Shown one piece after another: positions 1 through 64,000 of a stretch of DNA of 64,000 nt. Made by a program: the position numbers and the translations under genes. The stretch is from a phage. Numbering within the stretch: the first letter of the stretch is position 1; every line of letters starts with the position of its first letter. The notes beneath the pieces were generated by a model. That model had not been told where the DNA came from and did no database searches. It worked only from the letters and a program-made list of their open reading frames with translations. The stretch is from NCBI GenBank assembly GCA_025677605.1, contig GCA_025677605.1_4110.1. One strand, given 5' to 3'.

Positions 1-48
1 AAAAAAAAATAGACACTCCACAATGTTCCTCGTGGAATGTCTCTATTA
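1..48 (-). terminator. Putative hairpin terminator downstream of gene 80..640
   Basis: Imperfect inverted repeat ATAGACACTCCAC...GTGGAATGTCTCTAT preceded on plus strand by A9 (U-tract on minus-strand RNA); resembles the hairpin at 733-774. Confidence 0.3.
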
Positions 49-79
49 TATCAGTACTTCTCAATGTGTCCCAAAAATT

Positions 80-640
80 TTATGGTCTGAATGGTAAATC
101 AATAAATGGGGTTTCATTTAAATCTATTGCCAACAGTTCTGCACGGTATGCACGAACTTCTGCTAGATAAGCTTGAAGTAAGCGTGGGGTCGTTAGCATC
201 TTGATTTCTTCATCAGCCCAACGAACTGCCATGTCTATTTCTTGTTGTCGCATGATTGCATTTGGAACTATTGTATCATTATACAACATATAATTCCACG
301 GATTCTCTAAGAAATCATCAGGTATGATACTTATATCTACAATATACAAATCATGATTTACAGGAGAGAGTCTATCAATTTCCGAACTAGCACTGGCGAT
401 GTAATTATTATTTGGATCTCCATCCCCGCGATAAGCTACAAGAAAACCACAAACATTGGACAATTTCATTAATTCATCACGCAATTCATACCAATCATTG
501 CCATTTTCATCTCTATAAAATGAAAATGAATATTCAGATTCTGGATAATACTGTTCCCAACCTCTATAAATTAACATGTATATAAAACCCCTCTTTTGAC
601 TGTAAATTATTAAAAATAAAATAAAAAAACTTATAAACAA
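80..640 (-). CDS. Tail fibre assembly (Tfa-like) chaperone; true start probably the internal Met (MLIYRGW, ~577)
   Basis: C-terminal segment WADEEIKMLTTPRLLQAYLAEVRAYRAELLAIDLNETPFIDLPFRP resembles the conserved C-terminus of caudoviral tail-fibre assembly proteins; first 21 codons are hydrophobic junk with no RBS. Confidence 0.45.
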   Translation of the reverse strand: MFISFFILFLIIYSQKRGFIYMLIYRGWEQYYPESEYSFSFYRDENGNDWYELRDELMKLSNVCGFLVAYRGDGDPNNNYIASASSEIDRLSPVNHDLYIVDISIIPDDFLENPWNYMLYNDTIVPNAIMRQQEIDMAVRWADEEIKMLTTPRLLQAYLAEVRAYRAELLAIDLNETPFIDLPFRP

Positions 641-732
641 AATAGAGCACTGTACTTAATAGTTTTCTACTCTGTACATAAGCATTGATATTTATTTTAA
701 TTTAATAAAAATACATCCAATTTAAAGGGATA

Positions 733-774
733 AAAATAGACACACTACCTAAATGAGTAGTATGTCTATTTTAT
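733..774. terminator. Hairpin terminator between gene 778..1233 and gene 80..640
   Basis: AAAATAGACAC-ACTAC...GTAGT-ATGTCTATTTT long inverted repeat flanked by A/T tracts. Confidence 0.45.
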
Positions 775-777
775 GTA

Positions 778-1233
778 TTATAGTAGATTTAGTACTTCTT
801 TAAGATCAGAGATTAGCTTCTCGTACTCAGCAGCTTCTTCAGTGCTCAACATATCGAATTCTTTCTTCATGTCCAGTACTTTTTTACGTTCACTCAAATC
901 ATTGAATATTTGTTGTGGGGTAGGTTTACGAGGTGGTCTTTCAGAAAAAGTGCCATCTTCTTCATGATATATTTTTCCTCTTAGTTCATGTCCATCACCA
1001 TCATATTCAATTTCATATACACTAGCATCCACTGGATACATCATAGTAATATCACGTGTTGCATTGCAAACTATATTATTTTTATCAACCACAATTTTCA
1101 TTGTATTTTCGGAAAATAATTTTTGAGAATCATACCAATCCATTCCACATTCTGAAATTAAAAAAGCAACATTTAATTTTTTTAATTTAGGGTCATTACC
1201 TTCATATGATTTAAAATTTTTTAAAGTTATCAT
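778..1233 (-). CDS. Hypothetical protein, possible tail-fibre chaperone (sits directly after the fibre gene)
   Basis: 151-aa ORF starting 4 nt after the fibre gene stop; acidic coiled C-terminus; call is by position only. Confidence 0.3.
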   Translation of the reverse strand: MITLKNFKSYEGNDPKLKKLNVAFLISECGMDWYDSQKLFSENTMKIVVDKNNIVCNATRDITMMYPVDASVYEIEYDGDGHELRGKIYHEEDGTFSERPPRKPTPQQIFNDLSERKKVLDMKKEFDMLSTEEAAEYEKLISDLKEVLNLL

Positions 1234-1236
1234 AAA

Positions 1237-2847
1237 TTATCCGTTTATATTTCTCCAGCTACCATCAACCAAAATTTGTATAAATTTATAATTCACACCA
1301 CCAATGTTATCAGCAGAGTTTTTACCAACATCTTGTACATTTATACCACTTAGTACTGCACCTGATGGACACACAAAGTGCCATGATAACTCATTACCAC
1401 CCGGCCAATAATAATCTTGATTGAAAAAACGTACATCTTGTACTGATCCGACAGATATATTTACATTACCGTCAGAACCAGCAGTTGAGCCGTTAACAGA
1501 ACGTACTATATGTTTCGTTCCGACAGTTGCTGATGCTGCGTTAACTGTTAATGAACCTGGAATATACAAAGAACCACCACTGTTAACTGTTACAGCACCA
1601 CCACCAGCACGAAGTCTTAGTTCATTACCTTGGAAGTATACTGCTGCACGTTCACCACCACTAGCGTTCTGGAAGAATAAGTACAAATCACCACCACCAC
1701 GAATACCAGCACGGTTAGCAATGTATAATTCACCAGACATTGTATCACCAGTTTTACGAACAAAACGATCATTTGCAGTATTTTCGCTCATCGCAACAGA
1801 TGGTTCGGAAATGTTATACAAAATTGCAGTGTTAAAGTGTGGTACGTCAATACCTGTTACTGTATGGTTATGGGTTATTGTGCGTGCATTCGCATCATCA
1901 TAAATTGGTTGTGAAGTTGATAATGCAGTTGCTGCATTGTTACCATCTACACTAAACTCCATACGGGCATTCTTATCACCAAAGATTGCAGGACCACGAT
2001 AGCCTCTACCATCATTCCATGCTCTACCACTAATGAAAACAGCATCATCCGCATCACTACCGTTAGTACCTAACATTTTACCAGTACCGTGAATATGATC
2101 AGGTATTGTGAAAGTACTAGGTGTTAATGAACCACCACCTGCTATCATTGCGTCAGTTTTGGTAATACCACTAGTTGTTATACTTCTTAAATATCCATCA
2201 CGGTTCAAGTTTGGTACTTGTTTCTTTATTGGACCATTAGTTCCTACCCATTCCCACCACATACCATCAGCAAAACACCAACCATCAGATGTTTTCCACG
2301 GTTTTGCCTGTGTGCCTTCTCTTCCATTCTGTCCACCAGTACTACCCGACATTTGTTCACGTATACTATCAACTGTTTGTCCAGATGTCAAGCTATAATG
2401 CATAATACATCCAGGTTTAGCACTCGTGTACAAACCATTAGCACCTTGAATTGATGAAGGTGTTGGGAATATAATATTCAATGTAGTTCCGCTAATAGAA
2501 GCAGTTGGAATTGATGACATTGAATAGGTTACTCTATCAACCTTAGTTCCAAGTATAGAATTGATATCCTGAATCTGTTGTTCAATTGGTGCAACTACAT
2601 CGGCAGCACTTAACATTTCAATCCAGTTAGTACCATCATGATACTTCAAAGTAAGAGTGTTTTTGTCAAATACTATCGCCCCTGCTTCACCAACAGGCAA
2701 ATCCTGAACAGGTAGTATTACCGATGAAGAATTCATTCTAATTGGTCGAGGATTAGTTGGTGTACCACCTAGTACTATTAGATTCAATGAACCATTTTCC
2801 GCAGTACTGGTTACAGTATTCTGTGGATGATTAAAACTTATGCTCAT
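1237..2847 (-). CDS. Tail fibre protein with phage tail-collar-like domain
   Basis: 536 aa; Gly/Ser/Thr-rich; segment PWKTSDGWCFADGMWWEW...VPNLNRDGYLRS matches the tail-collar pattern (GWxxCDG ... LPDLRG); late-promoter-like element upstream. Confidence 0.55.
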   Translation of the reverse strand: MSISFNHPQNTVTSTAENGSLNLIVLGGTPTNPRPIRMNSSSVILPVQDLPVGEAGAIVFDKNTLTLKYHDGTNWIEMLSAADVVAPIEQQIQDINSILGTKVDRVTYSMSSIPTASISGTTLNIIFPTPSSIQGANGLYTSAKPGCIMHYSLTSGQTVDSIREQMSGSTGGQNGREGTQAKPWKTSDGWCFADGMWWEWVGTNGPIKKQVPNLNRDGYLRSITTSGITKTDAMIAGGGSLTPSTFTIPDHIHGTGKMLGTNGSDADDAVFISGRAWNDGRGYRGPAIFGDKNARMEFSVDGNNAATALSTSQPIYDDANARTITHNHTVTGIDVPHFNTAILYNISEPSVAMSENTANDRFVRKTGDTMSGELYIANRAGIRGGGDLYLFFQNASGGERAAVYFQGNELRLRAGGGAVTVNSGGSLYIPGSLTVNAASATVGTKHIVRSVNGSTAGSDGNVNISVGSVQDVRFFNQDYYWPGGNELSWHFVCPSGAVLSGINVQDVGKNSADNIGGVNYKFIQILVDGSWRNING

Positions 2848-2878
2848 GTAAAAATCCTTTTTTGTTTAATATATATCA

Positions 2879-2886
2879 TATTTATA
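2879..2886 (-). promoter_or_regulatory. Candidate late promoter (TATAAATA on minus strand) for fibre gene
   Basis: Plus strand TATTTATA about 32 nt upstream of the 2847 start codon. Confidence 0.4.
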
Positions 2887-2887
2887 T

Positions 2888-3196
2888 CTATAGTAAATCA
2901 TTTTCCATATCATCCAATACGGAATCAATAATATTTGCAGCTAACTTTTTAGGCATCTTGAACCATTCAGAGTTAGGTTGCCTTGTTGCATTCATTTGCT
3001 TTAATCTCTTATGCACTTCCTTTTCTGCTGTTCGTGCATCGTCAAACATAACCTGATGGTATACCTCAAAATCCCTGAATGGTGAAGCAGTCTGGTAAAC
3101 ACCTAAACGCTCTTTCATCTCTGATTTTGTAGTGAAGCCTATCTTTACATATTCAGGCCATGCACTATTAGTGATTACATAACATATTTGTGACAT
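2888..3196 (-). CDS. T5orf172 / GIY-YIG-like domain protein (stand-alone, 102 aa)
   Basis: CYVITNSAWPEYVKIGFT...ERL...SPF...EVYHQVMFDDARTAEKEVHKRL...SEWF matches the GIY-YIG-like T5orf172 pattern (IYxxxN, KIGxT, R, E..H, EWF). Confidence 0.6.
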   Translation of the reverse strand: MSQICYVITNSAWPEYVKIGFTTKSEMKERLGVYQTASPFRDFEVYHQVMFDDARTAEKEVHKRLKQMNATRQPNSEWFKMPKKLAANIIDSVLDDMENDLL

Positions 3197-3226
3197 AGAT
3201 ATCTCCTAGTATGGAGATATTTATTA

Positions 3227-3577
3227 TTAACTAATTCTGAAGTTTACACCCGCATCTATCAGGCGTTGAAATGGATTTTGAGGATCAAACTCGGATGGGG
3301 TTTTAGGAGTGTTCAGTACTGGAGCATCAGCATGTAACTTCGACATGCGTTCTTTGTATTTGTCAATATATTCTTCATACAACATGTCTTCTGAATCAGT
3401 ACTCAATATATCTTCTATAAAATGATCAGTACTGTAATCCAGACGATCATCATTGTAATACAACGTCTCCGTAGCCTCATCATAACCCACCAACGTTCCA
3501 TAAGGAACATTGATCTCAATTTTTGAGTACTGACTCTTTAAGTACTCTTCTTTTTTAAAAATGTATACAGTTAACAT
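3227..3577 (-). CDS. Hypothetical acidic protein
   Basis: 116-aa ORF, same strand and tight spacing with neighbours; no recognisable motif. Confidence 0.4.
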   Translation of the reverse strand: MLTVYIFKKEEYLKSQYSKIEINVPYGTLVGYDEATETLYYNDDRLDYSTDHFIEDILSTDSEDMLYEEYIDKYKERMSKLHADAPVLNTPKTPSEFDPQNPFQRLIDAGVNFRIS

Positions 3578-3601
3578 AGTGAAAGCTTCCCTGCTTAGTG
3601 T

Positions 3602-4708
3602 TTATTCAAATGTATTTACAATCTCCAGTACTGTTTCAAGATACTTAGCATCAAAAGTTTCTGTGAATCCTGATGGCAACTCTTCAGTAGTTACTACACC
3701 ACTATCAATGTATTGTTTCAAAAACTTTTCCAGTACTAAGGGTTTATGACCATCTTCAAAGTAACGTTCTACCAGTACAGTGTGTTCAAAATCAGAATGA
3801 CGACTTTGCTCATTTACACGGCGTTTCATATCGCCAGTGATTCCATACTTGTACACTGTCTTATCTTTATTAGTTAGTTTTTGAACATAGAAATATCCAG
3901 GTTTTGATGGCTGATATCCATATTCACCACATGATGGGCATCCTTTACCAGCCATATGTGCTTTTGGTTGTTGGGAGAAAACACCATGAGTTGGACATAC
4001 AATATCAACATAATTCTCGCTTATAGTATATTCAACCAAACTATAATCATACTTATGGTTATGGATAGGTGATACCAGTTCAATGAAACGTTCAGTACTG
4101 CGACCACCTTTACCGGAGCATGTACCACAACCAGTCTTACCAACAAGTAAAGTTTTCGGATCAACTGTCCATTCATGGTTACCCGCTTTACAATACACAG
4201 TTACTTTAGTTTTTTGATTTACATATACTGTGTTAGTTAAATCTAATGAATCACCATAATTTTCTTTTACTTTTTCTACGAATTCTTCAGTACTGTATGC
4301 TTCATTTTTATTACATATAGGACATCCCTTACCAGTAAGAAATTTGTTTGGTGTAATTTCAAAGTAATCGTTATGTTCTTCGTCTGTACAGAGTATTGTT
4401 ACTTTTGTTATAGCGTTAATGTAATTTAGTTTATCAAATTTGAATTTATCTTTTCCAAATTTAGTTTCTACCGTGCTGATAAATTTTTCGTTGTTCGAAC
4501 GCTGTGACATGTTTGAATAACATGAAGAACATGTACATGAAATGTGACGTAGTGCAGGTTTAGTATTTTCTTTTCCGCATTTATTACATTTAACTGTTGT
4601 CTTACTGGCTTTGAATACTAAAGTGCTGAAATCAAATTCACCATATGCTCCATACTTGTTGTTCATCTCTTCAATGAATTTTTCTTTGTCGATACTTACT
4701 TTTGGCAT
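3602..4708 (-). CDS. Zinc-ribbon repeat protein with C-terminal GIY-YIG/T5orf172-like domain (possible homing-endonuclease-like or DNA-binding protein)
   Basis: Repeated units F..G(K)GCP.C (FLTGKGCPICN, LLVGKTGCGTCSGKG, HMAGKGCPSCG) plus CNKCG...CTCSSC; C-terminus GYFYVQKLTNKDKTVYKYGITGDMKRRVNEQSR resembles GIY-YIG/T5orf172; own consensus sigma70 promoter. Confidence 0.5.
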   Translation of the reverse strand: MPKVSIDKEKFIEEMNNKYGAYGEFDFSTLVFKASKTTVKCNKCGKENTKPALRHISCTCSSCYSNMSQRSNNEKFISTVETKFGKDKFKFDKLNYINAITKVTILCTDEEHNDYFEITPNKFLTGKGCPICNKNEAYSTEEFVEKVKENYGDSLDLTNTVYVNQKTKVTVYCKAGNHEWTVDPKTLLVGKTGCGTCSGKGGRSTERFIELVSPIHNHKYDYSLVEYTISENYVDIVCPTHGVFSQQPKAHMAGKGCPSCGEYGYQPSKPGYFYVQKLTNKDKTVYKYGITGDMKRRVNEQSRHSDFEHTVLVERYFEDGHKPLVLEKFLKQYIDSGVVTTEELPSGFTETFDAKYLETVLEIVNTFE

Positions 4709-4743
4709 TTTATTTGTCTCTTTGTGATTTTTGGTATGTGGTA

Positions 4744-4772
4744 ATTATATATAATTAAAATCTACTTGTCAA
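4744..4772 (-). promoter_or_regulatory. Consensus sigma70-type promoter (TTGACA-17-TATAAT) driving gene 3602..4708
   Basis: Minus-strand reading: TTGACA agtagattttaattata TATAAT, about 30 nt upstream of the start codon with AAAGAGA RBS. Confidence 0.6.
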
Positions 4773-4783
4773 GCTTTTTTTCT

Positions 4784-4814
4784 GAAAAAAAGAAAAGGGA
4801 CTCCGAAGAGTCCC
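4784..4814 (-). terminator. Rho-independent terminator after major capsid gene
   Basis: Minus-strand RNA: GGGACUC-UUCG-GAGUCCC (7-bp stem, UUCG loop) followed by CUUUUCUUUUUUU. Confidence 0.6.
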
Positions 4815-4837
4815 TAGTATATTTAAATTCTTTATTA

Positions 4838-6013
4838 TTACATGAAAGTAACGTTTTTGATAGCGATTTTGCTGTAGTAGTCCGCAGCGTTACCTAGTGA
4901 ACTGGTGCTATCGGTCAACTGAACATACCCGTATCTGGTTAAGAAAGTTGTAACGAGTTCTCCAGTGTTAGGGTCCATAACAGTACCAGATGCCATTAGT
5001 GGGATGTATGGGCAATAGAATACACCAGCATCAGTTTCTGCATTACCTTTATAACCAATTAGAATATCTTCTACGTCACTTGCGTAGGTATCAACAAAGA
5101 TACGCATGGTGCTGTTTAGAGTACCAACGAATTTAACGTTAGTTGGTGCTTCAAAAGTACCTTCAGTAGTACGTGCAAAGCTAGAAGTAGTTGCAGATTG
5201 TAGAATAGTTAGAGCGGTTGGGGAAACAACAGCCCAGTTCGCAGCACCACGTTTGGTACGACGAGCAACTTCGTTCGCTTGACGGTTGATTAGGGTAGCT
5301 AGAGCAGCGTGCTCATCACCAACGAAAGTAGCAACACCAGTTACTTTAGATTGGTCATAAGTTACAGCAGCAGCACCTGGTAGAGCACGTAGACGGCTTA
5401 GTAGTTCTTGGTCGATTTCAACGGTAACTTCTTGTGCGATAGCAGCCATTAGTTCAGCTTCAACGTCGATACCATGTTGAGATTGTGCATCTTGTGCAGA
5501 TTCAACAGTCCAGCGTGCAGATAGACGACGAGATTTCGCTTCAACAGTTTCACGTAGGATACGGATGTTAACGCGACGACCCATAGTACCTTCTAGTTGG
5601 CTAGTAGGAGCAGCTTGTGGGTTGCTGTTGTCAGAGTTTAGCTCACCAGTGTAAGATTTAGCAATCTTGAATGGAGATAGCATTTCTTCGCCAGCTACAA
5701 CACCTGGTGCGTTGTCAGCGTATTGAACACGTAGAGTGTGGATTTGACCAACTGGGCCAGTCATTGGTTGAACACCGATGATTTCGTTAGCGATAACGGT
5801 TGGCATTACACGACGCATAATTGGTAGAATCACTTTGTTTAGAGTAGCGATGTTACCAGCAGAAGTTGCACCAGCGGTTGCAGATTCTTGTAGCATAACT
5901 TTACGATGGTTATCAAGAACGGTTTCCATTACGGATTTACGAGTACCTTGAAGACCTTCAACTAGTTTCTCTTTAACTGCTACCCATTTGGATTCATTTA
6001 GTAGTTGTGACAT
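4838..6013 (-). CDS. Major capsid protein (T4 gp23-like fold)
   Basis: LPIMRRVMPTVIANEIIGVQPMTGPVGQIHTLRVQY matches the conserved gp23/gp24 segment (…RR.IPNLIAFDICGVQPM..P.GQ…LR..Y, from memory); sits after scaffold and protease in canonical order; strong RBS. Confidence 0.85.
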   Translation of the reverse strand: MSQLLNESKWVAVKEKLVEGLQGTRKSVMETVLDNHRKVMLQESATAGATSAGNIATLNKVILPIMRRVMPTVIANEIIGVQPMTGPVGQIHTLRVQYADNAPGVVAGEEMLSPFKIAKSYTGELNSDNSNPQAAPTSQLEGTMGRRVNIRILRETVEAKSRRLSARWTVESAQDAQSQHGIDVEAELMAAIAQEVTVEIDQELLSRLRALPGAAAVTYDQSKVTGVATFVGDEHAALATLINRQANEVARRTKRGAANWAVVSPTALTILQSATTSSFARTTEGTFEAPTNVKFVGTLNSTMRIFVDTYASDVEDILIGYKGNAETDAGVFYCPYIPLMASGTVMDPNTGELVTTFLTRYGYVQLTDSTSSLGNAADYYSKIAIKNVTFM

Positions 6014-6059
6014 TATATTATCTCCTTAAAGATGTTATATTCGTTTTTCAGTATGTTAT

Positions 6060-6067
6060 TATTTATG
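6060..6067 (-). promoter_or_regulatory. Candidate late promoter (CATAAATA on minus strand) for capsid gene
   Basis: ccATAAATAata about 47 nt upstream of the start codon; part of an element shared with 8799-8890. Confidence 0.4.
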
Positions 6068-6105
6068 GTACTGAAAAAATTGATTATTAAAATGCTTTAA
6101 AATGT

Positions 6106-7224
6106 TTATTTTTTATTGATACCAGAAAGAACGTCGAGTTCTTTTAGGAATGCCATATCGTCAGCGGTCATTTCTTCGCTTTCAACAATAGCCTGACGGT
6201 TGCCAGTGATTACTTTACCTTCTGCTAGGGTTGTTTTCTTCGCTGAAGGTTGAACTGCTTGACGAGTGGTAGCAGATTCATTTACTTTAGTACCGTTAAG
6301 TACAGACTTATGGTACTTGCTGAAATCTTCTTTAAGCTTTTCTGTTGGAGAAGCAGCTAGAAGGGATTCCATAATTTGTTTTTGTTGACTAGTCAAAGGC
6401 TTAACCAATTCAGACATAATTGCATTGCGTGCCTGTGTATCTTCCATGATACGTAGTTTTGATTGAACTTCTTTAACTGCGTTAACAGATTCATTTAGTT
6501 CTTGTTTAACTTGAGCAATCTCATCTTCTTTAGATTTGATTGATTCAGTCAAAGAACGAAGTAGTGAATTCTCATTAAATTGTTTGGTATTAAATTCTTG
6601 AGCAAATGCTTCAAAGATTTTACGACCGAACATATTTTGTTTAGCTTCAGCAAGATCTTGTTTCAAAGCGTAAAGATTTTTCTGAGTGGTTTCTGCAATA
6701 TATTTAGCAGCACTTTCAGAGGTACGTTTGATAAAGTTATTACGTGCTTCTGCAATTTGACGAGAACCTTCAGCAAGTAGTTTTACACGAGCTTCTACTA
6801 GTTGACGTTTTTCGCTGTGGAATTCTTTTAGTTCTTCAGCTAGGATACCGTTAGAGAAATTAACGAATTTACCGAGGCTTTCTTGAACTAGTTTACGTTC
6901 GTTACGCATTTGTTTAACTTCTTCAGCTAGTACTGAATTAGCGAATTCAGAGAAGTTACCAAGAGTTTTACGGAGGGTAACGCGGTCTTCAACGAGACGT
7001 TTTTTCTCGTCATATACTGCACCCATTTCTTCAGCGATAACTTGAGTAACCATAGTGTTAAGACCTTCTGTTAGTTCAGCTAGGTCTTGTTTATAACGGC
7101 CTTTCATTTCTTCACGCATTTCAGCGGCTAGTGTGTTCTTTTCTTCATTCCATGCTTCCTGAATTAGCTGTTTTGCTTCATCAGAAAGAGATGATTCTTT
7201 TAGAAGCTTTTCTAATTTAGACAT
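6106..7224 (-). CDS. Prohead scaffolding protein (gp22-like)
   Basis: 372 aa, strongly alpha-helical / coiled-coil composition (E,K,L,A,Q-rich), located between protease and capsid genes. Confidence 0.6.
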   Translation of the reverse strand: MSKLEKLLKESSLSDEAKQLIQEAWNEEKNTLAAEMREEMKGRYKQDLAELTEGLNTMVTQVIAEEMGAVYDEKKRLVEDRVTLRKTLGNFSEFANSVLAEEVKQMRNERKLVQESLGKFVNFSNGILAEELKEFHSEKRQLVEARVKLLAEGSRQIAEARNNFIKRTSESAAKYIAETTQKNLYALKQDLAEAKQNMFGRKIFEAFAQEFNTKQFNENSLLRSLTESIKSKEDEIAQVKQELNESVNAVKEVQSKLRIMEDTQARNAIMSELVKPLTSQQKQIMESLLAASPTEKLKEDFSKYHKSVLNGTKVNESATTRQAVQPSAKKTTLAEGKVITGNRQAIVESEEMTADDMAFLKELDVLSGINKK

Positions 7225-7273
7225 TCTGTTCTCTCCTTTAAGTACTGAAATATCTGTACTTCAAATATACAAA

Positions 7274-7281
7274 TATTTATA
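7274..7281 (-). promoter_or_regulatory. Candidate late promoter (TATAAATA on minus strand) for scaffold gene
   Basis: Plus strand TATTTATA about 50 nt upstream of the 7224 start codon. Confidence 0.45.
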
Positions 7282-7292
7282 ATTTTAAAATG

Positions 7293-7913
7293 TTAACCTT
7301 TTAATTTCTTGAAAAAATCATAAATTTCAGAATCTAGTTTATTTACTGATTTAGATTCTGCGATTTTTTTAGGTCCATTGCAAGGTGAGCCGTACTTACT
7401 CATCAAAGACTCAAATACCGCTGTTGGGTACGCTTCGGGAGCACTAGGTTGAGCAACAATATCAATTGTGATAATTTCGAAATCAGAAACTATTCCATTA
7501 TAATCAACGTTACCGGAACCACGAGAACTTACACCAAGTTTTACACCTGCTTCGAGCATTTTACGAATATTTTGACCATGTGCAGTATCAAGTAATTTGA
7601 TTTCTGCCATCCCATTAGAACCTTCCATCCAGACTTTAGTAATCATTGCTGCTACACGGTCAAGGTTAATAGTCAAAGTTTCAGGGTGGTCACATTCTAC
7701 TAGAATGCTTTCGCCTTTAGCCAAACGTTGAGCCATATTATTAACAGCTTTAGCAATTTCGGCTAAAGGGTAAATTCTTTCGTTCAAATTACGCTGGTCA
7801 GCTTGAATTGCGATACCACGAAGATAGCAATCGCGACCTCCCAGCCCATTATCACGATGTTCCATAACAATTTGTGAATCATTGAATGAAGACCATTCAC
7901 GAATCATACTCAT
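7293..7913 (-). CDS. Prohead core protease (gp21-like)
   Basis: 206 aa (T4 gp21 is ~212 aa); position between portal/core proteins and scaffold; segment CYLRGIAIQADQRNLNERIYP resembles the gp21 family. Confidence 0.65.
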   Translation of the reverse strand: MSMIREWSSFNDSQIVMEHRDNGLGGRDCYLRGIAIQADQRNLNERIYPLAEIAKAVNNMAQRLAKGESILVECDHPETLTINLDRVAAMITKVWMEGSNGMAEIKLLDTAHGQNIRKMLEAGVKLGVSSRGSGNVDYNGIVSDFEIITIDIVAQPSAPEAYPTAVFESLMSKYGSPCNGPKKIAESKSVNKLDSEIYDFFKKLKG

Positions 7914-7943
7914 AATGATCTCCTTTCTTTGTTTTATTTATTA

Positions 7944-8798
7944 TTAGAATTTTGGTTGTGATTTTGGTAGTGGGGAACGAGACTTAGAAGAACCAGTGGT
8001 TACTTTCTTAACGTCTTTCATTACGCCTTTGCCGCTATCCATAACATTATTCATATCTTCTGGTACGGTGTGAGATTCAGTATCTACGCCATCAAATTTG
8101 TCATCAACTACTGGAGTTGAGTTTTTAGCGATTTTTACTGGAGCTACGCCTTGTACTGGAGATTTAGCTTGGGAAGCAACTGGGGATTTAGTATTTGCAC
8201 CAGCTTTTTCTTTCTTATCAACATCAGCAACTGCTTTTAGTTTGAAAGACTCACCAACTTTTTCATCACCGAATTGAACATCAGCGAAATCATCACCGCC
8301 GTCTTCGGAACCAACTTCTAGATCAACTTCTTCTTCGCCACCTACTGGTTCTTCAGCGTCTAGGTCAACTTCACCTTCGCCGGAGATTTCATCAAACATT
8401 TGTTGTAGGCCACGGAAAGCATCTTGAATGGAAGCCCATTGGTCTTCGGAAGGGACTTCTTCACCTTCTGCACCAACTTCACCTTCAGAATCTTCTTCAC
8501 CAGCTTGGAATTCGATATCATCTTCAGCACTCTTGTCTTCTTCACCAAGAGAATATTCGATTTGACTATTAAGACCAGCATCTGGGGAAACGTCGAAGTC
8601 TTCTTCTAGTTTCTCTTCTTTGTCGTCTTCATCGCAGCATTCTTCGTCGTCCATGCTTTCTTCTAGTTCTTTGTTAATTTCTTGTGCTTGTTCAACAAAG
8701 TACTTACGCATTTTTTTATCAGCTACATCTTGCTCGCCGTTAGCAAAAGCTTCGATTGCTTCTTGTAGTAGTTTTAAATTAGCCATTATATCCTCCAA
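7944..8798 (-). CDS. Highly acidic prohead core / internal head protein
   Basis: 284 aa with long D/E-rich tracts (EEDSEGEVGAEGEEVPSEDQ...), in the head-core gene position. Confidence 0.4.
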   Translation of the reverse strand: MEDIMANLKLLQEAIEAFANGEQDVADKKMRKYFVEQAQEINKELEESMDDEECCDEDDKEEKLEEDFDVSPDAGLNSQIEYSLGEEDKSAEDDIEFQAGEEDSEGEVGAEGEEVPSEDQWASIQDAFRGLQQMFDEISGEGEVDLDAEEPVGGEEEVDLEVGSEDGGDDFADVQFGDEKVGESFKLKAVADVDKKEKAGANTKSPVASQAKSPVQGVAPVKIAKNSTPVVDDKFDGVDTESHTVPEDMNNVMDSGKGVMKDVKKVTTGSSKSRSPLPKSQPKF

Positions 8799-8890
8799 AG
8801 ATATATTTAATTCCTATAAAGTATGATATTATTTAGTACTGAAAAAATTCGTCATTTTTAAAAGCGTTAAAAAGAGCGATTTTTAAGGTA

Positions 8891-9136
8891 TTACATCATT
8901 CCGGCATTAGCATCAGGTGCTGGTGCTGGAGCATAAACAACAGCGACTACATTATTTCTACGCTGTTCTTCATTTGCTTTAAATTCTCTGTACTTACGCA
9001 GATTGTTAAGTACTTGCAATGTGAGTTTGGGTTTTCTAGAATCCGTAATTTTATATACGGTCTGATCATCTTCAGGGTCGTACATAGAATCAGAATTCGA
9101 TTCAAAGATATCCTTTAACATGCTATCTCCTTGCAT
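8891..9136 (-). CDS. Small prohead core protein (gp67-like by size and position)
   Basis: 81 aa ORF between portal and core genes; positional inference only. Confidence 0.3.
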   Translation of the reverse strand: MQGDSMLKDIFESNSDSMYDPEDDQTVYKITDSRKPKLTLQVLNNLRKYREFKANEEQRRNNVVAVVYAPAPAPDANAGMM

Positions 9137-9191
9137 TAATATGAAGGGAATTTTTTACGTTCCCTTCATTTATATACATTGTTATTTATTA

Positions 9192-10919
9192 TTAAAAAGA
9201 TTCACCTAAATTATTAGGGTCAAAAGAGCCATTTCCTTGCTGATTTTGGTATTCAGCGTCAGCACTTTCCAGATTACCATCTGCATCTAATCCTAGGTCC
9301 ATACCTGGGTCATTAGGAGAGTCGATACCAACTGACTGTAATCCAGCAACATCTTCTTGTTGTGGTGCATTAGAATCTTGTGGATTCTCTTGTAACCATA
9401 GCTGTTCATTTTTAACAATATCTTTCTGGGAGAAGCCCATTTTTTCAAGGATAGTTTGTTTCGCCATATATGGTAATTCATTAAGTGGCATATATGTATT
9501 AATGAGTTTCGCATCCAATTCTGCTTTACGATAAGAAGCCAAGTTAATTGGTGGATTCATAATAACTTCAAAAGAAGAAGTACTAATGTTATATCCATTT
9601 TTTACCATAAAACGCTTAAATTCAGCATCGAAAATTTTTGCAACTAGACGCTGATAACGCATACATTGGTTATTAAAACGTAATTCACTTGCCATTGCTT
9701 GAGTTGCACCATCACCAAATAGTGATACGCCGCCGTCATCTGGACCTTGTGGAAGGTAAGATGCTGGGATTTGTAAGCCACGAATTAGTTTATTATTAAA
9801 ATATCTCAAGTCATCAATCTGACCTAAGTTATCACCACCAGGTAGTGTTTGAACATCTGAACCACGACCTTCGGAAGTTTGTGGGAAGAAATAGTCTTCC
9901 AATATACTTAGTGGGTTGTATGCTGCATCCATCAATGAAGTACTGCCACCTTTATTAGAAGGTATACGTCTTTGATGGATTTCATTTTTAAAGCGTTCAA
10001 CATATGCCATTGCTTGGTGAGTTTGCATATCACCAACATCAATTTTGAATACACGGCGTTCTGGTGCACGTTGTACACGATAGATAATAATACTATCTTC
10101 AAGAAGTTCTTTTTGTTTGTAGACTTTAAAGACATCTTCTAGTATACTTGTACCGAAAGGCCAAACTCCATCTTGTCCTGTATTTAGTGACAGATGAATT
10201 ACGTGTTCTGCACCAACTGGTATAATATCCATACGACCATTTGTATTAAATGGATCGGAACTATTACCTTGGTTGGTAAAACCAGATGCACCACCTGCGG
10301 CAACTTGACCACCACCACCTAGTGTGTTCGGTATTGCCCCTGGATATGAAGCTTTATCAAAACCAATTTGAAGGTTACTAAAAACTTTATCTTTAAGGTT
10401 AAGAGATACATCTCTTATATAGTATATTACTGGTGTTTTTCCGGTTGCTTCGTTAACAAAAACCTGTTCGACATTTTTTGGGTTAACCCAATACCAGTCG
10501 AATGTTTCTGGGTCACGAATAAAGAACTGGTCACCGTACTTAAGTAGTCCGCGAACAATTTCATACATTCTTGTTTTGAAATCATTCTGTTCAGTCCATG
10601 CATCTAAGCGGTCTTCAATAGTGGTTACTTCCGTATCACCAATATTATCTTTATATTTAATTTTATATGGTAGACCAAAATCTTCAGTACTCTGTGTACA
10701 AAAGTCAGCAATAATGTTTAGTGCCGTTCTGATTTCTGGGTCTTGATCCATCTGGTCGTATTGACTGTAACGGTCAGTACGGTTTGCCAATCCGTTATAA
10801 ACCACCGGAAGGTAGGAAGCAAAATTAGTTTTGCTCCCAGTGGATTTATTACTATTGGATTGCTGGGGTACGATCGATAATTTTGATCTTCCCATAGTCA
10901 TGTGACGTTTCCAACTCAT
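9192..10919 (-). CDS. Portal protein (gp20-like)
   Basis: IYRVQRAPERRVFKIDVGDM matches the gp20 segment [20 protein letters not shown] (from memory); 575 aa; canonical position upstream of core and protease. Confidence 0.8.
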   Translation of the reverse strand: MSWKRHMTMGRSKLSIVPQQSNSNKSTGSKTNFASYLPVVYNGLANRTDRYSQYDQMDQDPEIRTALNIIADFCTQSTEDFGLPYKIKYKDNIGDTEVTTIEDRLDAWTEQNDFKTRMYEIVRGLLKYGDQFFIRDPETFDWYWVNPKNVEQVFVNEATGKTPVIYYIRDVSLNLKDKVFSNLQIGFDKASYPGAIPNTLGGGGQVAAGGASGFTNQGNSSDPFNTNGRMDIIPVGAEHVIHLSLNTGQDGVWPFGTSILEDVFKVYKQKELLEDSIIIYRVQRAPERRVFKIDVGDMQTHQAMAYVERFKNEIHQRRIPSNKGGSTSLMDAAYNPLSILEDYFFPQTSEGRGSDVQTLPGGDNLGQIDDLRYFNNKLIRGLQIPASYLPQGPDDGGVSLFGDGATQAMASELRFNNQCMRYQRLVAKIFDAEFKRFMVKNGYNISTSSFEVIMNPPINLASYRKAELDAKLINTYMPLNELPYMAKQTILEKMGFSQKDIVKNEQLWLQENPQDSNAPQQEDVAGLQSVGIDSPNDPGMDLGLDADGNLESADAEYQNQQGNGSFDPNNLGESF

Positions 10920-10934
10920 TATATTATTAATCCT

Positions 10935-13106
10935 TTAACTATTGCGTTCACCTTGTGTATTTTCAGAAATTGTTCTTAAGTAATTATTTGTCTGATTTGT
11001 TGCTGCGAGTGATTGTTCACTCATTTCTGCTAGACGTTTAAAAATTTCTTTGATCTCTTCTGAACTCATGTCATTATTTATAGTTCCGTTTTGTGGCGTT
11101 ACCAGAGATTTTATATCACGATCTGGTTCTGGTGGGAATGGTGCTTCACCAGGTTTCCATGCGGATTTATCATAATGTTTACGAGTTAATTCCATCATAG
11201 GTGGTGTATTTGGCATTACTGTAGTCTGGACGTTTTTAGGTGGTTCATAGCCCAAGACTCGATATGCATTATCTACGTTAAATGGTCTAGGTGGTGTATA
11301 TAATTTAGAAGATTTCCATTTTTGGAAGTCAAGTGTTTTTTCTTCTACAAATTTTGTGAAATCGTCTACTGAATTACCAATAGAATCCCAGAAAGATGTA
11401 GCTTTCTCTTCTATTTTCTTTTTAGGTTCTTCTTGTTTTTCAGATTTATCATCTGAACCAAACCATCCTTTTACTTTATCCCATAACTTTCCAGGTAAAT
11501 CCATGAGATTCTTCATGAAGTCATCGAATGCTTTTGAAACTTGAGTGTATGTATCACCAAATATATCTGCACCTAATCCTTCAAGCCACAATACAAATTC
11601 ATTACCGACACGATCAACATAAGCAACTGCATCCTTGAATATTGGAACTAACCCAAATCCATCTTTAGCCAATTCCCAAATAAATCCCCATGCACTATCG
11701 GTACGATCTGCAATTGCTGTCAAATAATCAACAACATTATTTTGAACATCAGCATACATTTTATTGAATGGAGCAACAAATTCAGTACTGACCCATCTGT
11801 TCAATCTATCAGTAAATTCTGCGATTTTATCTGCTGGTCGATTTTTGTCAGCATTAATTGCAGCTTCCATATCTAACATTTGCTTAGCAAATGCGGCAGC
11901 GGTGAAGTTTTGACTTCGTTGCATATCTTCCATATCTTTTTCAACGCGTTTTCTGTTTTTCTTCACCCACTGATATTGTGCTTCACGTATAGCTTTTGCA
12001 TCGGTTACACCAGACTTAACCATGTTCTCACCAAGGTCAGCGAATTCGCTAATCATTGGAGATAATAAATCATCAGGAACACCACCAATTGATATTCTGT
12101 GGCTAATCAATCTTAGGAAATCAGTACCCATATCCCCCATACCACCTGCCGCTTCGGTAAGTGCTTTAGTGGTTAATGTTGCGGTTTCTTCTGATAGTCC
12201 CACCCAGTTGTTTAGTGTAGTTTTTAGTATTCTTGCATCAAATGATTTATCAAGTGATTGTGTCTTTTTAAGTAATTCATCAATTGACATACCCATTGTC
12301 TTACTAAAAGTAGACATAGTTTTAATTAACTCTTGGGTACTTTGTGCTTGGTTTATATTCCTTACTAGTTCTGCACCACCAAATTGTTTTTGAATTTTGA
12401 TGTTACGTGCTGCTAAATCTGATAAAGTTTTTTGTGACATACCATATAGGCCAAGTTTATCTTGGGCATTTTGAACTACACCTAACAATTTACCAAATTC
12501 CTTAACGCCATCTCCATACGAACCATCCAATTGTGCAATAACATCACTATGAGTTGATATTACTTCACTGAATAGATCCATAGACATTAACGCTGAACCT
12601 GAACCTTTTAGCAAAGAGCCATAACCTTCAGCAAGAGAAACACCCGCACTGTTGACTCTGTTGTACATTTCAAGCTGGGCGTTCATTACGTTATATACTG
12701 CCATCCCTACATCAGCAACCATTTTAAATGCTGATGCTGCCATTCCTACAGGACCGGGAATCATAGAAAGAGAGCCAGCTACGGATGATGCACTCATACC
12801 CATTGAGTTAATGACAGTACTGACATTCGCTGAAGTACTCATCATTGTTTTACCAACGTTTGTCATTTCGCTGGACATTGCTCTGAACATTTTACCCATA
12901 GAGGATGAATTACCACGAGAACCGCGTCCACCACCACTTGGTCCAGGTGAATCGCCAGGTGATGGGTTACCACCACCATTATTTTTCTTTTTATCATTCT
13001 TTAAACTTTCTGCTAACAATTCACGTATAGCTGAAAGACCATCTACGGTATCATTAGATTTATTCACTATCTGTTGTAGTAAGTAATCACTGTTGTTTAC
13101 AGCCAT
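10935..13106 (-). CDS. Gly/Ser/Met-rich virion protein (tape-measure-like or ejection protein?)
   Basis: 723 aa; N-terminal GGGNPSPGDSPGPSGGGRGSRG then Met/Ala/Ser-rich helical segments; ends 16 nt before the portal start. Confidence 0.35.
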   Translation of the reverse strand: MAVNNSDYLLQQIVNKSNDTVDGLSAIRELLAESLKNDKKKNNGGGNPSPGDSPGPSGGGRGSRGNSSSMGKMFRAMSSEMTNVGKTMMSTSANVSTVINSMGMSASSVAGSLSMIPGPVGMAASAFKMVADVGMAVYNVMNAQLEMYNRVNSAGVSLAEGYGSLLKGSGSALMSMDLFSEVISTHSDVIAQLDGSYGDGVKEFGKLLGVVQNAQDKLGLYGMSQKTLSDLAARNIKIQKQFGGAELVRNINQAQSTQELIKTMSTFSKTMGMSIDELLKKTQSLDKSFDARILKTTLNNWVGLSEETATLTTKALTEAAGGMGDMGTDFLRLISHRISIGGVPDDLLSPMISEFADLGENMVKSGVTDAKAIREAQYQWVKKNRKRVEKDMEDMQRSQNFTAAAFAKQMLDMEAAINADKNRPADKIAEFTDRLNRWVSTEFVAPFNKMYADVQNNVVDYLTAIADRTDSAWGFIWELAKDGFGLVPIFKDAVAYVDRVGNEFVLWLEGLGADIFGDTYTQVSKAFDDFMKNLMDLPGKLWDKVKGWFGSDDKSEKQEEPKKKIEEKATSFWDSIGNSVDDFTKFVEEKTLDFQKWKSSKLYTPPRPFNVDNAYRVLGYEPPKNVQTTVMPNTPPMMELTRKHYDKSAWKPGEAPFPPEPDRDIKSLVTPQNGTINNDMSSEEIKEIFKRLAEMSEQSLAATNQTNNYLRTISENTQGERNS

Positions 13107-13138
13107 ATAATAATTCCTACATTAAGTTTATATAGGAA

Positions 13139-13146
13139 TATTTATG
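13139..13146 (-). promoter_or_regulatory. Candidate late promoter (CATAAATA on minus strand) for the 723-aa/portal operon
   Basis: ttCATAAATAttcc about 33 nt upstream of the 13106 start. Confidence 0.4.
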
Positions 13147-13159
13147 AAATGCAATGCAT

Positions 13160-13196
13160 AAAAAAAGCCCACATGGATATTAACCATATGGGCTTT
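13160..13196 (-). terminator. Rho-independent terminator after gene 13214..13756
   Basis: AGCCCACATGG/CCATATGGGCT inverted repeat (one mismatch) followed on minus strand by U7. Confidence 0.55.
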
Positions 13197-13213
13197 GATT
13201 TTATTTAATTATT

Positions 13214-13756
13214 TTAGTATCGTGGTTCCAGTACTGCACTATAGGTTCGTTTTGGTGAACCGTCACTAACATTTTTATTACTGAATATGATAGAGTTTGT
13301 TTCTCTATTAACATACAATGTACCTTCAAGTTTTACTGTCTTTTGAACACCGCCGACAGTATAAGTGAAGTCGTTAATGTTGTAATAAACATCATATCCA
13401 GATGCAGTACTTCCAATATAACTCCATGATTCATATGTCTGACCCATCAGTACTTCATCACCGTTAACAGTGAATTGGATGAATGTCCATTTTAAATGTT
13501 CCTCGTTAGGATCTTCGTTATACAGTTTACCTTTGTAGCTAACAATTTGTGTTGGTAATTCACGTTTAGTTAACTGCTCTTTGTACTCTGATTCTTTAGA
13601 TGTGGATGTTTCGCTTTTCGGAACAATCATACCGATTACTAACATAACAACCATAAAGATACCAAAGGCTTGGAACAAACGTTTGATTGTTGTCTTTATC
13701 ATAAAATATTCCTCTTGGGTGATTTTGAAGTTTTGAACATACATAAATACTTTCAT
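13214..13756 (-). CDS. Membrane-anchored hypothetical protein (start probably Met at ~13702)
   Basis: N-terminal hydrophobic helix LFQAFGIFMVVMLVIGMIVP then a soluble beta-rich domain. Confidence 0.4.
   Translation of the reverse strand: MKVFMYVQNFKITQEEYFMIKTTIKRLFQAFGIFMVVMLVIGMIVPKSETSTSKESEYKEQLTKRELPTQIVSYKGKLYNEDPNEEHLKWTFIQFTVNGDEVLMGQTYESWSYIGSTASGYDVYYNINDFTYTVGGVQKTVKLEGTLYVNRETNSIIFSNKNVSDGSPKRTYSAVLEPRY
13743..13750 (+). promoter_or_regulatory. Candidate late promoter (CATAAATA) for gene 13762..14649
   Basis: About 30 nt upstream of the probable start ATGTCAATG (13780) with GGAG RBS. Confidence 0.35.
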
Positions 13757-13761
13757 AATTA

Positions 13762-14649
13762 TTGCATGGAGAAAGTATTATGTCAATGAACCCGTTAGCA
13801 AAATACACAAAAATCGAAGAAATTAGTACTAAACTCGTCACTAACAACATTTTCCAGTACAAAGATGGTGTATTGGGGAGCAAAGGCATTAAATGTGGTG
13901 TCTGTGCTCGTAGTGCTCGTGACGAAATGATGCTCAATACACCTGATATGTTACTCAATGGTAGTGCAGTGTCATCTGTTATCGAAAACTGTGTACCAAA
14001 CATTCTAAACGCAGATGAGCTTTTTGTCAATGATGTTGAGCAAATTCTTATTGCTATCAAGTTAGCATCCAAAGAAACCAGTTATGATGTCAATGTCGTA
14101 TGTCCATCATGTTCCAAAGAAGGCCGTTTTGAACGTGATCTTTCTTATCTATTGGAAACGGCAGAATCTTTTACTGAAATTCCTAGTATTGATCTTAATA
14201 ATGGTTTGTCTCTTCAGTTCAGACCACTTACTTGGAAAGAATATTCAGAGTTTTCTCAACGTATGTTAGCTGAACAGCAAAAAACTAAGTATCTTGAAAG
14301 TACTATTGATATTTCTGAAGATGATAAAATTAAAATGTTTTCTGAAGTATTTGAAAACATGGCACAACTAAACTTTGATATGATTGCTGGAGTTATTGAT
14401 AAGGTAATTACTCCTGATGGTGATGAAGTATCAGATAAGAAATTCATAAGTGAATGGTTAGGTACTCAATCAAAAGAAGTGATCAAGCAAATCAGAGAGA
14501 AAATGGATGAAGTACTAGAGATTGGTGTATCGCATACAATGGAAGTTGAATGTATTGAATGTCAGCATCAATGGGAACTTACTGGATTAAAGTATGACCC
14601 TACTCATTTTTTCGATCTCAGCTTCTCTTCTCAAACCCAGAAGAAATAA
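13762..14649 (+). CDS. Hypothetical zinc-ribbon protein (probable start 13780, MSMNP); possible C-terminal extension by -1 frameshift
   Basis: Three CxxC pairs (CGVCARS, CPSCSK, CIECQH); slippery T_TTT_TTC near the 3' end (see findings). Confidence 0.45.
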   Translation: MHGESIMSMNPLAKYTKIEEISTKLVTNNIFQYKDGVLGSKGIKCGVCARSARDEMMLNTPDMLLNGSAVSSVIENCVPNILNADELFVNDVEQILIAIKLASKETSYDVNVVCPSCSKEGRFERDLSYLLETAESFTEIPSIDLNNGLSLQFRPLTWKEYSEFSQRMLAEQQKTKYLESTIDISEDDKIKMFSEVFENMAQLNFDMIAGVIDKVITPDGDEVSDKKFISEWLGTQSKEVIKQIREKMDEVLEIGVSHTMEVECIECQHQWELTGLKYDPTHFFDLSFSSQTQKK

Positions 14650-14841
14650 AAGAACTTCTGGATGATATGGAGTTGAATAAATCAGATATTAAAAATGCCC
14701 TTATGGATGCTGCTGTTTATGTAGATAATGTCGATTATGCAACTCTACTTAATATGCCAGTAAATGACAGAGATATGCTTATTAAGGCATACAATAAGAA
14801 AGTAAAGAAGATGAACGAGAAGCACTAATACTCATAAGAAG

Positions 14842-14866
14842 CCAGCACATTGTTGCTGGTTTTTTT
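14842..14866 (+). terminator. Rho-independent terminator
   Basis: CCAGCA-cattgt-TGCTGG hairpin followed by TTTTTTTGTTTTTGTTTTTTGGGTTTTTT. Confidence 0.6.
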
Positions 14867-15123
14867 GTTTTTGTTTTTTGGGTTTTTTACTTACAAAGTA
14901 GATGAAAGAAATTATGATCTTAAAAGATTTATTCTTGAAGGAATTCATTTGATTTATATTGAACTCATCTAACTCATTTCATTCGTTAGCTGAAGAATAT
15001 TCGTTAACTACGTTAACTCATATTCATTTTAATATAATTATAAAGAACTTTAAATGATTTAATACTTGACGGGATTTGTTGAGGATATTTCATCCCCCCG
15101 CAGGGGAATGAAGATAATAAAAA

Positions 15124-15148
15124 AGAGACAATTAAGTCTCTGTTTCTT
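15124..15148 (+). terminator. Hairpin with T-rich tail (terminator-like) inside the ORF-free region
   Basis: AGAGAC-aattaa-GTCTCT then GTTTCTT; an adjacent hairpin TCATCCCCCC-gca-GGGGAATGA lies at ~15090-15112. Confidence 0.3.
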
Positions 15149-15683
15149 GACGCTGATGGCATCGGTATTATTGTATTGCGAATTTCTTAAAATTTAAACG
15201 TAATTATATTGTAAAAATATTAAGAACGAAAGCGGGTTGCTCTGTTTCTCTCTATCGCAGTCATGTGCAACGGTCGTCAGTCTTAAACATCCTGACACTC
15301 ACCTGAAAGTCTATACAATCAAACTTCAGGCTGTTTAATGAAATGAATCATCAAACTCCCTTAGCAAATCTGGTAAGGTGCGATCCTTATACATCTATCG
15401 AGGAACTCTCTGTATGCTTATCGGAGTTCTTTATTGAGCCGTGTCGCCGTGAGGGGTTCATAATATGCCCACATCTAACGGGTTTCTTTTGCTCATCGCA
15501 CTGTTGAACTGCTCATCTACCCTCTACATTTTCGAGTGGATTAGGTTCTAATTTATATGCATTTCTGCATTCAACAGGATTGTCAGTACTACATGAAACA
15601 TTATAGCACGCAATTTAAAAGTGTCTCAAAATATCTAATCTTTTTTATAAAAAAGTACTTAAAAATTTCTTAGGAATGTATTT

Positions 15684-15691
15684 CATAAATA
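15684..15691 (+). promoter_or_regulatory. Candidate late promoter (CATAAATA) for endonuclease VII-like gene
   Basis: About 32 nt upstream of ATG 15724. Confidence 0.4.
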
Positions 15692-15723
15692 TTTCATAAA
15701 CTAACTTAGATCTAAGGCACATT

Positions 15724-16215
15724 ATGAAACGAAGACTTAAAGATAGTAAGGAAGCTGCTACGTACAGAAATGAATTATTAAAAAAGCAAAAAGGTATTGA
15801 TCCTATAATCAAGGAACCGATTAAGAAACCAGTACTCGACCACTATCACTTCGAAAACCAGCATTGTAGAGAAGTTCTACAAAATGAGGTTAACGCATGG
15901 GAAGGTAAGGTGCAGAACTCTTTCAATCGATACTTGCGTCATTTAACTGATAAACCTCTTCATGAAGTACTAAGAAATCTGGCAGATTATCTTGAAAAGA
16001 ACAATAATATTCCACCAGAAGAGCAAGTGATTCATCACACGGCATTAACTGTGGATGTTAATAAGTTTAAAAGGCTCCCAGCAACGCAGCAAAACGCGAT
16101 TCTGGAAGGGTTAGGAGTTGTCCCTGGTAGCAACACTACTGCTCGTGTAAAACAGGCTAGGAAGCTTATTAAGGACGGCAAATTAAACATGTTAGATATA
16201 AAAAAAGGGAGCTAA
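15724..16215 (+). CDS. Endonuclease VII-like (T4 gp49-type) junction-resolving nuclease, lacking the zinc-binding cysteines
   Basis: VLDHYHF...AWEGKVQNSFNRYLRHL...LRNLADYLEKNNNIPP aligns with T4 EndoVII HLDHDHE...AAEGQMKHKFNRSGL...LENLLTYLKSDYTQNNIHP (from memory); 163 aa vs 157 aa. Confidence 0.6.
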   Translation: MKRRLKDSKEAATYRNELLKKQKGIDPIIKEPIKKPVLDHYHFENQHCREVLQNEVNAWEGKVQNSFNRYLRHLTDKPLHEVLRNLADYLEKNNNIPPEEQVIHHTALTVDVNKFKRLPATQQNAILEGLGVVPGSNTTARVKQARKLIKDGKLNMLDIKKGS

Positions 16216-16235
16216 GGCTCCCTTTATTCATTATA

Positions 16236-18383
16236 TTAGAAAATATCATCAAGAGTAGCATATTCAACAGTACTGAAACCGTCTTCTTTAACCACTTTAA
16301 GGATTTTTTCTGTTTTAGATAGTAATTCTTCTCTGTGAGATATTGCATATACGTTTTTACCACGTACAGCAGCCATATCCTGGAAGATTGACCATACTCT
16401 TAGAACACCACTTGAATCAAGACCCTGATCTATCATCTCATCTATGATAAGAATATTAATACTTTGATATAATGATTCATAAGTATCGCGGAAAGCACAT
16501 GATAATGCAATATTAACACGTGTTCGTTCTCCACGACTCAATTGTTTATAGTCAAAGTACTGTCCACTCTTCTCAATCTCAACACTAAGGTCATTCAAGA
16601 AGACCACATTGTGTTCTGAACCACACATATCAATATAGTACTGCAATCTGGAGTTCAAATATGAGATATTTTGTTCAATGATACGTTTACGAACATAACT
16701 ATCCTTATTGAGCAATAGTTTAACTAAGAAATCTTGGTGATTAGCCAATTTTTCAAGGTTATTGAAGTCAGTATAATCAATAGGAACCAACGAATCGGTT
16801 GTTAAAGTATTAATCTGACTAATAAACGTATTAGTTGTGTTCATTTCGCGTTCAAGTTGTTGAGTAAGTGAGTTAAAAGTCATTTCTAACTCTTTAACTT
16901 CTGATTTATTCAACGCATCTGGAACTTCCTTTACTTCTAATGCATCAAGAGCCTCATAAGAAGACATTAGTTCATCACGGTAGATGTTAATTTGTTCTTC
17001 CTCACTCTTTTTAATAAGTTCTTGAAGCTTATGGTCATGCATTTGGGCTTCGGTAAGGGTATTATAGAAAGTTACAGGTTTAGGGGGCATATCAAATATC
17101 TCAATTGCATTGATTTCATCTGATAGTGTTGCAATTTCCAACTCAACCTTACTTATATTTTCTCTGATTAGACGAATAGTATCATTAATCTTATCTTTTA
17201 TACCATTACCATGCTCATTATGCTCCAACTCTGATAAACAAAGTGGACATTTACTATCCTCAACTGATTTTAATTTCTCTTCTTCTGCTGTAAGAGATTT
17301 AATATGAGCATTCAACGAAAGATTTAGTGAATTTAGTTTCTGTGTTTTGAAATTCTTTTGCAACTGATTATCTTTTAAGATAGATTCTAGTTGTTTCCAC
17401 AGTTCCATTTCTTCATGGTTTTTTAATTCAGATTCAATATCAATAGTTTTTAATTTATCGATACTATGCTGAATAATATTTTTATTAGTGGCTAGTTCTC
17501 TATCGTACTGATCATATTTCACTGCAAGTTCTTGAACTCTACGTTCGAGTTGTAAACGTTTAGAGATGTGTAGAAGTGCTTCTTCTTTCTCTTCAGCAGC
17601 AGCATATAAATCAGAAAATACAAAAGTACTGTATACTTCTAATTCACTTTTTAGTTTTTGCACTCTATTAGCCTTATCAATTTCAAACTTATTAGCCTGT
17701 TCCTGTAAGGTTTCAATGCTGCGTTGAATGCGTTCATTACTTGCTGCAACTGTTTCAATTTTAAACTTCTCTTGGTCAGCTAAACGTTTTGACTCTTTGT
17801 TCATATCCTTTAACAGTTCAGCTTTCTCTGTTAATTGGGTAATACCTAATAGCTCTTCAATCATATCACGTTGTTTCTGTGAAGAAAGAGCAAGGAAAGG
17901 TTCAACGTTAGCATTCAGTACTACAATGTGCTCAAAAAGTAATTGAGAGATTCCTAGAATTTCATTTAGATCTTCTTGTGTATCTTTCTTTTCACCTCTT
18001 GATTCATCGAGAACTTTATTGTCCTGACCTAGAGTGATGAAATTGAAATATGTGGGACTACGCCCACGCTCAACAAGGTATTGTATACCGTCTTTCTCGA
18101 ACTCAACGGTAACTTCACAATTTTTAGCATTTGTTTTATTAACTAAGTTTGGAATTTTAATATCGTTACCAATACTTTTTCCAAATAGTCCAAAAACAAG
18201 ACCTTGAATAATTGCACTTTTACCTACACCGTTACGACGACCAGAACTATCACCACCTTCAATGACAGCATCATTGTTTTGACCGAGTACTAAAGATATG
18301 TCAGCACCATTTAAATCAATAACTTGTGGTGCATTACCAAAGGAAAAGAAATTCCTCATTGTTATACGTGTAATGTTTAACAT
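16236..18383 (-). CDS. Recombination nuclease ATPase subunit (gp46-like, SbcC/Rad50 family)
   Basis: N-terminal Walker A GRRNGVGKSAI, long central coiled coil with CPLC zinc hook, C-terminal signature/Walker B region (LSRGERTRVNIALSCAF...ILIIDE) and H-loop. Confidence 0.85.
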   Translation of the reverse strand: MLNITRITMRNFFSFGNAPQVIDLNGADISLVLGQNNDAVIEGGDSSGRRNGVGKSAIIQGLVFGLFGKSIGNDIKIPNLVNKTNAKNCEVTVEFEKDGIQYLVERGRSPTYFNFITLGQDNKVLDESRGEKKDTQEDLNEILGISQLLFEHIVVLNANVEPFLALSSQKQRDMIEELLGITQLTEKAELLKDMNKESKRLADQEKFKIETVAASNERIQRSIETLQEQANKFEIDKANRVQKLKSELEVYSTFVFSDLYAAAEEKEEALLHISKRLQLERRVQELAVKYDQYDRELATNKNIIQHSIDKLKTIDIESELKNHEEMELWKQLESILKDNQLQKNFKTQKLNSLNLSLNAHIKSLTAEEEKLKSVEDSKCPLCLSELEHNEHGNGIKDKINDTIRLIRENISKVELEIATLSDEINAIEIFDMPPKPVTFYNTLTEAQMHDHKLQELIKKSEEEQINIYRDELMSSYEALDALEVKEVPDALNKSEVKELEMTFNSLTQQLEREMNTTNTFISQINTLTTDSLVPIDYTDFNNLEKLANHQDFLVKLLLNKDSYVRKRIIEQNISYLNSRLQYYIDMCGSEHNVVFLNDLSVEIEKSGQYFDYKQLSRGERTRVNIALSCAFRDTYESLYQSINILIIDEMIDQGLDSSGVLRVWSIFQDMAAVRGKNVYAISHREELLSKTEKILKVVKEDGFSTVEYATLDDIF

Positions 18384-18392
18384 CCGTGTCCC

Positions 18393-19442
18393 TTATAATG
18401 ATCTATAGATTTGTATTAGTAGATTCTTGTCGAACATTGGAGAATCAATTTCCATGATTTGTTGTAAAACTATCTCATCAACTGATTCAGTACTTTCAAA
18501 GTGTTCACCTTCTTCCAAAAGTTCTTTGATACTTTGTTTACTTGTAACAACGTTAAACTCACGAATATTATAAAGTTTAGTAAAAGTATCACGAATAAAA
18601 CTAATCTCATCAGTTGTGATTGGAATATCAACCTGAACTTTCGAGATAGAGTTATCTTGTAAGTAATAACTTGGATCAGTTAGTAGCTCTGACAAAGTAA
18701 ATGTTCTGTATTTCGGTGCAGCATCCCATGATTTGAATGTTGGTTCTGAACCGTGTTCAAGAATCATAACACCTCTAGCATCATCCCATGTGTCTGAGAA
18801 GTTATGAGGGAAACAGTTACCAGTATAAATGACACGAGTTCCTTTGGATGTGAGTTTTGATTGTCGTTTATGGAAATGCCCACTAAAAACATACTCACAA
18901 CCACCAAAAGAACCTTCAGTCTCTTTGCCATGATCTGGCATTTCTACCATTTTGTTAAGCAAATATCCAGGTAATTCAAGATGACCAAATACATATTTGC
19001 TTTGTAATTTAGGTAGCATTTTGTATTCATCTTCAATCATAAATGGAATGAAAGTACAATCGTCGATTGTAGTAATTTCATTAATGAACTCGATGTTTTC
19101 ATAAACTTGTGCCATATTAATACTTGTAATATCGCGTTTGTTTTTATGATACATGTCATGGTTCCCAACTAAGAAGTAAACTTTATCAAAGTTGTCATTT
19201 AGTAATTGGAGAATTTGTAAACCATAGTTTAATGTTTGAATATTAATGTTGCTGCGGTTATGGAAGTAATCTCCCATAAACACACATACTTTAATACCTT
19301 TCTTTTTGGCTTCATCAATCATAAATTTAATGAAGTTCAAACAATCTTCGTTGTGCTGCTTACTGTTATTCTTTAATCCTAAATGAATATCAGTGAATGT
19401 AATTGCTTTATCAAATAGTGCCATCGTCATTTTTCCTTTCAA
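18393..19442 (-). CDS. Recombination nuclease subunit (gp47-like, SbcD/Mre11 family)
   Basis: Calcineurin-like phosphoesterase motifs: DIHLG, GDYFH, GNHD, GHxH (FSGHFHKRQ); immediately upstream of the gp46-like gene. Confidence 0.85.
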   Translation of the reverse strand: MKGKMTMALFDKAITFTDIHLGLKNNSKQHNEDCLNFIKFMIDEAKKKGIKVCVFMGDYFHNRSNINIQTLNYGLQILQLLNDNFDKVYFLVGNHDMYHKNKRDITSINMAQVYENIEFINEITTIDDCTFIPFMIEDEYKMLPKLQSKYVFGHLELPGYLLNKMVEMPDHGKETEGSFGGCEYVFSGHFHKRQSKLTSKGTRVIYTGNCFPHNFSDTWDDARGVMILEHGSEPTFKSWDAAPKYRTFTLSELLTDPSYYLQDNSISKVQVDIPITTDEISFIRDTFTKLYNIREFNVVTSKQSIKELLEEGEHFESTESVDEIVLQQIMEIDSPMFDKNLLIQIYRSL

Positions 19443-20295
19443 TCATATTCATTTCGATTTCAATCTGTCTTGTATGTGATGGTGTAAAACCATGCATCTC
19501 AAGAAGGTCGTCGCGAATGTTACGTACATTCTTCTCACTGTTCAAAATAGAACGGAAGCTATTGTTAACGAATGACGTATAGTATGAGAAAGGATTTAGT
19601 TGGACAGCGGGTTTATCTTTCTTATACAAGATACTCTCTTTAAAGAGAAGTGCATTTTTAACTAATTGTATTCTAGCATCACCCATCATTTCATCCAAAT
19701 ACGTATAATTTCTGTAGTTAGATTTGTGAGAGATCTCTTCTGCTAGTTTAATGAACATTTTACCGAGTTCATTTGTGATTTTACCATGTGTTAAGCAGAA
19801 ATCGCCATCTTCCAAGTCGCCTTTCCAATGTGAACGAACAACTTCATACAGAATACCTTCATTATCAACGATATAATGTTTAAATGGTTCAAAATTCACT
19901 CGTGTATCTGGTGGAATGTGCTCATCAGTGATAACTCGAATCACCACTTCATCCAGTGGTACATCATTTACGAATAGACCGTGCTCATCAGCATATTCCT
20001 TTGCTTTCTTAGCACTCATATTCTCTTTTTCGCGAACACTATCAAGCATTTCATTATTCAAACGTTTGATTCGTGCTGCTTTTGCCTTTTCAAGTAATTC
20101 TTCTGTGATTTCAGACTCATGAAACACAATATAATCATACATACCATAACTTTTATCCAAAAGCCAGCAGTATGATATCTTACTTTTATGTATTTCACGT
20201 AATAAGTCTGCGTTATTCAGATACTTCTTACGCTTCGGCTTGTTTATCATTGTAACTCTCCATGTAATGACCAATAGGCACAATCCGTGTGCCAT
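19411..20295 (-). CDS. Late-transcription sigma factor (gp55-like) with internal insertion; probable start Met at 20250 (MINKPK)
   Basis: N-terminus INKPKRKKYLNNADLLREI vs T4 gp55 TKPKYNYVNNKELLQAI; core LGKMFIKLAEEIS...NYTYLDEMMGDA...NPFSYYTSFVNNSF vs T4 IGLAIMLIAEGLS...SGYTQSWKQEMIADG...NPHAYITQACFNAF (from memory). Confidence 0.7.
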   Translation of the reverse strand: MAHGLCLLVITWRVTMINKPKRKKYLNNADLLREIHKSKISYCWLLDKSYGMYDYIVFHESEITEELLEKAKAARIKRLNNEMLDSVREKENMSAKKAKEYADEHGLFVNDVPLDEVVIRVITDEHIPPDTRVNFEPFKHYIVDNEGILYEVVRSHWKGDLEDGDFCLTHGKITNELGKMFIKLAEEISHKSNYRNYTYLDEMMGDARIQLVKNALLFKESILYKKDKPAVQLNPFSYYTSFVNNSFRSILNSEKNVRNIRDDLLEMHGFTPSHTRQIEIEMNMIERKNDDGTI

Positions 20296-20302
20296 CGCTA
20301 AT

Positions 20303-20330
20303 ATTATAGCACTAAAATCAGCTTTGTCCC
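20303..20330 (-). promoter_or_regulatory. sigma70-like promoter for the gp55-gp47-gp46 operon
   Basis: Minus-strand GGGACA-16-TATAAT followed by a 5'-UTR hairpin GGCACAcggatTGTGCC and a GGAG RBS. Confidence 0.45.
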
Positions 20331-20333
20331 ACC

Positions 20334-20341
20334 TATAAATA
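20334..20341 (+). promoter_or_regulatory. Candidate late promoter (TATAAATA) for the baseplate operon
   Basis: Exact TATAAATA about 34 nt upstream of ATG 20375; divergent from the gp55 promoter. Confidence 0.5.
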
Positions 20342-20347
20342 CTTCAA

Positions 20348-21106
20348 ATGTTTCCTTGTAATGGAGTAACACAAATGATTGATCGTCGAATCCGACTAAG
20401 ACCTAAAGCCGCTGGTGCTAACTATGTGTATGGGGATTTTGGTGACGGAGCCAACCCAACACTACTATCGTTTTTGCGTCCAACCAATGGTTTGGTATGG
20501 ACCGTAACGCCAACAATCACTGAACAAAGAAGTATTCAGTATGAAACACAGTCTCCTGTGCATTCAAATAGTAACTATAACAACTATAAAAATACAAGTA
20601 ATACTATTTTCACGATACAAGGTGAATTTTATGCAAATACTGCTGCTGAAGCTCTATACACTTTAGCATGTATGCATTTTATTCGCTCTGTATCATTGAT
20701 GGATTTTGGTAGAAAAGCTGCATCAGCTAATAACCCCGATTTAGCTGTTCCTGGTGCACCACCACCAATCCTATTACTAAGTGGGTATGGTCGTTATACA
20801 TATAATGATATTCCTGTAGTAATGAAATCATATAATTTTACCTATCCAAATGATGTTTCTTATATTCAAGTACCATTGGATAGTAGTAACAGTACTTTTA
20901 ATTTGTCCGATATGGATAGTAGACAATTTTTTGAACAATTAAGAAGTTCTGGGTACATGAATCCACAAGATGAAGTGTGGGTTCCACAAAAGATATCGGT
21001 AACTATTCAATTAGAAGAGCAACCAACATCAGAATTTATGACTAAGAAGTTTAATCTTAACGCATTTAAGCGTGGTGATATGCTTCGCAATGGAGGATTC
21101 ATTTAA
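20348..21106 (+). CDS. Virion structural protein (baseplate/tail); probable start at 20375 (MIDRR)
   Basis: 252-aa ORF heading the baseplate operon; conserved motif TAATGGAGTAACACA immediately precedes ATG 20375; stop overlaps next start (TAATG). Confidence 0.4.
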   Translation: MFPCNGVTQMIDRRIRLRPKAAGANYVYGDFGDGANPTLLSFLRPTNGLVWTVTPTITEQRSIQYETQSPVHSNSNYNNYKNTSNTIFTIQGEFYANTAAEALYTLACMHFIRSVSLMDFGRKAASANNPDLAVPGAPPPILLLSGYGRYTYNDIPVVMKSYNFTYPNDVSYIQVPLDSSNSTFNLSDMDSRQFFEQLRSSGYMNPQDEVWVPQKISVTIQLEEQPTSEFMTKKFNLNAFKRGDMLRNGGFI

Positions 21107-21420
21107 TGTCAAACTATAGTCAATATTCACCTTATGCAAAAGTTAAACAGACGTGGTATTTGGATTATACCTTACCTCGTGACATAATTCCAGCAGATAC
21201 TGATGATTTTTATGAAATACCTGCAAAGTACAACCACCAACCGTGGCGTTTAGCGTATGAAATGTATGGTAATGAGCGTTTATATTATGTATTCGCCTTA
21301 CTTAATCCTGATTTATTGGGTGAAGACCCGATTTACAACTTTCAAACTGGAATAACTATTAGAGTACCGTCAAGTCAACGCATTCAATCATACCTTAATG
21401 GTACACGCAGTGTAGGTTAA
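21106..21420 (+). CDS. Small baseplate wedge protein (gp53-like)
   Basis: LAYEMYGNERLYYVFALLNPDLLGEDPIYNF resembles the gp53 segment LANAIYGNPQLYWVLLMCNDNYDPYYGW (from memory); directly upstream of the hub gene region. Confidence 0.4.
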   Translation: MSNYSQYSPYAKVKQTWYLDYTLPRDIIPADTDDFYEIPAKYNHQPWRLAYEMYGNERLYYVFALLNPDLLGEDPIYNFQTGITIRVPSSQRIQSYLNGTRSVG

Positions 21421-21431
21421 TGGAGTAACAC

Positions 21432-23582
21432 ATGGATACTAAAATTGGACTAGACCCTAGTCAGAGTAACAAATATGGTGCTAAAGTAAGTAACGTACAA
21501 TCAAAACCAATTCAAAGCACACATACTGATAGAATTTATGACGATAAAAAGATTTCTGATTTTATTATTGACAATGAAAATGTTTTATTAAAATACAATT
21601 CAGCAACGTGGCACTTTACCTTGTTTGCCTTAGATAAAGATGACTTTAAGATGTTCTGGGAAAATCCAGATGCTGAAGTCCAACGTTATGTAATCACTGA
21701 AAGTGGCGTTACTGGTAAGTATAATATCACAAATGTTCAGATGACGCAAGCTGGTCCCTCAACTCCTGGTATGACAACAAACTATACATTTAATACTGCT
21801 TCAATAAGTATGTCAGAAAACAATAGTATGAGTTTTTACGATGAGTTGATATCATTAAGTAATAAACTTCGTTATCATAAATTTATGGATTTACCATTAA
21901 TCCTTGAACTAAAGTTCATTGGTTATAATGAAGATGGTGTTCCTCAAGTCATACCAAACACTACAAAACGTTGGTCAGTGAAGATTAACAACGTTAAAGC
22001 AAGTGCCAGTGCAACTGGTAGTACAATGTTATATACCATTAACTTAGTACACAATCGTGCTGCATTGGTTGATAACGTAGAATGGACATTAAAAGAAACA
22101 TTCTCATGTACTGCTGCACAATTTGGAGCATTTTGTTATGATTTGGAAGATAAGTTAAATGAAATGTCAGAACAACAGTATGGTTATTTGTGTATGAAAT
22201 TTCCAGAACTGGCAGAAGGTAAATTTTTTGAATTTAAAGTTGCACCTGAACTTGCTGATATGTTCATAAACTATGATTCTAAACAAATGACTGAAGTAAC
22301 TTCAACAAAAAATGGTTCACAGGGTTCTAAAAACTTTTCATGGAATCCAAGTACACCAATATCAAGAATAATTGATGATGTTATTGATGCATGTACTGTT
22401 CGTGAAGGTGATAGTACTAGCGTTCGTCAATTTGTTAATATAATCCCACTTAAACAATATGTTGGTTTTGATAATTTACGTAACACATCAGTATATAAAG
22501 TTATTTTTAATATTGTTCGTTTTCGTATTGGTGATGTTGTTCATGAATCCGATTTACAACCAGAAAACTTTAACTTCGAAACGTTCCTAGAAAACTCTGA
22601 ACGTTATCTTGACCCTAGAGATAATGAAGAAAAGTTAAGAATGAAAATATACAATTATCAATTCAGTGGATTGAATAATGAAATATTAGATTTGGATATG
22701 AATTTCGATCAGCAATTTTATGTAGCTACAACACGTAACCCAGGTCCAATACAAGACCAAGGTAACAGAAGTGGTACACATGCATCACAGGAATTAACCA
22801 TACAAGGGGTTCAATATAGTAACCCATTAGATGCGTGGAATAAGACTAGTGATATAAGAAAAGCACGAAGTAAAGGGGAAATTATAACACAAGCTCAAAC
22901 TGCATTACTAAATGAAGTAGATGAGCAATTAAAAAATGCGATGGGTGTGGGTAATCAAGAAGAACAAGATGCTTATATGAATTACAAAGTTCATGTCCTT
23001 CCTGAATACATTGAAGATTATCGTAGTGTATATGAAGAAAATGACATGGGTGCTGATGGAATTGGTGATCGTAGGGGTGAAATATTCACTATACCAACTG
23101 AAGCTACAAACAACCATACAACTTTATCGGCATCTGATAACGATAATAGTAGTACGTATGAAATGGACAGACGTAAAATACGCGACAACTATTATAACCG
23201 TCCATTTATGTGTAAGTTGGATATGCGTGTAATTGGTGACCCATATTGGTTGGGGTGGGGTGATCATGCATATCTTCAATATTTGGATATGTTGGTAAAT
23301 GGTGAAGCATTATATATAAATCCAGAGGATTTCAAATATGCAAATTATATTTCAACTGAAGCATATTTGTTATTGAAATTACAACCAGTTGTTTCTATTA
23401 ATGATAATACTGGTATTTTGGACATAACCACGCCAACCACATTCAACGAAACAATCTATCGCGTAAACAAAATAATTCATGATTTTGGTACAAACGGTAC
23501 TTTCACGCAACAAATTCAAGGTGCTATTGTCGCTCGTGCACTTAAACGTAAAGATAGTATAATAAACCCAGGTGGTGAGTAA
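21432..23582 (+). CDS. Baseplate structural protein (possibly hub-associated)
   Basis: 716-aa ORF, translationally coupled to the gp5-like gene (TAATG overlap); no motif recognised. Confidence 0.4.
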   Translation: MDTKIGLDPSQSNKYGAKVSNVQSKPIQSTHTDRIYDDKKISDFIIDNENVLLKYNSATWHFTLFALDKDDFKMFWENPDAEVQRYVITESGVTGKYNITNVQMTQAGPSTPGMTTNYTFNTASISMSENNSMSFYDELISLSNKLRYHKFMDLPLILELKFIGYNEDGVPQVIPNTTKRWSVKINNVKASASATGSTMLYTINLVHNRAALVDNVEWTLKETFSCTAAQFGAFCYDLEDKLNEMSEQQYGYLCMKFPELAEGKFFEFKVAPELADMFINYDSKQMTEVTSTKNGSQGSKNFSWNPSTPISRIIDDVIDACTVREGDSTSVRQFVNIIPLKQYVGFDNLRNTSVYKVIFNIVRFRIGDVVHESDLQPENFNFETFLENSERYLDPRDNEEKLRMKIYNYQFSGLNNEILDLDMNFDQQFYVATTRNPGPIQDQGNRSGTHASQELTIQGVQYSNPLDAWNKTSDIRKARSKGEIITQAQTALLNEVDEQLKNAMGVGNQEEQDAYMNYKVHVLPEYIEDYRSVYEENDMGADGIGDRRGEIFTIPTEATNNHTTLSASDNDNSSTYEMDRRKIRDNYYNRPFMCKLDMRVIGDPYWLGWGDHAYLQYLDMLVNGEALYINPEDFKYANYISTEAYLLLKLQPVVSINDNTGILDITTPTTFNETIYRVNKIIHDFGTNGTFTQQIQGAIVARALKRKDSIINPGGE

Positions 23583-26245
23583 TGGCAGATACAAGTAAAA
23601 AGTATGCAAAGGAACAGTTGGGTCGTTTTGACCCATCTTATCCACAATTAGCAACCGTTATGGATAACCGTGATCCTACGAAATCTGGTAAGCTAAAAGT
23701 ATGGATACAAGGTTCACAAAGTGATAAAAACTCTAAAGATTCATGGATTGAAGCTTCTTATATGGCTCCGTTTGCTGGCAAAACTCCAGGAATACCGAGT
23801 GCAGATAGTTATGGACAATATCCAAAGGGTTATGGTTTTTGGGCCGTTCCACCAGATGTGGGATGTACTGTTGTTGTTATTTTTGCACAAGCACGTACAT
23901 TCCAAGCTTACTGGATTGGATGTGTTTATGACCAACGTATGAATACAATGGTTCCTGGAATGGCAACTGCGGATACCAATTACAATGGTACTGATATGCC
24001 ATTACCAGTAACTGATTATGATCGTAACACAATCACAACTGACATGCAAGACAAATATATTAACGTTCCTGCTGTTGAAGGATTGAAAAAACAAAACTTA
24101 TTATACGATGATGAAGCAGGTGTTGCAAACCGTAGCAGTACTCGTCAAACAACCAGTACTGTATATGGTATGAGTACACCTCGTGGTAATAGTTTTATTC
24201 TTGATGATGGATATACCGAAGAAGAATTAACCAAACCAACATGGGATCAAGATCCTGATGGATATCAAGACACACAATTTAACAACCCAGTTAATGACAC
24301 GCGTGTTGGTTCCCGTAAGAATGAAGGTATTGTTATTAAAACACGTAGTGGTGCACAACTTCTTATTTCTGAAGCTACTGGTAATGTTTTATTAATTAAC
24401 CGCGACGGTACGGCTCGTATTAAATTCACTGGCGATGGTGATATTGAAATGCACTGTGATAAAAACATAAACATTCGTGCAGGTCAAGATATTAACATGG
24501 TTGCAGGTCGTTCTTATAATATTGAAAGTGGGCAAGACTTCAATACTCGTGTTGGTGGAAATACCAAACTGGAATTGGTCGGTAATTTGGATGCTAAGGT
24601 CAATGGTCAGGTTGTAATTAATTCTGGTGCTGATCTTCGTTTGGTTACTGGTGCTTCATTACGTCTTCAAAGTGGTAGCAGTACTGATATTACGGCTGGG
24701 TCAACTGCATCTATTAAAGGTTCATCCTCTGCAAACGTTATTGGTGGTTCATCCGTTAACATTAGTGGTGGTGGTCAAAACCTAACAGTTGATAGTTCAG
24801 GTAATAGTGGTAGTGCTGCATTCATGGCTCCTGACTTCAAAACTCCATCAGTGGGTCTTAATGACCACATTCATATGATTGCTAACTGGAAAGATGCAGA
24901 AAACCACGGTGATAGGGTTGATCCTGGTATAAGTGGTGGTGGTCAAGGTAGTACGACATCTCCGGTTGAACCACAACCAGCTAACGATGTTAAACCAACA
25001 CTAGCAGAACAACAAGAAACTGAAGCAGTTCAATTTGTAAACTATGCTCCAGAGACGAGTGAAGTTCAAACGCAAGATTTAATGGCGGCTGAGCCTGGAA
25101 TGACTGGTTATTCACAGACGTTTGAAGGTTTGCATATGCTTATGCCATGTAGTGGTACTATACGCCAGAATGGATATTGGGGTAAAGGTGTAACAACCGA
25201 AAATGGAACCAAGCGTGATAGTAGTGGGTGGGAAATTCAAGCCCGTGGTAGTGTGGTTGCACCAGACGGTGGTATTGTTGGTATCAGTGGTGATGCTATT
25301 ATTGTTGAGCATAAATCTGGTTATAAATCGGTTTTCTATGGTTTAACTTCTGACCTATTCAATAAAGATGTTGTTGAAAAAGGGCAAGTGATAGGAACTG
25401 CCAATGGAATACTTCGATTTGAAATAAGAGTTCGATCATCTAATATCTATGGTTTTAGTGGTTCAGTCGATCCTGGGTTATTCTACACAACTGTAACTGG
25501 TCAGGGTTCTGCTGCTGCGAATAAAACATTAATTGGGGGCCAACCATCAACACAAAATAATCCTAAAGATGTGGTCAGACCATCTGCTGATAGTGATGAA
25601 TTGGTAATATCAACTCGCATACGAACTATTGGAACTGGTTATTCACAACGTGGTTCTCGTCATGTTCCTCGTCGTAGAGAACGTAAGCCTCGAAATGCAG
25701 GAACCGCTCCAAAAGTTGAACAAAATTATAATGTAGGTAATGTTGATAAAACTGCCGTTGGATGGAAAGTTGCTCCGGGTGATTCCCAATTTATATCAGA
25801 ACTTAAAGAACACGAAGGTACTATCCAATATCAAACAGCACTTGGATATTTCAGAAATGGAAAATTCTGGCGTTATATTGATAGCCGTGGATTCCCTACA
25901 ATTGGATATGGACACCTTATTGTCGGAGGTGAAGATTTTTCTGGTGGTATAACTGAAGCAGAAGCTGAAGCAATGTTAGTACGAGACAGTACGCAAGCAA
26001 TTAATGATGCCAAATCAATATATGCGGCATGGGATTTAAAAACACCTGTTATTGCTCAACAAGTACTATGTCAAATGGTATTCCAAATGGGCAAATACAA
26101 AGTTCAAAAATTCAAAGGTATGCTTGGATGTTTAGCTAAAGGTGATTATCGTGGTGCTGCTGCTCATATACGTAGTTCAGCTTGGTATCGTCAAACAACT
26201 CGTCGTGCAGAGTTAATGGCACGTAGAATTGAGGCATGTCAATAA
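23582..26245 (+). CDS. Baseplate central spike/hub protein (gp5/VgrG-like) with M23/LytM-like and C-terminal T4-lysozyme-like domains
   Basis: N-terminus DNRDPTKSGKLKVWIQGS resembles gp5 OB-fold start (…DPKLSGRVRVRVVG…); repetitive beta-helix ~24540-24800; M23-like segment ~25170-25470; C-terminal 160 aa (YxDSxGxxTIGYGHL, MVFQMG, SAWYRQT) is T4-lysozyme-like. Confidence 0.75.
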   Translation: MADTSKKYAKEQLGRFDPSYPQLATVMDNRDPTKSGKLKVWIQGSQSDKNSKDSWIEASYMAPFAGKTPGIPSADSYGQYPKGYGFWAVPPDVGCTVVVIFAQARTFQAYWIGCVYDQRMNTMVPGMATADTNYNGTDMPLPVTDYDRNTITTDMQDKYINVPAVEGLKKQNLLYDDEAGVANRSSTRQTTSTVYGMSTPRGNSFILDDGYTEEELTKPTWDQDPDGYQDTQFNNPVNDTRVGSRKNEGIVIKTRSGAQLLISEATGNVLLINRDGTARIKFTGDGDIEMHCDKNINIRAGQDINMVAGRSYNIESGQDFNTRVGGNTKLELVGNLDAKVNGQVVINSGADLRLVTGASLRLQSGSSTDITAGSTASIKGSSSANVIGGSSVNISGGGQNLTVDSSGNSGSAAFMAPDFKTPSVGLNDHIHMIANWKDAENHGDRVDPGISGGGQGSTTSPVEPQPANDVKPTLAEQQETEAVQFVNYAPETSEVQTQDLMAAEPGMTGYSQTFEGLHMLMPCSGTIRQNGYWGKGVTTENGTKRDSSGWEIQARGSVVAPDGGIVGISGDAIIVEHKSGYKSVFYGLTSDLFNKDVVEKGQVIGTANGILRFEIRVRSSNIYGFSGSVDPGLFYTTVTGQGSAAANKTLIGGQPSTQNNPKDVVRPSADSDELVISTRIRTIGTGYSQRGSRHVPRRRERKPRNAGTAPKVEQNYNVGNVDKTAVGWKVAPGDSQFISELKEHEGTIQYQTALGYFRNGKFWRYIDSRGFPTIGYGHLIVGGEDFSGGITEAEAEAMLVRDSTQAINDAKSIYAAWDLKTPVIAQQVLCQMVFQMGKYKVQKFKGMLGCLAKGDYRGAAAHIRSSAWYRQTTRRAELMARRIEACQ

Positions 26246-26248
26246 ATA
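26241..26248 (+). promoter_or_regulatory. Candidate late promoter (AATAAATA) for endolysin gene
   Basis: ATAAATA core ~32 nt upstream of ATG 26280; a second copy at 26257-26264. Confidence 0.35.
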
Positions 26249-26279
26249 TTTTATCCAATAAATATTATAGGAGAAGTAT

Positions 26280-26768
26280 ATGAGTAAATGGGAAATTAAA
26301 CCTGATGATGCACAGTATTTGAAAGAAATTAAAGAGTTTGAAGGTACTATTGCTTTCCAAACTAAATTAGGTTATTTCAAGAATGGTAAATTCAGAGTTT
26401 ATAAAGATAGCCTAGGACTAGATACCATTGGATATGGTCACTTAGTACTAAAAGGTGAAAATTTCAGTGCAGGGCTAACGGAAGCTGAAGCTGAAGCATT
26501 ACTTCAAAAAGATTCCCTAAATGCATACAGAGAAGCAAAAGAGATTTACGATCAATTCGGAATGACTGCACCTATTCAAGTACAACGTGTACTTTGGATG
26601 ATGGTATTCCAAATGGGTAAATCTCGTGTATTGAACTTTAAGAAAGCAATGGCAGCATTGGGACGTGGTGATTATAAAACCGCTGGCAAAGAAATGCGTG
26701 ATTCCGCTTGGTATCGTCAAACAACTTCTCGTGCTGAAAAAATGGCAAGGATTGTTGAATCCGTATAA
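26280..26768 (+). CDS. Endolysin, T4 lysozyme (gene e)-like muramidase
   Basis: YKDSLGLDTIGYGHL, MVFQMGKSRV, DSAWYRQTTSRAEKMA match T4 lysozyme motifs (YKDTEGYYTIGIGHL, MVFQMGETGV, SRWYNQTPNRAKRV); catalytic Glu in EFEG context; 162 aa. Confidence 0.85.
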   Translation: MSKWEIKPDDAQYLKEIKEFEGTIAFQTKLGYFKNGKFRVYKDSLGLDTIGYGHLVLKGENFSAGLTEAEAEALLQKDSLNAYREAKEIYDQFGMTAPIQVQRVLWMMVFQMGKSRVLNFKKAMAALGRGDYKTAGKEMRDSAWYRQTTSRAEKMARIVESV

Positions 26769-26781
26769 ATGAGGAAAGTCT

Positions 26782-27177
26782 ATGGCAATAGTTTTTAAAG
26801 GTTTCTCTACTCCTGTTGTGGGTAAAACACAAACTCTGTATGATGCTGAGTTGGTGAGACAGGATTTGATGAACCACTTCAATACAAAGAAAGGTGAAAG
26901 AGCATTTGATGCTGATTATGGTTTCATTGCTTGGGATTTGATTTTTGAACTTGATGGTTATAATACAAAAAATCTTTTAGAAGCTGACGCTCGTAGAATT
27001 ATTTCATTAGACCCACGTTTGAATTTAAAAAATCTAACAGTTAGTAATGTTGAATATGGTTATCGTTTGGATATAATTTTAGAGTATGTAATGCTTGATA
27101 AATTAGAACAACTAACTATAGTGTTTGATGCCAGAAGTAATAATAGAATGGCGACATTCACAACATCTAAATTATAA
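26782..27177 (+). CDS. Baseplate wedge protein (gp25-like)
   Basis: 131 aa (T4 gp25 is 132 aa); KGERAFDADYGFIAWDLIFE vs T4 gp25 KGSRPFDPEFGCDLSDQLFE (from memory). Confidence 0.75.
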   Translation: MAIVFKGFSTPVVGKTQTLYDAELVRQDLMNHFNTKKGERAFDADYGFIAWDLIFELDGYNTKNLLEADARRIISLDPRLNLKNLTVSNVEYGYRLDIILEYVMLDKLEQLTIVFDARSNNRMATFTTSKL

Positions 27178-27183
27178 TTTACT

Positions 27184-27210
27184 AAGCACTCTTCGGAGTG
27201 CTTTTCTTTT
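27184..27210 (+). terminator. Rho-independent terminator after gp25-like gene
   Basis: AAGCACTC-TTCG-GAGTGCTT (8-bp stem, UUCG loop) + TTCTTTTGG. Confidence 0.6.
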
Positions 27211-27211
27211 G

Positions 27212-27219
27212 GATAAATA
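27212..27219 (+). promoter_or_regulatory. Candidate late promoter (GATAAATA) for gp6-like gene
   Basis: ATAAATA core ~58 nt upstream of ATG 27277, followed by TTTCAGTACTG element. Confidence 0.35.
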
Positions 27220-27276
27220 TTTCTATATAAAATTTCAGTACTGACCCAGTACTTTATTGGCTTAAAGGATTAATAA

Positions 27277-30200
27277 ATGTCACAACAAAAAAGACAATCT
27301 AATTTATACGCGGGGGAAGACTGGACCCAGGTATATGAAAGTTTCTATAAAATAAATCTGACGGCTTATGACTTCGATACTATACGTCAAAGTATGATTG
27401 ATTATTTGCGTCAAACATATCCTGATTCATTCAATGACTGGATTGAGAATGACCAGTTTATCTTCATTTTAGATACCATTGCGATGCTTGGACAAAACTT
27501 AGCATTTCGTATGGATTTAAACACGCGTGAAAACTTCCTAGATACTGCTAGTCGTCGTGCATCTGTACTTAAATTAGCTAAAATGATCTCATATTCACCT
27601 CGTCGTGCATATCCAGGGCGAGCAACAGCAAAACTAACTGAAATTAAAACTAACCAAGACGTTCGCAACAGCTATAACGAATCTCTTAAAGATAAAATTA
27701 TCCGTTGGAATGACCCAATGGACTCTAACTGGTATGAAAACTTTATCCTGGTGATGAATAGTGCATTTGTCAGTACTAACCAGTTTGGTAATCCAGTAAA
27801 ACGTTTAGATATTAATGGTGTGTCTCGTCATTTGTATAGAATGAACACTTTACCTATGTCTGCACCTAATTTACCATTCACCGCAACAGTAAATGGTGAA
27901 TCGATGACATTTGAAGTCGTAAACCCAGATATTAACGTTATTGGTGTTGATGAAAGACACCCTGAGCCACAAGAACAGAAATATATTGTGTATCAGAATG
28001 ATGGTAATGGTTTTAGTTCACCTAATACTGGATTCTTTGTCTATTTTATTCAAGGAACATTACAATATCAAGATTTCCAATACGATGTAAGACAAGAAAA
28101 CCGTATTCAGGATATAAACGTAGACAATATTAACGAAACTGACGTATGGGTACAGGAAATCACTGAAGATGGTATAGTTCGTACTAAATGGACTAAGGTT
28201 CCATCGATGGAAAGTATCGCATATAACACAGTAACACGCCAACTTAAAACAATTTATGCGGTAACTACTCGTGATCGTGACCAAATCAGTATTAAGTTCC
28301 CTGATTCACGTAGTGGTGTTGTTCCACGTGGTACATATCGCGTTTGGTATCGTGTTAGTAATGGCGAAACATACAACATCAAAACTGCTGACATTCAAAA
28401 CAAAAGTGTTAAGTACATTTACAGAACTAAATCACAATCTAACTATGAGAATAGTACATTAGATATTAAATTTAGTTTACAATTTGAATCAGACCGTGCA
28501 CAAAGTGCAGAAACCCTTGAACAAATTAAAGCTCGTGCACCACAAATGTATTATACTCAAAACCGTTTTGTGAATGGTGAAGATTATAACATTGCTCCGT
28601 TGAGTCAAGGTAATGCAGTACTGAAATCTAAAGCGATTAACCGAATTTACAGTGGGCAATCACGATTTATTGACATAAATGACCCAACTGGTAAGTATCA
28701 AAACACTGATGTGTTTAGTGATGATGGTGCAATGTACAAAAATGTCACCAAATACAATAAATCTGTTAATTTACCAAGTACTAAATCTAATTCTAGTATT
28801 GTTATCGATGATATACAACCATTAATTGGTGAAAACGCTGTTATTCAGAAGTATCAAGCATATCCACAGAATACAGTACGTGTTGAATTACAACAAAACT
28901 GGGTTCCATCATATAGTTCAAGCTATGCAACTAATACATATGGTCGTATTATTGGGGCAACTGGTACAATTTATGGTGATTATAAAGTTGGTACATTAAT
29001 TAAATTCGGTAGTAGTTCAAATAATATCGTATGGGCTAGTATTGTTAGCGTGTTACCTAACGGTTTTTATGTTCTAAGTACGCCGATTTCTTCCTCTATG
29101 CAGATTCAGGAGTACATTAGCCCATATAGAACTCGTTTCAACACAGTTGAAGTACAAAATATTGCTGCAATGTTAGATAAGAAAACTAACTTTATTCTAA
29201 TTTATGATATTGTATCCACTACATGGGTTCCTTTGGAAATGACAACCACTAGTGATACTATAACATACAATGGTTCGTTAGTACAGGTGATGGTTAACAT
29301 CCAATACACTGCTGAAACATGGGAATTTGATTCCAATGGTGTTGAGTATGTATTTGTTGGTGGAGAAAAAGTTCGTTTTTACTTTGTAAGCTCTAAGAAA
29401 ATCACTGATATTAGTTCTGGTTCAGTGCAAAGTGATAAAATTGAGATTCTTTCATCAAACTCTACCAGTACTAGTAACGTGGGTCTAACCAATAACATTG
29501 ATTTCCAGATTCTGGATACAATAAAACAAGAAAATGGTTATTTGGATGGTTCAAGAGTTGTAATTACATCAGAAAGTATGGATAGTAATGGTATTCCATT
29601 AAATCCTAACCAATTCCAATCTATTGTTCCTGATTGGACAGGTGAAGATTCTAGAAAATATGGTGGTATATTGGTATTTCAACAAAATGAAGATTTTACT
29701 ATTTCTTCATTGACATTACCAAATTCATCATTCACTATCATGGATTCAACATGGAATTACACAATGGATCAGGCATTAGCAGAAACTAATGCGTACAAGA
29801 GACAAGAATTCATTCGTAATAATGAAATTCGCTCAACTACACTGAGTGAACTATATAGTAAAGGTACTGGTTTTATTATTGCATTCCAATACGAAGGTCA
29901 ATATTACTTCATCGAACAAACAGTTGGTAATAACAATGACCGTTTGGGTGTTCTAATTCAGAACATGACTGAAGTTACAGACCCAAGTGCGGCTACTCCA
30001 GAAACTGCTTTCTATCGTTGTATTAAAAACATGGGTACAAGTGTTGACGCTAATAAAAAGCTTAATTATTATGGTTATAAGGATATTACATCTGAACTTA
30101 CTATAAAAACTAATGCTAGAACGTCTATTAACTTCCACTGGAAGCATTATGCACCAGATGATAATCGAATCGACCCAAGCAGAACCAACTTAATTGATAT

Positions 30201-30741
30201 GTATGTTTTAACAAACTCATATAAGACAGAAGTTGATATTTGGTTGAAGAATGGTGCTAAAGGTGATATGCCTAAACCACCAACATCGGTTGAATTACAA
30301 GATATCTTCAAGGATGTTGAGAAGAAAACTGTAATTAGTGATAGTTTGATATGGCACAGTGCTGAATATTTGCCTTTATTTGGTAATAGTGCAGCACCGG
30401 ATTATAAAGCTGATTTCAAAGTAGTGAAATTACCTAATAGTACAATGAGTGATGATGAAATTCGTCAAAATATTGTTTCATTAACTAACCAGTACTTTGC
30501 AGTTGAGAACTGGGATTTTGGTGAAAGTTTCTATTATACTGACTTGTGTACGTACCTTCATACCCAACTTGGTAGACACATTAGTACTGTTGTAATTGTA
30601 GCTCAAAACCCTAATTCTAAGTTTGGTTCATTGTTTGAGATACCTTCAAGACCTGACCAAATATTCATTAGTACTGCTACCGTTGATAACGTACAAATCG
30701 TTAACTCTCTAGCTAAAAGTAATATTAATATTGGTTTTTAA
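27277..30741 (+). CDS. Baseplate wedge protein (gp6-like, baseplate-J family), enlarged
   Basis: 1154 aa; N-terminal region (DFDTIRQSMIDYLRQTYPDSFNDW...) resembles baseplate-J/gp6; follows gp25-like gene as in T4-like phages. Confidence 0.55.
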   Translation: MSQQKRQSNLYAGEDWTQVYESFYKINLTAYDFDTIRQSMIDYLRQTYPDSFNDWIENDQFIFILDTIAMLGQNLAFRMDLNTRENFLDTASRRASVLKLAKMISYSPRRAYPGRATAKLTEIKTNQDVRNSYNESLKDKIIRWNDPMDSNWYENFILVMNSAFVSTNQFGNPVKRLDINGVSRHLYRMNTLPMSAPNLPFTATVNGESMTFEVVNPDINVIGVDERHPEPQEQKYIVYQNDGNGFSSPNTGFFVYFIQGTLQYQDFQYDVRQENRIQDINVDNINETDVWVQEITEDGIVRTKWTKVPSMESIAYNTVTRQLKTIYAVTTRDRDQISIKFPDSRSGVVPRGTYRVWYRVSNGETYNIKTADIQNKSVKYIYRTKSQSNYENSTLDIKFSLQFESDRAQSAETLEQIKARAPQMYYTQNRFVNGEDYNIAPLSQGNAVLKSKAINRIYSGQSRFIDINDPTGKYQNTDVFSDDGAMYKNVTKYNKSVNLPSTKSNSSIVIDDIQPLIGENAVIQKYQAYPQNTVRVELQQNWVPSYSSSYATNTYGRIIGATGTIYGDYKVGTLIKFGSSSNNIVWASIVSVLPNGFYVLSTPISSSMQIQEYISPYRTRFNTVEVQNIAAMLDKKTNFILIYDIVSTTWVPLEMTTTSDTITYNGSLVQVMVNIQYTAETWEFDSNGVEYVFVGGEKVRFYFVSSKKITDISSGSVQSDKIEILSSNSTSTSNVGLTNNIDFQILDTIKQENGYLDGSRVVITSESMDSNGIPLNPNQFQSIVPDWTGEDSRKYGGILVFQQNEDFTISSLTLPNSSFTIMDSTWNYTMDQALAETNAYKRQEFIRNNEIRSTTLSELYSKGTGFIIAFQYEGQYYFIEQTVGNNNDRLGVLIQNMTEVTDPSAATPETAFYRCIKNMGTSVDANKKLNYYGYKDITSELTIKTNARTSINFHWKHYAPDDNRIDPSRTNLIDMYVLTNSYKTEVDIWLKNGAKGDMPKPPTSVELQDIFKDVEKKTVISDSLIWHSAEYLPLFGNSAAPDYKADFKVVKLPNSTMSDDEIRQNIVSLTNQYFAVENWDFGESFYYTDLCTYLHTQLGRHISTVVIVAQNPNSKFGSLFEIPSRPDQIFISTATVDNVQIVNSLAKSNINIGF

Positions 30742-30750
30742 TAAAATCGT

Positions 30751-30775
30751 GGCGGCCTTCGGGTCGCCTTTTTTA
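30751..30775 (+). terminator. Rho-independent terminator after gp6-like gene
   Basis: GGCGGCC-TTCG-GGTCGCC hairpin (UUCG loop) + TTTTTT. Confidence 0.6.
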
Positions 30776-30792
30776 TAGCATAAATAAATCAA

Positions 30793-33700
30793 ATGAATGA
30801 ACGAATTTATGGAGTCCTATACATGACTAATAATTTTAAGTTTCTACCAACTAAAACGGCAGAAGCAGTACAACAGAAGCTTTTCATTAAAAGATTACCT
30901 GAATGGATGCAAGGCTTAGAAGACATTCAAAAGGTTAGTGATGATGTAATTCAACAATGGTTCAATCCAGCGGATAATGAAATCGTTGATGGATATATTG
31001 GTGATATGGGTTCTCCTGCTGCATCTGCTAAGATTTTCCTTGACGAAGCAACCGTTGAACGTCAGCTATATCAATTATCAACAGCATATGTGTCTCGTAA
31101 TGATGACACAAGCATTCGTTCGCTTCAATTTTATGATGATTTGGTTGGCTACATGGAACACTACGGCACGTTAACTTCAAACGAGAGCCGTCTATTTTCT
31201 GGTAAGTTCTATTCTTGGACACCACCAATTAACCCAAACAAAATGACCAACTACAGTTCCTATTTGTGGGATAGTAAAAATAGTTATGGTATCACAACTC
31301 CTGACTTTATTGTTATGGAACGTGGTGCTGATAACGGAAACACATGGTCCCTACAGAACTTTTGGTATACTATTGGTCAAACACTAGAAGATGGAACAGT
31401 ACTAACTGCTGACATGACACAAGATACTCGTTTTATTCGTGCACAAGCACCAATCATCGAGTACAATAAAAATATCGAATTAATTAACTACGGGACACAT
31501 TTCCGTGGTGTTGTGGATCTTTTCTCTGATACAATTAAACCAGAAGATATCGTCCAAAAAGACGTAAATGATGGTATTCGTATTGACGGGATTATTCCAC
31601 AAGATGGTATGCGTATTCTTTTCACTAGTATAGGTAACGTTGGTGAAAACAACCGCATTTATAAAGTTTTTATTAAGAAAATGCAAGATGGTTCTCGCAC
31701 ATATGGTCTAGCATTGGACCCAGATGAAGAAACTGACGACCGCCCAAGTGGTGAGCCACATAATGGTGATGTTATTTTGGTGCGTGATGGTAATGTATAT
31801 AAAAATACATCCATGTATTGGAATGGTGTTAACTGGATTAGAGCACAAACAAAATCTGGTGTAAACGTATTCCCACAATTCCAACTATATGACCGTGATG
31901 GTGTTAAATTAAATGATTCTACAATTTATCCATCAAGTAACTTTGTTGGTTCATCCCTATTTGGTTTTAAAATCAACTATAATTACGGCACTGATAAAGT
32001 ATATGGTTATAACATCGAACTAGGTAATTATAATTACTATATGTACGAAAACTTCCTACAAAGTGTTCGTTATACATATGATCATTTGGGTGTTGAAACT
32101 GAAATTTCTGGATTGTACTACTATAACGTAGTTGGTAAAGATAATGAACTACACCTTAAGACCGATTGGGTTCGTTCTAAGGAAGATTCAAAGCAATTCG
32201 TTAAACAAACGCCACAAATCGAACACACTGATATGTATCGTGTATTCAATACCGTATTCGAAATGGAAAACTTTAAAAATCCATTAGAAGGTATGTATGC
32301 ATATGTTACTGAAGTGGATCGTACCTATCAATATTACAAAGAAGAACGTCAAACCTATATGGATTGGCATGTAATTAGTGGTGAAGGTATTCAAAGTGAA
32401 CGTTTCAATCGCACATTTGAATTAGCCCAGAAAATTATTGATGGTAAGAGTACTGAAATCATTGAAATTCAAGTTGATGGTGTGGATGTAACCGATTATA
32501 CACGTCATGTATATAATAACAAGGTTCAAAGCATCACTTTAGGTGAAGATGTAGCTCTTAAAGATGAATCAGTGATTCAAATTAGAACATACAGCAGTAC
32601 TGAAGTACCAAATAAAGAGTTGGGTGCATATGAAATCCCAATCAACTTACAAAATAACCCATACAACGATAATATTCTTTATATCAACCAAAGTAATTTT
32701 ACATTACATTTTAAAGATATCATTCAAAAGAATATCACCAGTGGTTCCGTTGATGATTTCAACGACTACGAAGATCGTTTGTCTAAAGGTTTAGTGGATA
32801 ACTCCGTTGGTACTAAGATTATTCAAAACGAAGCATCAATGCTACCGTTAATGGCACATTCTGCAAATGAAGATATTGACCTATTTGAATCTGTATTGTT
32901 TATGCAATCCGAATATTTCCGTTTCGTAAACAAGTTCAATACACAAATGATCCGTTTGTACAATGAGAACCCAGCAAACTTCTTAGCTAATAATGCTTCT
33001 AATATTGTTGATGAAATTCTAACAATTATTAATATGGGTCATGATAATACTTTCCCATTCTATTATGATAACGTAGCAAGTACTTCTGGCTTCATTCGTG
33101 CGTTTGTACCACCAACTCCACAGTTTTTGGGTATTTTGAAAGCACACGTTCCAGAAAAAGCAACATTTTTGAATGCTGGTAGTAAGCAAAGCTGTTATAA
33201 CATCAGTCATACAGGTGCAATCACTAAAGCATACCGTGTAATAAACGGTGTTGATAAAATGGATGACGTTATATATGAGTTAGAAAATAGAATTTTCAAT
33301 AGTATTGATGTTATTTTCAAAGATGAAGATTACCAACCTAAGCTAGATGCTTCTGATCTTTTCCCAACTCCGTATTACAGAGATACAGAGTATAATGACG
33401 AAGAGAAAAAGAACTTACTACTACGTGGTTATATTAATTTCATCGCAACCAATGGTATCAGTAACAGTTCACATGATTATGATCCAAATAACTGGATGAC
33501 TTGGAACTATACTGGAACACATTATATGGTTAATGGTCAACAAACACAAATAGCAGCCCGTGGTTCATGGCGAGCAATCTACACTGACCAATTTGGTACA
33601 TATCGCCCAGCAACCCATCCGTGGGAAATGTTTGGTTTCTCCCAACGTCCAGTTTGGTGGAACCAGGAATATGAACCTACCGCAGTTCAAGTTGGCGAAC

Positions 33701-36700
33701 GTGATGGTGATGTTGTTTATGTATATGAGGCATTAGTTATCAACGAACAAGGTAACATGGTTCCTAGTGGGTTATGGGACGTTGGTAACGAGAAAGGTGA
33801 TAGCTCAACGGGTACTATCTTGTTTGGTGCACGTAAAGGTCAATATGACAAGTACAAACGTTTTGGTACACAACCATTTAAGATCACTAAAACAGGCAAG
33901 CAGACAGCATCTGGTGTTGATATTTGCGTCATTGAGTACATTGCTCCTGAAGTTTTAGGTCTTGTATATGGTAGTCTAAATCATCGTGCTGAACCGTGGA
34001 CTTATGGTGATATGGGTGATATGGAATTCACTTATATGAACACAGCAATGTTTGCATATGATGAATTATTGATGTTATTCAAAGCTAAACCTGCACAGTT
34101 CACAAACTATTTCTGGGATACCCGAAATAATACATTAAAAACTGTATCTGGTAATGAACCACAGTTTTTATATGGTGATACTCGTTTACGTTTGAACTTT
34201 AATAGTGATACAATCGTACATGGTGAGAATAGTACTCGCGTTATTGGTTATCAAATGATTGTTAGTGATTATTTGATGTATCAAAACAAAAATATTACAA
34301 CTAAGTACGGTGAAATTGTTCGTTCTTCTCATATTAATGTGGGTCATAAACTAGGTGGATTCACTAAAGCTGACCAATTAACATTTACATCAGAAGCAAC
34401 TGGTCTAATTTCACAAGAAAACCAATCTATCGGTTTAGTTCGTTCTAATAATATTAGAAATGAGCAAATGAGTGCAATTAAAATTACTTGGACTGGTAGT
34501 GCTTACCAAATTGATGGTTATGATTTAGTTTCTGCAACATTCAATTATAAATTGCCTGTTAAAAACGGTCATAAAGTATCTTTGAAAGTTGATAATCGTA
34601 ATGTTGTTCATTATAATGAGTGGAAAAATGATGCATCCATTCCTTACGGAACTTTGATGAATACCTTCCAGGAAGTTTACACATTTATTTGTGGTTATGG
34701 TGAGTATCTAAAGCAACATGGTTGGATTTTTGAAGAAGTTGATGAATCTGGTATCCAACAGGACTGGAATACAATTGCAAAAGACTTTTTAATCTGGAGT
34801 CAACAACAATTGAGTACTGGTGAATTCATTTCTTGTACCCCATCAGCAATTAATGCTAAATTTGGTACAGATTTTGGTTCAGTTCAGTCAATTGCACAAA
34901 ATAGTGGTGGTGTTTGGTCATTATTAGATGATTCAAACCAAGGTATACGTCAATTTGAGATTGAAACATCTCGTATTGGTAACATATTCACGGTAAGAAC
35001 TACTGAAGAATCAAATAAACGCATGGCACTTATTCGTTTAAGTATCAGTTCTTATGAACATGCTGTTATTTTTGATGATCAGACTATTTTCGGTGATTAT
35101 ATCTATGAACCAACCTATGGTGCAGTTCAAGAATTGATTAAATTGTATGGATATATCACTGGTTCATGGTCTGGACGTTTACAAGCTCCTGGATTTATCA
35201 TCCTAGAAGCTGGGACATTACCATCATTTGAAACTTTGGTGTCTAATTTCCAACATTATTATGATAATGAAACCCCAGTTAGTGATGTTCAATTAAATGA
35301 ACTTTCAAACCACTTAATTGGCTATCAGTCTCGTGATTACTTACAACGTATGATCACTAATGAGCCTGGTCGAATTGATTTCTATAAAGGTTTTATTCAT
35401 GATAAAGGCACTAACCAAGTACTAGAAAAAGTATTACGTGTATCTAAATCATATAATACTGATGAGTATAAAGCATTACAAGAATGGGCATTCCGTGTTG
35501 GTTCTTATGGTAACATTGATGGTGTTAAAAATCTTCAATTTAAACTAATTAATAATGAGTTTAAACAACAACCACAAATGATTACGTTCGACCGTTATTC
35601 CGATAAGGTTGAATCTGAGAATGAAATTGTATATTATGGTGAAATTGGTGAAGATTCACGCTGGATTAGTCGTCCAAAAGGTAAATTCTCATTCCCTATG
35701 CGTAATGGGAGAAGTGAGAATATCCAATTACCTAATATTGGACCAGTAACCCTAGATGAAATTGATTATACCACATTAAATTACGAAACTGCAAATCAAG
35801 ACCGCATTAGTTATATGAATAATTCTGGTAAAATCCCAACATCTGTTTGGATGTTCCAAGATATCAATAACGAATGGAATGTGTATGATTTAGTAGATAC
35901 TGGTATTACAATGGTTTCTATTACACCAATTGAAAGTGAAGATCCATATGCTGAGCAATATTGTAAAGTACTATTGTCTGATGATATCCCACTCAATGAT
36001 GGTGATTATTATTATTTTGTTGATGAAACAAACTTTATGCCTGATGCCCTACGTGATGAATGCCAATACTACACTTCTGGACTAGATCCAAAAGTTATGG
36101 TAGTGCCATTTGACACTTCCATTACTATTGACTTTTCAACAGTAGAATCAGCACCACGTTTGTATCGTTATGTTAGTAGATTTAGTACTCAACAAGAACG
36201 CGATGAATATATTGCTAAAAAATATAGTTACAGTGCACCTGAAAGCACTTTGTTTGACCGTCCTACTACGTATGATGAAAGAACAAACATTACTGCATTG
36301 TATTTGAATGTGTTTGACCCAATTAACGGTGTTATTCCTGGGGTTGCAATGCAAGATGTTGATTTCATCTCTCCAGTGGACCCAGCACAGTATAGCAGTA
36401 ACGGTGAACTATTACAAGCATGGGGTGCTGAAAAGGTAGGTAAAGTGTGGTGGAACACTAGCACTGCATTCTATCTGGATTATACCCGTCCAATCTTTGA
36501 TGAGGATGGTAACGTTGATGTAAAAGCAACTAATGAATATAAGCGTTATAATTGGGGTAAATTATTACCACACAGTGTTATTGATGTTCTAGAATGGGTT
36601 AGTTCACCAGTAGAACCATACAACTGGGAAAAATATTGTGCAGAACAAGCCAATAAAAATAAAAACAATACTATGTATCTCCCAAGTGGGATTGCAATGG

Positions 36701-39700
36701 ATGAGAACTACAGTTCATCTATGGAATATGATCCAATCACTGATACATATGTAGTTCGTTATTATTTCTGGGTTCGTAATACCATTTATGTTCCACCAAT
36801 GACTACTCGTAGTAAGTCTTGTACTGATATTGCACGTATTATTCAAGATCCAACACAATTGAATGTTCCTTGGTTTGCACCTATTAATGAAAATAGTTTC
36901 ATTCTAAGTAATATGCAATTTGAAGTTAATGATGATACAAGCATTTTGACAATTTCATATAGAAATGACAATATCGAAGTACTGAAGCATGATCAATATC
37001 AACTTTGTAAAGAAGGTGATAGTTATGACTTTAACCCAGATATTTGGAATTCACTATGGAACTCACTAATTGGTCAAGAAACTACTTCAACTGGTGTTGT
37101 AAATGAAATAATTTATCCTAAAGTTGAAACTGGTTTAGGTTCTAATAAAACTTGGTTCCAGAATGTCATTGAAGCTCGTCGTGCGTTTGTTGAAAGTGCA
37201 AATAACTTTTACCGTTCACAGAACATCACAACTAACAGTGTTGTTATGAATGATGTGTTTAATGTGAAAACATTAAAAATGAACCCAAATGATATTACAT
37301 TCCGTGTTCTATCATTTAACAATGAATTGGTAATTGCACCAGAAGATAACCGCTTTAAAGAGAATGATGCAGTATTTGTAAGTTCCATCGGAACTCTACC
37401 AGCACCATTATCTTCTAGTTCAGTATATTTTGTTCACATTGATCCAAATGGATACATTCAATTGATGAACAGCCCAAGTACAGTTGGTAGTACTGTTACA
37501 ATCACTCTAGAAAATAGAGGTGAAGGTCAACACAAGATGATTAAACAAGCTGACTTCATAGAATCACTTGGTACATCTTTGGATATGACCCAGTACTGGA
37601 ATCTGGCTGATTGGTACGATACTGGATACGATAGCAACACTGAATATACACAAGAAGTTAGTTTAGATGACGCAAACACTAAAAATTACCAAATTGGTGA
37701 TATTATCCGTGTAACTGATAGTGATGGTGTTTGGACATTATACATCAAGACTGCATCTCGTAATAATATATACTGGAAAGCTATTGGACGTGAGAATAGT
37801 ACAGTTGAATTGAATTCAATGTTATATTCTGGGTACAATGTTTACAATGATGATGGTTCTTTGAATTCTCATGAGGTTAACGTTCGTAATGCGTTAGCGT
37901 TGTTGAAAAATTCATTCAACTTATATCAAAGTAATATTGTTTTTGATATGGTTAAGTACGTACACACTGAACAAAGTGTTGTTGACTGGGTATTCAAAAC
38001 CTCATATATCTATATTGTAGGTTTAGAACAATCTCTCGTACAAAACTACTCAAATGACAACTTGATTAATCAAATTGTTGAGTACTTCGAAGAAGTTAAA
38101 CCATACAGAACCAAAATCCGTTCTCAAATAGAACAGAAAACTTCTGATGATGATTTGATTAATGGTATCAGTAATGACCTTGACCCAGATGGCTATATTT
38201 TAGTTGATGGTGTGTGGGTTAAGACTGAAAAAGACATTTGGGATTTAGAATATGCACAATTTAATGACGTAACCCAACGTTGGGAAAAGATTGGTTCACT
38301 ACCAAGTGACTTTATCACACCTAACAGACGATTCCAAGAAATCGACGTTATTATGCATTATGATAATATTCAATGTGACCCGTATGATAGTAATTATACA
38401 ATTGATGAGTTGAAATCAACCAATAGTAAGTATCAATCTAATGCTTCGGATATAGGAAATGATTATGAGTTACAGAGATATGTTTATACATTCCCTGAAT
38501 ATGATAATAATACCTTAATTTCACAGATTGGTATTGAAATGACTACCAAATATTCAGATTTGGATATTAGTAATGGTGTCATTAAAGGAATTGATGCATG
38601 GTATAAAGCCCATTCAACTGATATTGCAATGACTGACCAATTTACTGCTGATTTGGAGCAGGTAACTGCTGATACAAACAACAGTAACATTTTAGAAGAC
38701 GTTAAGAAATATATTCAATACAATACATTGGCAACTCGTGTGAAAATGTTTAAGAATATATCTGATGACATGGTTTCTAATGAGATTGGTTGTCCATTTA
38801 AGGGTACGAACTATAATGATAATCCTAATACTCGCCTACCTTTTGGGTTCAGTGCAAGTAGTGATTACAACTATGGTTATTTTGAGATTAGTATTGAACT
38901 ATATGAAAAATATGTCGATATGATCAAGAAAAATCACCCTGAGTTTACTAATGAAGACCAAGTTCGTAATATACTAGAGATAGAATATGGTGTTTATTGC
39001 TACAAGTATGATACCACATTAAATGACCGTTATTATTCTGATACCGTTCATGTGTTATCTGCAATGCGACAAACATTTAATAAGAATATTCTAGATCATT
39101 ATTATGTTGCTAGAGAAATCTTAAGTAATCGTGCAGTTGATAAGTATGCTTTTGTTATGATGCCAAGGAAATATGTGTATGTTGTGAATGCGGCAGGTGA
39201 ATATCTACCGATTCCTGAAAGTTACAGCATATCTGATTTCATGGAAGACTTATTCATAACAACCGGAGAATCAGTTGTATTGGCTGAAATTGATTTAAAT
39301 GATTTACCACAAGACCAGAATAATCCAATGTATTCTGCATATGTTGAAGTACTGGAAAGTATCAATACTGCAAAATATTTCAATGATATGAATGCATTCG
39401 ATAACTTGGCATTGGAATCACAAACCAAATCCATTAAATGGGAAGTTAAAGATAGTGAGATTGATCCTTATATCATCGACATTTCTGAACTAAACCCATC
39501 AGGAAGAACAATGGCACAATTACGTTTCACTGTTGATGGTTACGGTTTCGATGAAGTTGCTCAAGAGCAATTAAAAGACACAAGTAGATTCCAGATTGAG
39601 GGTATGATCGTACAAAACCCTTACAATATGTCAGAAGCAGTTGTAAGTATTCCATCATATGATATTGTCATTGAGAATATGGGTAAAGATGTGTTCAAAG

Positions 39701-40800
39701 AATCTGAAAAATACTTCTTCCCAATTTCAGAAATTAAAACAATTACTGAAATCAAAGTTCACGATGAAGGTTTGAAAGATGGTGATAAGGTTATGATTTT
39801 CACGCCAGATGGTGAAGATTATGTACGATTCCAAGACGGTAACTGGGTAACTATATTAAGTGCTAGTAAAATCCAATCCTCTAAAAAACCAAAACTATAC
39901 ACAGTACGTGTATTGGGTAATGGTAACGTAGAGTTGGTTGATAGTAATGGTGTAGTGTTAATGTTTGATAGTATAACTAAGCGTGAAAGTAATGAGCGTT
40001 TTTATACATTATCAATGAACTTAGTTAGAATCCGCACTTTCCAAGACCCTGAGTTTGATGACAATGGACTTAAACTATATGAAAATAATCGTCATTACAG
40101 TATACATGCATTGAACTATGAAGTATTCTATGACGAAACATTATATGGTGGTAAATTCAATGATGGTATCACACCTGATGAAATTGATTTGTGGTTAGTT
40201 TCCAATGAGATTTTTGAAGTTGATGGTATTACAATTGATAATGGTTACAATCAGCCAATCTCTGGTAAAGGTGTCCTGGGTGAACTAGTACGAGCTAAAA
40301 TGACTGATGGTATTGAAATCACTGTATTTGAATACGATGTTGATGTTATTCAACCAGTACTAAGTTATGATCGCGTGTGGCAGTATGCACAACCTGTGGT
40401 CAATAACACGTTCATCAAAGAAGTAGGATGTAGTGTAATTAACATTACAACCGTTGAAGATGAGGCAATCACTTATGTTGCTAAACCTCGTTCAATAAGC
40501 CCATATATCATTACTGATTCAGTACTGTCAGGTGCTGCGGCACAGAATGATGATATTATTGTGGTTGGATATGAGAAGGTTCAGGTAAGAAACACTGACC
40601 GTCTATTACGTGGTGTCATGTATAGTGCGGAACATAATTTTACTAAAGGAACGTCTTATAGCTTTAATGGATTGAACTTGGGGAGCATTGATAAGTTTAC
40701 TCAATATCAAAACTTCTATCCACCAATTCCATTAGATACATTCAGAAATGGATTGTCAATTACTGGAACTGATATCGAAAATCTATTGAATATTCAATAA
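30793..40800 (+). CDS. Giant virion protein (3335 aa), in the gp7 (baseplate wedge) position
   Basis: Uninterrupted 10,008-nt ORF with RBS (GGAG) upstream; follows gp6-like gene where T4 has gp7 (1032 aa); no motifs recognised by eye. Confidence 0.6.
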   Translation: MNERIYGVLYMTNNFKFLPTKTAEAVQQKLFIKRLPEWMQGLEDIQKVSDDVIQQWFNPADNEIVDGYIGDMGSPAASAKIFLDEATVERQLYQLSTAYVSRNDDTSIRSLQFYDDLVGYMEHYGTLTSNESRLFSGKFYSWTPPINPNKMTNYSSYLWDSKNSYGITTPDFIVMERGADNGNTWSLQNFWYTIGQTLEDGTVLTADMTQDTRFIRAQAPIIEYNKNIELINYGTHFRGVVDLFSDTIKPEDIVQKDVNDGIRIDGIIPQDGMRILFTSIGNVGENNRIYKVFIKKMQDGSRTYGLALDPDEETDDRPSGEPHNGDVILVRDGNVYKNTSMYWNGVNWIRAQTKSGVNVFPQFQLYDRDGVKLNDSTIYPSSNFVGSSLFGFKINYNYGTDKVYGYNIELGNYNYYMYENFLQSVRYTYDHLGVETEISGLYYYNVVGKDNELHLKTDWVRSKEDSKQFVKQTPQIEHTDMYRVFNTVFEMENFKNPLEGMYAYVTEVDRTYQYYKEERQTYMDWHVISGEGIQSERFNRTFELAQKIIDGKSTEIIEIQVDGVDVTDYTRHVYNNKVQSITLGEDVALKDESVIQIRTYSSTEVPNKELGAYEIPINLQNNPYNDNILYINQSNFTLHFKDIIQKNITSGSVDDFNDYEDRLSKGLVDNSVGTKIIQNEASMLPLMAHSANEDIDLFESVLFMQSEYFRFVNKFNTQMIRLYNENPANFLANNASNIVDEILTIINMGHDNTFPFYYDNVASTSGFIRAFVPPTPQFLGILKAHVPEKATFLNAGSKQSCYNISHTGAITKAYRVINGVDKMDDVIYELENRIFNSIDVIFKDEDYQPKLDASDLFPTPYYRDTEYNDEEKKNLLLRGYINFIATNGISNSSHDYDPNNWMTWNYTGTHYMVNGQQTQIAARGSWRAIYTDQFGTYRPATHPWEMFGFSQRPVWWNQEYEPTAVQVGERDGDVVYVYEALVINEQGNMVPSGLWDVGNEKGDSSTGTILFGARKGQYDKYKRFGTQPFKITKTGKQTASGVDICVIEYIAPEVLGLVYGSLNHRAEPWTYGDMGDMEFTYMNTAMFAYDELLMLFKAKPAQFTNYFWDTRNNTLKTVSGNEPQFLYGDTRLRLNFNSDTIVHGENSTRVIGYQMIVSDYLMYQNKNITTKYGEIVRSSHINVGHKLGGFTKADQLTFTSEATGLISQENQSIGLVRSNNIRNEQMSAIKITWTGSAYQIDGYDLVSATFNYKLPVKNGHKVSLKVDNRNVVHYNEWKNDASIPYGTLMNTFQEVYTFICGYGEYLKQHGWIFEEVDESGIQQDWNTIAKDFLIWSQQQLSTGEFISCTPSAINAKFGTDFGSVQSIAQNSGGVWSLLDDSNQGIRQFEIETSRIGNIFTVRTTEESNKRMALIRLSISSYEHAVIFDDQTIFGDYIYEPTYGAVQELIKLYGYITGSWSGRLQAPGFIILEAGTLPSFETLVSNFQHYYDNETPVSDVQLNELSNHLIGYQSRDYLQRMITNEPGRIDFYKGFIHDKGTNQVLEKVLRVSKSYNTDEYKALQEWAFRVGSYGNIDGVKNLQFKLINNEFKQQPQMITFDRYSDKVESENEIVYYGEIGEDSRWISRPKGKFSFPMRNGRSENIQLPNIGPVTLDEIDYTTLNYETANQDRISYMNNSGKIPTSVWMFQDINNEWNVYDLVDTGITMVSITPIESEDPYAEQYCKVLLSDDIPLNDGDYYYFVDETNFMPDALRDECQYYTSGLDPKVMVVPFDTSITIDFSTVESAPRLYRYVSRFSTQQERDEYIAKKYSYSAPESTLFDRPTTYDERTNITALYLNVFDPINGVIPGVAMQDVDFISPVDPAQYSSNGELLQAWGAEKVGKVWWNTSTAFYLDYTRPIFDEDGNVDVKATNEYKRYNWGKLLPHSVIDVLEWVSSPVEPYNWEKYCAEQANKNKNNTMYLPSGIAMDENYSSSMEYDPITDTYVVRYYFWVRNTIYVPPMTTRSKSCTDIARIIQDPTQLNVPWFAPINENSFILSNMQFEVNDDTSILTISYRNDNIEVLKHDQYQLCKEGDSYDFNPDIWNSLWNSLIGQETTSTGVVNEIIYPKVETGLGSNKTWFQNVIEARRAFVESANNFYRSQNITTNSVVMNDVFNVKTLKMNPNDITFRVLSFNNELVIAPEDNRFKENDAVFVSSIGTLPAPLSSSSVYFVHIDPNGYIQLMNSPSTVGSTVTITLENRGEGQHKMIKQADFIESLGTSLDMTQYWNLADWYDTGYDSNTEYTQEVSLDDANTKNYQIGDIIRVTDSDGVWTLYIKTASRNNIYWKAIGRENSTVELNSMLYSGYNVYNDDGSLNSHEVNVRNALALLKNSFNLYQSNIVFDMVKYVHTEQSVVDWVFKTSYIYIVGLEQSLVQNYSNDNLINQIVEYFEEVKPYRTKIRSQIEQKTSDDDLINGISNDLDPDGYILVDGVWVKTEKDIWDLEYAQFNDVTQRWEKIGSLPSDFITPNRRFQEIDVIMHYDNIQCDPYDSNYTIDELKSTNSKYQSNASDIGNDYELQRYVYTFPEYDNNTLISQIGIEMTTKYSDLDISNGVIKGIDAWYKAHSTDIAMTDQFTADLEQVTADTNNSNILEDVKKYIQYNTLATRVKMFKNISDDMVSNEIGCPFKGTNYNDNPNTRLPFGFSASSDYNYGYFEISIELYEKYVDMIKKNHPEFTNEDQVRNILEIEYGVYCYKYDTTLNDRYYSDTVHVLSAMRQTFNKNILDHYYVAREILSNRAVDKYAFVMMPRKYVYVVNAAGEYLPIPESYSISDFMEDLFITTGESVVLAEIDLNDLPQDQNNPMYSAYVEVLESINTAKYFNDMNAFDNLALESQTKSIKWEVKDSEIDPYIIDISELNPSGRTMAQLRFTVDGYGFDEVAQEQLKDTSRFQIEGMIVQNPYNMSEAVVSIPSYDIVIENMGKDVFKESEKYFFPISEIKTITEIKVHDEGLKDGDKVMIFTPDGEDYVRFQDGNWVTILSASKIQSSKKPKLYTVRVLGNGNVELVDSNGVVLMFDSITKRESNERFYTLSMNLVRIRTFQDPEFDDNGLKLYENNRHYSIHALNYEVFYDETLYGGKFNDGITPDEIDLWLVSNEIFEVDGITIDNGYNQPISGKGVLGELVRAKMTDGIEITVFEYDVDVIQPVLSYDRVWQYAQPVVNNTFIKEVGCSVINITTVEDEAITYVAKPRSISPYIITDSVLSGAAAQNDDIIVVGYEKVQVRNTDRLLRGVMYSAEHNFTKGTSYSFNGLNLGSIDKFTQYQNFYPPIPLDTFRNGLSITGTDIENLLNIQ

Positions 40801-40801
40801 C

Positions 40802-40836
40802 AAAAAAGGAGAGCCAATGGCTCTCCTTTTCTTTTT
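40802..40836. terminator. Bidirectional terminator between the convergent giant gene and clpA-like gene
   Basis: AAAAAA-GGAGAGCC-aat-GGCTCTCC-TTTTCTTTTT. Confidence 0.6.
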
Positions 40837-43120
40837 ACACTACAGATGGGGTTTTAACTTGACGTTTTGGTTTGATACCCAACTTTCCGTTAATCACATC
40901 AAATGTTACGTTACCACCATTTACCAGTGAACCGCATAGCATTTCTTTAGCCAGAGGAACACGGATGTTCTGCTCGATTGTACGTTTCATTGGACGTGCA
41001 CCCATTCCAGGCTGAACACCATTTGCTTCTAACCATTCACGAGCCGCTTTAGTCAGTGTTACTTTCACGCCACGCTCTTTGATTTGCTCATTTAGACCAG
41101 CCATGAACTTATCAATAACGCTCTGGATAGCTTCACTGGATAGCTCATTAAACTTCACGATGCTATCGATACGGTTTAGGAATTCAGGTGGTAGGAAAGC
41201 TTTCACTGCCTTCTCCTGTGCTGTTTCACCACCACTCAAACCCAGACTACGTTTATTTGCATCTGCTGCACCCAAGTTGGTTGTCATAATAACTGTTACG
41301 TTGTTAAAGTATACAGTTTTACCCTGTGAACCAGTTAGGTGACCTTCATCCAGAACCTGTAGGAAGGTTAGCAGTACTTTAGGGTGTGCTTTTTCAATTT
41401 CGTCCAGCAGTAGAACTGCATTCGGGAATTGCTCAATTTTGTCGAGTAGCAGACCATTACCAGTATCGTGACCAACATAGCCAGGAGGTGAACCAATTAG
41501 TTTTGCAACGGTATGTTCTTGTGAAAATTCAGACATATCGAAGCGAATCAGTTCAGAACCCATTGCATCGGCTAGTGCTTTAGTGATTTCAGTTTTACCA
41601 GTACCAGACGGACCGACAAACATGAATGCACCCTGAACACTTGCTTTCTCACGAAGTCCTGCACGTGCAACCATTACGTTATCAACCAATTTCTCCACTG
41701 CTTCTTCTTGACCGAATACACGACTACGAAGTGCTGCTGGTAGTGACTTCATACGTTCAGTTTCAGTACAAGCTACTACGTTGATATCCAAGTTTGCAAT
41801 TCCCGCAACAACTTCTTGAATTGTGCGTAGTGAAATCACATTATCAGATTCATCGCGTGAACGTTTCTTAGCTGCTGCTGCATCCATAATGTCGATTGCT
41901 TTGTCTGGGAAGTGTTTGTTCTTCAGGAACTTATCACTCAAAGACACAATCGCATCCATTGCTTCAGTACTGAAAGTTACGTTATGGAATTTCTCATATG
42001 TACCTTGCAGACCATTTACAATCGCACGAGTTTCTTCAATAGTTGGCTCAACTACGTCAATTTTCATGAAACGACGAGTCAATGCACTATCTTTCTCGAT
42101 GTTTTTACGATATTCATCATAAGTAGTTGCACCGATTACACGAATCTCACCACGAGATAGTGCTGGTTTCAACATGTTACTCATATCCATTGAACCGTTG
42201 CTTGCAGAACCTGCACCTACCATGATATGGATTTCGTCAATGAACACGATTGTATTTTCACGTTTCTTCAGTTCTTTGAGAAGATTATCAATACGTTCTT
42301 CGAATTCACCACGATACTTAGTACCAGCGGTTAGTGCACCAACGTTAAGAGATAAAATCTCAATGTTTTGTAGATGTTCTGGTACATTACCATCAACAAT
42401 GGCTTGTGCTAGACCGTCAACAATCTGAGTTTTACCAACACCAGCTTCACCAGTAAGAATAGCATTCTTCTTAGTTTTACGAGCCAGAGTTTCAATTAGT
42501 GCATCCAGTTCTTTTTGACGACCAATCATTGGGTCCAGTTTACCATCTTTAGCCAACTGTGTTAGGTTGGTCGTGTAATCTTCGATTGATTTCTGTTTTG
42601 ATGCAGGTTGTTGTTGAGCCACCTTTTTCTCCCCAGTAGGTTCATCAGCGATGCTTTGTAGGTTAATTTCAGAATCAAGAGATTCTACATATTTCTGAAG
42701 AGTGCGGGCCGCTTCAGTACGAGTTACACCCTCTTCCAACAATGCTGCTTCTAATGCAGTGTTTGGGAATGACAAACATTCAAACAGTACAAAGAATGCA
42801 TCAATTGAGAAATCGTCACGTTTGAGTTGTTCGATGACAGATTTCTTAGATAGTTCTTGCATTACACGATTGACGATTAGTGTAGTGCGATTAACTTCTT
42901 CCCCCATAGTGCTGCGTGGTGCGTGTGGAACATTGGTATTTTTCAGATATTCAATCAAGCGGTCACGCACTTTCGTTGCGTCAACGTTCATTGTACCAAA
43001 TACATCAATAATGCTATCCACTGTCAGTACTGTAGCACTGATGTGATCGATTGTCAAGAAAGTATGACCCATAGAGGTTGCAAGGTCGTCGCTGCTTTTG
43101 AATAGCTGTGTTAAATTCAT
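40835..43120 (-). CDS. clpA: ClpA-like two-ring AAA+ unfoldase (Clp/Hsp100 family)
   Basis: Walker A GEAGVGKT (D1) and GPSGTGKT (D2); Walker B IVFIDEIH and LLLDEIEKAH; RFDMSEFSQEHTVAKLIGSPPGYVGHD matches ClpA [27 protein letters not shown]; N-terminal Clp-N-like repeats; GARPMKR sensor; 761 aa, no ClpB-type middle domain. Confidence 0.85.
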   Translation of the reverse strand: MNLTQLFKSSDDLATSMGHTFLTIDHISATVLTVDSIIDVFGTMNVDATKVRDRLIEYLKNTNVPHAPRSTMGEEVNRTTLIVNRVMQELSKKSVIEQLKRDDFSIDAFFVLFECLSFPNTALEAALLEEGVTRTEAARTLQKYVESLDSEINLQSIADEPTGEKKVAQQQPASKQKSIEDYTTNLTQLAKDGKLDPMIGRQKELDALIETLARKTKKNAILTGEAGVGKTQIVDGLAQAIVDGNVPEHLQNIEILSLNVGALTAGTKYRGEFEERIDNLLKELKKRENTIVFIDEIHIMVGAGSASNGSMDMSNMLKPALSRGEIRVIGATTYDEYRKNIEKDSALTRRFMKIDVVEPTIEETRAIVNGLQGTYEKFHNVTFSTEAMDAIVSLSDKFLKNKHFPDKAIDIMDAAAAKKRSRDESDNVISLRTIQEVVAGIANLDINVVACTETERMKSLPAALRSRVFGQEEAVEKLVDNVMVARAGLREKASVQGAFMFVGPSGTGKTEITKALADAMGSELIRFDMSEFSQEHTVAKLIGSPPGYVGHDTGNGLLLDKIEQFPNAVLLLDEIEKAHPKVLLTFLQVLDEGHLTGSQGKTVYFNNVTVIMTTNLGAADANKRSLGLSGGETAQEKAVKAFLPPEFLNRIDSIVKFNELSSEAIQSVIDKFMAGLNEQIKERGVKVTLTKAAREWLEANGVQPGMGARPMKRTIEQNIRVPLAKEMLCGSLVNGGNVTFDVINGKLGIKPKRQVKTPSVV

Positions 43121-43160
43121 GTTCTCTCCTATGTGATTCTTCTCACTGTCATTAAAATCA

Positions 43161-43188
43161 TTATATCACATTCTTTCAGTTTGTCTAC
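43161..43188 (-). promoter_or_regulatory. sigma70-like promoter with extended -10 for clpA-like gene
   Basis: Minus strand: TAGACA-16-TGaTATAAT about 35 nt upstream of the start codon; GGAGAGAA RBS. Confidence 0.55.
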
Positions 43189-43216
43189 CTAGTAAATACA
43201 GATATACCGATTTATT

Positions 43217-44725
43217 TTGGAGAACAAAATGGCATACAGAATGTGGAAAAAAGGTAGAACCAATGATTATAAATTCATAGATTCTGCCATTGCTGAACAA
43301 TACAATATTGGTGGCGTAGACATGTGGCTTTATGCCTTTGTCGGTGCTAAACCATCAACAACTCCTAACGACTATTCTTACGGTGGTGATTATATCACTG
43401 ATGGTTCCGCTGCGTCAAGTATTGGTGACCTAATTTTTGGTGAAACCTCAAATCGTAGTTACAATCTAGAGGCTATCACACTTAGTTGTGTTTATCAAGT
43501 ACAAGAAGCAACACCTGATTTAAAAATTCCTGGGTTGTTCTTTAACTTCAACACAATGGACATTACAGTTCATTATAACACAATGATGCAGCGATTGGGA
43601 AGAAAAATTATGCCTGGTGATGTAATTGAACTTCCAAACCTTCGTGATTTCGATGTTGTTGGTAAAGATTCAGGTTTAAACCGTTTTTACGTAGTTCAGG
43701 ACGGATTTAGAACATCTGAAGGTTACTCTGCAACATGGCAACATCACATTTACAAAATTCGTGTCAAACCTATTACCGATTCACCTGAGTACGCGGACTT
43801 ACTTACTAATAATGATTATCCAGACAACCCAGATGACCCAAATAATGGTAATGGTAACAGTGGTTCCAATGGTTCTTCACCAAACAGCAGTTATGATAAC
43901 GAAATGGATATCATGAACCGTATTATAATGCAAGCTGATGATGAAGTCCCTTATATCCACTTCACAAATGAACATATATACGATGATAGACTAGATACAA
44001 CCGATTTGTCAAAGTTTGTTCTTAATGGATATGACTTCCCAGAAGAACCAGCTAACAAAATGTACTTCTTGAAGAAAACTTTACCAGTACTGAAAGAGAA
44101 AGTCAACAATTCATGGGAAAATGTTTCAGTACCGTATGGAACAACGTTTCCACGTAAACCATCTGATGGTGATTTCTTCTATAAAGAGAATGATTCAGAT
44201 GTTACTGGATATTCCCTGTATCAATATGACAAATCTCTCAAAAAGTGGCTCAATTGTGACGTTGAATACTCAACTGGTGACGTTCCACCTAATAATGCTG
44301 AGGATTTTTACATTCAATATGAAAAACCAACAATGTACCAGTACTTAGATGGTACATGGCAAGTTCCACCAGATACACATGTTAACTTACCTTTCAGTTC
44401 GAACAGCGTGTATGGTAACATAGACTCACAACAAGATTCAAGACCTAAAATTCCACCCGCTCGTGGTACTGTGCAAGAAGGAAATACTTTCCCATCTGAT
44501 CCAACTGATGGTGAATACTTCTATCGCACTGATTACAACCCTGTAACTCTTTGGGAATACAGTGAAGTTAAAAAGTCTTGGGTAATCTTTGATTATGGTG
44601 GACGTAAACCGTGGGAAGGTGCAGATTTAGCCCTAACCGAGTTCGTTAACAGTCCTAATCGTGTCCCATTACACGACGCGGCAAAACCAAACACTCTATA
44701 CCGTGCAAAAGGGGATAAAGAATGA
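43217..44725 (+). CDS. Baseplate wedge-like structural protein (tentatively gp8-like)
   Basis: 502 aa; GGVDMWLYAFVGAKP loosely resembles gp8 LGVTDMWTHMMGTVK (from memory, weak); internal repeats DGDFFYKEND / DGEYFYRTDYN. Confidence 0.3.
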   Translation: MENKMAYRMWKKGRTNDYKFIDSAIAEQYNIGGVDMWLYAFVGAKPSTTPNDYSYGGDYITDGSAASSIGDLIFGETSNRSYNLEAITLSCVYQVQEATPDLKIPGLFFNFNTMDITVHYNTMMQRLGRKIMPGDVIELPNLRDFDVVGKDSGLNRFYVVQDGFRTSEGYSATWQHHIYKIRVKPITDSPEYADLLTNNDYPDNPDDPNNGNGNSGSNGSSPNSSYDNEMDIMNRIIMQADDEVPYIHFTNEHIYDDRLDTTDLSKFVLNGYDFPEEPANKMYFLKKTLPVLKEKVNNSWENVSVPYGTTFPRKPSDGDFFYKENDSDVTGYSLYQYDKSLKKWLNCDVEYSTGDVPPNNAEDFYIQYEKPTMYQYLDGTWQVPPDTHVNLPFSSNSVYGNIDSQQDSRPKIPPARGTVQEGNTFPSDPTDGEYFYRTDYNPVTLWEYSEVKKSWVIFDYGGRKPWEGADLALTEFVNSPNRVPLHDAAKPNTLYRAKGDKE

Positions 44726-46065
44726 AAGTAGAATACTACTATGATGGTCAATTTCGTCGAGTACTGAAACATCTTATCAGGATTTTTGGTGGGTTTCAAG
44801 TACAAAATGGAGTTGATGACGAAGGTAAACCAAGATACAAGCAAGTTCCATGTAGATATGCAGATATTTCACGTTTGGCTGCTGCTGTTATCAATGGTAA
44901 CAGTGAGAACGTAATGCCTACTGCACCGATCATGACTATTAGTGTGAATCAATTGAAATTGGATCGTAAAAGTATTCGTTCAAATGCGAACGAAACTATT
45001 ATTATGGGGACAAATAAGTCCCCTGCACCAAATGAATTCACTCCTGAGTTGGATAAGCAGTATAAAATAACAAGACATAACCCTGTACCTTGGACATTTA
45101 CATTTGATTTAAACATATGGGTTACACAACTGCAAACAAAAATGGAATTATATGAGCAAATCAGTACATTGTTTGCTCCAAGTGTTCAATTGCAACTATC
45201 TGATAACCCATTAGACTGGACGGCACAAAGTGATGTGGAATTAATTGACTGTCAATTCAGTACTCGTGGATTTCCACAAGGAACTGATACTGAACTTGAT
45301 ATTATGGTTCTTACATTTGAAACAACTATATGGTTATCATTACCTGCTATCGTTGAAAAGCCAAAGCTTATACAACAGATAACAACTAATATAGAAAGTG
45401 GTCGTGATGAATTGGATTTTGAAATAGGAAACTATCAGGATATAATTACTGATGTATTCACTCCTAAAAATTTATGCATCAAAGTTGAAGAAATAACAGA
45501 AGCATCGGATAAAAACGCAGATACTTATGTCCTTACATTGGTAAGTCAAAGTATGAGTGAGAGAACATCCAACGGTGGTATATATTCTTGGGAGAAATAT
45601 ATTCAGTACTTAGAGCCTGAATACAAAGATAAGAAACTCGGTATTAAATTCCAACAAGCAATCGAAGAAAGTAATCCTTTGCGTGGAACTATAATATCAA
45701 TGGGACACGAAGATAAGGCAAACAAGATTGTTGTTCAATTGGATAGTAGTAATTATGTTGTCGATTACTCTATCATAGCGTTGATATCTAAAGATGCAGA
45801 ATTGTATTCAGCTATACCTGAACAATATTATGTAAATAATAGTGCAAGAGATTTAATTTACAAAGACACAGTTATTCCACCAAATTATTTGTTCAAAATA
45901 ACGAATGAAGGTGCTGAACTAATTGAACCGTCTTCAGTACTTAATTATGTTTACAATCGTCAAGATAGTCACTATTATAGATACAATGAAAAATTCAAAT
46001 GGCATAAGAGTATTATGTCGCAATACCGTCAGGGATATTGGAAGATATCATTCACTGACAAATAA
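44722..46065 (+). CDS. Virion structural protein (baseplate/tail-associated)
   Basis: 447-aa ORF translationally coupled to the upstream gene (ATGA overlap); no motif recognised. Confidence 0.35.
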   Translation: MKVEYYYDGQFRRVLKHLIRIFGGFQVQNGVDDEGKPRYKQVPCRYADISRLAAAVINGNSENVMPTAPIMTISVNQLKLDRKSIRSNANETIIMGTNKSPAPNEFTPELDKQYKITRHNPVPWTFTFDLNIWVTQLQTKMELYEQISTLFAPSVQLQLSDNPLDWTAQSDVELIDCQFSTRGFPQGTDTELDIMVLTFETTIWLSLPAIVEKPKLIQQITTNIESGRDELDFEIGNYQDIITDVFTPKNLCIKVEEITEASDKNADTYVLTLVSQSMSERTSNGGIYSWEKYIQYLEPEYKDKKLGIKFQQAIEESNPLRGTIISMGHEDKANKIVVQLDSSNYVVDYSIIALISKDAELYSAIPEQYYVNNSARDLIYKDTVIPPNYLFKITNEGAELIEPSSVLNYVYNRQDSHYYRYNEKFKWHKSIMSQYRQGYWKISFTDK

Positions 46066-46074
46066 GGAGGATGT

Positions 46075-46539
46075 ATGAATGAGGCAGTAGGAGCAATATT
46101 TTTATCTAAAAGTACTGGTCATATGATGCTCAATCTTAGATCTGAAAGCAGTACCTATTCAAACAACTGGGCTTTTGTTGGTGGAAAACTCGAATACAAC
46201 GAATCCCCTTTGCAAGCTTTGCATCGTGAAATACGAGAAGAATTGGGAGATTCGTTACCTGATATAATTGATATTATACCCTTTGATGTATTTTGTACTA
46301 AGAATGGTAAGTTCAAATATTATTCTTTCGTTGTTGTTGTTGAAAATGAGTTTGTTCCTATTCTCAATAAGGAAAGCTCTGGATATGCTTGGGTTAAAAT
46401 TGGCTCATGGCCTAAACCTCTTCACCCTGGAGCTAAAAATACATTATTAAATGTCAATTTGATGAAAGATTTTTATTCTTTATGGGAAAGTATAAACGCT
46501 GGTACACAATTTGTCAATAGTCTACCATATAGATATTAA
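46075..46539 (+). CDS. Nudix hydrolase
   Basis: Nudix box GGKLEYNESPLQALHREIREELG fits Gx5Ex7REUxEExGU. Confidence 0.8.
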   Translation: MNEAVGAIFLSKSTGHMMLNLRSESSTYSNNWAFVGGKLEYNESPLQALHREIREELGDSLPDIIDIIPFDVFCTKNGKFKYYSFVVVVENEFVPILNKESSGYAWVKIGSWPKPLHPGAKNTLLNVNLMKDFYSLWESINAGTQFVNSLPYRY

Positions 46540-46569
46540 AAAAAGGAGCCAATGGCTCCTTTTTCTTTT
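46538..46569. terminator. Bidirectional terminator between Nudix gene and minus-strand operon
   Basis: AAAAAAA-GGAGCC-aat-GGCTCC-TTTTTCTTTT. Confidence 0.55.
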
Positions 46570-46572
46570 GTA

Positions 46573-47670
46573 TTACACACCAATAATAGGAATACCAGTT
46601 ATATTAAGCAGTACTGAAGCCTGAAGCTTAACACTTTGACCAGTTCCTAAACCGGAAATTGAACCATCAACACGGAAACCTAAATGTTTATTAGTATTGA
46701 GTGAGTTGATAACCCATGCTTCATAATCAGTCTTCGTCATTCCACCTGGATTTGGAATTGTTGGGTCCACACCATTAACTACCATATTAACATCCCAAGT
46801 TGGTTGTGAACTGGTAATAACATCTTTAATAACTTCCAGACTTGTAATTCTACGTGGATCTGGAATCTCACTACATGGGATAGAACCAGGAACAAAAGCA
46901 CCTTCATTGTCAATATAGAATTGACCTTTAATGATAAATGTCTTGGAGTTGAATGGTAAAGAAACAACTTCACCAGTACTATCCTGTACTTCACGAATCA
47001 TAATCTTCAAATCATAGAAATAGTTACTTCCGAATTGGAAAACACCATTACCATTACTAAATGATGTCCAGTTGTCTGGATCTACCTTAGAACCACCACC
47101 TAAGTTGAAATATGCAAGTGTCTTAGTACTTTCAGTTTGGGTAAATTCAATATATTTTTTACCTAAATCATAGTTTATATCCAATAGTGATGAATATTCT
47201 TTGTTTTCAGGACGAGATGTTTGAATTTCACGCCATTCTTTGTTTTTCATCAAAACACGGAGTGAATCACCGTTATTTGTCAAAACCATACGACCCATAA
47301 CACTACTTTCGCCATCTGGGATGGTGTTGAAAATTGTGATCATTGGGATTGATGCCCAATCTGCTTCAGAAGCAGTATCTATTGGTTGACGAGCGTTATC
47401 TACTAGAGAAATAAGTAGTTCACCTATGTTACCAGTGTTTTTATACCAAATTTGTCCTTTAACACTACCACGTGGTGCAGATGGACCACTAAAATGCTCA
47501 ACTAAGTGTAGAAAGTTTTCGTTCCATGCTTGACCATAACCAACCTTATTACGCCCAACTAAGTTAATAGGAACTGGGTTAGTACCTGGTTGGTTAGGAC
47601 CAAGGATAACGTTGTTTGGAATGGAAGCATAAACGCTTCCATCACTGCGATATATAGTATAATTATTCAT
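46573..47670 (-). CDS. Baseplate / short tail-fibre-like protein
   Basis: 365 aa, beta-rich, last gene of a three-gene minus-strand late operon; N-terminal segment NLVGRNKVGYGQAWNENFLHLVEHF is of a type common in baseplate-attached fibre proteins (weak). Confidence 0.35.
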   Translation of the reverse strand: MNNYTIYRSDGSVYASIPNNVILGPNQPGTNPVPINLVGRNKVGYGQAWNENFLHLVEHFSGPSAPRGSVKGQIWYKNTGNIGELLISLVDNARQPIDTASEADWASIPMITIFNTIPDGESSVMGRMVLTNNGDSLRVLMKNKEWREIQTSRPENKEYSSLLDINYDLGKKYIEFTQTESTKTLAYFNLGGGSKVDPDNWTSFSNGNGVFQFGSNYFYDLKIMIREVQDSTGEVVSLPFNSKTFIIKGQFYIDNEGAFVPGSIPCSEIPDPRRITSLEVIKDVITSSQPTWDVNMVVNGVDPTIPNPGGMTKTDYEAWVINSLNTNKHLGFRVDGSISGLGTGQSVKLQASVLLNITGIPIIGV

Positions 47671-47680
47671 TTACCACTCC

Positions 47681-48295
47681 TTACTGTAGTTGTACACGAA
47701 CAGTATATTTTATTTGTAAAACACGGTTCGCACTTTTCTCTACTGGGTGGAAAATAATATGAGATAACGGCATACCATTATCACCATCAGTATATAAACC
47801 CAATTCATCAAACACGTAAGTACCGTCCATGTTAGTACTTGAACTTGTATTCTGGTCTACTGGTTCACCTAGTCCCAAAGTACAAATACAAACGATATCG
47901 GTGTATGCTTGACCTGGAATATGAACAGTTGTGATGTTATTATATTGTGAATCAATGCTACTTGAGATTCGTGGGTTTATTTTCTTCAAATATGTTTGTG
48001 AATATAGACCACCAAATGAAGTTACACGTGGTTTTTTGTATGTTACACGCCCAGTACTCAATACTACAGTACCACCGTTACCAAAACGCATTTCTGATAT
48101 TGAACCAACTGGGATACCAGAACTATCTTGGTTATATGCTAGTGCGTTAGCGATTGCAGTACTCATGTTTTCTGGGTGAATTGCGTTCGATTTATCGAGC
48201 ACAATTTTTTCATTCGCAGGATCAGTAACGTCAGTAATTAGTACATGACCCTTAACGAACAGTTTTGGTTGTTCTGTTTCTAATTTCATTTCCAA
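47681..48295 (-). CDS. Hypothetical virion protein
   Basis: 204-aa ORF in tight operon spacing; no motif recognised. Confidence 0.35.
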   Translation of the reverse strand: MEMKLETEQPKLFVKGHVLITDVTDPANEKIVLDKSNAIHPENMSTAIANALAYNQDSSGIPVGSISEMRFGNGGTVVLSTGRVTYKKPRVTSFGGLYSQTYLKKINPRISSSIDSQYNNITTVHIPGQAYTDIVCICTLGLGEPVDQNTSSSTNMDGTYVFDELGLYTDGDNGMPLSHIIFHPVEKSANRVLQIKYTVRVQLQ

Positions 48296-48298
48296 TCC

Positions 48299-48796
48299 TT
48301 AAAAGTTTATTAAAATTTCTTCAATTTTTCCAGCCATACTCTTTTGAATATCAGTTGGATTCTGACTAATGTAATTACGGTCGATGCCAACTTTCAAATA
48401 TGTAAAATTACCAGTTAGTGTTTCTGCAAATGTGCCAGTTGTACCATGCTCAAGCATACTATCGCCATTATTTGGGTTGTAAATTCTGGTATCAGTAAAT
48501 TCCAGATAATAATTACATGATTCGGTAAATTTAATCGGGAACCAATCATCATCAGTTGGGTTACTAGCTAATGTTGCTAACACATAAATTCTTCCAATAA
48601 ATTCACGTAATGTGAAGGAAATTGTATGTAGACCAGTTGTACTACCATAGTAGCCACCGCTTGCCATTGGTAATGTCACTTCGTTCCAGTGATAATCGTC
48701 ATTTGATGGATACCAACTATCAGAATCTGGAAAATCCTGAATAGCTCCATCTTTTCCTTTGCGTTTGAAAAGAAAATTCTTTGATCTTAAAGCCAT
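48299..48796 (-). CDS. Hypothetical virion protein
   Basis: 165-aa ORF, first gene of the operon; late-promoter-like element upstream. Confidence 0.35.
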   Translation of the reverse strand: MALRSKNFLFKRKGKDGAIQDFPDSDSWYPSNDDYHWNEVTLPMASGGYYGSTTGLHTISFTLREFIGRIYVLATLASNPTDDDWFPIKFTESCNYYLEFTDTRIYNPNNGDSMLEHGTTGTFAETLTGNFTYLKVGIDRNYISQNPTDIQKSMAGKIEEILINF

Positions 48797-48828
48797 TGTT
48801 AAGCCCTTTTGTGTAGTGAACTTTCATT

Positions 48829-48836
48829 TATTTATT
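48829..48836 (-). promoter_or_regulatory. Candidate late promoter (AATAAATA on minus strand) for operon 48796->46573
   Basis: Plus strand TATTTATT about 33 nt upstream of the 48796 start. Confidence 0.35.
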
Positions 48837-48862
48837 ATTGGTCTTCGTTGCTGCATTGAACA

Positions 48863-48870
48863 GATAAATA
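48863..48870 (+). promoter_or_regulatory. Candidate late promoter (GATAAATA) for collagen-like gene
   Basis: About 36 nt upstream of ATG 48906; divergent from the preceding promoter. Confidence 0.35.
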
Positions 48871-48905
48871 TTCCTATATGATAACAATTCATAAAGGGAA
48901 TAATT

Positions 48906-50033
48906 ATGACAATTTCATTCAACAATGGGTCTGGCGGTTCATGTAACAATTCTGGTATTAAGAGTTTAGTAATTAACTCTGCTGGTCATTTGATTGTAAC
49001 ATTCGCTGATAATACAATACAAGATTTGGGTCTAGTCGTTGGACATGACGGTACTAATGGTAAAAATTTCTATCCTGATGATGTTGGTATGGAAATACCA
49101 GACGGTACATTTGCAGTTGATAAACCAGAAGGTTGGTGTTATTTAAGTCTAGCAAATGGAACTGCAAAACTATATTTTAAAACAAATGATGCTGGTGTAG
49201 CACCAAGTACTTGGAACACAGTAGAATTTGGTAAAGGTGATACTGGTGCACCAGGTAAATCATTTAAAATTGATTCTTCTGGTCCTGTTTTCCCAACCAC
49301 TGGTCTATTTGACCAATATACTTTCTATAATACTTCCGATGGTAAAGTGTATTTTTATAATCAAAAAGCTGGTTCATGGAGTAATGGTATTGATTTCCGT
49401 GGTGAACAAGGTCCACGTGGTCGTTTCCATATTGACAGTGATGGTCCTGCTTTCCCAAGTATTGATAACTTACCAGAAGATTATTGCTTCTATAACACGA
49501 CTGATGGAAAACTATATTACGTAGATATTAATAAGCAAACCACCCCTCCAACAAAAGAATGGAGTGAAGGTATTGAGTTCCGTGGTAAAGATGGTGAACC
49601 TGGTCCAGAAGGTAAGCAAGGTGATCCGGGTCAGAATGGTAAAGATTCAATTATCGTTGTAAACACGATTGATCATTCATGGACCAACGCAGTATTGGTG
49701 ATCGGTACATGCCCAGCAGGTTATGTAGTAACTAATATTGAAGTTGATATCACCCAAGCTTATATTGACCCTGTAACTGAAATGCACATTCGTGTAGGTG
49801 GGGAAGCACAAGAAGATATCGGTGGTACTATTATTGCACCAGTTGATTATTTTGATATCAACCGTGCACTACGCTTTATCGTTAATGAAACAAACCATGA
49901 ACCGTCAGCAGAAGATGAAATCATTGCTTGTGTTTTTAATGAATCAGTTAATAACAGTAATTATGGTCAAATGAAAGTAATTTGTACTCTAGCATGGCAA
50001 GCACCAATCCAACCAATTGAAAACAACATCTAA
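48906..50033 (+). CDS. Collagen-like repeat-containing fibre protein
   Basis: Gly-X-Y runs (FRGEQGPRGR; FRGKDGEPGPEGKQGDPGQNGKD) and duplicated motif FYNTSDGKVYFYN / FYNTTDGKLYYVD. Confidence 0.5.
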   Translation: MTISFNNGSGGSCNNSGIKSLVINSAGHLIVTFADNTIQDLGLVVGHDGTNGKNFYPDDVGMEIPDGTFAVDKPEGWCYLSLANGTAKLYFKTNDAGVAPSTWNTVEFGKGDTGAPGKSFKIDSSGPVFPTTGLFDQYTFYNTSDGKVYFYNQKAGSWSNGIDFRGEQGPRGRFHIDSDGPAFPSIDNLPEDYCFYNTTDGKLYYVDINKQTTPPTKEWSEGIEFRGKDGEPGPEGKQGDPGQNGKDSIIVVNTIDHSWTNAVLVIGTCPAGYVVTNIEVDITQAYIDPVTEMHIRVGGEAQEDIGGTIIAPVDYFDINRALRFIVNETNHEPSAEDEIIACVFNESVNNSNYGQMKVICTLAWQAPIQPIENNI

Positions 50034-50046
50034 GGGGGATTGATTA

Positions 50047-50120
50047 ATGGCAGTTTTTTCTAACTTTGAAGGGACAATGAAAACCAAGTTTATACTTGGT
50101 AAAAATGGGGCATTAATTAA
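50047..50120 (+). repeat. Shared 5' module (copy 1) of the two tailspike genes
   Basis: atggcagttttttctaactttgaagggacaatgaaaaccaagtttatacttggtaaaaatgg is ~80% identical to 52236-52300. Confidence 0.6.
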
Positions 50121-52218
50121 TTATGCTAACAATTCCCTGTCTATTACAGATAGTTTCGGAAGCATCTTATTGCCCGTACAAGTTGGTGAACCGATTAATG
50201 ATAATTCAGCGATTACTGCAAAGTATCTCGCTGACCACCCAACTGTATTATTTGGGAATGAAATCCCAGATAATAGTCTTGGTAAGGATAATTATACTTA
50301 TTTGCAATTAGACCAAGAAAGTGGTGGTATCCTAGATATTTTCGCTAAGAAGAATGGTGCATGGATAAAATCAATGTATGTTAATACTAAAGTATTATCC
50401 AGTACTAATGGTTCTGATTATATTGGTTTGGTTTCTGGTGGAACACTACAACAAGCTTTGTATTATATAACACCTGAAGAATTTGGTGCTATCGGTGATG
50501 GTATTGCTGATGATACTGACGCAGTTCAAGCTTGTGCTGATTACGCTAAAGCTCATGATATCCAAATACAAGGTAAAGGTGTTTATCGTTTATCCAAAGC
50601 AATATATTTTGAAAATATTGAATGGTATGGTGGAACATTAACTGGCACTGGTAAAACAATGATATCAGCAACCAACTGTAAAATACAAGGGGCAAACATT
50701 GCTCGTAGTTATATTCAGTTTTCTGGTGGTAATGGTAAGTTCTATTTCAACCGCTTTTATGGTACAACATTCACCTGTGCATTCTTTATGCGTGATTTAA
50801 CTTCAGAAGGTATTCTCGACTTTTGTTTCAATGAAATGTACGATGTTAACTTTGGTGTTCTACAGCAAGGTGGTAGTGGTGAAATAGTAAAATATGCTCG
50901 CTATGCATATAACCATATTCACGATATCTATGGTGATGGTATTGAATTAAACGTAGTTTCAAGACACTTCACTGATGGTCTAATCATTGAAGGAAACCAT
51001 ATTGAAAACGTTGATGGTACTAACGCTCCAATCCCACTATCAAACTGGGGTATCGGTATCGGTGTTGCTGGTAAAGGTCCATATGGAGTTGATATTCCAG
51101 ATAGTCAATATGTTAAAAACTTCACTATTGCTCGAAATAGAGTATATAACTGTCGTCAATGTATACACGTTGAAGTCGGTAAGAATTTTAATATAATAGA
51201 TAATGAGACATTTCCATCAACCACAATATCAACTGGAACTGGCTTAACTGCCGCAGGTATCATCACTTATGGATGTCAAGATTTTGTTGTTGACGGATTA
51301 ACTGGTCGCTATTTGGATGATCCAGCAACTGCACCAACAAACAGAATGATTAAATTTACATGGGGTGTTAACCCTGCTGATGCAACACACCAATATGCAT
51401 GGTATGCAGGTCCACCAAAAGATTTTAAAGTTCAAAACGTTTTCATTCCTGAATCTAGTATAGAAATATACACATCCGGTGCAAACGCATGGACTAACGA
51501 AACTGATATGCACAATATAACTTGTGAAAAATTATATTGGCGTGGATTACCATCATCATCAAAATTCAGTAAAATTTATACAAAAAATTTAGATGTAATT
51601 GGTCAATATCAAGATGGTGAAGGTGGTGGCGTTTATACCAGAACTAATTATACATATACCAGTTGGATTGGTAATATAGTTCAAGATGACGCTAATATAT
51701 CAAATTATTCATTCTCACGAATGTATGTTGATAGAATAGATCAATCTGGTAATAACTTCACGGTAACAACTGAAATAGATGGAACTGGTCACCGTGGCCC
51801 AGTACTGATACCAGTCACGGAGCAATATTATCTACCTTATGATGAATTCCCAGGTGGTAGATATTTCCCCAAAGGAACAATTTTACACAAACAATCTGGG
51901 GGTAAATATGTAGTAACAGTAGCTGGTGCATTCGTAGGAAAATATGAACAGCTTAAAGCAGCAGTAGTTGGTGCTAAAACTATTAGAACACATAACACTG
52001 CATGGGGTACAAACCAATATGCTAAAGCAGCAGGTACAAGAATTGTAATTCCTGGTGCTGGTGAAAATGGAACTGATCTCCACACTCATATAACACGAGC
52101 TACATACGTGGTCAACTCGGTATTTTGCATTGATATAGCAGATGAAATAAAAACTGCTTTCCCTGATGGGACTCCATTGTTAGCCGAATCCCCAATTACA
52201 TACATTACACTTCCATAA
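50047..52218 (+). CDS. Tailspike with pectate-lyase-like (right-handed beta-helix) domain; candidate depolymerase
   Basis: ITPEEFGAIGDGIADDTDAVQACADYAKAH is the typical start of pectate-lyase-3-type beta-helix domains; N-terminal 25 aa shared with gene 52236. Confidence 0.55.
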   Translation: MAVFSNFEGTMKTKFILGKNGALINYANNSLSITDSFGSILLPVQVGEPINDNSAITAKYLADHPTVLFGNEIPDNSLGKDNYTYLQLDQESGGILDIFAKKNGAWIKSMYVNTKVLSSTNGSDYIGLVSGGTLQQALYYITPEEFGAIGDGIADDTDAVQACADYAKAHDIQIQGKGVYRLSKAIYFENIEWYGGTLTGTGKTMISATNCKIQGANIARSYIQFSGGNGKFYFNRFYGTTFTCAFFMRDLTSEGILDFCFNEMYDVNFGVLQQGGSGEIVKYARYAYNHIHDIYGDGIELNVVSRHFTDGLIIEGNHIENVDGTNAPIPLSNWGIGIGVAGKGPYGVDIPDSQYVKNFTIARNRVYNCRQCIHVEVGKNFNIIDNETFPSTTISTGTGLTAAGIITYGCQDFVVDGLTGRYLDDPATAPTNRMIKFTWGVNPADATHQYAWYAGPPKDFKVQNVFIPESSIEIYTSGANAWTNETDMHNITCEKLYWRGLPSSSKFSKIYTKNLDVIGQYQDGEGGGVYTRTNYTYTSWIGNIVQDDANISNYSFSRMYVDRIDQSGNNFTVTTEIDGTGHRGPVLIPVTEQYYLPYDEFPGGRYFPKGTILHKQSGGKYVVTVAGAFVGKYEQLKAAVVGAKTIRTHNTAWGTNQYAKAAGTRIVIPGAGENGTDLHTHITRATYVVNSVFCIDIADEIKTAFPDGTPLLAESPITYITLP

Positions 52219-52235
52219 TAAGGAGATATTTCAAA

Positions 52236-52300
52236 ATGGCAGTTTTTTCTAATTTAGAAGGAACTTTGAAGAAGAAATTTATTCTAGGTAAAAATGGTGC
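52236..52300 (+). repeat. Shared 5' module (copy 2)
   Basis: See 50047-50120. Confidence 0.6.
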
Positions 52301-53138
52301 ACAATTCACAACAAATGGTGATATTGTGCAAATCCAAGATTATTCTGGAACACGACTTCTTCCGGTTTCTGCTGGTGACCCAACCGCAAACACACACCTA
52401 GTAACCTTAGCATATTTTAATGCTCATGGTGGTAGTGGTGCAAGTGGTATTTTGCGTGGTGATATCGCTCCTGCTGATACACTAGGAACTGATGGTGATG
52501 TTTATTTTATGGTTGATGCAACCAACATCGTTCAAATATATATTAAAGACCTTGGGATTTGGAAACCATTTAATGGTGGTGGTCCAGTAACCGATAGTCC
52601 TTATGTAACTTCATTCTCTGTCCCTGTTGCAGCATTTGTTCTTATTCCTGGAACAGTCGATGAATATACATATACCATTCCTGAATCACAACATGACCGT
52701 GGTCGTGACATTTTAGTTCAAATGGAAGATACACCAACAGACGGTAATCCAAATATTCGTAGTGTGGTTAATTCCGAAATTACAGTGTCTGGATTTGGGG
52801 ATATTACAATTAAAATGCTTGGCCTCCCAGATGGTATTACTGAGGTTAAAGTTAATATTATAGGAGCAACCGCTATGACTACCCCATACGGAAAATTGAT
52901 TAACAAAGCAGACTGGATTGCTGCTGCTGATAAATTCACTTACACTGTCACTGCTGATACACATAAACAAAGTCCTGATTCTTTGTACGTGGCAATCTAT
53001 GGTAATGATGTACCTGGTTCAACAGCATCTGCACCGTTTGATTTGGTATTCGTGGATACACAAATTGATACAGATGGTAATGTTACTTTTGTATCTGATG
53101 AACAATTCAGTGGTAAGATTGTTATCGCTGGGAAATAA
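52236..53138 (+). CDS. Second tailspike / receptor-binding protein with the same N-terminal anchor
   Basis: MAVFSNLEGTLKKKFILGKNGA vs MAVFSNFEGTMKTKFILGKNGA in the preceding gene; different C-terminal domain. Confidence 0.5.
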   Translation: MAVFSNLEGTLKKKFILGKNGAQFTTNGDIVQIQDYSGTRLLPVSAGDPTANTHLVTLAYFNAHGGSGASGILRGDIAPADTLGTDGDVYFMVDATNIVQIYIKDLGIWKPFNGGGPVTDSPYVTSFSVPVAAFVLIPGTVDEYTYTIPESQHDRGRDILVQMEDTPTDGNPNIRSVVNSEITVSGFGDITIKMLGLPDGITEVKVNIIGATAMTTPYGKLINKADWIAAADKFTYTVTADTHKQSPDSLYVAIYGNDVPGSTASAPFDLVFVDTQIDTDGNVTFVSDEQFSGKIVIAGK

Positions 53139-53145
53139 GATATAT

Positions 53146-53178
53146 GCCAGGTATGATGTCTTAGTGCCTGGCTTTTTC
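53146..53178 (+). terminator. Possible terminator after second tailspike
   Basis: GCCAGG...CCTGGC stem with long loop + TTTTTC. Confidence 0.3.
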
Positions 53179-53187
53179 ATATATACA

Positions 53188-53195
53188 AATAAATA
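53188..53195 (+). promoter_or_regulatory. Candidate late promoter (AATAAATA) for the 1847-aa fibre gene
   Basis: About 58 nt upstream of ATG 53253. Confidence 0.35.
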
Positions 53196-53252
53196 ATTAC
53201 ATATTAACACAGTTAATAAGTATTTTAATTTTACCCAAATGGAGGGAAATGA

Positions 53253-56200
53253 ATGTACTCGATAAAAACAGATCTAGCAGTAACTGGTAATACTAATGTT
53301 GGTAAAGAATTATCAGTTAAAGGTAATGCGGTCTTCGATAAAAACGTAACCATTAAGGGGACCGTTAGTTTCGCTGATGCTACCTTCACTGCAATTACAG
53401 TAGATCAAGCAACAATCAACACAACACTCGATGTTACAGGCAAAGCGTCACTTAAGGGTGGAATGGATGTACTTGGCAATACAGTTATTGGTAATACTAC
53501 TGCTGGTTCCGATACAGCAACTATTAATTCCAATGCTACTTTTAATGGCACTTCTACTTTTGCCAAAGATATTACACAAACATCAGGAAAAGCAATTTTT
53601 CAAGATACCACCACTTCTGCATTAGAAGTTAATGGTACAACAACATTAAATGGTAACCTCACTGCTGCGGCAGCAACCACTGCAAGCTTTGATAAATTAA
53701 CTGCTAATGAAGCAACCATTGCAACTGTATCAGCAACTGATATTACTGCAACTGGTGCAACCGTTGAGAATCTAACTGTAACTGGTAAATTAGATGGTGA
53801 TTTCACATTAGGGGATGTTAATACCGATAATTTAGTTGTTGAAAAACTATCTACATTAAAAGGTGCTGTAACCCTAGAATCAAACATCATTGGTACTAAT
53901 ACTGTAGCAAACCTAAAAGCTGTATCTTTGGGTTCTAATGCAGCGGATTCGACTGCACGCCTAGGCTTTGCATATACTGCTCCTGGTTTACGCCCAACTG
54001 TAATTCTACAAAACGAAGTACAGTCCGAGCTAATGACACCAGCAAATCTAACAGTACTTAAAACTGCTACATTTGGTGATGTATCAGCAGCAACCAATGG
54101 TATTACCGCAAAAGGTTTGAACCTATTTGATTACCTAACACTTTCTGGTAACTCAATACAAGATCCAACCACACCAATTCTACGTGTAACTAAAGGTAAA
54201 ACACAATTAACTGACCTACAAGTTGATGGAACTACTAATATTACTGGTAAAACTACTGTTGGTGATTTGGATATTACTGGAACACTATCAGGTAACTTTG
54301 TACTAAGTGATATTACTGCGGATAATTTAGTTGTTGAAAAACTAACTACACTAAAAGGTGCATTAAACCTAGAATCTAATATTGTTGGTTCAACTGCGAA
54401 TGCTAATTTAAAATCTGTCACTTTAGGTGGAAACGTAGCAGACACGAATGCTAAAGTTAACTTTACATATACTGCTCCTGGTTTACGTCCAACTGTAATT
54501 CTACAAAACGAAGTACAGTCCGAATTAATGACCCCAGCAAATCTAACAGTGCTGAAAACTGCTACATTTGGTGATGTATCTGCATCTACCTACGGTATTA
54601 CAGCAAAAGGTTTGAACCTATTTGATTATTTGAAAATAACTGGTAATGCGGTACAAGATCCAAATACATTAACTCTAGATGTGGATGGTAAGGCTCAATT
54701 CAAAGACGTTAATTTCACTGGTACAGTTACTGGTTTTGTTCCTGACATTTCTGGTCAAGATATTACACCTAAAGATGTAACTGCTTCTGGTAATATTAGT
54801 GGTGTTAATCTAGATGCTTCTGGTACACTAACAGTTGATGGGGATTCCGTTCTAAAAGGCACAACTATAACTGATTTGACTGTTACTGGAACTACAACTG
54901 GTATTACACTAGCTGGTCAAGACATTACTCCTAAAGATGTAACTGCATCTGGTAATGTTAAAGGTGTTGACGTAACTGCATCTGGAAACCTAACAGTTGA
55001 CGGTACTACCACATTGGTTGGTAACACGGTAGTTGATGGTTTATTTGAAGTTGTTGGTCAAACAACCACTGTTAAAGATTTGAACGTTACTGGTACACTA
55101 TCTGGTGCTGCAATTAAAGCAAACGTTGATGGTCTAGACATTCTACCTAATTCTGTAACCACAACTGAAGAAGTTGCAGTGGGGACTAATCTAAGTGTTG
55201 GTGGAAACGCACTCTTTAGTGGCTTGAAAGTTGAAGTTACTGGTAAAGTTACTGGTGTTGGTTCTGATGCATTAGAAACTGGTTCAATTGAATCTGACGG
55301 TACTATCACTGCCCCAAATATCACAGCAACTACTAAAGTGACCGCAGCTTCCGCACAAATTACCGGAACCGGAACTGGTCTAAGTGTAGATCATAATGCA
55401 TCAGTTGGTGGTGATTTAAATGTTACTGGAACTTTAACGGCTGGTGTTATTGACCTAAGTGCGGCTGATGTAACTGTTAAAACACTTGATGTATCTGAAA
55501 GTGCACATGTAGGTGGAAACCTAACTGTTGATGGTACTGTAGATTTAAGTGCAGCAGATGTAAGTGTTAAATCTTTAACTAGTGCTGGTCCTGTGATTAG
55601 TAATGATGCTACTGGAACTAACATTCTACCAAAATTACAAAGTACTGATATTACTACAACTAACAGTACAACTGGTACAGCAACAGTAACTACAGCAAAC
55701 ATTTCTACATTAAATGTTACTGGTGAAAGTACATTGGCTGCTGTTTCTGCTGTTTCTGTAACTACTCCTTCTATTGTTAATACCGATGGTATTAATTTAG
55801 AAAATGATACAGTTGCACATGGTGACCTAACTGTTAAAGGTACATTTACACCTGAAGGTGGATTAGATTTAAGCCCAGTTGATATCAGTTCTAAATCATT
55901 AACAACAACTGAAGGTGCAACCATTGGTGGAAGCTTAACTGTTGATGGTGCAATTAATGCTGCTGCGGCAGATCTAACTGTTAAATCACTAACTTCTTCT
56001 GGTGTTATTACTGTTACTGAAAATACTGAACCAAGTATTCTACCAAAACTAACAAGTACTGAAGCAACCGCTGGTAAATTGAATGTTACTGGTGATGCAA
56101 CAGTCGGTGGTAAAGCGACCGTTTCTGGTGCACTTGAAGTTACTGGTGCTTCAACATTTGGTAACGCAGTAACTGTAAACGTCGGTGGTATTACTGCTAA

Positions 56201-58796
56201 AGGTGGCTTGACTGTTGCTTCTGGAAACTTGAAAGTTGCTGCTGCGGCAGTGGTTGATGGTTCAGTAAGTGCTGGTTCATACACAAGTGCTGGAGATAAA
56301 ATAACACTAGCTAAACCAACAGATGTTACTGGTGATTTGCACGTTGAAGGTGCTTTCACTGCAACTTCCGTTGATTTTAGTACAACTGATTTAACTGTTA
56401 AATCACTACAAGTTGATAATGACGTTACTATCGATGGTAACTTGACTATCACAAATGCTGATTTGGAAACTAACTCATTAGCAAGTACTACAAGTACTAC
56501 TGTTGGTACTGACCTAATTCTAACTACTGGTACAATTACTGGTGCTCCAACAATTTCTGGTGCAACTACACTAAGTTCAACCCTACATACTGTAGGTGCT
56601 GCAACTTTTGATGGTACTGTTGATGTTGGTGGTAAAATTACTTCTAAATCAATCCAAGTAAGTGCTACTGGTGTTGGTGTAGCTGTTGATAATGATGCAA
56701 CTGTTGGTGGTTATTTGACAATTGGTGAAACATTAGGTGTTACTGGACTAAGTACTCTGTCTGGTGGGGTTGATGCAGGTTCTGCATTAATCAAAACTAC
56801 TGGTGAAGTTCAATCAGCAACTCTACAAACTTCTGGTAAAGCAACACTAGCAAGTGTTGATGTTTCAGGTGATGCAGTTGTTACTGGTGACCTAACTGTT
56901 AAAGGTGCATTTACACCTGAAGGTAGCCTAAACTTAGGTTCTGCTGTTCTAAACGTTGAAGGTGTTGATGCAAGTGCTAACTTAACTGCACTCGGTTCTG
57001 TAACTGCTGGTACTACACTAACTGTTACTGGTGTTTCAACTCTAAATGGTGGTACTAACACTACTACTCTTTCAACAAGTGGTAAAGCTACATTAAGTAG
57101 TGCGGAAGTTACTGGTGCTCTAAGTGCTGGTGGTGCTTTGGCTGTTACTGGTACTACAAATCTAACTGGAAAACTAACCGCTGGTGAAGCTGCTCTCAGT
57201 TCACTAACAGTTTCTGGTGATGTTACCATTAATGGAACACTAAACCCTGGAACATTGGATCTATCTACTACTCCAGTTGATGCGAAAAGCTTGAAATCTA
57301 GAGAAACACTAGAAGTTACTGGTCTAAGCACTCTAACTGGTGGTTTGGCTGTTAGTGCAAATACCGCAATCACTGCTGCTGGTGACATTACTGGTACTAC
57401 AATTACCACAACTGGTAAAGGTACATTTGGTAGTGCAGCGGTAACTACTGGTTTGACTGTTGGTGGTGCTTTGGTTGTTAATGGTGCATCCGTGAACATC
57501 TCTGATGCTTCTACTGTGACTATGCCTAAAGCTGATATTTCTGCGAAAGGTATTATCATCGGTCCTAAAGTTAGTTCAAGACCGGAAACTATCCAATTTG
57601 TTGGTGATACTTATATTGGTAGTAACCTATTTGTTGCTGGTAATATTAACGGTTCAGTAGATTTGGCTGGTCAGGATATTTCCCTGAACTCATTAACTTC
57701 TAATACCACAATTCACGCAGTTGAGGATATTACTACTGATGAAGATATGCACGCACGTGCTGCAACATTCGGTGCACAAGGTTCAACAGCTAACAGCCTA
57801 ACTGTTAATGGTAACGCAGTAACTACTGGCGACTTTACTGTTAGTGGTAAGATTATTGGTACACTGGACCAATCTGCAAGTGCAGTCGAAGTTAAATCTC
57901 TAACTTCTACAACCTTTATCGCTGCTGGTACAACCCTAACAGTTGGTTCAACAATCACTGCTGAAGGTTTGAGTACTTTGAAAGGTGGTATTGCAACTAA
58001 TGGTGCTACAATCAACGCTGGTGATGGTGCAATCACTACAACTGGTGATGTGTCTGGTGCAAACGTTAGTGCGTCTGGTGCAGTAACTACTGCAACTATT
58101 ACAACTTCTGGCCTAGCAACTATGGCAAGTGCTAAGATTAACACTACTCTAGCAGTTACTGGTGCAACTACACTATCTGATGTTGTTACTATCGGTAAGA
58201 AACTAACTGTTAGTACTGGTGGTATCGAAATCACTGCGGGTGGCTTCAATGTAGTTGCGGGTGGTGCAGCAATTACTGGTGCTACTAACCTTAAAGGTGC
58301 TGTAACACTAGGTTCTGCGTCTGCTGATGCAATCACAGTTACTGGTACATCTTCATTTGCTGAAAATGCAACATTTGCTAAAGATGTGACTATTGAAGGC
58401 ACACTACATACAGATATTGCTGATTTAGTAACTGAAAGTGTAACTACTAAAAAGTATGCTGTTACACCTGCTGCTAAAGTACAGGCATCTGTTGCTGCTC
58501 CAAGTGAAGGAACATGGTCACCTGATGGTGAGTCTAATGTGTACTATATTACACTAGACCAAGCATCAACTACACTAGGTCCAATTAACGGATTGATTGG
58601 AAGTGGTAAGGCTGGTTCTTACTATATCTACGTACAACAAGATGCAACTGGTGGACGTGAACTTATCACTGATGGTACTTATGCAGTAGTAGGTGGTGAG
58701 ATTAACAAAACACAAAATACAGTTAGTATCATTCAGTTGATTTATGATGGATACAGCCCAGTAGTAGATATGTTTATTGCACAACGTACTGCTTAA
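53253..58796 (+). CDS. Giant repetitive fibre protein (1847 aa)
   Basis: Extreme Thr/Val/Gly/Ala/Asn composition with recurring units (..LTVDGT..LSAADV.VKSLT..); internal tandem duplications; GGAGGG RBS. Confidence 0.6.
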   Translation: MYSIKTDLAVTGNTNVGKELSVKGNAVFDKNVTIKGTVSFADATFTAITVDQATINTTLDVTGKASLKGGMDVLGNTVIGNTTAGSDTATINSNATFNGTSTFAKDITQTSGKAIFQDTTTSALEVNGTTTLNGNLTAAAATTASFDKLTANEATIATVSATDITATGATVENLTVTGKLDGDFTLGDVNTDNLVVEKLSTLKGAVTLESNIIGTNTVANLKAVSLGSNAADSTARLGFAYTAPGLRPTVILQNEVQSELMTPANLTVLKTATFGDVSAATNGITAKGLNLFDYLTLSGNSIQDPTTPILRVTKGKTQLTDLQVDGTTNITGKTTVGDLDITGTLSGNFVLSDITADNLVVEKLTTLKGALNLESNIVGSTANANLKSVTLGGNVADTNAKVNFTYTAPGLRPTVILQNEVQSELMTPANLTVLKTATFGDVSASTYGITAKGLNLFDYLKITGNAVQDPNTLTLDVDGKAQFKDVNFTGTVTGFVPDISGQDITPKDVTASGNISGVNLDASGTLTVDGDSVLKGTTITDLTVTGTTTGITLAGQDITPKDVTASGNVKGVDVTASGNLTVDGTTTLVGNTVVDGLFEVVGQTTTVKDLNVTGTLSGAAIKANVDGLDILPNSVTTTEEVAVGTNLSVGGNALFSGLKVEVTGKVTGVGSDALETGSIESDGTITAPNITATTKVTAASAQITGTGTGLSVDHNASVGGDLNVTGTLTAGVIDLSAADVTVKTLDVSESAHVGGNLTVDGTVDLSAADVSVKSLTSAGPVISNDATGTNILPKLQSTDITTTNSTTGTATVTTANISTLNVTGESTLAAVSAVSVTTPSIVNTDGINLENDTVAHGDLTVKGTFTPEGGLDLSPVDISSKSLTTTEGATIGGSLTVDGAINAAAADLTVKSLTSSGVITVTENTEPSILPKLTSTEATAGKLNVTGDATVGGKATVSGALEVTGASTFGNAVTVNVGGITAKGGLTVASGNLKVAAAAVVDGSVSAGSYTSAGDKITLAKPTDVTGDLHVEGAFTATSVDFSTTDLTVKSLQVDNDVTIDGNLTITNADLETNSLASTTSTTVGTDLILTTGTITGAPTISGATTLSSTLHTVGAATFDGTVDVGGKITSKSIQVSATGVGVAVDNDATVGGYLTIGETLGVTGLSTLSGGVDAGSALIKTTGEVQSATLQTSGKATLASVDVSGDAVVTGDLTVKGAFTPEGSLNLGSAVLNVEGVDASANLTALGSVTAGTTLTVTGVSTLNGGTNTTTLSTSGKATLSSAEVTGALSAGGALAVTGTTNLTGKLTAGEAALSSLTVSGDVTINGTLNPGTLDLSTTPVDAKSLKSRETLEVTGLSTLTGGLAVSANTAITAAGDITGTTITTTGKGTFGSAAVTTGLTVGGALVVNGASVNISDASTVTMPKADISAKGIIIGPKVSSRPETIQFVGDTYIGSNLFVAGNINGSVDLAGQDISLNSLTSNTTIHAVEDITTDEDMHARAATFGAQGSTANSLTVNGNAVTTGDFTVSGKIIGTLDQSASAVEVKSLTSTTFIAAGTTLTVGSTITAEGLSTLKGGIATNGATINAGDGAITTTGDVSGANVSASGAVTTATITTSGLATMASAKINTTLAVTGATTLSDVVTIGKKLTVSTGGIEITAGGFNVVAGGAAITGATNLKGAVTLGSASADAITVTGTSSFAENATFAKDVTIEGTLHTDIADLVTESVTTKKYAVTPAAKVQASVAAPSEGTWSPDGESNVYYITLDQASTTLGPINGLIGSGKAGSYYIYVQQDATGGRELITDGTYAVVGGEINKTQNTVSIIQLIYDGYSPVVDMFIAQRTA
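53790..54670 (+). repeat. Tandem ~390-bp duplication inside the fibre gene (units ~53790-54180 and ~54290-54670)
   Basis: ~90% nucleotide identity between e.g. 53983-54160 and 54473-54650 (TAPGLRPTVILQNEVQSELMTPANLTVLKTATFGDVSA in both). Confidence 0.7.
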
Positions 58797-58804
58797 TATA
58801 AATG

Positions 58805-58830
58805 GTGCGGGGTTTTCCCCGCACTGTATT
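58805..58830 (+). terminator. Hairpin after fibre gene
   Basis: GTGCGGGG-TTTT-CCCCGCAC perfect 8-bp stem; weak T-tract. Confidence 0.4.
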
Positions 58831-58862
58831 GTAAATAATTTAATTTTAAATGAGGAAATATT

Positions 58863-59651
58863 ATGGCTCAATTTACATATGTGAGTGGTAGTTCAGCGGC
58901 AGATTACAAACTAGGTAAAATAATTTCTAATCCTAGAGGTGTTAAAGGTCAATCACGTAGTCCACAACCACCCAATGATCCTAGTGGTGAGTATTTTTAT
59001 ACATACGACGATGTTCGTCCATTCTATGGTATTAAACTAAATCCAAATGCAGAAATACCAAAAGCTGCTGATGAAATTCGCAAGAGAGAAGGCTTCTGGT
59101 GGTTAGAATATGTATCTGTTGGCGATAGAAATTCAAAGGGTGAATACCTTGAATATCGCAAAATTGAAGGTGATGCAGTAGTTACATTTAACGAAACCGA
59201 AGTAGCACCATATGCAGCATTAACCGCAGTAAAAACACAAACCTACATTGATATGGATTTGGCTGATGTTAAAGCTGATTTGAAGCAAAGAACCGCATAT
59301 GAACGAGATAATTTAATTAATAGTGGTTATCATTATAAAAATGCTGACGGAACAGTTGATGTAACATTCCCTAGTGATGTTAATGGTCGTCAGATGTTAA
59401 ACAACTATTATACACAAGCGATTAATGGTTCCCAAACTATTAATATCTATCTAGATAGTGGTGAGATTGTAACAGTTGATGGTGATGAGATGGTTGAAAT
59501 TTTCAATGGTCTATTGGCACAAATCGACGGATACTTTAATGACGCAATTGCACAACAAACTGCAATTGATGCAGCAACTACCATTTTTGATGCACAAAAA
59601 GCAGCAACTTTTGTATATCCAGATCAATCTAAGATCCCAGTACGTAATTAA
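58863..59651 (+). CDS. Hypothetical protein (possible fibre accessory)
   Basis: 262-aa ORF with RBS (GAGGAAA); shares DPSGEYFYTYDD-type motif with the 43217 protein. Confidence 0.35.
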   Translation: MAQFTYVSGSSAADYKLGKIISNPRGVKGQSRSPQPPNDPSGEYFYTYDDVRPFYGIKLNPNAEIPKAADEIRKREGFWWLEYVSVGDRNSKGEYLEYRKIEGDAVVTFNETEVAPYAALTAVKTQTYIDMDLADVKADLKQRTAYERDNLINSGYHYKNADGTVDVTFPSDVNGRQMLNNYYTQAINGSQTINIYLDSGEIVTVDGDEMVEIFNGLLAQIDGYFNDAIAQQTAIDAATTIFDAQKAATFVYPDQSKIPVRN

Positions 59652-59660
59652 TAAACACTA

Positions 59661-59690
59661 AGGTCAACTATGGTTGGCCTTTTCTTTTTC
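59661..59690 (+). terminator. Rho-independent terminator
   Basis: AGGTCAAC-tatg-GTTGGCCT (one G-U pair) + TTTTCTTTTTCTT. Confidence 0.5.
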
Positions 59691-59694
59691 TTAA

Positions 59695-59702
59695 AATAAA
59701 TA
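59695..59702 (+). promoter_or_regulatory. Candidate late promoter (AATAAATA) for fibre gene 59733
   Basis: About 31 nt upstream of the start codon. Confidence 0.35.
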
Positions 59703-59732
59703 CTTGATATAATTGTATGAGGATAGTCAATA

Positions 59733-61706
59733 ATGTCAATTAATAGAATTCGTGGTGATGGTGGTGTTATCATAGATAGCAAAGCATTCCTTGAACTACC
59801 AAAAGCCCCAACGATAGTAACAGCAGACCAAATGCGTACAGGTATGATTCGATACAACACTGAATGGAAAGCATTCGAAGGTGTTCTTGAATTTGAAGAT
59901 GGTTCAGTTGCGTATAGACGTTTTGCGAACCTAGATGCAAATGGTAAACTATTGTCATCTCAATTACCAGATTCTGTAACAAGTGGATTGCAATTCCTTG
60001 GTACATATGATGCTATTGAAGATGATACTAACCCACCCGCATCCTATGCAGCATTACCTGCACCATCTGTTTCCTTAAATGGTGATTATTATGTAGTTCG
60101 TGGTATTATGGATGCCGCACAAGAGCACTATACACAAAATACCCCTACAACAAGTCCAGTTAAATTCACACCAGTGAACCCAACTGGTCAAGGTGATTGG
60201 ATTGAAATTCTATATTATATAGATCAAAACCCAATTGAACCAACTAAAAAATTGGTAAGTTATGCATTTGCTCGTATTGTAACAACTGCAATCCCAGCAA
60301 GTGGTCATGAAGGTCTTGTGGATTTGGCACAAGATGAATCGATCACTACACCGTTTGATACATCTTTAACACCACAAGGTCAGACTGCATTAGCTGACAG
60401 TGATTGGATTATAATCACAGAAACGAAAAACATTCGCCTACGTCAGTCAAGAGCTAGTATTTCAGCTTCTTCAGTACTGTATGATAACACTATCATGGTT
60501 GGTAGTCAACGTCAATTTAGTACCAACGCAGGTACAGTTCAAACTACCTTAGATAACCTCGTATTAGAGGGCTTACGCCGCACTGGTGACTCTATGGTTG
60601 ATGATGGACTGATAGGCAAAGGAAGACTAGGGGTAACTTATGGTAGTGCTACAGAGCCAGCTATAGGCTTTAATAACGCTCCATATGACCCAAATACTAA
60701 CCCAGGAAACGATCCAAGTAAATGGACTGACACAAAAACTGGTATTTTCCACCCAGCAGATGCCGCTATTGGTTTAACCACAGCAGGTGTTGAACGTGTG
60801 AGAGTAACAAATGGTTCTTTGAATTTATATCAAAGCACTACTACTCCCGCATCTGCACCAACATTACGTTTTGCTAATGCTTCCAACACAAACGTAGGCA
60901 TTAGTGGTGAAAATAATATTTTGTCATTTAGTTCTATGAACAAAGTACAAGTTGAAATACAAAATGGTGTAACCAAATTACATGGAAACTTAGAAGTTGA
61001 TGGTATTAGTACTTTAACGGGTGATGTTACGGCGGTTTCAAATGTTACAACTAATGGTAATTTGAACGTTAAAGGGAATACTATATTAGGAACTGGTATT
61101 TCAACTAATTTATTAACAGTTAACTCGGTGTCCACGTTTAATAAAGAAACTAATTTTAACAATGCTAATAATAATTTTAATGGAATCCTGCTAACCAGTG
61201 GTAATTCATTTAGATTTGCACACGTTACCAACGATATTAATATGAAACTACTAAACGGTGAATTGCGTATGGATGTTCGTGGTTATGCGGATTTATCTGT
61301 ATATGACAGTAATGTGTTGCGTACACGTATTAACCGTTATGGTATCCAATTACCAGTACTAACAACTGTTAATGACAGTGAAGGTGTTGATGGTATGATT
61401 GCGTACTCTGAACAGAATAGAACATCAATGCAGAAAGTTGATGGTAAATGGGTTCCGATTGGTTCTGGTACAGTAAGAACTACATTATTCACTGTTGATA
61501 ATTGGGTACTTGATGGTGCATATTACAGACTGACAGTTCCAGAAACTGATATAGTTAATGCTGAAATTCAAGAACAAGTAGCAACTGATGAATTTGTTAA
61601 AGTTGATGTTGATAGTGTTAAGTTTACATTAACTGGTGTAGTTTATAGTATTCCTTCTTCTCCTGATGTTCGTTTTGCAGGAAGAACATTAGTAACAGTG
61701 AAATAA
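59733..61706 (+). CDS. Tail fibre protein
   Basis: 657 aa, beta-rich Thr/Asn/Gly composition, fibre-like repeats (NLEVDGISTLTGDVTAVSNVTTNGNLNVKGNTILG). Confidence 0.5.
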   Translation: MSINRIRGDGGVIIDSKAFLELPKAPTIVTADQMRTGMIRYNTEWKAFEGVLEFEDGSVAYRRFANLDANGKLLSSQLPDSVTSGLQFLGTYDAIEDDTNPPASYAALPAPSVSLNGDYYVVRGIMDAAQEHYTQNTPTTSPVKFTPVNPTGQGDWIEILYYIDQNPIEPTKKLVSYAFARIVTTAIPASGHEGLVDLAQDESITTPFDTSLTPQGQTALADSDWIIITETKNIRLRQSRASISASSVLYDNTIMVGSQRQFSTNAGTVQTTLDNLVLEGLRRTGDSMVDDGLIGKGRLGVTYGSATEPAIGFNNAPYDPNTNPGNDPSKWTDTKTGIFHPADAAIGLTTAGVERVRVTNGSLNLYQSTTTPASAPTLRFANASNTNVGISGENNILSFSSMNKVQVEIQNGVTKLHGNLEVDGISTLTGDVTAVSNVTTNGNLNVKGNTILGTGISTNLLTVNSVSTFNKETNFNNANNNFNGILLTSGNSFRFAHVTNDINMKLLNGELRMDVRGYADLSVYDSNVLRTRINRYGIQLPVLTTVNDSEGVDGMIAYSEQNRTSMQKVDGKWVPIGSGTVRTTLFTVDNWVLDGAYYRLTVPETDIVNAEIQEQVATDEFVKVDVDSVKFTLTGVVYSIPSSPDVRFAGRTLVTVK

Positions 61707-61738
61707 AAAAAAAGGGAGACAAATGTCTCCCTTTTCTA
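61705..61738. terminator. Bidirectional terminator between fibre gene and thyA
   Basis: AAAAAAAAA-GGGAGACA-aa-TGTCTCCC-TTTTCT. Confidence 0.6.
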
Positions 61739-62668
61739 TTATACAGCCATTGGTGCTTTGATTGTTGGCATTGGATTGTAATTCAAAAGTTTGAAAGAAT
61801 CCATTGTAAAATCTTCAATATCGGTAATTGAAGGATCTAGCCATAATTCTGGTAAATCACGCGGTTCACGTTGAAGTTGTTCTTTAACTTGTTCTACGTG
61901 GTTTTTGTAAATGTGACAATCACCACCATTCCAAATAAACTCACCAACCTCAAGTCCAGTGATTTGTGCAATCATATGGGTTAGTAGTGAATAGCTACTA
62001 ATATTAAATGGTACTCCCAAAAATAGATCCGCACTGCGTTGATGTAGAATACAGCTTAGCTTACCCTGTACGACACAAAACTGTACGAAGCTATGGCAGG
62101 GTGGTAAAGTCATATCATCAAGCTCACCAACGTTCCAGGCACTTAGAATGTGACGACGACCGTATGGATCTGCTTTGATACCTTCAATGACTTGTTTTAG
62201 TTGGTCAGTAACACGACGCATAACAACACCATGTGAACCAGTATAATCAATTACTTTATAACCTTTATCTTTTAATTCTTGAATTTCTGCTGTACTGGCA
62301 CTGAATTTATAATCTTCCCATTCACGCCATTGCTTACCATAAACTGGTCCAAGCTCACCATTAGAATATCCAAGAGCTACACCTTGATTAAGGTAGTTGT
62401 CTGTCCAAATTGTTTTCTTTTCCCAATCACGAGTGCCGTGTAGAATTTCACACAAGCGACGCTCATCATGAGAACCTTCAATGAACCATAATAATTCTGA
62501 AGTCATTGCTTTCCAAGCTAAACGTTTGGTTGTCACTGCTGGAAAGCCTTGTTGAAGGTCAAAACGCATTTGTTGACCGATTAGTTTGATAGTACCTACA
62601 CCTGTACGATCAGTACTTTCTACGCCTTCATCCAGAATTTTTTGATATAGTTCTTGTAGTTGTTTCAT
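61739..62668 (-). CDS. thyA: Thymidylate synthase (ThyA/td family)
   Basis: DRTGVGT..FG.QMRFDL..GFP.VTTKR, LPPCHSF.QF.V..GKLSC.L.QRS.D.FLG.PFNI.SY..L.HM.AQ.....GEF.W.GGD.H.Y.NH matches ThyA active-site segments. Confidence 0.9.
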   Translation of the reverse strand: MKQLQELYQKILDEGVESTDRTGVGTIKLIGQQMRFDLQQGFPAVTTKRLAWKAMTSELLWFIEGSHDERRLCEILHGTRDWEKKTIWTDNYLNQGVALGYSNGELGPVYGKQWREWEDYKFSASTAEIQELKDKGYKVIDYTGSHGVVMRRVTDQLKQVIEGIKADPYGRRHILSAWNVGELDDMTLPPCHSFVQFCVVQGKLSCILHQRSADLFLGVPFNISSYSLLTHMIAQITGLEVGEFIWNGGDCHIYKNHVEQVKEQLQREPRDLPELWLDPSITDIEDFTMDSFKLLNYNPMPTIKAPMAV

Positions 62669-62671
62669 TGT

Positions 62672-63262
62672 TCATCCTTGAAAAAATGTTGTAAAGTGCA
62701 TCATATGCTTTTCTTGTGCATTTCTTGAGCCTATTCCCGTCCAATTTCCATGCGGCTTAGGTACTGATGCGGTTTCTTCGAATTCTTTTAGTACTGGATT
62801 ATATGAATATACTTTTCTGTCATTAATGTCATAGCAGTATATTTCAGGATTATCAGTACTGTCAATATACATTTGTACAGCCCATGCAGTACCACCACTA
62901 ACTTGAGTAGGTGAAACCAGTGATGCCATACAATAAACTCTCTCTGTGTTTAAAATTTGATATCTATTACGAGCTAATAGATTATAAACATACGAGCCAG
63001 GTTTAGGTACACGGCGTTGTAATGAATAACATGCCATGTTTAGTTGATGTAGAATAGAACTATCATTCAAAATATAAGATGGGATTTCTAATATAGTACT
63101 TTCATCAACACTATGATTATGATTTTTGAATGAAAAGTTAATTACATTAAAACCATTTTCCATAGCATATAAAGTGAAAAAGCGGTCTGCACCTTGTGCA
63201 CCACCGCTATAAAATGTATTAGTTAATCCCTTGATTGCTTCATCAAGTTCATTTATCGTCAT
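62672..63262 (-). CDS. Rossmann-like protein with SLOG-type glycine motif (DprA/LOG/deoxyribosyltransferase-like superfamily?)
   Basis: N-terminal FYSGGAQGADRFFTLYAMENG and later VSGGTAWAVQ resemble SLOG-superfamily motifs; weak. Confidence 0.3.
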   Translation of the reverse strand: MTINELDEAIKGLTNTFYSGGAQGADRFFTLYAMENGFNVINFSFKNHNHSVDESTILEIPSYILNDSSILHQLNMACYSLQRRVPKPGSYVYNLLARNRYQILNTERVYCMASLVSPTQVSGGTAWAVQMYIDSTDNPEIYCYDINDRKVYSYNPVLKEFEETASVPKPHGNWTGIGSRNAQEKHMMHFTTFFQG

Positions 63263-63575
63263 TCTTATGTTCCAAAGCAGACATTAATTCTTGTAATTTC
63301 TCATCCTCTAATGCGAAACTGGTTTCAAGGGCTGCCAAAATGACAGCACCAGCTTTGATTAAGGACTCTCTAAATTCATCGAATGATACATGCTTATCGG
63401 GGCGAGTTGCCCCTTCGAAGAGATAATAGGCACATAAGGAAGCCCAATCATTCTTTGTTTTAAGTGTATCAGATAATGTATTTGGATTATCTATTTGTTT
63501 CTGTCTTTCTTCAGTTATTTTGAGAATGATATCTTCTCTAGTAACTTTAGCCATTCTTACGCTCTGCAAAAACAA
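63249..63575 (-). CDS. Hypothetical small protein (probable start MAKVTR at ~63554)
   Basis: ~100-aa helical ORF; no motif. Confidence 0.35.
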   Translation of the reverse strand: MFLQSVRMAKVTREDIILKITEERQKQIDNPNTLSDTLKTKNDWASLCAYYLFEGATRPDKHVSFDEFRESLIKAGAVILAALETSFALEDEKLQELMSALEHKNDDK

Positions 63576-63978
63576 GTTTTAGTTTCTCAATTGCTTTGGT
63601 TTGAGAAATACCTTCTGGAAGTTCAATGTAAAAAACTTTCTTATCAGAATCAGTTTTCACATTCGTTTCGTTGGGACGAAGAGAAGGTTCTAGGTTATAA
63701 GCACGCTCATAATGCTCTTTAGCTAGTTGATCATATTTTGCAGCAGTTTTTAGTAGTTCATCAACAATAGTTTCATCTTCGACTTTTGTATCTTGAACTT
63801 GTGGATTGAATGGGTTGTAATCTTTTACTTTACCATCTTCATGTTTTTTACTTTCATTACCGTCGATTGCATCATTCAGTACATCAAGTGAAATCTTGTT
63901 GTTACCGCCAGTGTGCATGTCAATATCACAAGTACGGACTTTACGTAGATATTGTAGATTGTGAAGAACATCTAGCAT
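63547..63978 (-). CDS. Hypothetical protein (possibly truncated by window edge)
   Basis: 143-aa ORF, acidic; no motif. Confidence 0.35.
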   Translation of the reverse strand: MLDVLHNLQYLRKVRTCDIDMHTGGNNKISLDVLNDAIDGNESKKHEDGKVKDYNPFNPQVQDTKVEDETIVDELLKTAAKYDQLAKEHYERAYNLEPSLRPNETNVKTDSDKKVFYIELPEGISQTKAIEKLKLVFAERKNG

Positions 63979-64000
63979 TTTACGACCATCGAGATAACCT

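Follow-up and report, generated by a model that had tools for sequence, protein, structure and literature searches.

A stretch of phage DNA of 64,000 nucleotides (GenBank assembly GCA_025677605.1, contig GCA_025677605.1_4110.1; hereafter the window) carries a large hub or spike gene with a free lysozyme gene directly behind it, and raises the question of how a central spike is built when its enzymatic domains do not stand where T4 gp5 has them. The original prediction, made from the letters alone, proposed the order OB fold, beta-helix, M23-like domain and C-terminal T4-type lysozyme in a single protein, regarded the M23-like domain as a possible non-catalytic binding module, and took the neighbouring gene for an endolysin derived from the spike by intragenomic duplication. 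How far this layout holds, what the M23-like domain could do and whether the free lysozyme serves lysis are considered here in turn.

Genomic context of the spike gene

The window matches Escherichia phage A4 (Asteriusvirus) at 98% identity, and the source phage is a Rak2-like jumbo coliphage, a jumbo myovirus of the genus Asteriusvirus. Both predicted genes are real open reading frames at exactly the proposed coordinates: the spike gene at 23582..26245 on the plus strand (887 aa; Pfam matches and a full-length PHROG match) and the free lysozyme gene at 26280..26768 on the plus strand (162 aa). The 887-aa protein is 100% identical to sequence P0001 of the homolog set. As expected for a spike, it lies in a baseplate module, with gp53-like, gp25-like and gp6-like genes as neighbours (Pfam, PHROG), and it has virion-borne orthologs: phAPEC6 gp241 and CBB_240 were detected in virions by mass spectrometry (PMC7247149, PMC5259590), while the ortholog RaK2 gp078 is missing from the virion mass spectrometry data of that phage (PMC3622015). 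The gp25-like baseplate wedge gene (26782..27177, plus strand; Pfam GPW_gp25, 36.6 bits; phrog_43) is the next gene of the operon after the free lysozyme.

Upstream, the reading frame of a 716-aa virion structural protein (21432..23582, plus strand; phrog_11190 'virion structural protein') ends on the very base that opens the ATG of the spike gene, and its phAPEC6 ortholog gp240 was likewise detected in virions by mass spectrometry (PMC7247149). From its position this protein is a candidate gp27-like hub partner, a role that stays tentative because it has neither a Pfam nor a PDB sequence match. The baseplate operon starts with the open reading frame at 20348, and 7 bp upstream of it stands TATAAATA (20334..20341, plus strand), the T4-type late-promoter consensus; a gp55-like late sigma factor is annotated at 19411-20295 on the minus strand. 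The motif has four matches in the window against 9.1 expected by chance, so that it is not enriched, and at least two further matches lie just upstream of ORF starts. It is thus the position before the operon alone that is suggestive of a promoter at 20334..20341, and its function is a prediction.

Domain organisation of the 887-aa protein

Domain order and conservation were assessed on 34 diverse homologs out of about 87 full-length ones, which are of the same length and 35 to 100% identical. Profile searches, together with fold searches on AlphaFold models, give the order OB fold, conserved core, beta-helix, M23/LytM-like domain and C-terminal GH24 lysozyme, with a mean pLDDT of 84.3 for the AF2 monomer model of the 887-aa protein. 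Every domain of the proposed order, which differs from that of T4 gp5, is supported by these searches. The N-terminal domain (aa 23-116; 23648..23929, plus strand) matches Phage_base_V with 29.4 bits (Pfam cutoff 23.8) and is the OB fold of a gp5/VgrG-type spike. It is followed by a conserved core (aa 119-285; 23936..24436, plus strand) that leads into the beta-helix and is the most conserved part of the protein, with 63% mean pairwise identity among the 34 homologs and many invariant residues. The T4 gp5 lysozyme occupies this site, and no lysozyme signal was found in it by Pfam or PDB sequence search.

The repetitive beta-helix (aa ~286-415; 24437..24826, plus strand) is recognised from several sides. 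DUF2345, the VgrG-type beta-helix, matches aa 280-321 with 30.4 bits, just under the Pfam cutoff of 30.7; aa 283-389 give a weak alignment with the beta-helix in the central spike of phage KP1 (9f4a); distant relatives match Gp5_trimer_C and DUF2345 in Pfam; and the region is modelled with a pLDDT of 85-92. Its mean pairwise identity among the 34 homologs is 37%. The helix presumably forms a trimer, the AF2 model itself being that of a monomer. Just after it comes the motif H429-x-H431 (24866..24874, plus strand), both histidines of which are invariant in 34/34 homologs (35-80% identity), and which is missing from more distant spikes with other cargo. An HxH cage is diagnostic of P2 gpV-type apex domains and also acts as a trimer clamp in fibres (bioRxiv 10.1101/2023.02.25.529910). 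By analogy, H429-x-H431 is a candidate inter-chain histidine cage for a metal (Fe). The motif shares with the gpV type its conservation and its place behind the beta-helix, but it does not form a tip near the C-terminus, and the 456 residues that follow it are atypical of an apex domain.

These residues hold the two enzyme-like folds. The DNA ranges originally assigned to them correspond to aa ~530-630 for the M23-like domain and aa ~730-887 for the lysozyme, both in agreement with the Pfam positions. The T4-type (GH24) lysozyme domain spans aa 728-887 (25763..26245, plus strand), after the helix and not inside it as a T4-like layout would have had it, and Phage_lysozyme matches aa 765-882 with 34.9 bits (Pfam cutoff 22.3). 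A profile score above the curated cutoff and the GH24 fold were found for the spike domain and for the free copy, and the catalytic triad (E11, D20 and T26 in T4 lysozyme) is intact in both, as E745, D767 and T773 in the spike and E21, D43 and T49 in the free protein. On these residues, the C-terminal domain appears to be an intact T4-type lysozyme with predicted activity. The threonine equivalent to T26 is replaced in several spike homologs, for which reason the spike lysozyme may lack activity in some lineages. Between the two folds runs a basic, low-confidence linker (aa 690-715, ...RGSRHVPRRRERKPRNAG...; 25649..25726, plus strand) with a pLDDT below 50 at aa 703-715 and with G691, S692 and P696 conserved; it may, speculatively, serve as a flexible tether or be a site of processing. 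More distant spikes likewise combine an OB fold and a beta-helix with a C-terminal GH24, GH19, M15 or Phage_lysozyme2 domain, which makes an enzyme placed after the helix a general design.

The free lysozyme and the age of the duplication

The free lysozyme gene has an AGGAG ribosome-binding site, starts 34 bp past the stop of the spike gene and ends 13 bp before the gp25-like gene. Its product, as read from the sequence, is without an N-terminal hydrophobic segment. The protein was expected to be a paralog of the spike domain with 55-60% identity, and this is borne out: the two are true paralogs with 55% protein identity (87/159 positions, E 2e-66), and the proposed nucleotide alignment gave 61% identity. 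The two lysozyme copies and the domain pattern are not a product of chance. Of the intragenomic duplication that had been put forward, the paralogy stands and a recent date does not. A recent duplication or gene conversion was rejected because identity at third codon positions is 48% and no identical stretch exceeds 21 nt.

A lysozyme tree (162 columns, numpy bootstrap, 300 replicates) is poorly resolved. The free copy of the window pairs with its own spike domain in 0/300 replicates, the free copies of four phage lineages tend to cluster (40-60% bootstrap), and one free copy as well as a T5-like endolysin branch among the spike domains, which makes a horizontal acquisition possible. The lysozyme duplication is, as judged from these alignments, an old one. 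Relatives at 35-45% identity have the spike gene directly followed by gp25, with no free lysozyme gene, which suggests that the free gene was added later beside the 3' end of the spike gene. The order spike, free lysozyme, gp25 and gp6-like is kept in Asteriusvirus, Alcyoneusvirus, Mimasvirus, XaC1 and one metagenomic lineage.

Whether the 162-aa protein is the lytic copy, the spike domain being the injected one, is a matter on which the evidence divides. Besides the paralogy, and a late addition beside the spike gene such as tandem duplication would produce, the free copy resembles T4 gene e in having neither signal peptide nor membrane segment, and the lysozymes closest to it outside the group are encoded next to holins in the siphoviruses AAS21 (T5-like) and KEY (48-49% identity). 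Its ortholog LysUE1 showed muralytic activity in vitro after purification (PMC12805682), and orthologs are absent from the virion mass spectrometry of phAPEC6 (PMC7247149) and CBB (PMC5259590). Against a lytic role, the gene sits inside the baseplate operon between the spike gene and gp25, its surroundings lack a holin, a spanin and hence a lysis cassette, and the poorly resolved tree, in leaving room for horizontal acquisition, weakens the duplication scenario. Furthermore, Rak2-like phages, phage A4 included, have a third GH24 locus; in 71 Rak2-like records, that of phAPEC6 among them, this third paralog carries a LysM domain together with an N-terminal membrane anchor, and the anchor-LysM-GH24 protein has been proposed as the endolysin in the CBB paper (PMC5259590). 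Since such a candidate already exists, the name endolysin is unproven for the free copy. An NCBIfam search returned nothing beyond an endolysin match below threshold. The adjacent lysozyme paralog of the original prediction is real, then, and its lytic role is a serious possibility that we place somewhat short of even odds.

In a second reading the free lysozyme has no part in lysis and would act in trans with the spike, either as an assembly factor or as an accessory of the baseplate or hub present in few copies. The gene order conserved across lineages, the tight spacing on both sides, a late promoter probably shared with the operon and the separate, better endolysin candidate all agree with this. 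However, several related phages do without the free lysozyme and the protein was not seen in the virions of two phages, where three copies per virion could be missed, so that we consider an accessory role unlikely. In either case the free lysozyme is not needed to explain the spike. It would be an old duplicate within the same lysozyme subfamily, produced as a soluble muramidase from the late baseplate operon. With three GH24 paralogs per phage, the enzyme responsible for lysis may be another than LysUE1, which is being developed as an 'endolysin'.

A degenerate LytM domain in the spike

The M23/LytM-like domain covers aa ~518-636 (25133..25489, plus strand). Peptidase_M23 matches aa 555-608 with 21.8 bits, under the Pfam cutoff of 28.7, and the middle region of the spike, searched against the PDB as a single sequence, gave no match, while the family profile did; the M23/LytM fold is found by both family-profile and fold searches, with EnvC, NlpD, DipM, SpoIIQ and Csd2 as best structural matches. 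The zinc ligands and the catalytic histidine of an active M23 peptidase are missing. In the alignment S547 and E551 take the places of the His and Asp of HxxxD, G588 that of the catalytic His, and I610 and R612 those of the HxH pair; the HxH histidines had been predicted to be substituted, and the stretch indeed reads I610-L-R612 followed by F-E-I-R616. These active-site positions are variable and are conserved as His or Asp in 0/34 homologs. The scaffold is held in all 34, with W550, H577, G580, R616, G624, G627, D630, P631, G632 and F634 invariant, and the domain has a mean pairwise identity of 48% compared to 51% for the GH24 domain and 37% for the beta-helix. At E <1e-30 this LytM subfamily occurs only in these spikes and always adjoins GH24.

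Because catalytic and zinc residues are lacking in the 34 homologs and the domain is nevertheless conserved about as well as the lysozyme, we regard it as a degenerate LytM domain of the EnvC/DipM/SpoIIQ type, with a dead active site and under purifying selection. Judging by its residues, it cannot be a peptidase. Conservation in spite of a dead active site argues for a non-catalytic job. Of the proposed non-catalytic binding module, the first half is upheld, all metal and catalytic positions being substituted family-wide; binding is a conjecture that a regulatory or structural role fits equally well.

One such role would be that of a regulator in the manner of EnvC, NlpD or DipM, gating the lysozyme or, at the site of entry, activating amidases or lytic transglycosylases of the host. 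DipM stimulates lytic transglycosylases and AmiC. In keeping with regulation, the domain is strongly conserved although its active site is dead, its subfamily is confined to these spikes next to GH24, and a PDB title calls DipM a coordinator of autolysins. The spikes P0088 and P0093, however, carry a C-terminal GH24 without a LytM domain, from which it follows that the lysozyme has no general need of one, and we hold a regulatory role to be rather doubtful. A narrower version, in which the LytM module beyond the metal-clamped end of the needle would either hold back the tethered lysozyme until it is delivered or turn on amidases or lytic transglycosylases of the host at the point of entry, is a long shot; if true, the module would be a virion-borne hijacker of the host's control over its cell-wall hydrolases. 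That the domain is an active peptidoglycan endopeptidase in a two-enzyme spike like phi29 gp13 is contradicted by the sequence and was rejected as very improbable, since an M23 fold and the possible M23 peptidase annotated in the CBB paper (PMC5259590) are opposed by Ser, Glu, Gly, Ile and Arg in place of the catalytic residues, by their non-conservation in 34 homologs and by a Pfam score under the gathering cutoff.

Proposed anatomy and mechanism of the spike

Taken as a whole, the 887-aa protein is best read as the trimeric central spike of a Rak2-like phage with a dead LytM domain and a lysozyme as C-terminal cargo, and we give this reading, with the anatomy and mechanism proposed for it, a probability of roughly 0.78. 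Residues 1-285, with the OB fold and the conserved core, would dock under the tail tube and the hub, aa ~286-415 would form the piercing beta-helix, and the histidines of HxH 429-431 would probably clamp the three chains where the helix ends. Behind them, a Gly/Ser/Pro-rich tether would hold two cargo domains per chain, the dead LytM (~518-636) and the T4-type lysozyme (728-887). On sheath contraction the spike would be driven through the outer membrane, and the tethered lysozyme would cut the peptidoglycan locally so that the tube could reach the inner membrane. The LytM-like domain would have a non-catalytic job, most plausibly that of holding the enzyme on the sacculus or of gating the lysozyme.

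The domain architecture itself is already known. For RaK2 gp078, a 'very unusual domain composition' that includes a C-terminal lysozyme was reported in 2013 along with its domain order (PMC3622015), and CBB_240 was described in 2017 as having an OB fold, a possible central M23 domain and a C-terminal lysozyme, with a T4-type lysozyme adjoining (PMC5259590). For the layout, the present analysis confirms published annotation in a well-sampled phage group, which carries little weight on its own. What is added beyond the RaK2 and CBB papers is the degeneracy of the M23 domain, the invariant HxH and the age of the lysozyme duplication; our literature search found no paper on a degenerate LytM domain in a phage spike. 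The 'possible peptidase' of these phages is a conserved dead LytM domain, whose function would be sought in binding or regulation and not in proteolysis. Likewise, an invariant HxH in the middle of the protein and exchangeable C-terminal enzymes in relatives show that many phage spikes are built like a cargo-carrying VgrG, unlike T4 gp5.

Comparison with known systems

The nearest counterparts are the orthologs RaK2 gp078, CBB_240, GAP32_234, phAPEC6 gp241 and A4_584 of phage A4, which share 58-100% identity, length, domain order and operon with the spike described here. For the LytM domain the closest parallels are EnvC, NlpD, DipM, SpoIIQ and Csd2, in which an M23 fold without its metal ligands interacts with protein or peptidoglycan without catalysis. 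EnvC-type LytM factors are bacterial periplasmic or membrane proteins, whereas this domain is joined to a lysozyme within a virion spike. Phage entry proteins often contain M23-fold domains, as do Tal proteins, tape measures, the cyanophage A4 ejection protein and phi29 gp13. The latter combines a lysozyme-like domain with an active M23 domain, while the M23-fold domain of this spike is dead.

With T4 gp5 the spike shares the OB fold, the GH24 lysozyme in fold and triad, and a beta-helix that is triple in gp5 and presumably so here. In gp5 the order is OB fold, lysozyme and helix, and here it is OB fold, core, helix, HxH, dead LytM and lysozyme; gp5, whose cap is the PAAR protein gp5.4, has neither LytM nor HxH. 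T4 gp5 and gene e form a pair of injected and lytic paralogs, the soluble copy being encoded elsewhere in the genome, whereas the free paralog found here is adjacent to the spike gene and inside the baseplate operon. The spikes P2 gpV and phi92 gp138 have, as here, an OB fold, a beta-helix and a conserved HxH after the helix; in gpV the motif lies about 12 residues from the C-terminus and makes the tip, but here two folded domains come after it.

The overall plan resembles that of evolved VgrG proteins, which join a gp5-like OB fold and a beta-helix (DUF2345 being a VgrG C-terminal family) to a C-terminal enzyme cargo delivered by contraction. V. cholerae VgrG-3 of type VI secretion carries a C-terminal peptidoglycan hydrolase. 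VgrG differs in its fused gp27-like N-terminal part and in being a bacterial effector carrier, while here the candidate partner has a gene of its own and the wall of the phage's own host is the target. In its layout, nevertheless, the spike is a carrier of C-terminal cargo like evolved VgrG and unlike T4 gp5.

Source phage and late operon

The window shows 98.2% DNA identity to Escherichia phage A4 (genus Asteriusvirus) and ~77% to 121Q, PBECO4, phAPEC6 and G17, which identifies its source as a Rak2-like jumbo myovirus. The late operon comprises, all on the + strand, ORFs for a 252-aa structural protein (20348-21106), a 104-aa gp53-like protein (21106-21420), a 716-aa structural protein (21432-23582), the 887-aa central spike protein, or hub (23582-26245), a free 162-aa lysozyme (26280-26768), a gp25-like protein (26782-27177) and a 1154-aa gp6-like wedge protein (27277-30741). 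A candidate promoter, matching the T4 late-promoter consensus TATAAATA, is found at 20334-20341 (+), 7 bp before the first gene of this baseplate operon. The motif is not enriched in the window (4 observed vs 9.1 expected) and all four matches, the others being at 2879-2886, 7274-7281 and 11075-11082 on the - strand, lie upstream of ORF starts. A gene for a gp55-like late sigma factor (19411-20295, - strand) adjoins the operon's promoter motif. Directly downstream of the wedge gene lies a giant ORF of 3335 aa (30793-40800, +), annotated in phage A4 solely as 'structural protein'; its phAPEC6 ortholog, gp245 (382 kDa), has been detected in virions.

Domain layout of the hub

The hub matches the database protein P0001 at 100% identity. 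It carries an OB fold (aa 23-116) and a Phage_lysozyme domain (aa 765-882) that both exceed the Pfam cutoff, a DUF2345 segment of the VgrG-type beta-helix family right at the cutoff (aa 280-321) and a Peptidase_M23 match below it (aa 555-608; 21.8 bits vs 28.7). The original prediction of an M23-like domain followed by a C-terminal lysozyme, given as DNA ranges equivalent to aa ~530-630 and ~730-887, agrees with these Pfam domains and was borne out in all particulars by Pfam, profile and Foldseek searches: the hub fits the gp5/VgrG type of spike and has a GH24 lysozyme domain as well as the fold of a degenerate LytM domain. The layout is real and was correctly described, but it is already published and the phage is nearly identical to a deposited genome. 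What is added here is a conserved yet catalytically dead LytM domain, an invariant HxH within the chain, an age and a polarity for the lysozyme duplication, and a third GH24 paralog that weakens the 'endolysin' label.

Between the LytM-like and lysozyme domains, aa 690-715 (25649-25726) hold a conserved QRGSxxxPRR motif and then a very basic, low-confidence stretch, RRRERKPR; this segment may act as a flexible tether or as a site of processing. A strand-plus-helix segment at aa 473-505 (24995-25100) has a pLDDT of ~81-85 in the full-length model but falls below 50 if only the LytM domain is modelled with it, hence AF2 seems to pack it on the N-terminal/helix part, which could mean that the chain runs back along the needle.

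The M23/LytM-like domain

A profile of aa 472-702, built from 23 homologs, matches solved M23/LytM chains, namely SpoIIQ and LasA (E 1.1e-6), DipM (1.5e-4) and also zoocin A, TagE, ShyA and EnvC. Furthermore, the AF2 model of this region has a core pLDDT above 90, and its best 50 Foldseek matches were M23/LytM-type entries only. Catalytic positions were transferred via HMMER alignments to solved enzymes, and conservation was assessed over 34 full-length homologs with 35-80% identity to the hub. In the hub, S547...E551 takes the place of the HxxxD zinc motif (R...I in most homologs), G588 that of the catalytic His of 'YxH', and I610 and R612, immediately ahead of a conserved F-E-I-R616, that of the HxH pair. 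None of the 34 aligned homologs conserves His/Asp at the M23 zinc and catalytic positions; these substitutions rule out an active M23 peptidase and uphold the earlier suggestion of a non-catalytic module. The scaffold residues W550, H577, G580, R616, G624, G627, D630, P631, G632 and F634 are invariant, and the LytM-like domain equals the lysozyme in conservation, with mean pairwise identities of 48% and 51%, against 37% for the beta-helix. As judged from these alignments, purifying selection maintains the M23-like domain as a degenerate LytM domain that is catalytically dead family-wide. In a library-wide profile search the subfamily comprised, at E below 1e-30, only seven cluster representatives, all hubs of 870-984 aa, beyond which matches drop to generic M23 proteins. 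That the domain is an EnvC/DipM-like regulator carried on the spike is improbable; such a regulator delivered by the spike is the sole reading with real novelty.

An internal HxH

In the 34-homolog alignment H429 and H431, which were missing from the features listed originally, are invariant and directly follow the beta-helix. An HxH cage holding an Fe ion between three chains is a hallmark of P2 gpV-type apex domains, and such cages also clamp the register of trimeric fibres (bioRxiv 10.1101/2023.02.25.529910). The hub HxH is no terminal apex since 456 residues follow it, and we infer a candidate clamp at the needle end, where three tethers would emerge. The HxH is absent from more distant spikes with other cargo.

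Two lysozyme copies and their probable duplication

The neighbouring lysozyme, expected to be roughly 55-60% identical to the hub C-terminal domain, aligns with it without gaps at 55% over 159 residues (E 2e-66). Both keep the equivalents of T4L E11, D20 and T26 (E745, D767 and T773 in the hub; E21, D43 and T49 in the free copy) and share an insertion of ~13 residues between the Glu and the Asp. Their nucleotide identity is 61%, and 48% at third positions, with a longest identical run of 21 nt, which points to an old duplication with no recent gene conversion. In NJ trees the free copy of the window paired with its own hub domain in 0 of 300 bootstraps, and the free copies of five phages tend to cluster (40-60% support, with a poorly resolved backbone). 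A4, CBB, GAP32, XaC1 and one metagenomic lineage all conserve the order hub, free lysozyme, gp25, gp6-like, as does RaK2, with four small ORFs inserted. In relatives at 35-45% identity gp25 directly follows the hub, hence the free gene was a later addition beside the hub 3' end. The simplest reading is that the free lysozyme would derive from an old tandem duplication. Horizontal acquisition is less simple; in its favour, the holin-adjacent endolysin of the T5-like phage AAS21 (48% identical) nests among hub domains in the NJ tree, whose backbone is unresolved.

The RaK2 insert (L003:2391-3884) consists of hypothetical ORF074-077, two of them on the opposite strand, and accounts for the numbers 078 (hub) and 073 (free lysozyme) in the RaK2 paper. 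Among the hubs P0015, P0019, P0077, P0078, P0085 and P0087 the Thr26 equivalent is replaced by Ile, Cys, Val or Asp, and P0087 also lacks the Asp20 equivalent, while its Glu11 position is uncertain in the alignment. Some lineages may therefore have an inactive hub lysozyme. The P0077 lineage, of which P0078 is a sister, also carries a free lysozyme.

Is the free copy the endolysin?

A lytic role as the phage's endolysin fits the free lysozyme, which has no signal or membrane segment, was not detected among the virion proteins of phAPEC6 and CBB (PMC7247149, PMC5259590) and has an ortholog, LysUE1, that is muralytic in vitro (PMC12805682). However, its gene sits within the baseplate operon behind one T4-type late-promoter motif, with no holin nearby. 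Moreover, phage A4 has three GH24 loci, the third outside the window region. Represented within the genus by phAPEC6 gp293 (L002:36100-37026, - strand), this third paralog is of the same lysozyme subfamily, combines an N-terminal hydrophobic membrane or SAR-like anchor with a LysM-like segment, and was found in 71 Rak2-like records; in the CBB paper it is the proposed endolysin (PMC5259590). The 'endolysin' label of the free lysozyme is thus undermined.

Comparison with known systems

T4 has the same pairing of a soluble and a spike-borne lysozyme, in gene e and gp5. T4 gp5 differs from the hub in lysozyme position, which rules out the T4 gp5 architecture for the latter. Distant hub relatives retain both the OB fold and the helix, but their C-terminal enzyme varies between GH24, GH19, M15 and Phage_lysozyme2. 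The metagenomic spikes P0088-P0120, which likewise have the OB fold and beta-helix, end in wall-degrading GH24, GH19, Peptidase_M15_4 or Phage_lysozyme2 domains, and many close the helix with an (E/Q)IH(M/L/F)NG motif, without HxH. Functionally, the closest layout to the hub is that of evolved, cargo-carrying VgrG spikes. The arrangement itself was described in 2013 for RaK2 gp078, where a beta-helix and a lysozyme at the C-terminus were noted as part of a 'very unusual domain composition' (PMC3622015).

Follow-up and report, generated by a model that had tools for sequence, protein, structure and literature searches.

What does a single open reading frame (ORF) of 10 kb encode when it stands directly after a gp6-like gene, where T4 has gp7? 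The question is raised by Escherichia phage A4 (Asteriusvirus), a Rak2/PBECO4-like jumbo phage, from which we analysed a stretch of 64,000 nucleotides, called the window below. The third component of the baseplate wedge is gp7 in T4, gpI in P2 and TssG in the T6SS. The (gp6)2-gp7 heterotrimer of T4 forms through a three-helix core bundle and a trifurcation unit, and the periphery of the T4 baseplate is assembled from gp7, gp8, gp9, gp10 and gp11. Rak2-like jumbo phages attract interest for therapy and possess fibre systems that are among the most elaborate branched ones known; to our knowledge, their baseplate is structurally uncharacterised. An earlier note on this DNA had proposed that the ORF specifies either a gp7 homologue with large additional modules fused to it or a giant virion protein of a novel kind.

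A giant gene in the baseplate module

The ORF is indeed uninterrupted, as had been claimed: it runs from 30793 to 40800 on the + strand, over 3335 codons plus the stop, with no internal stop codon. Using a stop probability of 0.0765, derived from the base composition of the segment, the log10 of the probability of finding no stop is -115; each of the other five frames has from 166 to 551 stops across the same interval, and the other ORFs within it are all of 78 aa or less. The giant ORF is a real gene. The ribosome-binding site ascribed to it exists for the second ATG, at 30823, which has GGAG 8 nt upstream, but not for the first one, at 30793, which lacks a Shine-Dalgarno sequence. The second ATG is most likely the true start, because the spacing of the GGAG agrees with three other observations: the Met encoded at 30823 forms the invariant column M1 when 27 or 33 family members are aligned, the PHROG 10938 profile begins at residue 11 of the long (3335-aa) form, and GenBank places the start of A4_580 at this same codon. 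The predicted product would thus be a protein of 3325 aa, 382.1 kDa and pI 4.6.

The position given in the earlier note, directly 3′ of the gp6-like gene, is confirmed (Table 1). The module reads, in order, gp53-like gene, gene for a 716-aa virion protein, gp5-like hub (carrying OB/DUF2345/M23/lysozyme), small lysozyme, gp25-like gene, gp6-like gene and giant gene; dedicated fibre and depolymerase genes are annotated downstream in GenBank.

Table 1. Features of the giant gene and its surroundings (positions in the window)
Feature	Position	Strand	Remarks
gp25-like baseplate wedge / sheath-initiator gene, 131 aa	26782..27177	+	Pfam GPW_gp25, E = 3.9e-9
gp6-like baseplate wedge gene, 1154 aa	27277..30741	+	PHROG 10646 and PHROG 219 'baseplate wedge subunit'
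Terminator-like hairpin, then T-run	30751..30768	+	between gp6-like gene and giant gene
CATAAATA, putative own late promoter	30779..30786	+	7/8 match to T4-type late promoter TATAAATA
Shine-Dalgarno GGAG	30811..30814	+	spacing 8 nt to ATG at 30823
Giant virion (putative baseplate) protein gene	30823..40800	+	3325 aa + stop, 382 kDa; orthologue of A4_580, PBECO4 gp538, phAPEC6 gp245, CBB_236, PA5oct gp128
aa 1-1040	30823..33942	+	conserved blocks 1-3: aa 20-150, 155-470, 575-955
aa 1041-2240	33943..37542	+	conserved blocks 4-5: aa 1055-1710, 1812-2140
Last family-wide conserved block, aa 2251-2458	37573..38196	+	motif EVKPYRTKIR
Lineage-specific, faster-evolving C-terminal module, aa 2460-3325 (~860 aa)	38200..40797	+	
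Bidirectional intrinsic terminator	40804..40830	.	common to giant gene and convergent ClpA/B-like gene

The giant protein presumably has the gp6-like protein as its direct partner. In distant relatives, homologues of the gp6-like protein bear the precomputed Pfam domain DUF8360, and the gp6-like protein of A4 matches the DUF8360 protein preceding the giant gene in one of them (L007) with a BLASTP E-value of 4e-76; the partner is therefore co-conserved. Among relatives of about 25% identity, the trio of gp25, gp6-like (DUF8360) and giant genes is kept in four loci (L004, L007, L008 and L010). In three of five distant relatives (~25% identity), and on one further contig, the two reading frames overlap where the gp6-like gene stops and the giant one starts, either as TAATG or over 8 nt. 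This overlap implies that the two genes are translationally coupled in distant relatives, which in turn argues for stoichiometric co-assembly of their products. The other structural ORFs of the window yielded no protein of the gp7/gpI type, and in the table of T4-core homologues compiled for phage CBB, gp6, gp25 and gp53 are present and gp7 is not among them (PMC5259590).

Orthologues in virions

That the gene codes for a virion protein is borne out by mass spectrometry of two orthologues: phAPEC6 gp245 (381.88 kDa) was detected in virions with 17 unique peptides (PMC7247149) and CBB_236 with 21 peptides (PMC5259590). Both adjoin a gene annotated as 'baseplate wedge', gp244 in phAPEC6 (PMC7247149) and CBB_237 in CBB (PMC5259590); the resolution of the phAPEC6 tail map is only 25 Å (PMC7247149). 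At E = 0 and 5226 bits, the A4 protein is a full-length member of PHROG 10938 'virion structural protein': all 3324 positions of the profile (1-3324) align with residues 11-3332 of the long form, and the profile also matches the N-termini of distant relatives. PBECO4 gp538, phAPEC6 gp245, CBB_236 and PA5oct gp128, all members of this PHROG, are direct orthologues from which the A4 protein differs in nothing substantive; over its C-terminal 860 aa, identity to the other Asteriusvirus members is about 57%. The existence of the gene was thus already known from earlier work; the literature says no more of its orthologues than that they are the 'largest ORF' and that mass spectrometry detects them in virions.

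Domain anatomy and predicted structure

The giant protein is β-rich, multidomain and non-repetitive (no internal repeats at E ≤ 10), and aa 20-2460 form a multidomain core conserved throughout the family. The structure models, which cover aa 1-2240, show for the first 1040 residues an N-terminal helical stretch of low confidence, followed by many β-rich domains and a helical domain (aa 623-737). Within aa 1041-2240 there is an FCCH-like β-barrel signal and a helical stretch (aa 1418-1550) that is highly conserved yet of low pLDDT. Two segments, aa 20-47 and aa 1465-1540, are candidate interfaces for a heterotrimer of the (gp6)2-gp7 kind, both being conserved and of low pLDDT in the models. Pfam gave no domain in the A4 protein at E ≤ 1, hence no enzyme, fibre, β-helix or collagen-type domain. 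Searches of PDB sequences with the single sequence and two segment profiles returned no match at E ≤ 10, and the full-length family profile reached E = 0.13 at best. The confident AlphaFold model of aa 1-1040 found no PDB neighbour in a fold search made with whole multidomain models, and thus with lower sensitivity for single domains; this suggests that the region may hold new domain folds. In distant members, CBM_5_12 (7 of 11), FG-GAP and T7-tail-fibre N-terminal domains occur as insertions between the conserved blocks. These domains would point to an exposed location of the giant protein, which we counted in favour of the role proposed below; by Pfam, CBM and FG-GAP insertions are absent from the A4 protein.

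A proposed role in the baseplate

What could such a protein do? The reading that we prefer, at a probability of roughly 0.6, is that it occupies the gp7 slot of the wedge and serves as a scaffold of the peripheral baseplate, i.e. that a single, non-repetitive 382-kDa chain is functionally analogous to gp7. The giant protein would fill the third-component slot in each of the six wedges, giving six copies per virion, and would co-assemble with two copies of the gp6-like (DUF8360) protein and with the gp25-like and gp53-like proteins. The conserved multidomain core of ~2460 aa would build most of the peripheral baseplate, and the faster-evolving C-terminal 860 aa would form its outermost part, contacting lineage-specific fibres and possibly serving for their docking.

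Parts of this scheme have parallels in known systems. Like T4 gp7, the giant gene is the next one after the gp6-like gene of its baseplate module and its product is a large multidomain virion protein, expected in one copy per wedge; T4 gp7 likewise consists mostly of peripheral elaboration around a small conserved core. In the phiKZ baseplate, the wedge heterotrimer combines two gp6-like subunits with a third one (PMC13250141). As in phiKZ, where gp128 is combined with outer-periphery proteins, the enlarged baseplate of a jumbo phage would offer a platform for many fibres; in contrast to the phiKZ periphery, which is made of separate proteins (gp49, gp161, gp27 and others), one giant chain would be used here (PMC13250141).

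Counted against a place in the wedge were the terminator-like hairpin that separates the giant gene from the gp6-like gene in A4, and the two of five distant relatives (L005 and L006) in which the giant gene is apart from the gp6-like gene. So was the failure to detect, in comparisons of sequence, profile and fold, any resemblance to gp7 or gpI, the fold comparison having been made with whole multidomain models.

Relation to gp7 and gpI

The idea of a gp7 homologue received no support from BLASTP, Pfam or hhalign. The best BLASTP E-value against T4 gp7 was 1.4. The family profile was given a probability of 0.2% by hhalign against T4 gp7 and of 0.14% against a 14-member gp7 profile, and the segment profile of aa 1440-1720 one of 0.2% against the gp7 profile. 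T4 gp7 itself has Gp7_helical (PF21428), Gp7_5th (PF21427) and Gp7_6th (PF21456), at aa 643-1012 and preceded by an extension of 640 aa; none of the three is present in the A4 protein (E ≤ 1), in 11 distant members or, at E ≤ 10, in 13 mid-segment members. Tail_P2_I (PF09684), which P2 gpI matches at 6e-56, had no match in six family N-termini and 13 mid-segments at E ≤ 10. Against P2 gpI, hhalign returned probabilities of 0.5% and 2.2%, and the giant family did not match the PHROG gpI and tail-protein families. The picture of a gp7 fused to extra modules does not fit either: the giant protein is 3.2 times longer than the whole of T4 gp7 (1032 aa), and what is conserved is a core of ~2460 aa rather than a gp7 unit of ~1000 aa with optional extras. 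The profile searches and segment-wise structure predictions recommended in the earlier note thus furnished β-rich multidomain models (aa 1-2240) and no link to gp7/gpI; common ancestry of the giant protein and gp7 is unproven, being neither shown nor excluded.

One alternative, possible though in our opinion doubtful, is that the giant protein is a true gp7/gpI homologue that has diverged to an extreme degree, with a gpI-like core inside the chain and large flanking accretions. Its gene conforms to the gp25-gp6-gp7 order that is conserved universally, at the same place as P2 gpI, Mu gp48 and TssG (Tail_P2_I) in the order W(gp25)-J(gp6)-I(gp7), and in distant relatives it is, like genes of the P2 gpI type, coupled to the J-like gene. 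The core domains of T4 gp7 also lie in the C-terminal third of the protein. Furthermore, large proteins with an embedded gpI-like core do exist, as P2 gpI has matches to two PHROG profiles, of 1456 and 1813 positions. By eye, aa 24-51 (RLP..6..LE...WFNPAD) resemble RLLP..6..LE...LWNPD of P2 gpI and aa 1520-1530 (FYKGFIHDKGT) resemble AYFIHCHKGT, the latter motif lying in an invariant stretch of low pLDDT, as expected of an interface acquiring its fold only upon complex formation. These resemblances are short, however, and without statistical support; the motifs (LP..LE..WNP and FIH.KGT) were not counted as evidence, since hhalign, given a segment profile built specially for them, placed the match (2.2%) on 9 residues elsewhere. 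Besides the missing domains and the low hhalign probabilities for both gp7 and gpI, the giant protein is about 19 times longer than proteins of the P2 gpI type.

The C-terminal module and other alternatives

Identity to the other Asteriusvirus proteins falls from ~80% to ~50-57% in the C-terminal module, which occurs only in Rak2-like phages and always within the giant gene. We considered that it might be a swapped receptor-binding cassette. This was rejected because the module is present once in each of 72 phage genomes, from nine host genera, in the orthologous gene only, with identities (38-57%) that follow the phage phylogeny. The pattern, which we counted in favour of the proposed role, is consistent with a C-terminus that is structural rather than receptor-binding and vertically inherited. 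Examined for the hallmarks of tail fibres and receptor-binding proteins, the giant protein had no repeats (E ≤ 10) and no Pfam fibre domains, and its C-terminus is not exchanged between phages of the nine host genera.

These data bear on another possibility, which we regard as improbable: that the protein is an adhesin or fibre-like appendage attached to the baseplate, its function being accessory host binding and the place of its gene behind the gp6-like one fortuitous. The CBM_5_12, FG-GAP and T7 fibre N-terminal domains of distant members and the faster evolution of the C-terminal third would fit such a function, but the A4 protein is devoid of the CBM and FG-GAP insertions, as well as of fibre, β-helix or collagen-type Pfam domains. 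Moreover, its C-terminal module keeps to one place per genome, translational coupling argues for co-assembly with the gp6-like protein, and fibres and depolymerases have their own genes downstream.

Giant proteins of similar size are packaged in the virions of other phages, e.g. the N4 virion RNA polymerase or DarB-like proteins. An internal or ejected protein (giant enzyme, DarB-like, or tape-measure-like) whose gene lies in the baseplate module by coincidence might therefore be envisaged, all the more as mass spectrometry places the orthologues in the virion without giving their location (PMC7247149, PMC5259590). We hold this to be very unlikely: Pfam reveals no enzyme domain, the PDB sequence searches were as negative as reported above, the β-rich multidomain architecture is not polymerase- or tape-measure-like, synteny and coupling with the gp6-like gene are conserved, and the carbohydrate-binding modules of distant members are of an extracellular type.

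As to the integrity of the gene, a search found 173 homologues, and the 120 among the matches listed are all 3128-5233 aa long; an exhaustive profile search brought 1891 cluster representatives, some 830 of them weaker hits (E between 1e-30 and 1e-3). The best 150 are mostly of 3000-6281 aa, and a few representatives are short, at 792-1720 aa. Both short members that were inspected look like gene-calling artefacts: one has a single-base frameshift, the next ORF continuing collinearly (E = 2e-51), and the other, from a contig of 7.3 kb, is truncated by an overlapping ORF. Apart from such short calls, the gene is giant throughout the homologues listed. An artefact of sequencing or assembly fusing separate genes, to which the few short representatives could have pointed, is effectively refuted by the 99.6% end-to-end identity to an independently sequenced phage, by the intact ORF in 72 phage genomes and in the long homologues that two database searches listed, and by the 382-kDa product seen by mass spectrometry (phAPEC6 gp245; PMC7247149).

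Implications for jumbo-phage baseplates

The giant protein is the largest gene product of Rak2-like phages (six copies would add ~2.3 MDa), and its gene is among the most conserved ones of a very large metagenomic clade. If it is indeed wedge component and scaffold, then a single giant polypeptide, in place of many small ones, can extend the conserved gp25/gp6/gp7 inner baseplate, and the gene would be a marker with which to find and classify such jumbo phages in metagenomes. We may speculate further, and quite tentatively, that this is a distinct baseplate architecture, in which each wedge has one non-repetitive chain of 3100-6300 aa, with many domains lacking recognisable structural neighbours, that replaces the T4-type gp7-gp11 periphery, having arisen independently of gp7. 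With its more than 1000 diverged cluster representatives, the gene would then be a hallmark of a major, largely uncultivated clade of jumbo phages, and the insertion points between blocks would serve to display carbohydrate-binding modules. The domains of aa 1-1040 are worth solving structurally.

Flanking signals

The hairpin upstream of the giant gene had escaped the earlier note. It is followed by CATAAATA, possibly a late promoter of the gene's own, judging from its match to the T4-type motif; an exact TATAAATA lies at 20334-20341, ahead of the first gene of the baseplate module, and a gp55-like late sigma factor is annotated close by in GenBank. Downstream, the bidirectional terminator was found as described, with a 12-bp stem flanked by an A-run and a T-run; it lies between the giant gene and the convergent ClpA-like gene, which ends at 40835.

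Genomic position of the giant gene

Our most likely reading, with a probability of about 0.6, is that the giant gene encodes a baseplate protein occupying the gp7 slot, i.e. the position that follows the gp6-like gene. The existence of the gene and the presence of its product in virions were already known from the literature and databases, PHROG 10938 being annotated as 'virion structural protein'. The new elements are a revised start, a map of the protein's blocks, the size and uniform gigantism of its family, the conserved coupling of its gene to the gp6-like gene, and negative systematic comparisons with gp7, gpI and the whole PDB.

The placement after the gp6-like gene made in the earlier note is correct, as the genes on both sides show (Table). 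Upstream and on the same strand lie genes for a gp53-like protein, a 716-aa virion protein, the gp5-like hub, a lysozyme, a gp25-like protein and a 1154-aa gp6-like protein; on the downstream side, a gp15-like tail completion gene is accompanied by genes for several virion proteins, a depolymerase-like tailspike and the proximal subunit of a long tail fibre. The 162-aa lysozyme duplicates the lysozyme domain at the C-terminus of the hub (PHROG 13211 positions 727-885, E = 2.6e-63); since the hub contributes M23 and lysozyme domains, the module has two murein hydrolase activities, one of them present twice. The ClpA/ClpB-like gene is located within the tail structural module, and PBECO4 is arranged identically; that a chaperone or unfoldase gene adjoins the gene for a 382-kDa structural protein is suggestive of a putative connection.

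Table. Features of the baseplate region and its surroundings
Feature	Position	Strand	Remark
gp55-like late sigma factor gene	~19411-20250	-	annotated just upstream of baseplate module
TATAAATA, exact T4-type late promoter motif	20334-20341	+	precedes baseplate module
gp5-like hub gene, 887 aa	23582-26245	+	OB fold, DUF2345, M23 peptidase, lysozyme domains
stand-alone lysozyme gene, 162 aa	26280-26768	+	directly 3' of gp5-like hub gene
hairpin with T-run	30751-30768		between gp6-like gene and giant gene
CATAAATA, 7/8 variant of T4-type late promoter motif	30779-30786	+	after hairpin, before giant gene
giant ORF, 3335 codons	30793-40800	+	
bidirectional terminator	40804-40830		common to giant gene and ClpA/ClpB-like gene
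ClpA/ClpB-like double AAA+ ATPase gene, 761 aa	40835-43120	-	convergent with giant gene
NUDIX hydrolase gene	46075-46539	+	between gp15-like tail completion gene and virion structural genes

Reading frame, start and flanking signals

Reading of the sequence confirmed that the ORF is uninterrupted. At the local base composition, a run of 3335 codons would escape stops with P ~1e-115, the remaining five frames hold 166-551 stops, and the largest other ORF within the stretch is at most 78 aa. The whole feature is 99.6% identical to Escherichia phage A4 (ON286972, genus Asteriusvirus, 355 kb), a Rak2/PBECO4/121Q-like jumbo myophage.

The ribosome-binding site claimed earlier exists, but it belongs to another start: no Shine-Dalgarno sequence precedes ATG 30793, whereas GGAG lies 8 nt ahead of ATG 30823. 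Alignments of 27 and of 33 family members open with the Met at 30823 as an invariant column, residue 11 of the long form is where the PHROG profile starts, and in GenBank the A4 orthologue, A4_580, also starts at 30823. Since all four point to ATG 30823, the product is most likely a protein of 3325 aa (numbering used here), 382.1 kDa and pI 4.6. The terminator noticed earlier is real. The exact motif TATAAATA, found 34 nt upstream of the baseplate module, whose first gene starts at 20375, occurs 4 times in the window, below the chance expectation of 9.1.

A single virion protein

The giant gene encodes a real, single protein. Its presence in virions is supported by two orthologues detected by mass spectrometry of purified virions, phAPEC6 gp245 (381.88 kDa, 17 unique peptides; PMC7247149) and CBB_236 (21 peptides; PMC5259590), each encoded next to a 'baseplate wedge' gene. 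The 'largest ORF' served as the anchor for comparing Rak2-like phage genomes in the CBB paper (PMC5259590), and a further orthologue, PA5oct gp128, is noted in the literature only for being among the largest proteins.

A k-mer-seeded search gave 173 homologues, and the 120 listed are all 3128-5233 aa long, with identity down to 24%. With a profile of aa 1-1040, exhaustive HMMER searching gave 1891 representatives of 50%-identity clusters at E <= 1e-3, of which the best 150 are mostly 3000-6281 aa; 1062 representatives pass E <= 1e-30. Two short representatives were inspected: one has a single-base frameshift, the next ORF being collinear from aa 1230 (E = 2e-51), and in the other, on a 7.3-kb contig, an overlapping ORF seems to truncate the gene. 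A gene split elsewhere, which would betray separate genes fused by assembly, was looked for in related genomes and not observed; an assembly or sequencing artefact is excluded.

Predicted structure and comparison with gp7 and gpI

AlphaFold2 models built with a 33-sequence alignment were confident for aa 1-1040 (pLDDT 87.5, pTM 0.72) and moderate for aa 1041-2240 (pLDDT 74.2); both are predicted to be chains of mostly beta-rich domains, with a few helical ones. Conservation contrasts with poor prediction in two segments, aa 1-55, which form the N-terminal helices, and aa 1418-1550 (~nt 35074-35472). Few parts of the family are as well conserved as the latter, whose H, G, Q, R, FY, G and KG are invariant, yet it is predicted as short helices with pLDDT 27-51. 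Such a pattern would be expected of segments folding only in a hetero-oligomer, and aa 1418-1550 may serve as an interface whose folding depends on complex formation.

The Pfam core domains of T4 gp7 lie at aa 643-1012, so that a gp7-like core could in principle be anywhere in the giant chain. The homology to gp7 offered in the earlier note nevertheless found no support: BLASTP was negative for gp7, as were, for gp7 and gpI, Pfam (A4 protein, 11 distant members, 13 mid-segments and 6 N-termini), PHROGs (7 N-termini), hhalign against T4 gp7, a 14-member gp7 profile and P2 gpI, and HMM searches of PDB sequences with a single sequence and three profiles. Foldseek gave 0 PDB matches at E <= 0.001 for either model, and T4 gp7 and other gp7-type chains of solved baseplates were absent from the fold matches. 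Weak matches to gp6/J-like wedge proteins are probably noise, since both unrelated segments give them. By eye, RLP..LE..WFNPAD (aa 24-51) and FYKGFIHDKGT (aa 1520-1530) resemble P2 gpI; a dedicated profile comparison gave no support, and they remain a lead, not evidence. Descent from gp7 or gpI seems to us less likely than not, the alternative being an analogue without common descent.

Block anatomy and insertions

Domain-level mapping against distant members defined six conserved blocks (aa 20-150, 155-470, 575-955, 1055-1710, 1812-2140 and 2252-2458), between which lineage-specific insertions fall. No internal repeats were found in the protein; a repeat-free sequence is uncommon at this size. 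Insertions occur at fixed points, around query aa 1277 and aa 1590-1815, in P0081, P0098 and other distant members. CBM_5_12 is found in insertions of 7 of the 11 distant members scanned; insertions also carry FG-GAP repeats and an E1_FCCH-like barrel, and a T7 tail-fibre N-terminal domain occurs in a single case. The A4 protein lacks these insertions. The insertion loops of distant members appear to be display sites for binding modules, and the inserted domains argue for a solvent-exposed, outward-facing location. Compared with a baseplate protein in the gp7 slot, an appendage or adhesin is less likely, and an internal or ejected protein very unlikely.

The C-terminal 860 aa are confined to Rak2-like phages, and within the genus identity drops at aa 2500 from ~80% to ~50-57%. 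This module is present in 72 phages of nine host genera, exactly once per genome and always in the orthologous gene, with identity (38-57%) following phage relatedness. It is thus structural and inherited vertically, and the same facts rule out a swapped receptor-binding cassette. For a baseplate protein in the gp7 slot, there would be one giant chain per wedge, the 2460-aa conserved core would form an enlarged peripheral baseplate, and the faster-evolving C-terminal third would contact lineage-specific fibres.

Link to the gp6-like gene

The order gp25 - gp6-like (DUF8360) - giant gene is kept in four relatives at ~25% identity, and the gp6-like partner is also co-conserved (E = 4e-76). The gp6-like stop overlaps the giant gene start in 3/3 junctions read (TAATG or an 8-nt overlap), and the coordinates of the two genes overlap in the fourth relative. 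Genes coupled stop to start typically encode subunits with a fixed stoichiometry of assembly. There are exceptions: the giant gene lacks an adjacent gp6-like gene in two distant relatives, and in A4 the hairpin intervenes.

To our knowledge, a third wedge subunit is required in all known contractile systems. In phiKZ, two gp87 subunits and one gp128 make up the wedge. Among the structural ORFs of the window, no further candidate of gp7 or gpI type was found, and published T4-core comparisons for CBB list gp6, gp25 and gp53, not gp7 (PMC5259590). This makes the giant protein the obvious candidate for the third wedge subunit.

Loci of distant relatives can depart from the usual arrangement. At L006 (19860-20921), from the relative encoding P0109, a gene with a weak T4_baseplate (PF12322) match comes after the giant gene, the portal gene lies further on, and no gp25 or gp6-like gene stands ahead; module order is therefore rearranged in some lineages. 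At L007 (4517-8001), a 118-aa ORF precedes a 1044-aa DUF8360 protein that aligns to the A4 gp6-like protein from residue 119. The gp6-like protein seems to be split there, and its N-terminal helical (core-bundle) part may be a separate gene.

Follow-up and report, generated by a model that had tools for sequence, protein, structure and literature searches.

What is a full-size Clp unfoldase doing among the structural genes of a jumbo phage, and on which peptidase, if any, would it dock? The question is raised by a gene on the minus strand of a 64,000-nucleotide stretch of phage DNA (the window, i.e. the whole stretch that was analysed), which shares 99.5% identity with the Asteriusvirus Escherichia phage A4. 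The gene, here called clpA, is already known and not new: its product is 99.9% identical to A4_579, annotated in GenBank as "ClpA-like protein", and ClpA in RaK2-like jumbo phages was noted before, in papers of 2018 and 2021 (PMC6102473, PMC7824862). Phage Clp homologues recur in the lists of jumbo-phage genome papers, and according to a 2025 review phage ClpXP homologues are still 'of unknown function' (PMC12707154). In the literature that we searched, no functional study of a phage ClpA or ClpP came up; neither the genome papers on Sharanji and fEgEco12 nor the main text of the PA5oct paper has any Clp content. The features of the locus are as follows.

40835..43120, minus strand: coding sequence of the clpA-like gene (761 aa and stop codon), equivalent to A4_579
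42671..43120, minus strand: putative N-domain (residues 1-150), divergent and modelled as a double Clp_N-like repeat of 4+4 helices
42581..42670, minus strand: flexible linker (residues 151-180), with low pLDDT and poor conservation
41786..42580, minus strand: D1 AAA+ module (residues 181-445), without middle-domain insertion; Walker A GEAGVGKT (224-231), KYR pore loop (268-270), Walker B IVFIDE (291-296), RRF (349-351)
40886..41785, minus strand: D2 AAA+ module and small domain (residues 446-745); Walker A GPSGTGKT (503-510), GYVG pore loop (547-550), Walker B LLLDE (570-574), sensor-2 GARP (707-710)
41237..41245, minus strand: LGL tripeptide (residues 626-628), aligned on the ClpP-docking IGL loop of ClpA
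43182..43187, minus strand: -35-like hexamer TAGACA of the clpA promoter, conserved in phAPEC6
43160..43168, minus strand: extended -10 element TG-a-TATAAT, 16-nt spacer, 11/12 matches plus the TG
43125..43130, minus strand: Shine-Dalgarno sequence AGGAGA, separated by 4 nt from the start codon ATG
40798..40830: hairpin terminator flanked by an A-tract and a T-tract, common to clpA and the convergent giant gene

A predicted two-ring ClpA-type unfoldase

Profile searches and alignments confirmed the predicted product of 40835..43120 as a complete two-ring ClpA-type unfoldase (a putative N-domain, D1 and D2) without the middle domain of ClpB and ClpC, as the sequence-only reading of this locus had claimed. 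Pfam matched AAA in D1, AAA_lid_9, AAA_2 in D2 and ClpB_D2-small, the top NCBIfam model was ClpA TIGR02639 (762 bits, residues 3-741), and the profile of PHROG 4871, a phage 'ATP-dependent protease', matched over its full length (1006 bits, residues 2-755). In a phmmer search of the PDB, E. coli ClpA (1KSF, E=8.8e-180) aligned in a single colinear stretch (17-741 against 20-734), whereas the alignments to ClpB and ClpC broke in two at their middle-domain site. The best match was to ClpA and not to ClpB, and a ClpB-type identity was rejected because of this split and because TIGR02639 was the best model. By BLASTP, the identity to E. coli K-12 ClpA is 43% over 733 aa, and it is 46% in D2. The AlphaFold model contains no additional helical insertion that could be a middle domain, its nearest structures by identity are solved ClpA chains (46-48%; target-normalised TM-score 0.76-0.87), and pLDDT falls below 50 in residues 153-176 of the linker.

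In both rings the Walker A and B motifs are intact, and so are the pore loops (KYR and GYVG), the arginines of RRF and the GARP of sensor-2. The placement of LGL on the ClpP-docking tripeptide, originally made by eye, was borne out by alignment: KRSLGLSGG superposes exactly on RKSIGLIHQ of E. coli ClpA, with LGL (626-628) over IGL (617-619), and LGL fits the [LIV]-G-[FL] docking motif in D2. Residues 624-630 of this loop have low confidence in the AlphaFold model, i.e. they are flexible. The protein scores under the NCBIfam equivalog cut-offs for ClpA (762 against 993 bits for TIGR02639, 654 against 1350 for NF008263), and at the sequence level it belongs to a divergent ClpA-like clade and is not an equivalog of cellular ClpA.

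The N-domain is only marginal by sequence. Pfam Clp_N reached 19.1 bits, against a cut-off of 20.7, on the first repeat only; a Clp_N (PF02861) match is present in many relatives. Compared alone with the PDB, the N-domain matched exclusively ClpA N-domains, but with an E-value of 0.08, which is not significant. Its AlphaFold model shows eight helices in the expected 4+4 repeat (block pLDDT 58-91). Identity is 17% to the E. coli ClpA N-domain and averages 48% inside the phage clade, and the dN/dS of this domain is 0.086.

Genomic context and lineage

The gene is convergent with a giant structural gene (30793..40800, 3335 aa) and has baseplate and tail genes on its flanks, an arrangement that had been noticed from the sequence and was seen again here. 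A position in the tail/baseplate module, beside a giant virion protein, is found in A4, GAP32, a Vibrio jumbo phage and MIJ3. This conserved position is left unexplained by a general protease role.

The phage ClpA clade spans 53-100% identity and keeps the core residues of the ATPase and pore-loop motifs. The dN/dS of clpA against phAPEC6 is 0.086, N-domain included, and gene order is conserved across genera; as judged from these comparisons, clpA is old in the lineage and under purifying selection. Its GC content (0.39-0.40, slightly above the 0.33-0.36 of flanking genes) and its host-type promoter might be taken as signs of a gene recently captured from the host, a passenger or moron without a specific phage role. 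But E. coli ClpA, at 43% identity, is no closer than Legionella ClpA, at 42%; a clear gap separates the scores of the phage clade (at least 846 bits) from those of cellular ClpAs (609 bits); and the gene order, the dN/dS and the scores under the equivalog cut-offs also speak against capture. We consider recent capture refuted, with next to no probability left to it, and rejected it on the identity, the score gap and the conserved order.

Published virion mass spectrometry bears on where the protein might act. The phAPEC6 homologue of ClpA, gp246c, is absent from a table of 62 virion proteins that does list the products of its neighbours gp244, gp245 and gp248. In CBB virions, ClpP of that phage was detected with one peptide only.

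Promoter, terminator and predicted expression

The sequence-only reading had given clpA its own sigma70-like promoter, and we found it in place: TAGACA-16-TG-a-TATAAT runs from 43187 to 43160, with a predicted transcription start at about 43153, and the surrounding structural operons, unlike clpA, have T4-like late motifs (ATAAATA) upstream. The GTAGACAAA block of the clpA -35 region is also found before the phage clpP gene. The exact motif TAGACA-N13-TG-N-TATAAT occurs at only two sites in the 355 kb of A4, both strands included (simulated expectation 0.03), one 39 nt upstream of clpA and the other 35 nt upstream of clpP. The wider class [GT][GA]GACA-N13-TGnTATAAT has 16 sites in A4, with 0.075 expected by chance, and is also used by replication genes and by the gene of the late sigma factor. 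The exact pair was sought in PBECO4, K64-1 and GAP32 and not found there, so it is specific to A4 and, outside A4, only the promoter class can be called similar: the clpP promoter of PBECO4 has TGGACA, K64-1 has ordinary TTGACA promoters for both clpA and clpP, and in GAP32 clpP lies inside an operon without a promoter of its own.

At the other end of the gene, the strong hairpin at 40804..40830 has a stem of 12 pairs in a consensus scan or 14 pairs in an RNA fold, followed by UUUUUUG on the clpA strand, and folds with a deltaG of -22 kcal/mol (z = -6.1). We infer that it would terminate both convergent genes. An Rfam scan of the window gave no matches.

These elements support clpA as a predicted independent transcription unit, and since it is read from the other strand than the structural genes, has a promoter of non-late type and a terminator of its own, it would not be co-transcribed with them. 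Transcription would start at an extended -10 promoter of sigma70 type, in the class that clpP, the genes for replication and the gene of the late sigma factor also have. Because of this shared class, clpA would be made ahead of the late structural operons or independently of them. The earlier proposal of early and independent expression thus stands as far as the separate transcription unit is concerned, while "early" is better restated, from the motifs, as membership in the promoter class of the replication genes.

A ClpP and a ClpS-fold protein encoded elsewhere in the genome

It had been stated that no clpP or clpS is visible. This holds for the 64-kb window but not for the A4 genome, which encodes a ClpP (A4_455) and a protein with the fold of ClpS (A4_74). 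By profile and alignment, A4_455 is a genuine ClpP with an intact triad: Pfam CLP_protease matches nearly full length with 143.7 bits, models of cellular ClpP score 157-158 bits against 52 bits for the ClpP-related head-maturation model, and the alignment to E. coli ClpP (36% identity) places Ser97, His122 and Asp171 on each other. The Ser-His-Asp triad is kept in seven phage genera, and phage ClpP has a conserved extension of about 25 aa at its C-terminus. A4 has a separate T4-type prohead protease, A4_8, which adjoins the scaffold and capsid genes. The genome has a single ClpP and a single Hsp100 ATPase and lacks ClpX, which makes ClpA the sole phage-encoded unfoldase available to A4 ClpP. 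As candidates for further peptidase subunits, the 'ClpP/crotonase-like' A4_467 was rejected as a second ClpP subunit (a partial match of 50 columns at SPGG, hhalign probability 69%), and A4_469, with an E-value of 4e-4, fell far short of the cut-off as an HslV-like peptidase.

The relationship of A4_74 to ClpS is visible only through its family profile and fold comparison. Pairwise BLAST against E. coli ClpS found nothing, and the single-sequence Pfam hit to ClpS is short of the cut-off. The family profile gave ten PDB hits with E<0.01, all of them ClpS (best E=1.4e-5), the AlphaFold model (pLDDT 82.6) superposes on ClpS with an rmsd of 1.2 A across about 82 residues, and all of the best 35 Foldseek hits with that model are ClpS. 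On this modelled structure, A4_74 is a ClpS-fold protein and a putative ClpS-like adaptor. Its N-terminal 70 or so residues are predicted by AlphaFold to be structured. The canonical N-degron pocket of E. coli ClpS consists of N34, D35, T38, M40 and H66; in the family-profile alignment, A4_74 retains D35 and T38 and carries the changes N34D, D36P, M40A and H66N.

Co-inheritance and the docking interface

Across about 70 related phages, the genes for ClpA, ClpP and the adaptor are inherited together. At 60% identity and above, ClpA occurs in 69 phage records and ClpP in 70; the adaptor occurs in 72, and the genus counts match. ClpA and ClpP also diverge in parallel, with identities of about 85 and 90% in PBECO4-type phages, 74 and 71% in the RaK2 type, 60 and 70% in GAP32 and 40 and 35% in PA5oct-like phages.

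The docking tripeptides found in the phage clade are LGL, IGM, IGA, IGV, IGG, MNM, LGM and VGF, with MSM also occurring in some relatives; the central Gly is kept in 19 of the 21 clade sequences examined. MNM, MSM or IGG might dock on no ClpP, which would favour ClpP-independent action in those relatives. In the E. coli complex, the residues that follow the tripeptide, I620, H621 and Q622, contact ClpP (bioRxiv 10.1101/820209), and in phage ClpA they are replaced by S, G and G. On the other side of the interface, A4 ClpP is identical to E. coli ClpP at only 2 of the 14 residues listed as contacts of the IGL loop (bioRxiv 10.1101/820209), compared with 36% overall, and the non-conservative changes in the pocket are Y60T, F82S, L114G and R192P. 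PA5oct-like phage has a more canonical ClpP pocket and a canonical IGF in ClpA. Since the ClpA tripeptide and the ClpP pocket have both diverged from their cellular counterparts, the sequences suggest a co-evolved phage pair rather than a hijacking of host ClpP; the argument covers seven genomes and relies on alignment to the E. coli pocket residues.

Proposed function and alternative readings

Taken as a whole, the best explanation, and on balance a probable one, is that clpA supplies the ATPase of a Clp protease which the phage itself encodes and which works with its own ClpP. A degradation machine owned by the phage is the most likely role because the same phage encodes both ClpP and a ClpS-like adaptor. 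The gene would produce a functional ClpA-type hexameric unfoldase, most likely docking through its LGL loop on A4_455, and substrate choice would probably be set by the diverged N-domain together with A4_74. Such an enzyme would act in the infected cytoplasm and not in the virion. Candidate targets may be host or defence proteins, or the work may be quality control of a very large phage proteome.

The sequence-only reading had offered two other roles, redirection of host ClpP and ClpP-independent activity as an unfoldase or chaperone. Both have lost ground, since a genuine ClpP and a ClpS-fold adaptor are present in the genome and co-inherited with clpA, and a phage ClpA-ClpP machine, perhaps with the ClpS-like protein, is more economical. 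Phage ClpA could dock on the ClpP of E. coli, by itself or as part of mixed complexes, and direct host proteolysis to substrates chosen by the phage: host ClpP is present from the start of infection, LGL differs only conservatively from the IGL of E. coli and is the most host-like tripeptide of the clade, and D2 is close enough to that of E. coli ClpA to be counted in favour. We nevertheless hold this to be unlikely, given the intact phage ClpP inherited with clpA in the same genomes, the loss of the three ClpP-contacting residues after the tripeptide and the presence of IGM, IGA, IGG and MNM in close relatives with the same host, which is hard to square with a constant host pocket. Somewhat less likely again is an unfoldase or assembly chaperone that works without ClpP in virion morphogenesis, for instance on the adjacent 3335-aa baseplate/tail protein. 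Iyer et al. (2021) proposed roles as unfolded-protein translocases or as aids in virion assembly, and several observations agree with this: the conserved place in the tail/baseplate module, a dnaJ gene adjoining clpA in MIJ3 and in Atu_ph07 (PMC6102473), the GroES-like and DnaJ-like proteins that the phage also encodes, and tripeptides such as MNM, MSM and IGG, which suggest a relaxed docking constraint in some relatives. A morphogenetic role fits poorly, however, with the strand, promoter and terminator of clpA, with the hydrophobic-Gly-hydrophobic tripeptide present here and the central Gly so widely kept, and with a ClpP partner and a ClpS-like adaptor maintained across the lineage.

Returning to the phage-encoded protease, a bolder version of it can be drawn, which we put forward tentatively and consider, as a whole, less likely than not. 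RaK2-like jumbo phages would possess a co-evolved ClpA-ClpP-ClpS-like protease that the variable tripeptide and the remodelled pocket and C-terminal extension insulate from host ClpX, ClpA and ClpP; its N-domain and altered adaptor pocket would read a degron code unlike the host N-end rule; and, switched on with the replication genes, it would destroy host proteins such as defence or restriction factors. The conserved trio of unfoldase, peptidase and adaptor turns a lone annotation into a testable model. If the pair is orthogonal to host Clp, it would be a case of a virus with its own compartmentalised protease and its own degron logic, and could serve synthetic biology as an insulated degradation module. 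If it is not, it would be no more than an additional, ordinary quality-control protease of the host-like kind.

Comparison with known systems

With ClpB/Hsp104 and ClpC, phage ClpA shares the Hsp100 two-ring core, with strong matches in sequence and fold, but it lacks their coiled-coil middle domain; ClpB, moreover, has no ClpP-docking loop. The closer model is the ClpAPS system of E. coli (ClpA 1KSF/1R6B, ClpAP by cryo-EM 6UQE/6W20, ClpAPS 7UIV). Phage and E. coli ClpA have the same D1 and D2 rings behind an N-domain, which is putative in the phage protein, and nearly the same length (761 and 758 aa), the same catalytic and pore-loop motifs and a hydrophobic-Gly-hydrophobic tripeptide at the same place, and in both cases the genome also codes for a ClpP and a protein of the ClpS fold. 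The phage protein differs in having LGL-SGG for IGL-IHQ and an N-domain of only 17% identity, its ClpP in the remodelled docking pocket and C-terminal extension, and A4_74 in an additional domain of about 70 aa at its N-terminus, predicted to be structured, in place of the disordered extension of ClpS. In E. coli, clpS and clpA form an operon, while the phage clpA, clpP and adaptor genes are dispersed.

The ClpA of RaK2-like phages (PHROG 4871; A4_579, 121Q gp581, RaK2_00069, GAP32_229, phAPEC6 gp246c) is the very family described here, at the same genomic position, with identities of 99.9% to A4_579, 85% to 121Q/PBECO4, 74% to the RaK2 type and 60% to GAP32. The tripeptide varies (LGL in A4, IGM in the PBECO4 type, IGV in RaK2), and there is no other essential difference. 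Agrobacterium phage Atu_ph07 likewise has ClpA and ClpP, plus ClpS, ClpX and ClpB (PMC6102473). PA5oct-like Pseudomonas phages encode ClpA and ClpP too, but their ClpA has the canonical IGF, their ClpP is 52% identical to that of E. coli, the A4_74 adaptor family is missing, and clpA lies behind dnaJ, with both genes on one strand.

A complete ClpA-type unfoldase on its own transcription unit

The sequence-only reading had flagged a ClpA-type unfoldase with its own promoter inside the baseplate module, and the feature proved real and correctly described, both in its ORF and ClpA-type domains and in the sigma70-like promoter ahead of it.

Features of the clpA unit (window coordinates) and Pfam domains of its product
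43187..43160, minus: promoter, TAGACA-16 nt-TG-a-TATAAT
43130..43125, minus: Shine-Dalgarno, AGGAGA
40835..43120, minus: clpA-like ORF, 761 aa
40804..40830: hairpin, then U-tract, directly past the clpA stop codon
Residues 221-341: AAA domain, D1
AAA_lid_9
Residues 497-654: AAA_2, D2
Residues 660-739: ClpB_D2-small

The top NCBIfam model for the protein is ClpA (TIGR02639; 762 bits, residues 3-741), under the curated equivalog cut-off (762 vs 993 bits), and PHROG 4871, 'ATP-dependent protease', matches it over its full length with 1006 bits. E. coli K-12 ClpA is 43% identical over 733 residues (BLASTP). Among solved structures the best match is E. coli ClpA 1KSF (E=8.8e-180), aligned in a single colinear stretch, whereas the alignments to ClpB and ClpC fall into two pieces that break at their middle domain. 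In an AlphaFold model (mean pLDDT 80.6) the N-domain is built of 4+4 helices, residues 153-176 are a disordered linker, and D1 and D2 lack a coiled-coil insertion, so that the earlier claim of a missing ClpB middle domain stands. Nearest to this model by identity are ClpA chains (46-48%), with TM-scores of 0.76-0.87 normalised to target. In the alignment, the Walker A/B motifs of both rings are intact, as are the KYR and GYVG pore loops, the RRF arginines and the sensor-2 GARP. Across the phage clade the core residues of the ATPase motifs are kept, with conservative changes only: in 4 sequences the Tyr of the D1 pore loop is Phe, and in 3 the Val of GYVG is Thr or Ile.

Profile searches recovered the expected AAA, AAA_2 and ClpB_D2-small domains but not Clp_N, which reached 19.1 bits against a cut-off of 20.7; a PDB search with the N-domain alone returned ClpA N-domains only, but with E=0.08. 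Identity to E. coli ClpA is 17% in the N-domain, 51% in D1 and 46% in D2, N-domain identity within the phage clade averages 48%, and dN/dS against phAPEC6 is 0.086 both overall and in the N-domain. Divergence from E. coli, retention in the clade and purifying selection are together compatible with an adaptor or substrate surface that was kept but retargeted.

The terminator hairpin has a deltaG of -22 kcal/mol (z = -6.1) and 12 stem pairs by consensus scan or 14 by RNA fold. With its own promoter, Shine-Dalgarno and terminator, clpA forms a complete monocistronic unit on the strand opposite to that of its neighbours. An A-tract and a T-tract border the hairpin on opposite sides, which suggests that it can terminate both clpA and the convergent 3335-aa structural gene.

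clpA is an old resident of the phage lineage

At 99.5% identity, the window matches Escherichia phage A4 (ON286972.1, Asteriusvirus, 355.5 kb), whose record carries the gene as A4_579, 'ClpA-like protein', with baseplate wedge, giant structural protein, structural protein, tail sheath stabiliser and NUDIX genes as neighbours. In a phage collection, ClpA homologues were found in all RaK2-like jumbo phages, with identities to the window ClpA of ~85% in the 121Q/PBECO4 type, 74% in RaK2, K64-1 and Muenster, and ~60% in CBB, GAP32 and the Yersinia, Serratia and Erwinia phages; those of a Vibrio jumbo phage and of the PA5oct-like Pseudomonas phages are 45% and 40% identical. A search of 5.8 billion proteins placed the phage clade between 100% and ~53% identity (at least 846 bits), followed by one intermediate match (45%) and then by cellular ClpAs, among which that of the E. 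coli host (43%) is no nearer than that of Legionella (42%, 609 bits). In GAP32 and the Vibrio phage, clpA is likewise on the opposite strand, adjoining a structural gene, the sheath stabiliser and a NUDIX gene; in MIJ3 it lies downstream of dnaJ and upstream of a giant tail protein gene. The identity gap to cellular ClpAs, the conserved gene order and the low dN/dS mark clpA as an old, selected resident of the phage lineage. Recent capture from the host, the passenger scenario raised by the sequence-only reading, was rejected as extremely improbable on these same grounds (43% to host ClpA, conserved neighbourhood, dN/dS 0.086).

Several features of the surroundings were also recorded. The convergent giant virion protein gene (30793-40800) is annotated in A4 as 3325 aa, with its start at 30823; its product was found in phAPEC6 virions as gp245 (382 kDa). 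In GAP32 and MIJ3, too, clpA has a giant protein gene as a neighbour. The NUDIX hydrolase gene (46075-46539) lies inside the tail module, and its position beside the tail sheath stabiliser gene and clpA recurs in GAP32 and the Vibrio jumbo phage. In PA5oct-like phages clpA is directly downstream of dnaJ on the same strand (MIJ3, L020:8284-11202), and the ClpA and DnaJ genes of Atu_ph07 are reported adjacent, which may point to a link with chaperones in less closely related phages. A T5orf172-domain gene (2875-3183) between capsid and tail fibre genes, in the late structural region, may be mobile-element or endonuclease-related.

A phage ClpP and a ClpS-like adaptor

That no clpP or clpS is visible had been noted earlier; this holds for the window and not for the genome, since the A4 search found, outside the window, a ClpP (A4_455, 231 aa) and a ClpS-like adaptor (A4_74, 181 aa, 'protease adapter protein'). 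A4_455 matches Pfam CLP_protease near full length (143.7 bits) and scores 157-158 bits on NCBIfam ClpP models and 52 bits on the ClpP-related head-maturation protease model. Its identity to E. coli ClpP is 36%, and Ser97, His122 and Asp171 align; the catalytic triad and N-terminal gating loop are kept in seven phage genera, and the phage ClpP carries a conserved C-terminal extension of ~25 residues. By these sequence criteria A4_455 is a true ClpP. A4 also has a separate T4-type prohead protease, beside its scaffold and capsid genes, and the label 'head maturation protease' given to the ClpP homologue in some records is therefore probably wrong. Local tblastn of the A4 genome found exactly one ClpP and one Hsp100 ATPase, and no ClpX.

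Near clpP lie two candidate peptidase-like genes, neither of them established: for A4_467 (L003:45219-45824) the ClpP/crotonase-like match is partial (50 columns around SPGG; hhalign probability 69%), and for A4_469 (L003:46227-46829) the HslV-like match is weak (E=4e-4). Elsewhere outside the window, A4_560/A4_561 (L005:3818-6621) pair an AAA ATPase with a DUF2201 putative metallopeptidase and VWA protein; upstream of the pair are two perfect TTGACA-16-TGATATAAT promoters, at a distance of 93 bp from each other.

As a single sequence A4_74 is sub-threshold for Pfam ClpS, and no pairwise similarity to E. coli ClpS was found. With a family profile built from 15 members, all 10 PDB matches below E=0.01 are ClpS (best E=1.4e-5); the AlphaFold model (pLDDT 82.6) superposes on ClpS at ~1.2 A over ~82 residues, and its top 35 Foldseek matches are all ClpS. 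Unlike ClpS, A4_74 has a structured N-terminal domain of ~70 residues. At E. coli ClpS N34, D35, D36, T38, M40, H66 and E79, which we take to be the pocket positions, the alignment shows D35, T38 and E79 kept, and N34, D36, M40 and H66 replaced by D, P, A and N. Its gene lies 14 nt downstream of that of translation initiation factor IF3 (A4_73/A4_74, L007:12644-13707), behind a TTGACA-17-TACAAT promoter, an unusual pairing in one apparent operon.

In the phage collection, 69 records have ClpA and 70 have ClpP at 60% identity or more, 72 have the adaptor, and the three are spread alike over the genera. PA5oct-like phages, which carry both ClpA and ClpP, lack an A4_74-type adaptor. clpA is one member of a conserved ClpA/ClpP/ClpS-like trio.

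Both faces of the docking interface have drifted

The by-eye placement of LGL on the ClpP-docking IGL of E. coli ClpA was correct, as KRSLGLSGG aligns exactly onto RKSIGLIHQ; in the model LGL (626-628) sits within a flexible loop (624-630). E. coli I620/H621/Q622 are S/G/G in the window phage. Across the phage clade the tripeptide is LGL (window phage), IGM, IGA, IGV, IGG, MNM/MSM, LGM, MGM, VGM or VGF, and in the three cellular ClpAs of the same alignment IGF or IGL. On the ClpP side, Lopez et al. (bioRxiv 10.1101/820209) name 14 residues in contact with the IGL loop, of which A4 ClpP keeps two.

IGL-loop contact residues, E. coli ClpP to A4 ClpP
Kept: Y62, M92
Changed: L23 to M, E26 to D, L48 to V, F49 to W, A52 to S, Y60 to T, F82 to S, I90 to V, F112 to L, L114 to G, L189 to I, R192 to P

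The PA5oct-like phage in the comparison combines a canonical IGF in ClpA with a more canonical ClpP (52% identical to that of E. coli; L48, F49 and I90 kept). Drift in both tripeptide and pocket is the pattern expected of a co-evolving cognate pair, which we infer for phage ClpA and ClpP from 7 genomes, uncalibrated against cellular pairs.

A promoter class common to clpA, clpP and replication genes

In the whole A4 genome, both strands counted, the exact form TAGACA-N13-TG-N-TATAAT occurs at 2 sites (mean of 0.03 in first-order Markov simulations), 39 nt upstream of the clpA ATG and 35 nt upstream of the clpP ATG; the two promoter regions have in common GTAGACAAA...TGTGATATAAT. Both promoters fall in a wider class, [GT][GA]GACA-N13-TG-N-TATAAT (16 sites in A4, one strand only, 0.075 expected).

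Wider promoter class in A4
Upstream of the SSB gene, two sites
Upstream of the primase and exonuclease genes
Ahead of the region running into the DNA polymerase gene
20251-20340, minus: upstream of the late sigma factor gene, inside the window
Upstream of a nudix gene and a tRNA

Within the window, most structural genes that lead an operon have the T4-like late motif ATAAATA 22-81 nt upstream (for example upstream of 30823, 27277, 6000 on the minus strand and 53252), those for capsid, scaffold, baseplate wedge, fibre and the giant protein included; no such motif was found upstream of clpA. Expression independent of the late genes, as first proposed, is thus well supported by motifs, and clpA is probably expressed together with the replication genes. 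In phAPEC6 the clpA promoter is identical to that of A4, and K64-1 has TTGACA-17 promoters for clpA and clpP alike; that of GAP32 clpA, TGGAACG...TGTGCTATAAT, is similar to the 'TGAAACG' class reported from CBB and GAP32 (PMC5259590). Among the relatives compared, the exact TAGACA pairing is specific to A4.

The wider class looks like a 'middle' promoter class of Asteriusvirus. One member (A4 205544, about window 15626, minus) lies within ~900 bp (14816-15723) that hold no annotated gene and ORFs of only 32-55 aa; an Rfam scan of this stretch gave no match, and it could contain an unannotated small gene or non-coding RNA.

A probable phage-encoded Clp protease and its alternatives

We lean, by a little, towards a functional ClpA-type unfoldase that is the ATPase of a phage-encoded Clp protease. 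Its partner would be the phage ClpP, its diverged N-domain and the ClpS-fold adaptor would modulate substrate choice, it would be transcribed from the sigma70-type class common to replication genes, and it would act in the cytoplasm. Docking on host ClpP instead, for which the host-like LGL of A4 ClpA speaks, seems unlikely beside a pocket and tripeptide that have both drifted. We give rather little credence to a chaperone that helps to assemble the tail/baseplate module independently of ClpP; such a role would explain the conserved location of clpA and the non-canonical tripeptides of some relatives. In phAPEC6 the ClpA homologue, gp246c, is not in the 62-protein virion mass-spectrometry list, where its neighbours gp244, gp245 and gp248 are present; ClpP was detected in CBB virions by a single peptide (PMC5259590).

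For the phage Clp protease, candidate targets are host defence/restriction proteins, which a 2025 review raises for phage ClpXP homologues (PMC12707154), host takeover, and quality control of a proteome with 3000-aa proteins. That it is an orthogonal protease with its own degron code is a tentative idea.

clpA is already annotated in the public A4 record and mentioned in two comparative papers: Attai et al. (PMC6102473) is the earlier literature record of jumbo-phage ClpA, and Iyer et al. 2021 (PMC7824862), who assign ClpA and ClpX to subgroups of jumbo phages, raise roles as translocases or in virion assembly as a speculation. No functional study of a phage ClpA or ClpP was found in the literature searched. 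The trio, with its predicted functions, the diverged interface and the promoter sharing of clpA and clpP are hypotheses ready for the bench. To these records we add the membership of clpA in the trio, the distinctive promoter common to clpA and clpP in A4, and the apparent divergence from cellular forms of both faces of the ClpA-ClpP interface and of the adaptor pocket.

Follow-up and report, generated by a model that had tools for sequence, protein, structure and literature searches.

Module sharing by two adjacent genes

Two adjacent genes in the phage DNA analyzed here, a stretch of 64,000 nt referred to as the window, encode proteins (A and B) that begin with the same module of about 105 amino acids and continue into unrelated distal parts: in A a predicted colanic acid-degrading β-helix, and in B two Ig-like β-sandwiches. 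The window is 99.7% identical at the nucleotide level to Escherichia phage A4, an Asteriusvirus belonging to the RaK2-like jumbo phage group. Both ORFs were present exactly as the first-pass annotation had given them, and their surroundings are as follows.

48906..50033, plus strand: 375-aa tail protein upstream of A (phrog_13565, E 6.5e-198; weak Pfam Collagen and WW matches)
50047..52218, plus strand: gene A, 723-aa ORF; shared N-terminal module and predicted colanidase tailspike; ortholog of A4_571 and 121Q gp573
52236..53138, plus strand: gene B, 300-aa ORF; N-terminal module and two Ig-like domains; ortholog of A4_570, 121Q gp572, GAP32 gp221 and CBB_227
53253..58796, plus strand: long tail fiber proximal subunit downstream, 1847 aa (phrog_4549, E 1e-177; annotation)

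The 5′ ends of A and B had been described as near-identical, and pairwise alignment confirmed this, with 19 of the first 22 amino acids (A, MAVFSNFEGTMKTKFILGKNGA; B, MAVFSNLEGTLKKKFILGKNGA) and 54 of the corresponding 66 nucleotides (82%) identical and a longest exact nucleotide run of 17. When the window was searched by tblastn with the 25-mer, the partner gene was found at E 1e-9 and the next best match at E > 0.6, so that the similarity lies far beyond chance. The shared part is not limited to 22–25 codons as had been stated, since BLASTP aligned residues 1–106 of A with residues 1–109 of B (40% identity, E 8e-19), and the homology thus spans about 105–110 aa from the N-terminus. In A it stops (aa 106) just where the homology to phi92 gp150 sets in (aa 104), and the gp150 match covers A 104–722; the description of a common N-terminal module followed by unrelated C-terminal parts was thereby borne out.

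The shared module is bipartite, comprising an anchor (about residues 1–65) and a WW-like hairpin (about residues 65–108).

50047..50112, plus strand: N-terminal peptide of A, codons 1–22, near-invariant (same as in B at 19/22 aa and 54/66 nt)
52236..52301, plus strand: N-terminal peptide of B, codons 1–22, near-invariant (hardly any variation among 35 members of the family, which represent several genera)
50047..50238, plus strand: anchor sub-module of A, aa 1–64 (anchor HMM E 2e-29; AF2 pLDDT 84–92 for residues 11–64)
50245..50373, plus strand: WW-like hairpin of A, putative trimerization sub-module, aa ~67–109, ending at the G-A-W junction
52236..52571, plus strand: N-terminal module of B, aa 1–112 (anchor HMM E 2e-33; hairpin HMM E 2.3e-23; BLASTP against A)

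The anchor of A consists of a β-meander (residues 14–34), an extended segment and a helix (residues 58–63), with low AF2 confidence for residues 1–10, and the module of B is made up of an anchor (1–64), a Gly-rich loop and a hairpin (68–112). The first ~21 residues of the anchor (MAVFSNLEGTMKKxFILGKNGA) are almost invariant across genera. A profile of the N-terminal module found no match in Pfam and PDB sequence searches, and residues 1–110 of A and B had no sequence or fold match to the T7 fiber N-terminus (PF03906), the P22 head-binding domain (PF09008) or the CBA120 TSP N-terminus (PF18668). The precomputed label PF27114 'Phage_tail_beta' marks the N-termini of P0129 and P0138, which match the anchor profile made from A, B and their relatives (E 8e-18 and 2e-14; in a second scan 8e-27 and 8e-24), and the precomputed Pfam tables list no PF27114 match for A or B homologs.

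Scanning every ORF of the window by tblastn and HMM revealed no third copy of the module. A candidate inside a 3335-aa gene (tblastn E 0.016) was rejected as it had no HMM support, and the N-termini of the neighboring fiber genes at 58863, 59733 and 53253 proved unrelated to the module. In the entire phage A4 genome the module occurs at two places only, A and B.

Since the similarity begins exactly at the ATG and is strongest over the first 66 nt, it could in principle reflect an RNA or DNA signal, for instance one that enhances translation initiation or regulates late genes, instead of a protein module. The codon pattern largely refutes this reading: over the 22 codons, positions 1 and 2 are 95% identical between A and B and position 3 is 55% identical (35% expected by chance), which argues that the similarity is maintained at the protein level, and among the 19 codons for identical residues 8 show synonymous differences. 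Moreover, the 40 nt upstream of the two genes are identical at 17 positions and unrelated apart from a Shine-Dalgarno motif, the protein homology runs ~85 residues further, and other genera encode the conserved peptide by different codons. We therefore regard such a signal as extremely improbable. A scan of 48700–53400 for promoters and terminators gave nothing relevant above the shuffled background.

The distal part of A is a predicted colanidase

50356..52215, plus strand: neck and predicted colanidase β-helix domain of A, aa 104–723 (the phmmer match to phi92 gp150 covers A 104–722)

Residues 104–722 of A matched the solved colanidase gp150 of phage phi92 (PDB 6e0v, chain 17–623) with a phmmer E-value of 6e-216, and A matched phrog_6117 'colanic acid degradation' at E 3e-229. 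The catalytic region is ~52% identical to that of the gp150-like protein P0005, the phage A4 ortholog is annotated as 'colanic acid-degrading protein', and homologs of A carry the precomputed Pfam label PF27800 'WcaM'. The gp150 protein is a colanic-acid hydrolase (PMC13450770). Judged from its match to this colanidase, A would be a β-helix glycoside hydrolase and not a lyase, and by homology to gp150 it is predicted to hydrolyze colanic acid; the ~52% identity to the solved structure, together with PF13229 Beta_helix in P0011, suggests a right-handed parallel β-helix fold. The gp150 and phrog_6117 matches thus favor the earlier proposal that the 723-aa protein is a β-helix exopolysaccharide depolymerase. 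Its description as pectate-lyase-like holds for the fold class only, as pectate-lyase Pfam models (e.g., PF12708) did not match A at E-values up to 0.1 and the characterized homolog is a hydrolase.

Compared with phi92 gp150 (PDB 6E0V/6E0W), A aligns over the whole solved chain and has the same neck motif and C-terminal region, whereas the N-terminal ~100–190 residues are unrelated, gp150-type proteins carrying PF26208 and A the RaK2-group module. The carriers differ as well, A being found in a 350-kb jumbo myovirus and gp150 in an rV5/phi92-type myovirus. Two CDS labeled 'colanidase tailspike' in phage vB_Ec-M-J were considered as two spikes and rejected, because they represent one gene split in two.

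B belongs to a structural protein family of RaK2-like phages

52593..53135, plus strand: distal part of B, two β-sandwich (Ig-like) domains, aa ~120–210 and ~215–300

B matched phrog_10468, a 'virion structural protein' family, at E 7e-78, and about 70–71 homologs cover it over its full length (100%); Pfam and PDB sequence searches with B gave no match. It is a full-length member of the GAP32 gp221/CBB_227/121Q gp572 family (47–100% identity) and their ortholog, and like its phrog_10468 relatives it lies between the tail protein and long fiber genes. MS of virions identified the ortholog CBB_227 from 5 peptides (coverage, 32%; PMC5259590). B had been called a second tailspike, and this did not hold: its distal part consists of two sandwiches of the generic Ig-like type, it is a member of a core family of virion proteins common to all RaK2-like phages, and it is not an enzymatic tailspike. 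The phrog_10468 family, for which the database label says only 'structural protein', is thereby resolved into the N-terminal module and two Ig-like domains.

Distribution and architectures of the module

In a search of 50,697 phage records the module turned up in RaK2-like jumbo phages only, 121Q-type Asteriusviruses having two copies and the others a single one. B is found throughout the group, and A is an Asteriusvirus-type addition that separates B from the tail protein gene; in GAP32, CBB and EJP2 the gene order is tail protein, B, long fiber, without a colanidase. In related phages the gene for the 375-aa tail protein always lies immediately 5′ of the first anchor-bearing gene. This protein contains WW-like hairpins and short collagen runs and is abundant in phAPEC6 and CBB virions (MS), and we infer that it is a candidate docking partner of the anchor. 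RaK2, K64-1 and several metagenomic phages encode the module as a conserved stand-alone protein of 111–117 aa. Since this version has been kept even though RaK2 lost the long fiber gene and the distal part of B, the module must itself serve some function. The RaK2 paper is silent on ORF061, and the fEgEco12 paper contains nothing on A/B-type genes.

An exhaustive search of representatives, which defines the range of architectures given here (the homolog search with the module profile returned short proteins only), placed the anchor at residue 1 of about 25 protein clusters with proteins of 111 to 1366 aa, where it is followed by nothing, Ig-like domains, the colanidase, Beta_helix, Peptidase_S74 or BNR propellers. 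One uncultivated contig (L009) encodes two tailspikes that share the anchor, a parallel to A and B. The colanidase domain in turn follows PF18668, PF26208, PF12571, PF03906 and PF09008 N-termini elsewhere, and P0004 is an intermediate form in which the N-terminal module and the colanidase are joined to a B-type last domain. Because the anchor heads many distal domains and the colanidase sits behind other anchors, the modules have been exchanged over evolutionary time, and to this extent the first-pass view of exchangeable modules was correct.

The module most likely serves attachment and trimerization. According to an opposing reading it is only a folding or trimerization device, or an assembly-chaperone tag, with A and B attached by other means or A acting as a free enzyme. 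The second half of the module indeed has a trimerization domain as its best structural match and the hairpin is weakly similar to collagen XV/XVIII (multiplexin) trimerization domains, but the most conserved part of the module is the extreme N-terminus (residues 1–21) and not the hairpin. Repeats of the hairpin are also present in collagen-like surface proteins that are not from phages; in RaK2-type phages, however, the stand-alone module has nothing distal to trimerize. Neither the A ortholog (gp254) nor the B ortholog was among the proteins detected by MS in phAPEC6 virions, yet the B ortholog is a virion protein in CBB, and phi92 gp150 and all other carriers of the colanidase domain have virion-anchor N-termini. 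This opposing reading is thus unlikely in our estimate, though of the alternatives considered here it deserves the most weight.

Age of the paralogy and the question of recombination

The module of A in phage A4 is 42% identical to that of its own B, 43% to that of GAP32 and 44% to that of RaK2, and its first 22 residues are 86% identical to its own B and likewise to GAP32. As the copy in A is as similar to the GAP32 and RaK2 copies as to the one next to it, the A/B paralogy is, on these identities, old, and the A-type modules form a separate, monophyletic clade. The near-identical 22 codons point to purifying selection on a putative docking peptide and not to recent recombination or gene conversion, since the two genes agree at only 55% of third positions and no exact run exceeds 17 nt.

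It had been suggested that recombination could act on the ~66-nt repeat, so that cassettes would be swapped or deleted between A and B or between co-infecting phages. The 5′ ends are in direct orientation, 2.2 kb apart and 82% identical, the presence or absence of the colanidase gene among related phages falls exactly at the position of A, and on long time scales new combinations of anchors and distal domains have clearly arisen. Recombination through the repeat is nevertheless not demonstrable, given the short exact match, the divergence at third positions, the separate clade of A-type modules and the fact that the copy in A resembles those of GAP32 and RaK2 as much as that of the neighboring B. 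A crossover between A and B would delete the colanidase, but all 121Q-type genomes retain both genes. Comparison among Asteriusviruses, which might have revealed cassette swapping, gave domain-wise identities without a discordant block, the N-terminal module (48%) and the catalytic domain (57–69%) of A diverging together between A4 and 121Q. Patchy megablast coverage was rejected as a sign of cassette replacement, as it reflects the overall ~73% divergence. We consider it very unlikely that the repeat serves as an active substrate.

Discussion

Taken together, the explanation that we hold to be probable is that of an old two-part module, specific to RaK2-like jumbo phages, through which A and B are paralogous in their first ~105 residues only. 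The anchor (~65 residues) would dock the protein on a conserved site of the baseplate or fiber complex, and the WW-like hairpin (~40 residues), ending in G-x-W, would nucleate or lock the trimer. Beyond G-x-W, B continues into its two Ig-like β-sandwiches and A into the neck and predicted β-helix of a phi92-gp150-type colanidase. B would represent the ancestral, group-wide short fiber or adaptor, and A would have arisen when a duplicated B-like N-terminal module was joined to a horizontally acquired colanidase domain, the new gene lying in Asteriusviruses after the tail protein gene and before B. Held on the virion by the same type of anchor, A would break down the slime of colanic acid with which E. 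coli, by overproducing it, defends itself against phages, leaving B and the long fiber to carry out the remaining adsorption.

More tentatively, with the balance leaning slightly against it, the anchor with its invariant 21-residue peptide may define a docking socket universal among RaK2-like jumbo phages, one that must always be occupied, with the G-x-W junction accepting whatever trimeric receptor-binding domain is placed behind it. The need to keep the socket occupied would account for the conservation of a stand-alone version of 115 aa in RaK2 and K64-1. If this is true, the anchor would constitute a previously undescribed family and an engineering handle for retargeting jumbo phages, and P0004 and A would record the insertion of a colanidase into a B-type scaffold.

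Several multi-tailspike systems have a shared N-terminal attachment, namely TSP1–4 of CBA120, gp63.1/gp66 of G7C, the K1E/K1-5 adaptor, the Klebsiella KP32-type anchor-branch RBPs and the multi-depolymerase sets of K64-1/RaK2. As in A and B, the N-terminal part is common and the distal parts differ, and here too one catalytic domain, the colanidase, is combined with one anchor or another depending on the phage. A and B share their N-terminal domain and differ distally, with a parallel in contig L009. The first-pass interpretation is supported in part, and modular receptor-binding proteins are represented here by a clear, if ordinary, case. The design principle is already well established, and A and B are a new example of it.

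The analysis delimits a previously uncharacterized anchor and putative trimerization module with an exact fusion point at G-x-W, and shows that in uncultivated relatives the anchor carries very different receptor-binding domains. Overproduction of colanic acid (mucoidy) is described in two papers as a common means of phage escape in E. coli (PMC12753057, PMC12057083), and a virion-borne colanidase would for this reason matter for therapy with Asteriusvirus jumbo phages. For the RaK2-like group as a whole, the module yields hypotheses on tail-fiber architecture and, at G-x-W, a site for rational domain swapping.

Two adjacent genes share an N-terminal module

With 99.7% identity, the region matches Escherichia phage A4 (ON286972), an Asteriusvirus and RaK2-like jumbo myovirus in which genes A and B correspond to A4_571, annotated 'colanic acid-degrading protein', and A4_570, annotated 'structural protein'. 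The local gene order, which is kept in 121Q as gp574-571, is as follows:

48906-50033, + strand: tail protein, 375 aa
50047-52218, + strand: gene A, ORF of 723 aa
52236-53138, + strand: gene B, ORF of 300 aa, spaced 17 nt from A
53253-58796, + strand: long tail fibre, 1847 aa, directly after B

NCBI assigns a protein 100% identical to B (P0030) to 'Escherichia coli'; it lies on a contig of 357,761 bp that is apparently the genome of a jumbo phage, deposited inside a bacterial assembly. A structure has been solved for a relative of the long fibre (PDB 9cuy_g/9mjn, 'Putative tail fiber protein', E 1.6e-26), and within the fibre's repetitive sequence lie several long antisense ORFs, e.g., 55391-56452 (353 aa), that are probably artefacts of that composition.

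The near-identical 5′ ends of A and B reported in the first-pass annotation were confirmed, with 19 of the first 22 residues and 54 of the first 66 nt (82%; longest exact run 17 nt) identical. The shared stretch of 22-25 codons proposed there was too short, since the BLASTP alignment (40% identity, E 8e-19) covers A 1-106 and B 1-109. The similarity begins at the ATG; in the 40 nt upstream only 17 positions are identical, the Shine-Dalgarno motif being the sole common element, and no third copy of the module was found within the window.

An N-module profile searched against 1.84 billion representative proteins gave 410 matches and separated the module into two parts:

Positions 1 to ~65: anchor, at residue 1 of ~25 clusters of very different lengths
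Positions ~65-108: WW-like hairpin, a unit of ~40 residues with the pattern 'G-x-DGD-x-Y...W'

Proteins carrying the anchor

Stand-alone proteins, 111-141 aa
B-type proteins, ~290 aa
Beta_helix protein, 705 aa
A, 723 aa
Peptidase_S74 protein, 780 aa
BNR-propeller proteins, 1200-1366 aa

This range of carriers supports the proposal of a conserved, modular N-terminal anchor with differing C-terminal parts. The hairpin is also found elsewhere, repeated 4-14 times in tandem in fibre and collagen-like proteins. On an uncultivated 120-kb phage contig (Logan SRR18476386), two tailspikes (P0129 and P0138; genes at 1431-3773 and 10001-12118), one with Peptidase_S74 and the other with Beta_helix, share 40% identity in the anchor over ~150-175 aa, their N-termini having the precomputed label PF27114 'Phage_tail_beta'.

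In the AF2 model of A 1-112 (pLDDT 86.9), a meander of three strands (14-34) is followed by an extended segment, a short helix (58-63) and a hairpin domain with four strands (67-108). The family alignment shows hardly any variation between genera in residues 1-21, and the model gave the invariant residues 1-10 no confident placement, which would fit a peptide ordered only in a complex. A BFVD search returned the B orthologue and collagen-like proteins, structural matches that are weak and only suggestive.

A is a predicted colanidase and B is not an enzymatic tailspike

A had been described as a pectate-lyase-like beta-helix depolymerase. The beta-helix depolymerase reading was supported, because A residues 104-722 match the solved chain of the phi92 gp150 colanidase tailspike (PDB 6E0V/6E0W, E 6e-216; ~52% identity to a gp150-like protein) and A matches PHROG 6117 'colanic acid degradation' (E 3e-229). 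The pectate lyase label was wrong, since no pectate-lyase Pfam model matched A and its homologue is a hydrolase; specifically, A is a predicted colanidase, and the Pfam label precomputed for its homologues is PF27800 'WcaM'. Homology to B ends at residue 106 and homology to gp150 starts at residue 104; the fusion point is the conserved G-x-W. In other proteins the colanidase domain follows one of five different N-terminal families (PF18668, PF26208, PF12571, PF03906 and PF09008). The annotation of phage vB_Ec-M-J (OQ718158) splits the colanidase gene at 3646-5788 into two adjoining 'colanidase tailspike' CDS (360 and 351 aa), for which a frameshift or an error in sequencing is the most likely cause, rather than the presence of two spikes.

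The description of the pair as two tailspikes was not supported: B is not an enzymatic tailspike, since it belongs over its full length to a family found in all RaK2-like genera and gave no Pfam and no PDB sequence match. In CBB the B orthologue, CBB_227, was detected in virions by MS (PMC5259590); the proteome published for phAPEC6 virions includes the neighbouring gp253 and gp256, with gp254 (colanidase orthologue) and gp255 (B orthologue) absent. The two Ig-like domains of B (52593-53135) share a 'Y-T-(I/V)...H' motif and look like a diverged internal duplication, unproven given the low local alignment score (42).

Distribution and history of the module

Among 50,697 phage records, the N module was found only in RaK2-like jumbo phages, of which the 121Q-type Asteriusviruses have two copies and the others one. 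In GAP32, CBB and EJP2 the order is tail protein, B, long fibre; the locus there has no colanidase, and A is therefore an addition to the ancestral locus. RaK2 and K64-1 retain only the 115-aa module, having lost the distal, Ig-like part of B together with the long fibre and the gene that follows it:

8001-8348 of NC_019526: RaK2 ORF061w, stand-alone 115-aa N module

Window 59733-61706 has its RaK2 orthologue in ORF060w (45% identity). Modules that stand alone, 111-117 aa long, recur in metagenomes (P0101, P0105, P0106 and P0109). Because such copies persist in RaK2, K64-1 and metagenomes, the module is retained in its own right. In P0004, a protein of 792 aa from a metagenome, the N module (1-104, E 9e-26) is combined with a colanidase and a homologue of the last Ig-like domain of B (710-792 vs. 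B 218-300, E 2e-13), as if a colanidase had been inserted into a scaffold of the B type; its position in the fibre cluster differs from that of A:

6320-8698 of a Logan SRR31729320 contig: P0004 gene, after a distal fibre gene and before thymidylate synthase

The repeat had also been proposed as a device for recombinational exchange, a reading that the data did not support. Across the first 22 codons, A and B are 95% identical at positions 1 and 2 and 55% at position 3 (35% expected by chance), with synonymous differences in 8 of 19 conserved codons. A-type modules form a clade separate from all B-type modules; the identity of the A4 A module is 42% with its own B, 43% with GAP32 gp221 and 44% with RaK2 ORF061, and over the first 22 residues it matches its own B and the GAP32 copy equally well (86% identity each). 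Between A4 and 121Q, the N module and catalytic domain of A diverge in step, with no swapped block seen. Since third positions have diverged, A's own B is no closer than GAP32 or RaK2, and no block is swapped, the nucleotide similarity is a side effect of strong purifying selection acting on the peptide. There was no sign of recent gene conversion between A and B, and no exchange role could be demonstrated for the repeat; the modules have been reshuffled over deep time. Overall, the first-pass observation was confirmed and extended and its interpretation partly supported.

Proposed function

The N module would dock and trimerise A and B on a conserved site of the baseplate/fibre complex, with the 375-aa tail protein (48906-50033) as candidate partner. 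This protein is always adjacent to module genes, is abundant in virions, contains three WW-like 'Y-x-Y...G-x-W' hairpins with short collagen G-X-Y runs between them (weak Pfam Collagen and WW matches), and by tblastn weakly matches the hairpin half of the A/B module. The protein at 43217-44725 also shows a motif resembling these hairpins. Colanic-acid slime is a frequent phage-resistance phenotype in E. coli (PMC12753057, PMC12057083). A, which we infer to be located on the virion, would digest this slime, and the remaining adsorption steps would fall to B and the long fibre. A and B represent a new, well-delimited case of a design principle that is already known, and they come from a group with a poorly understood fibre apparatus.
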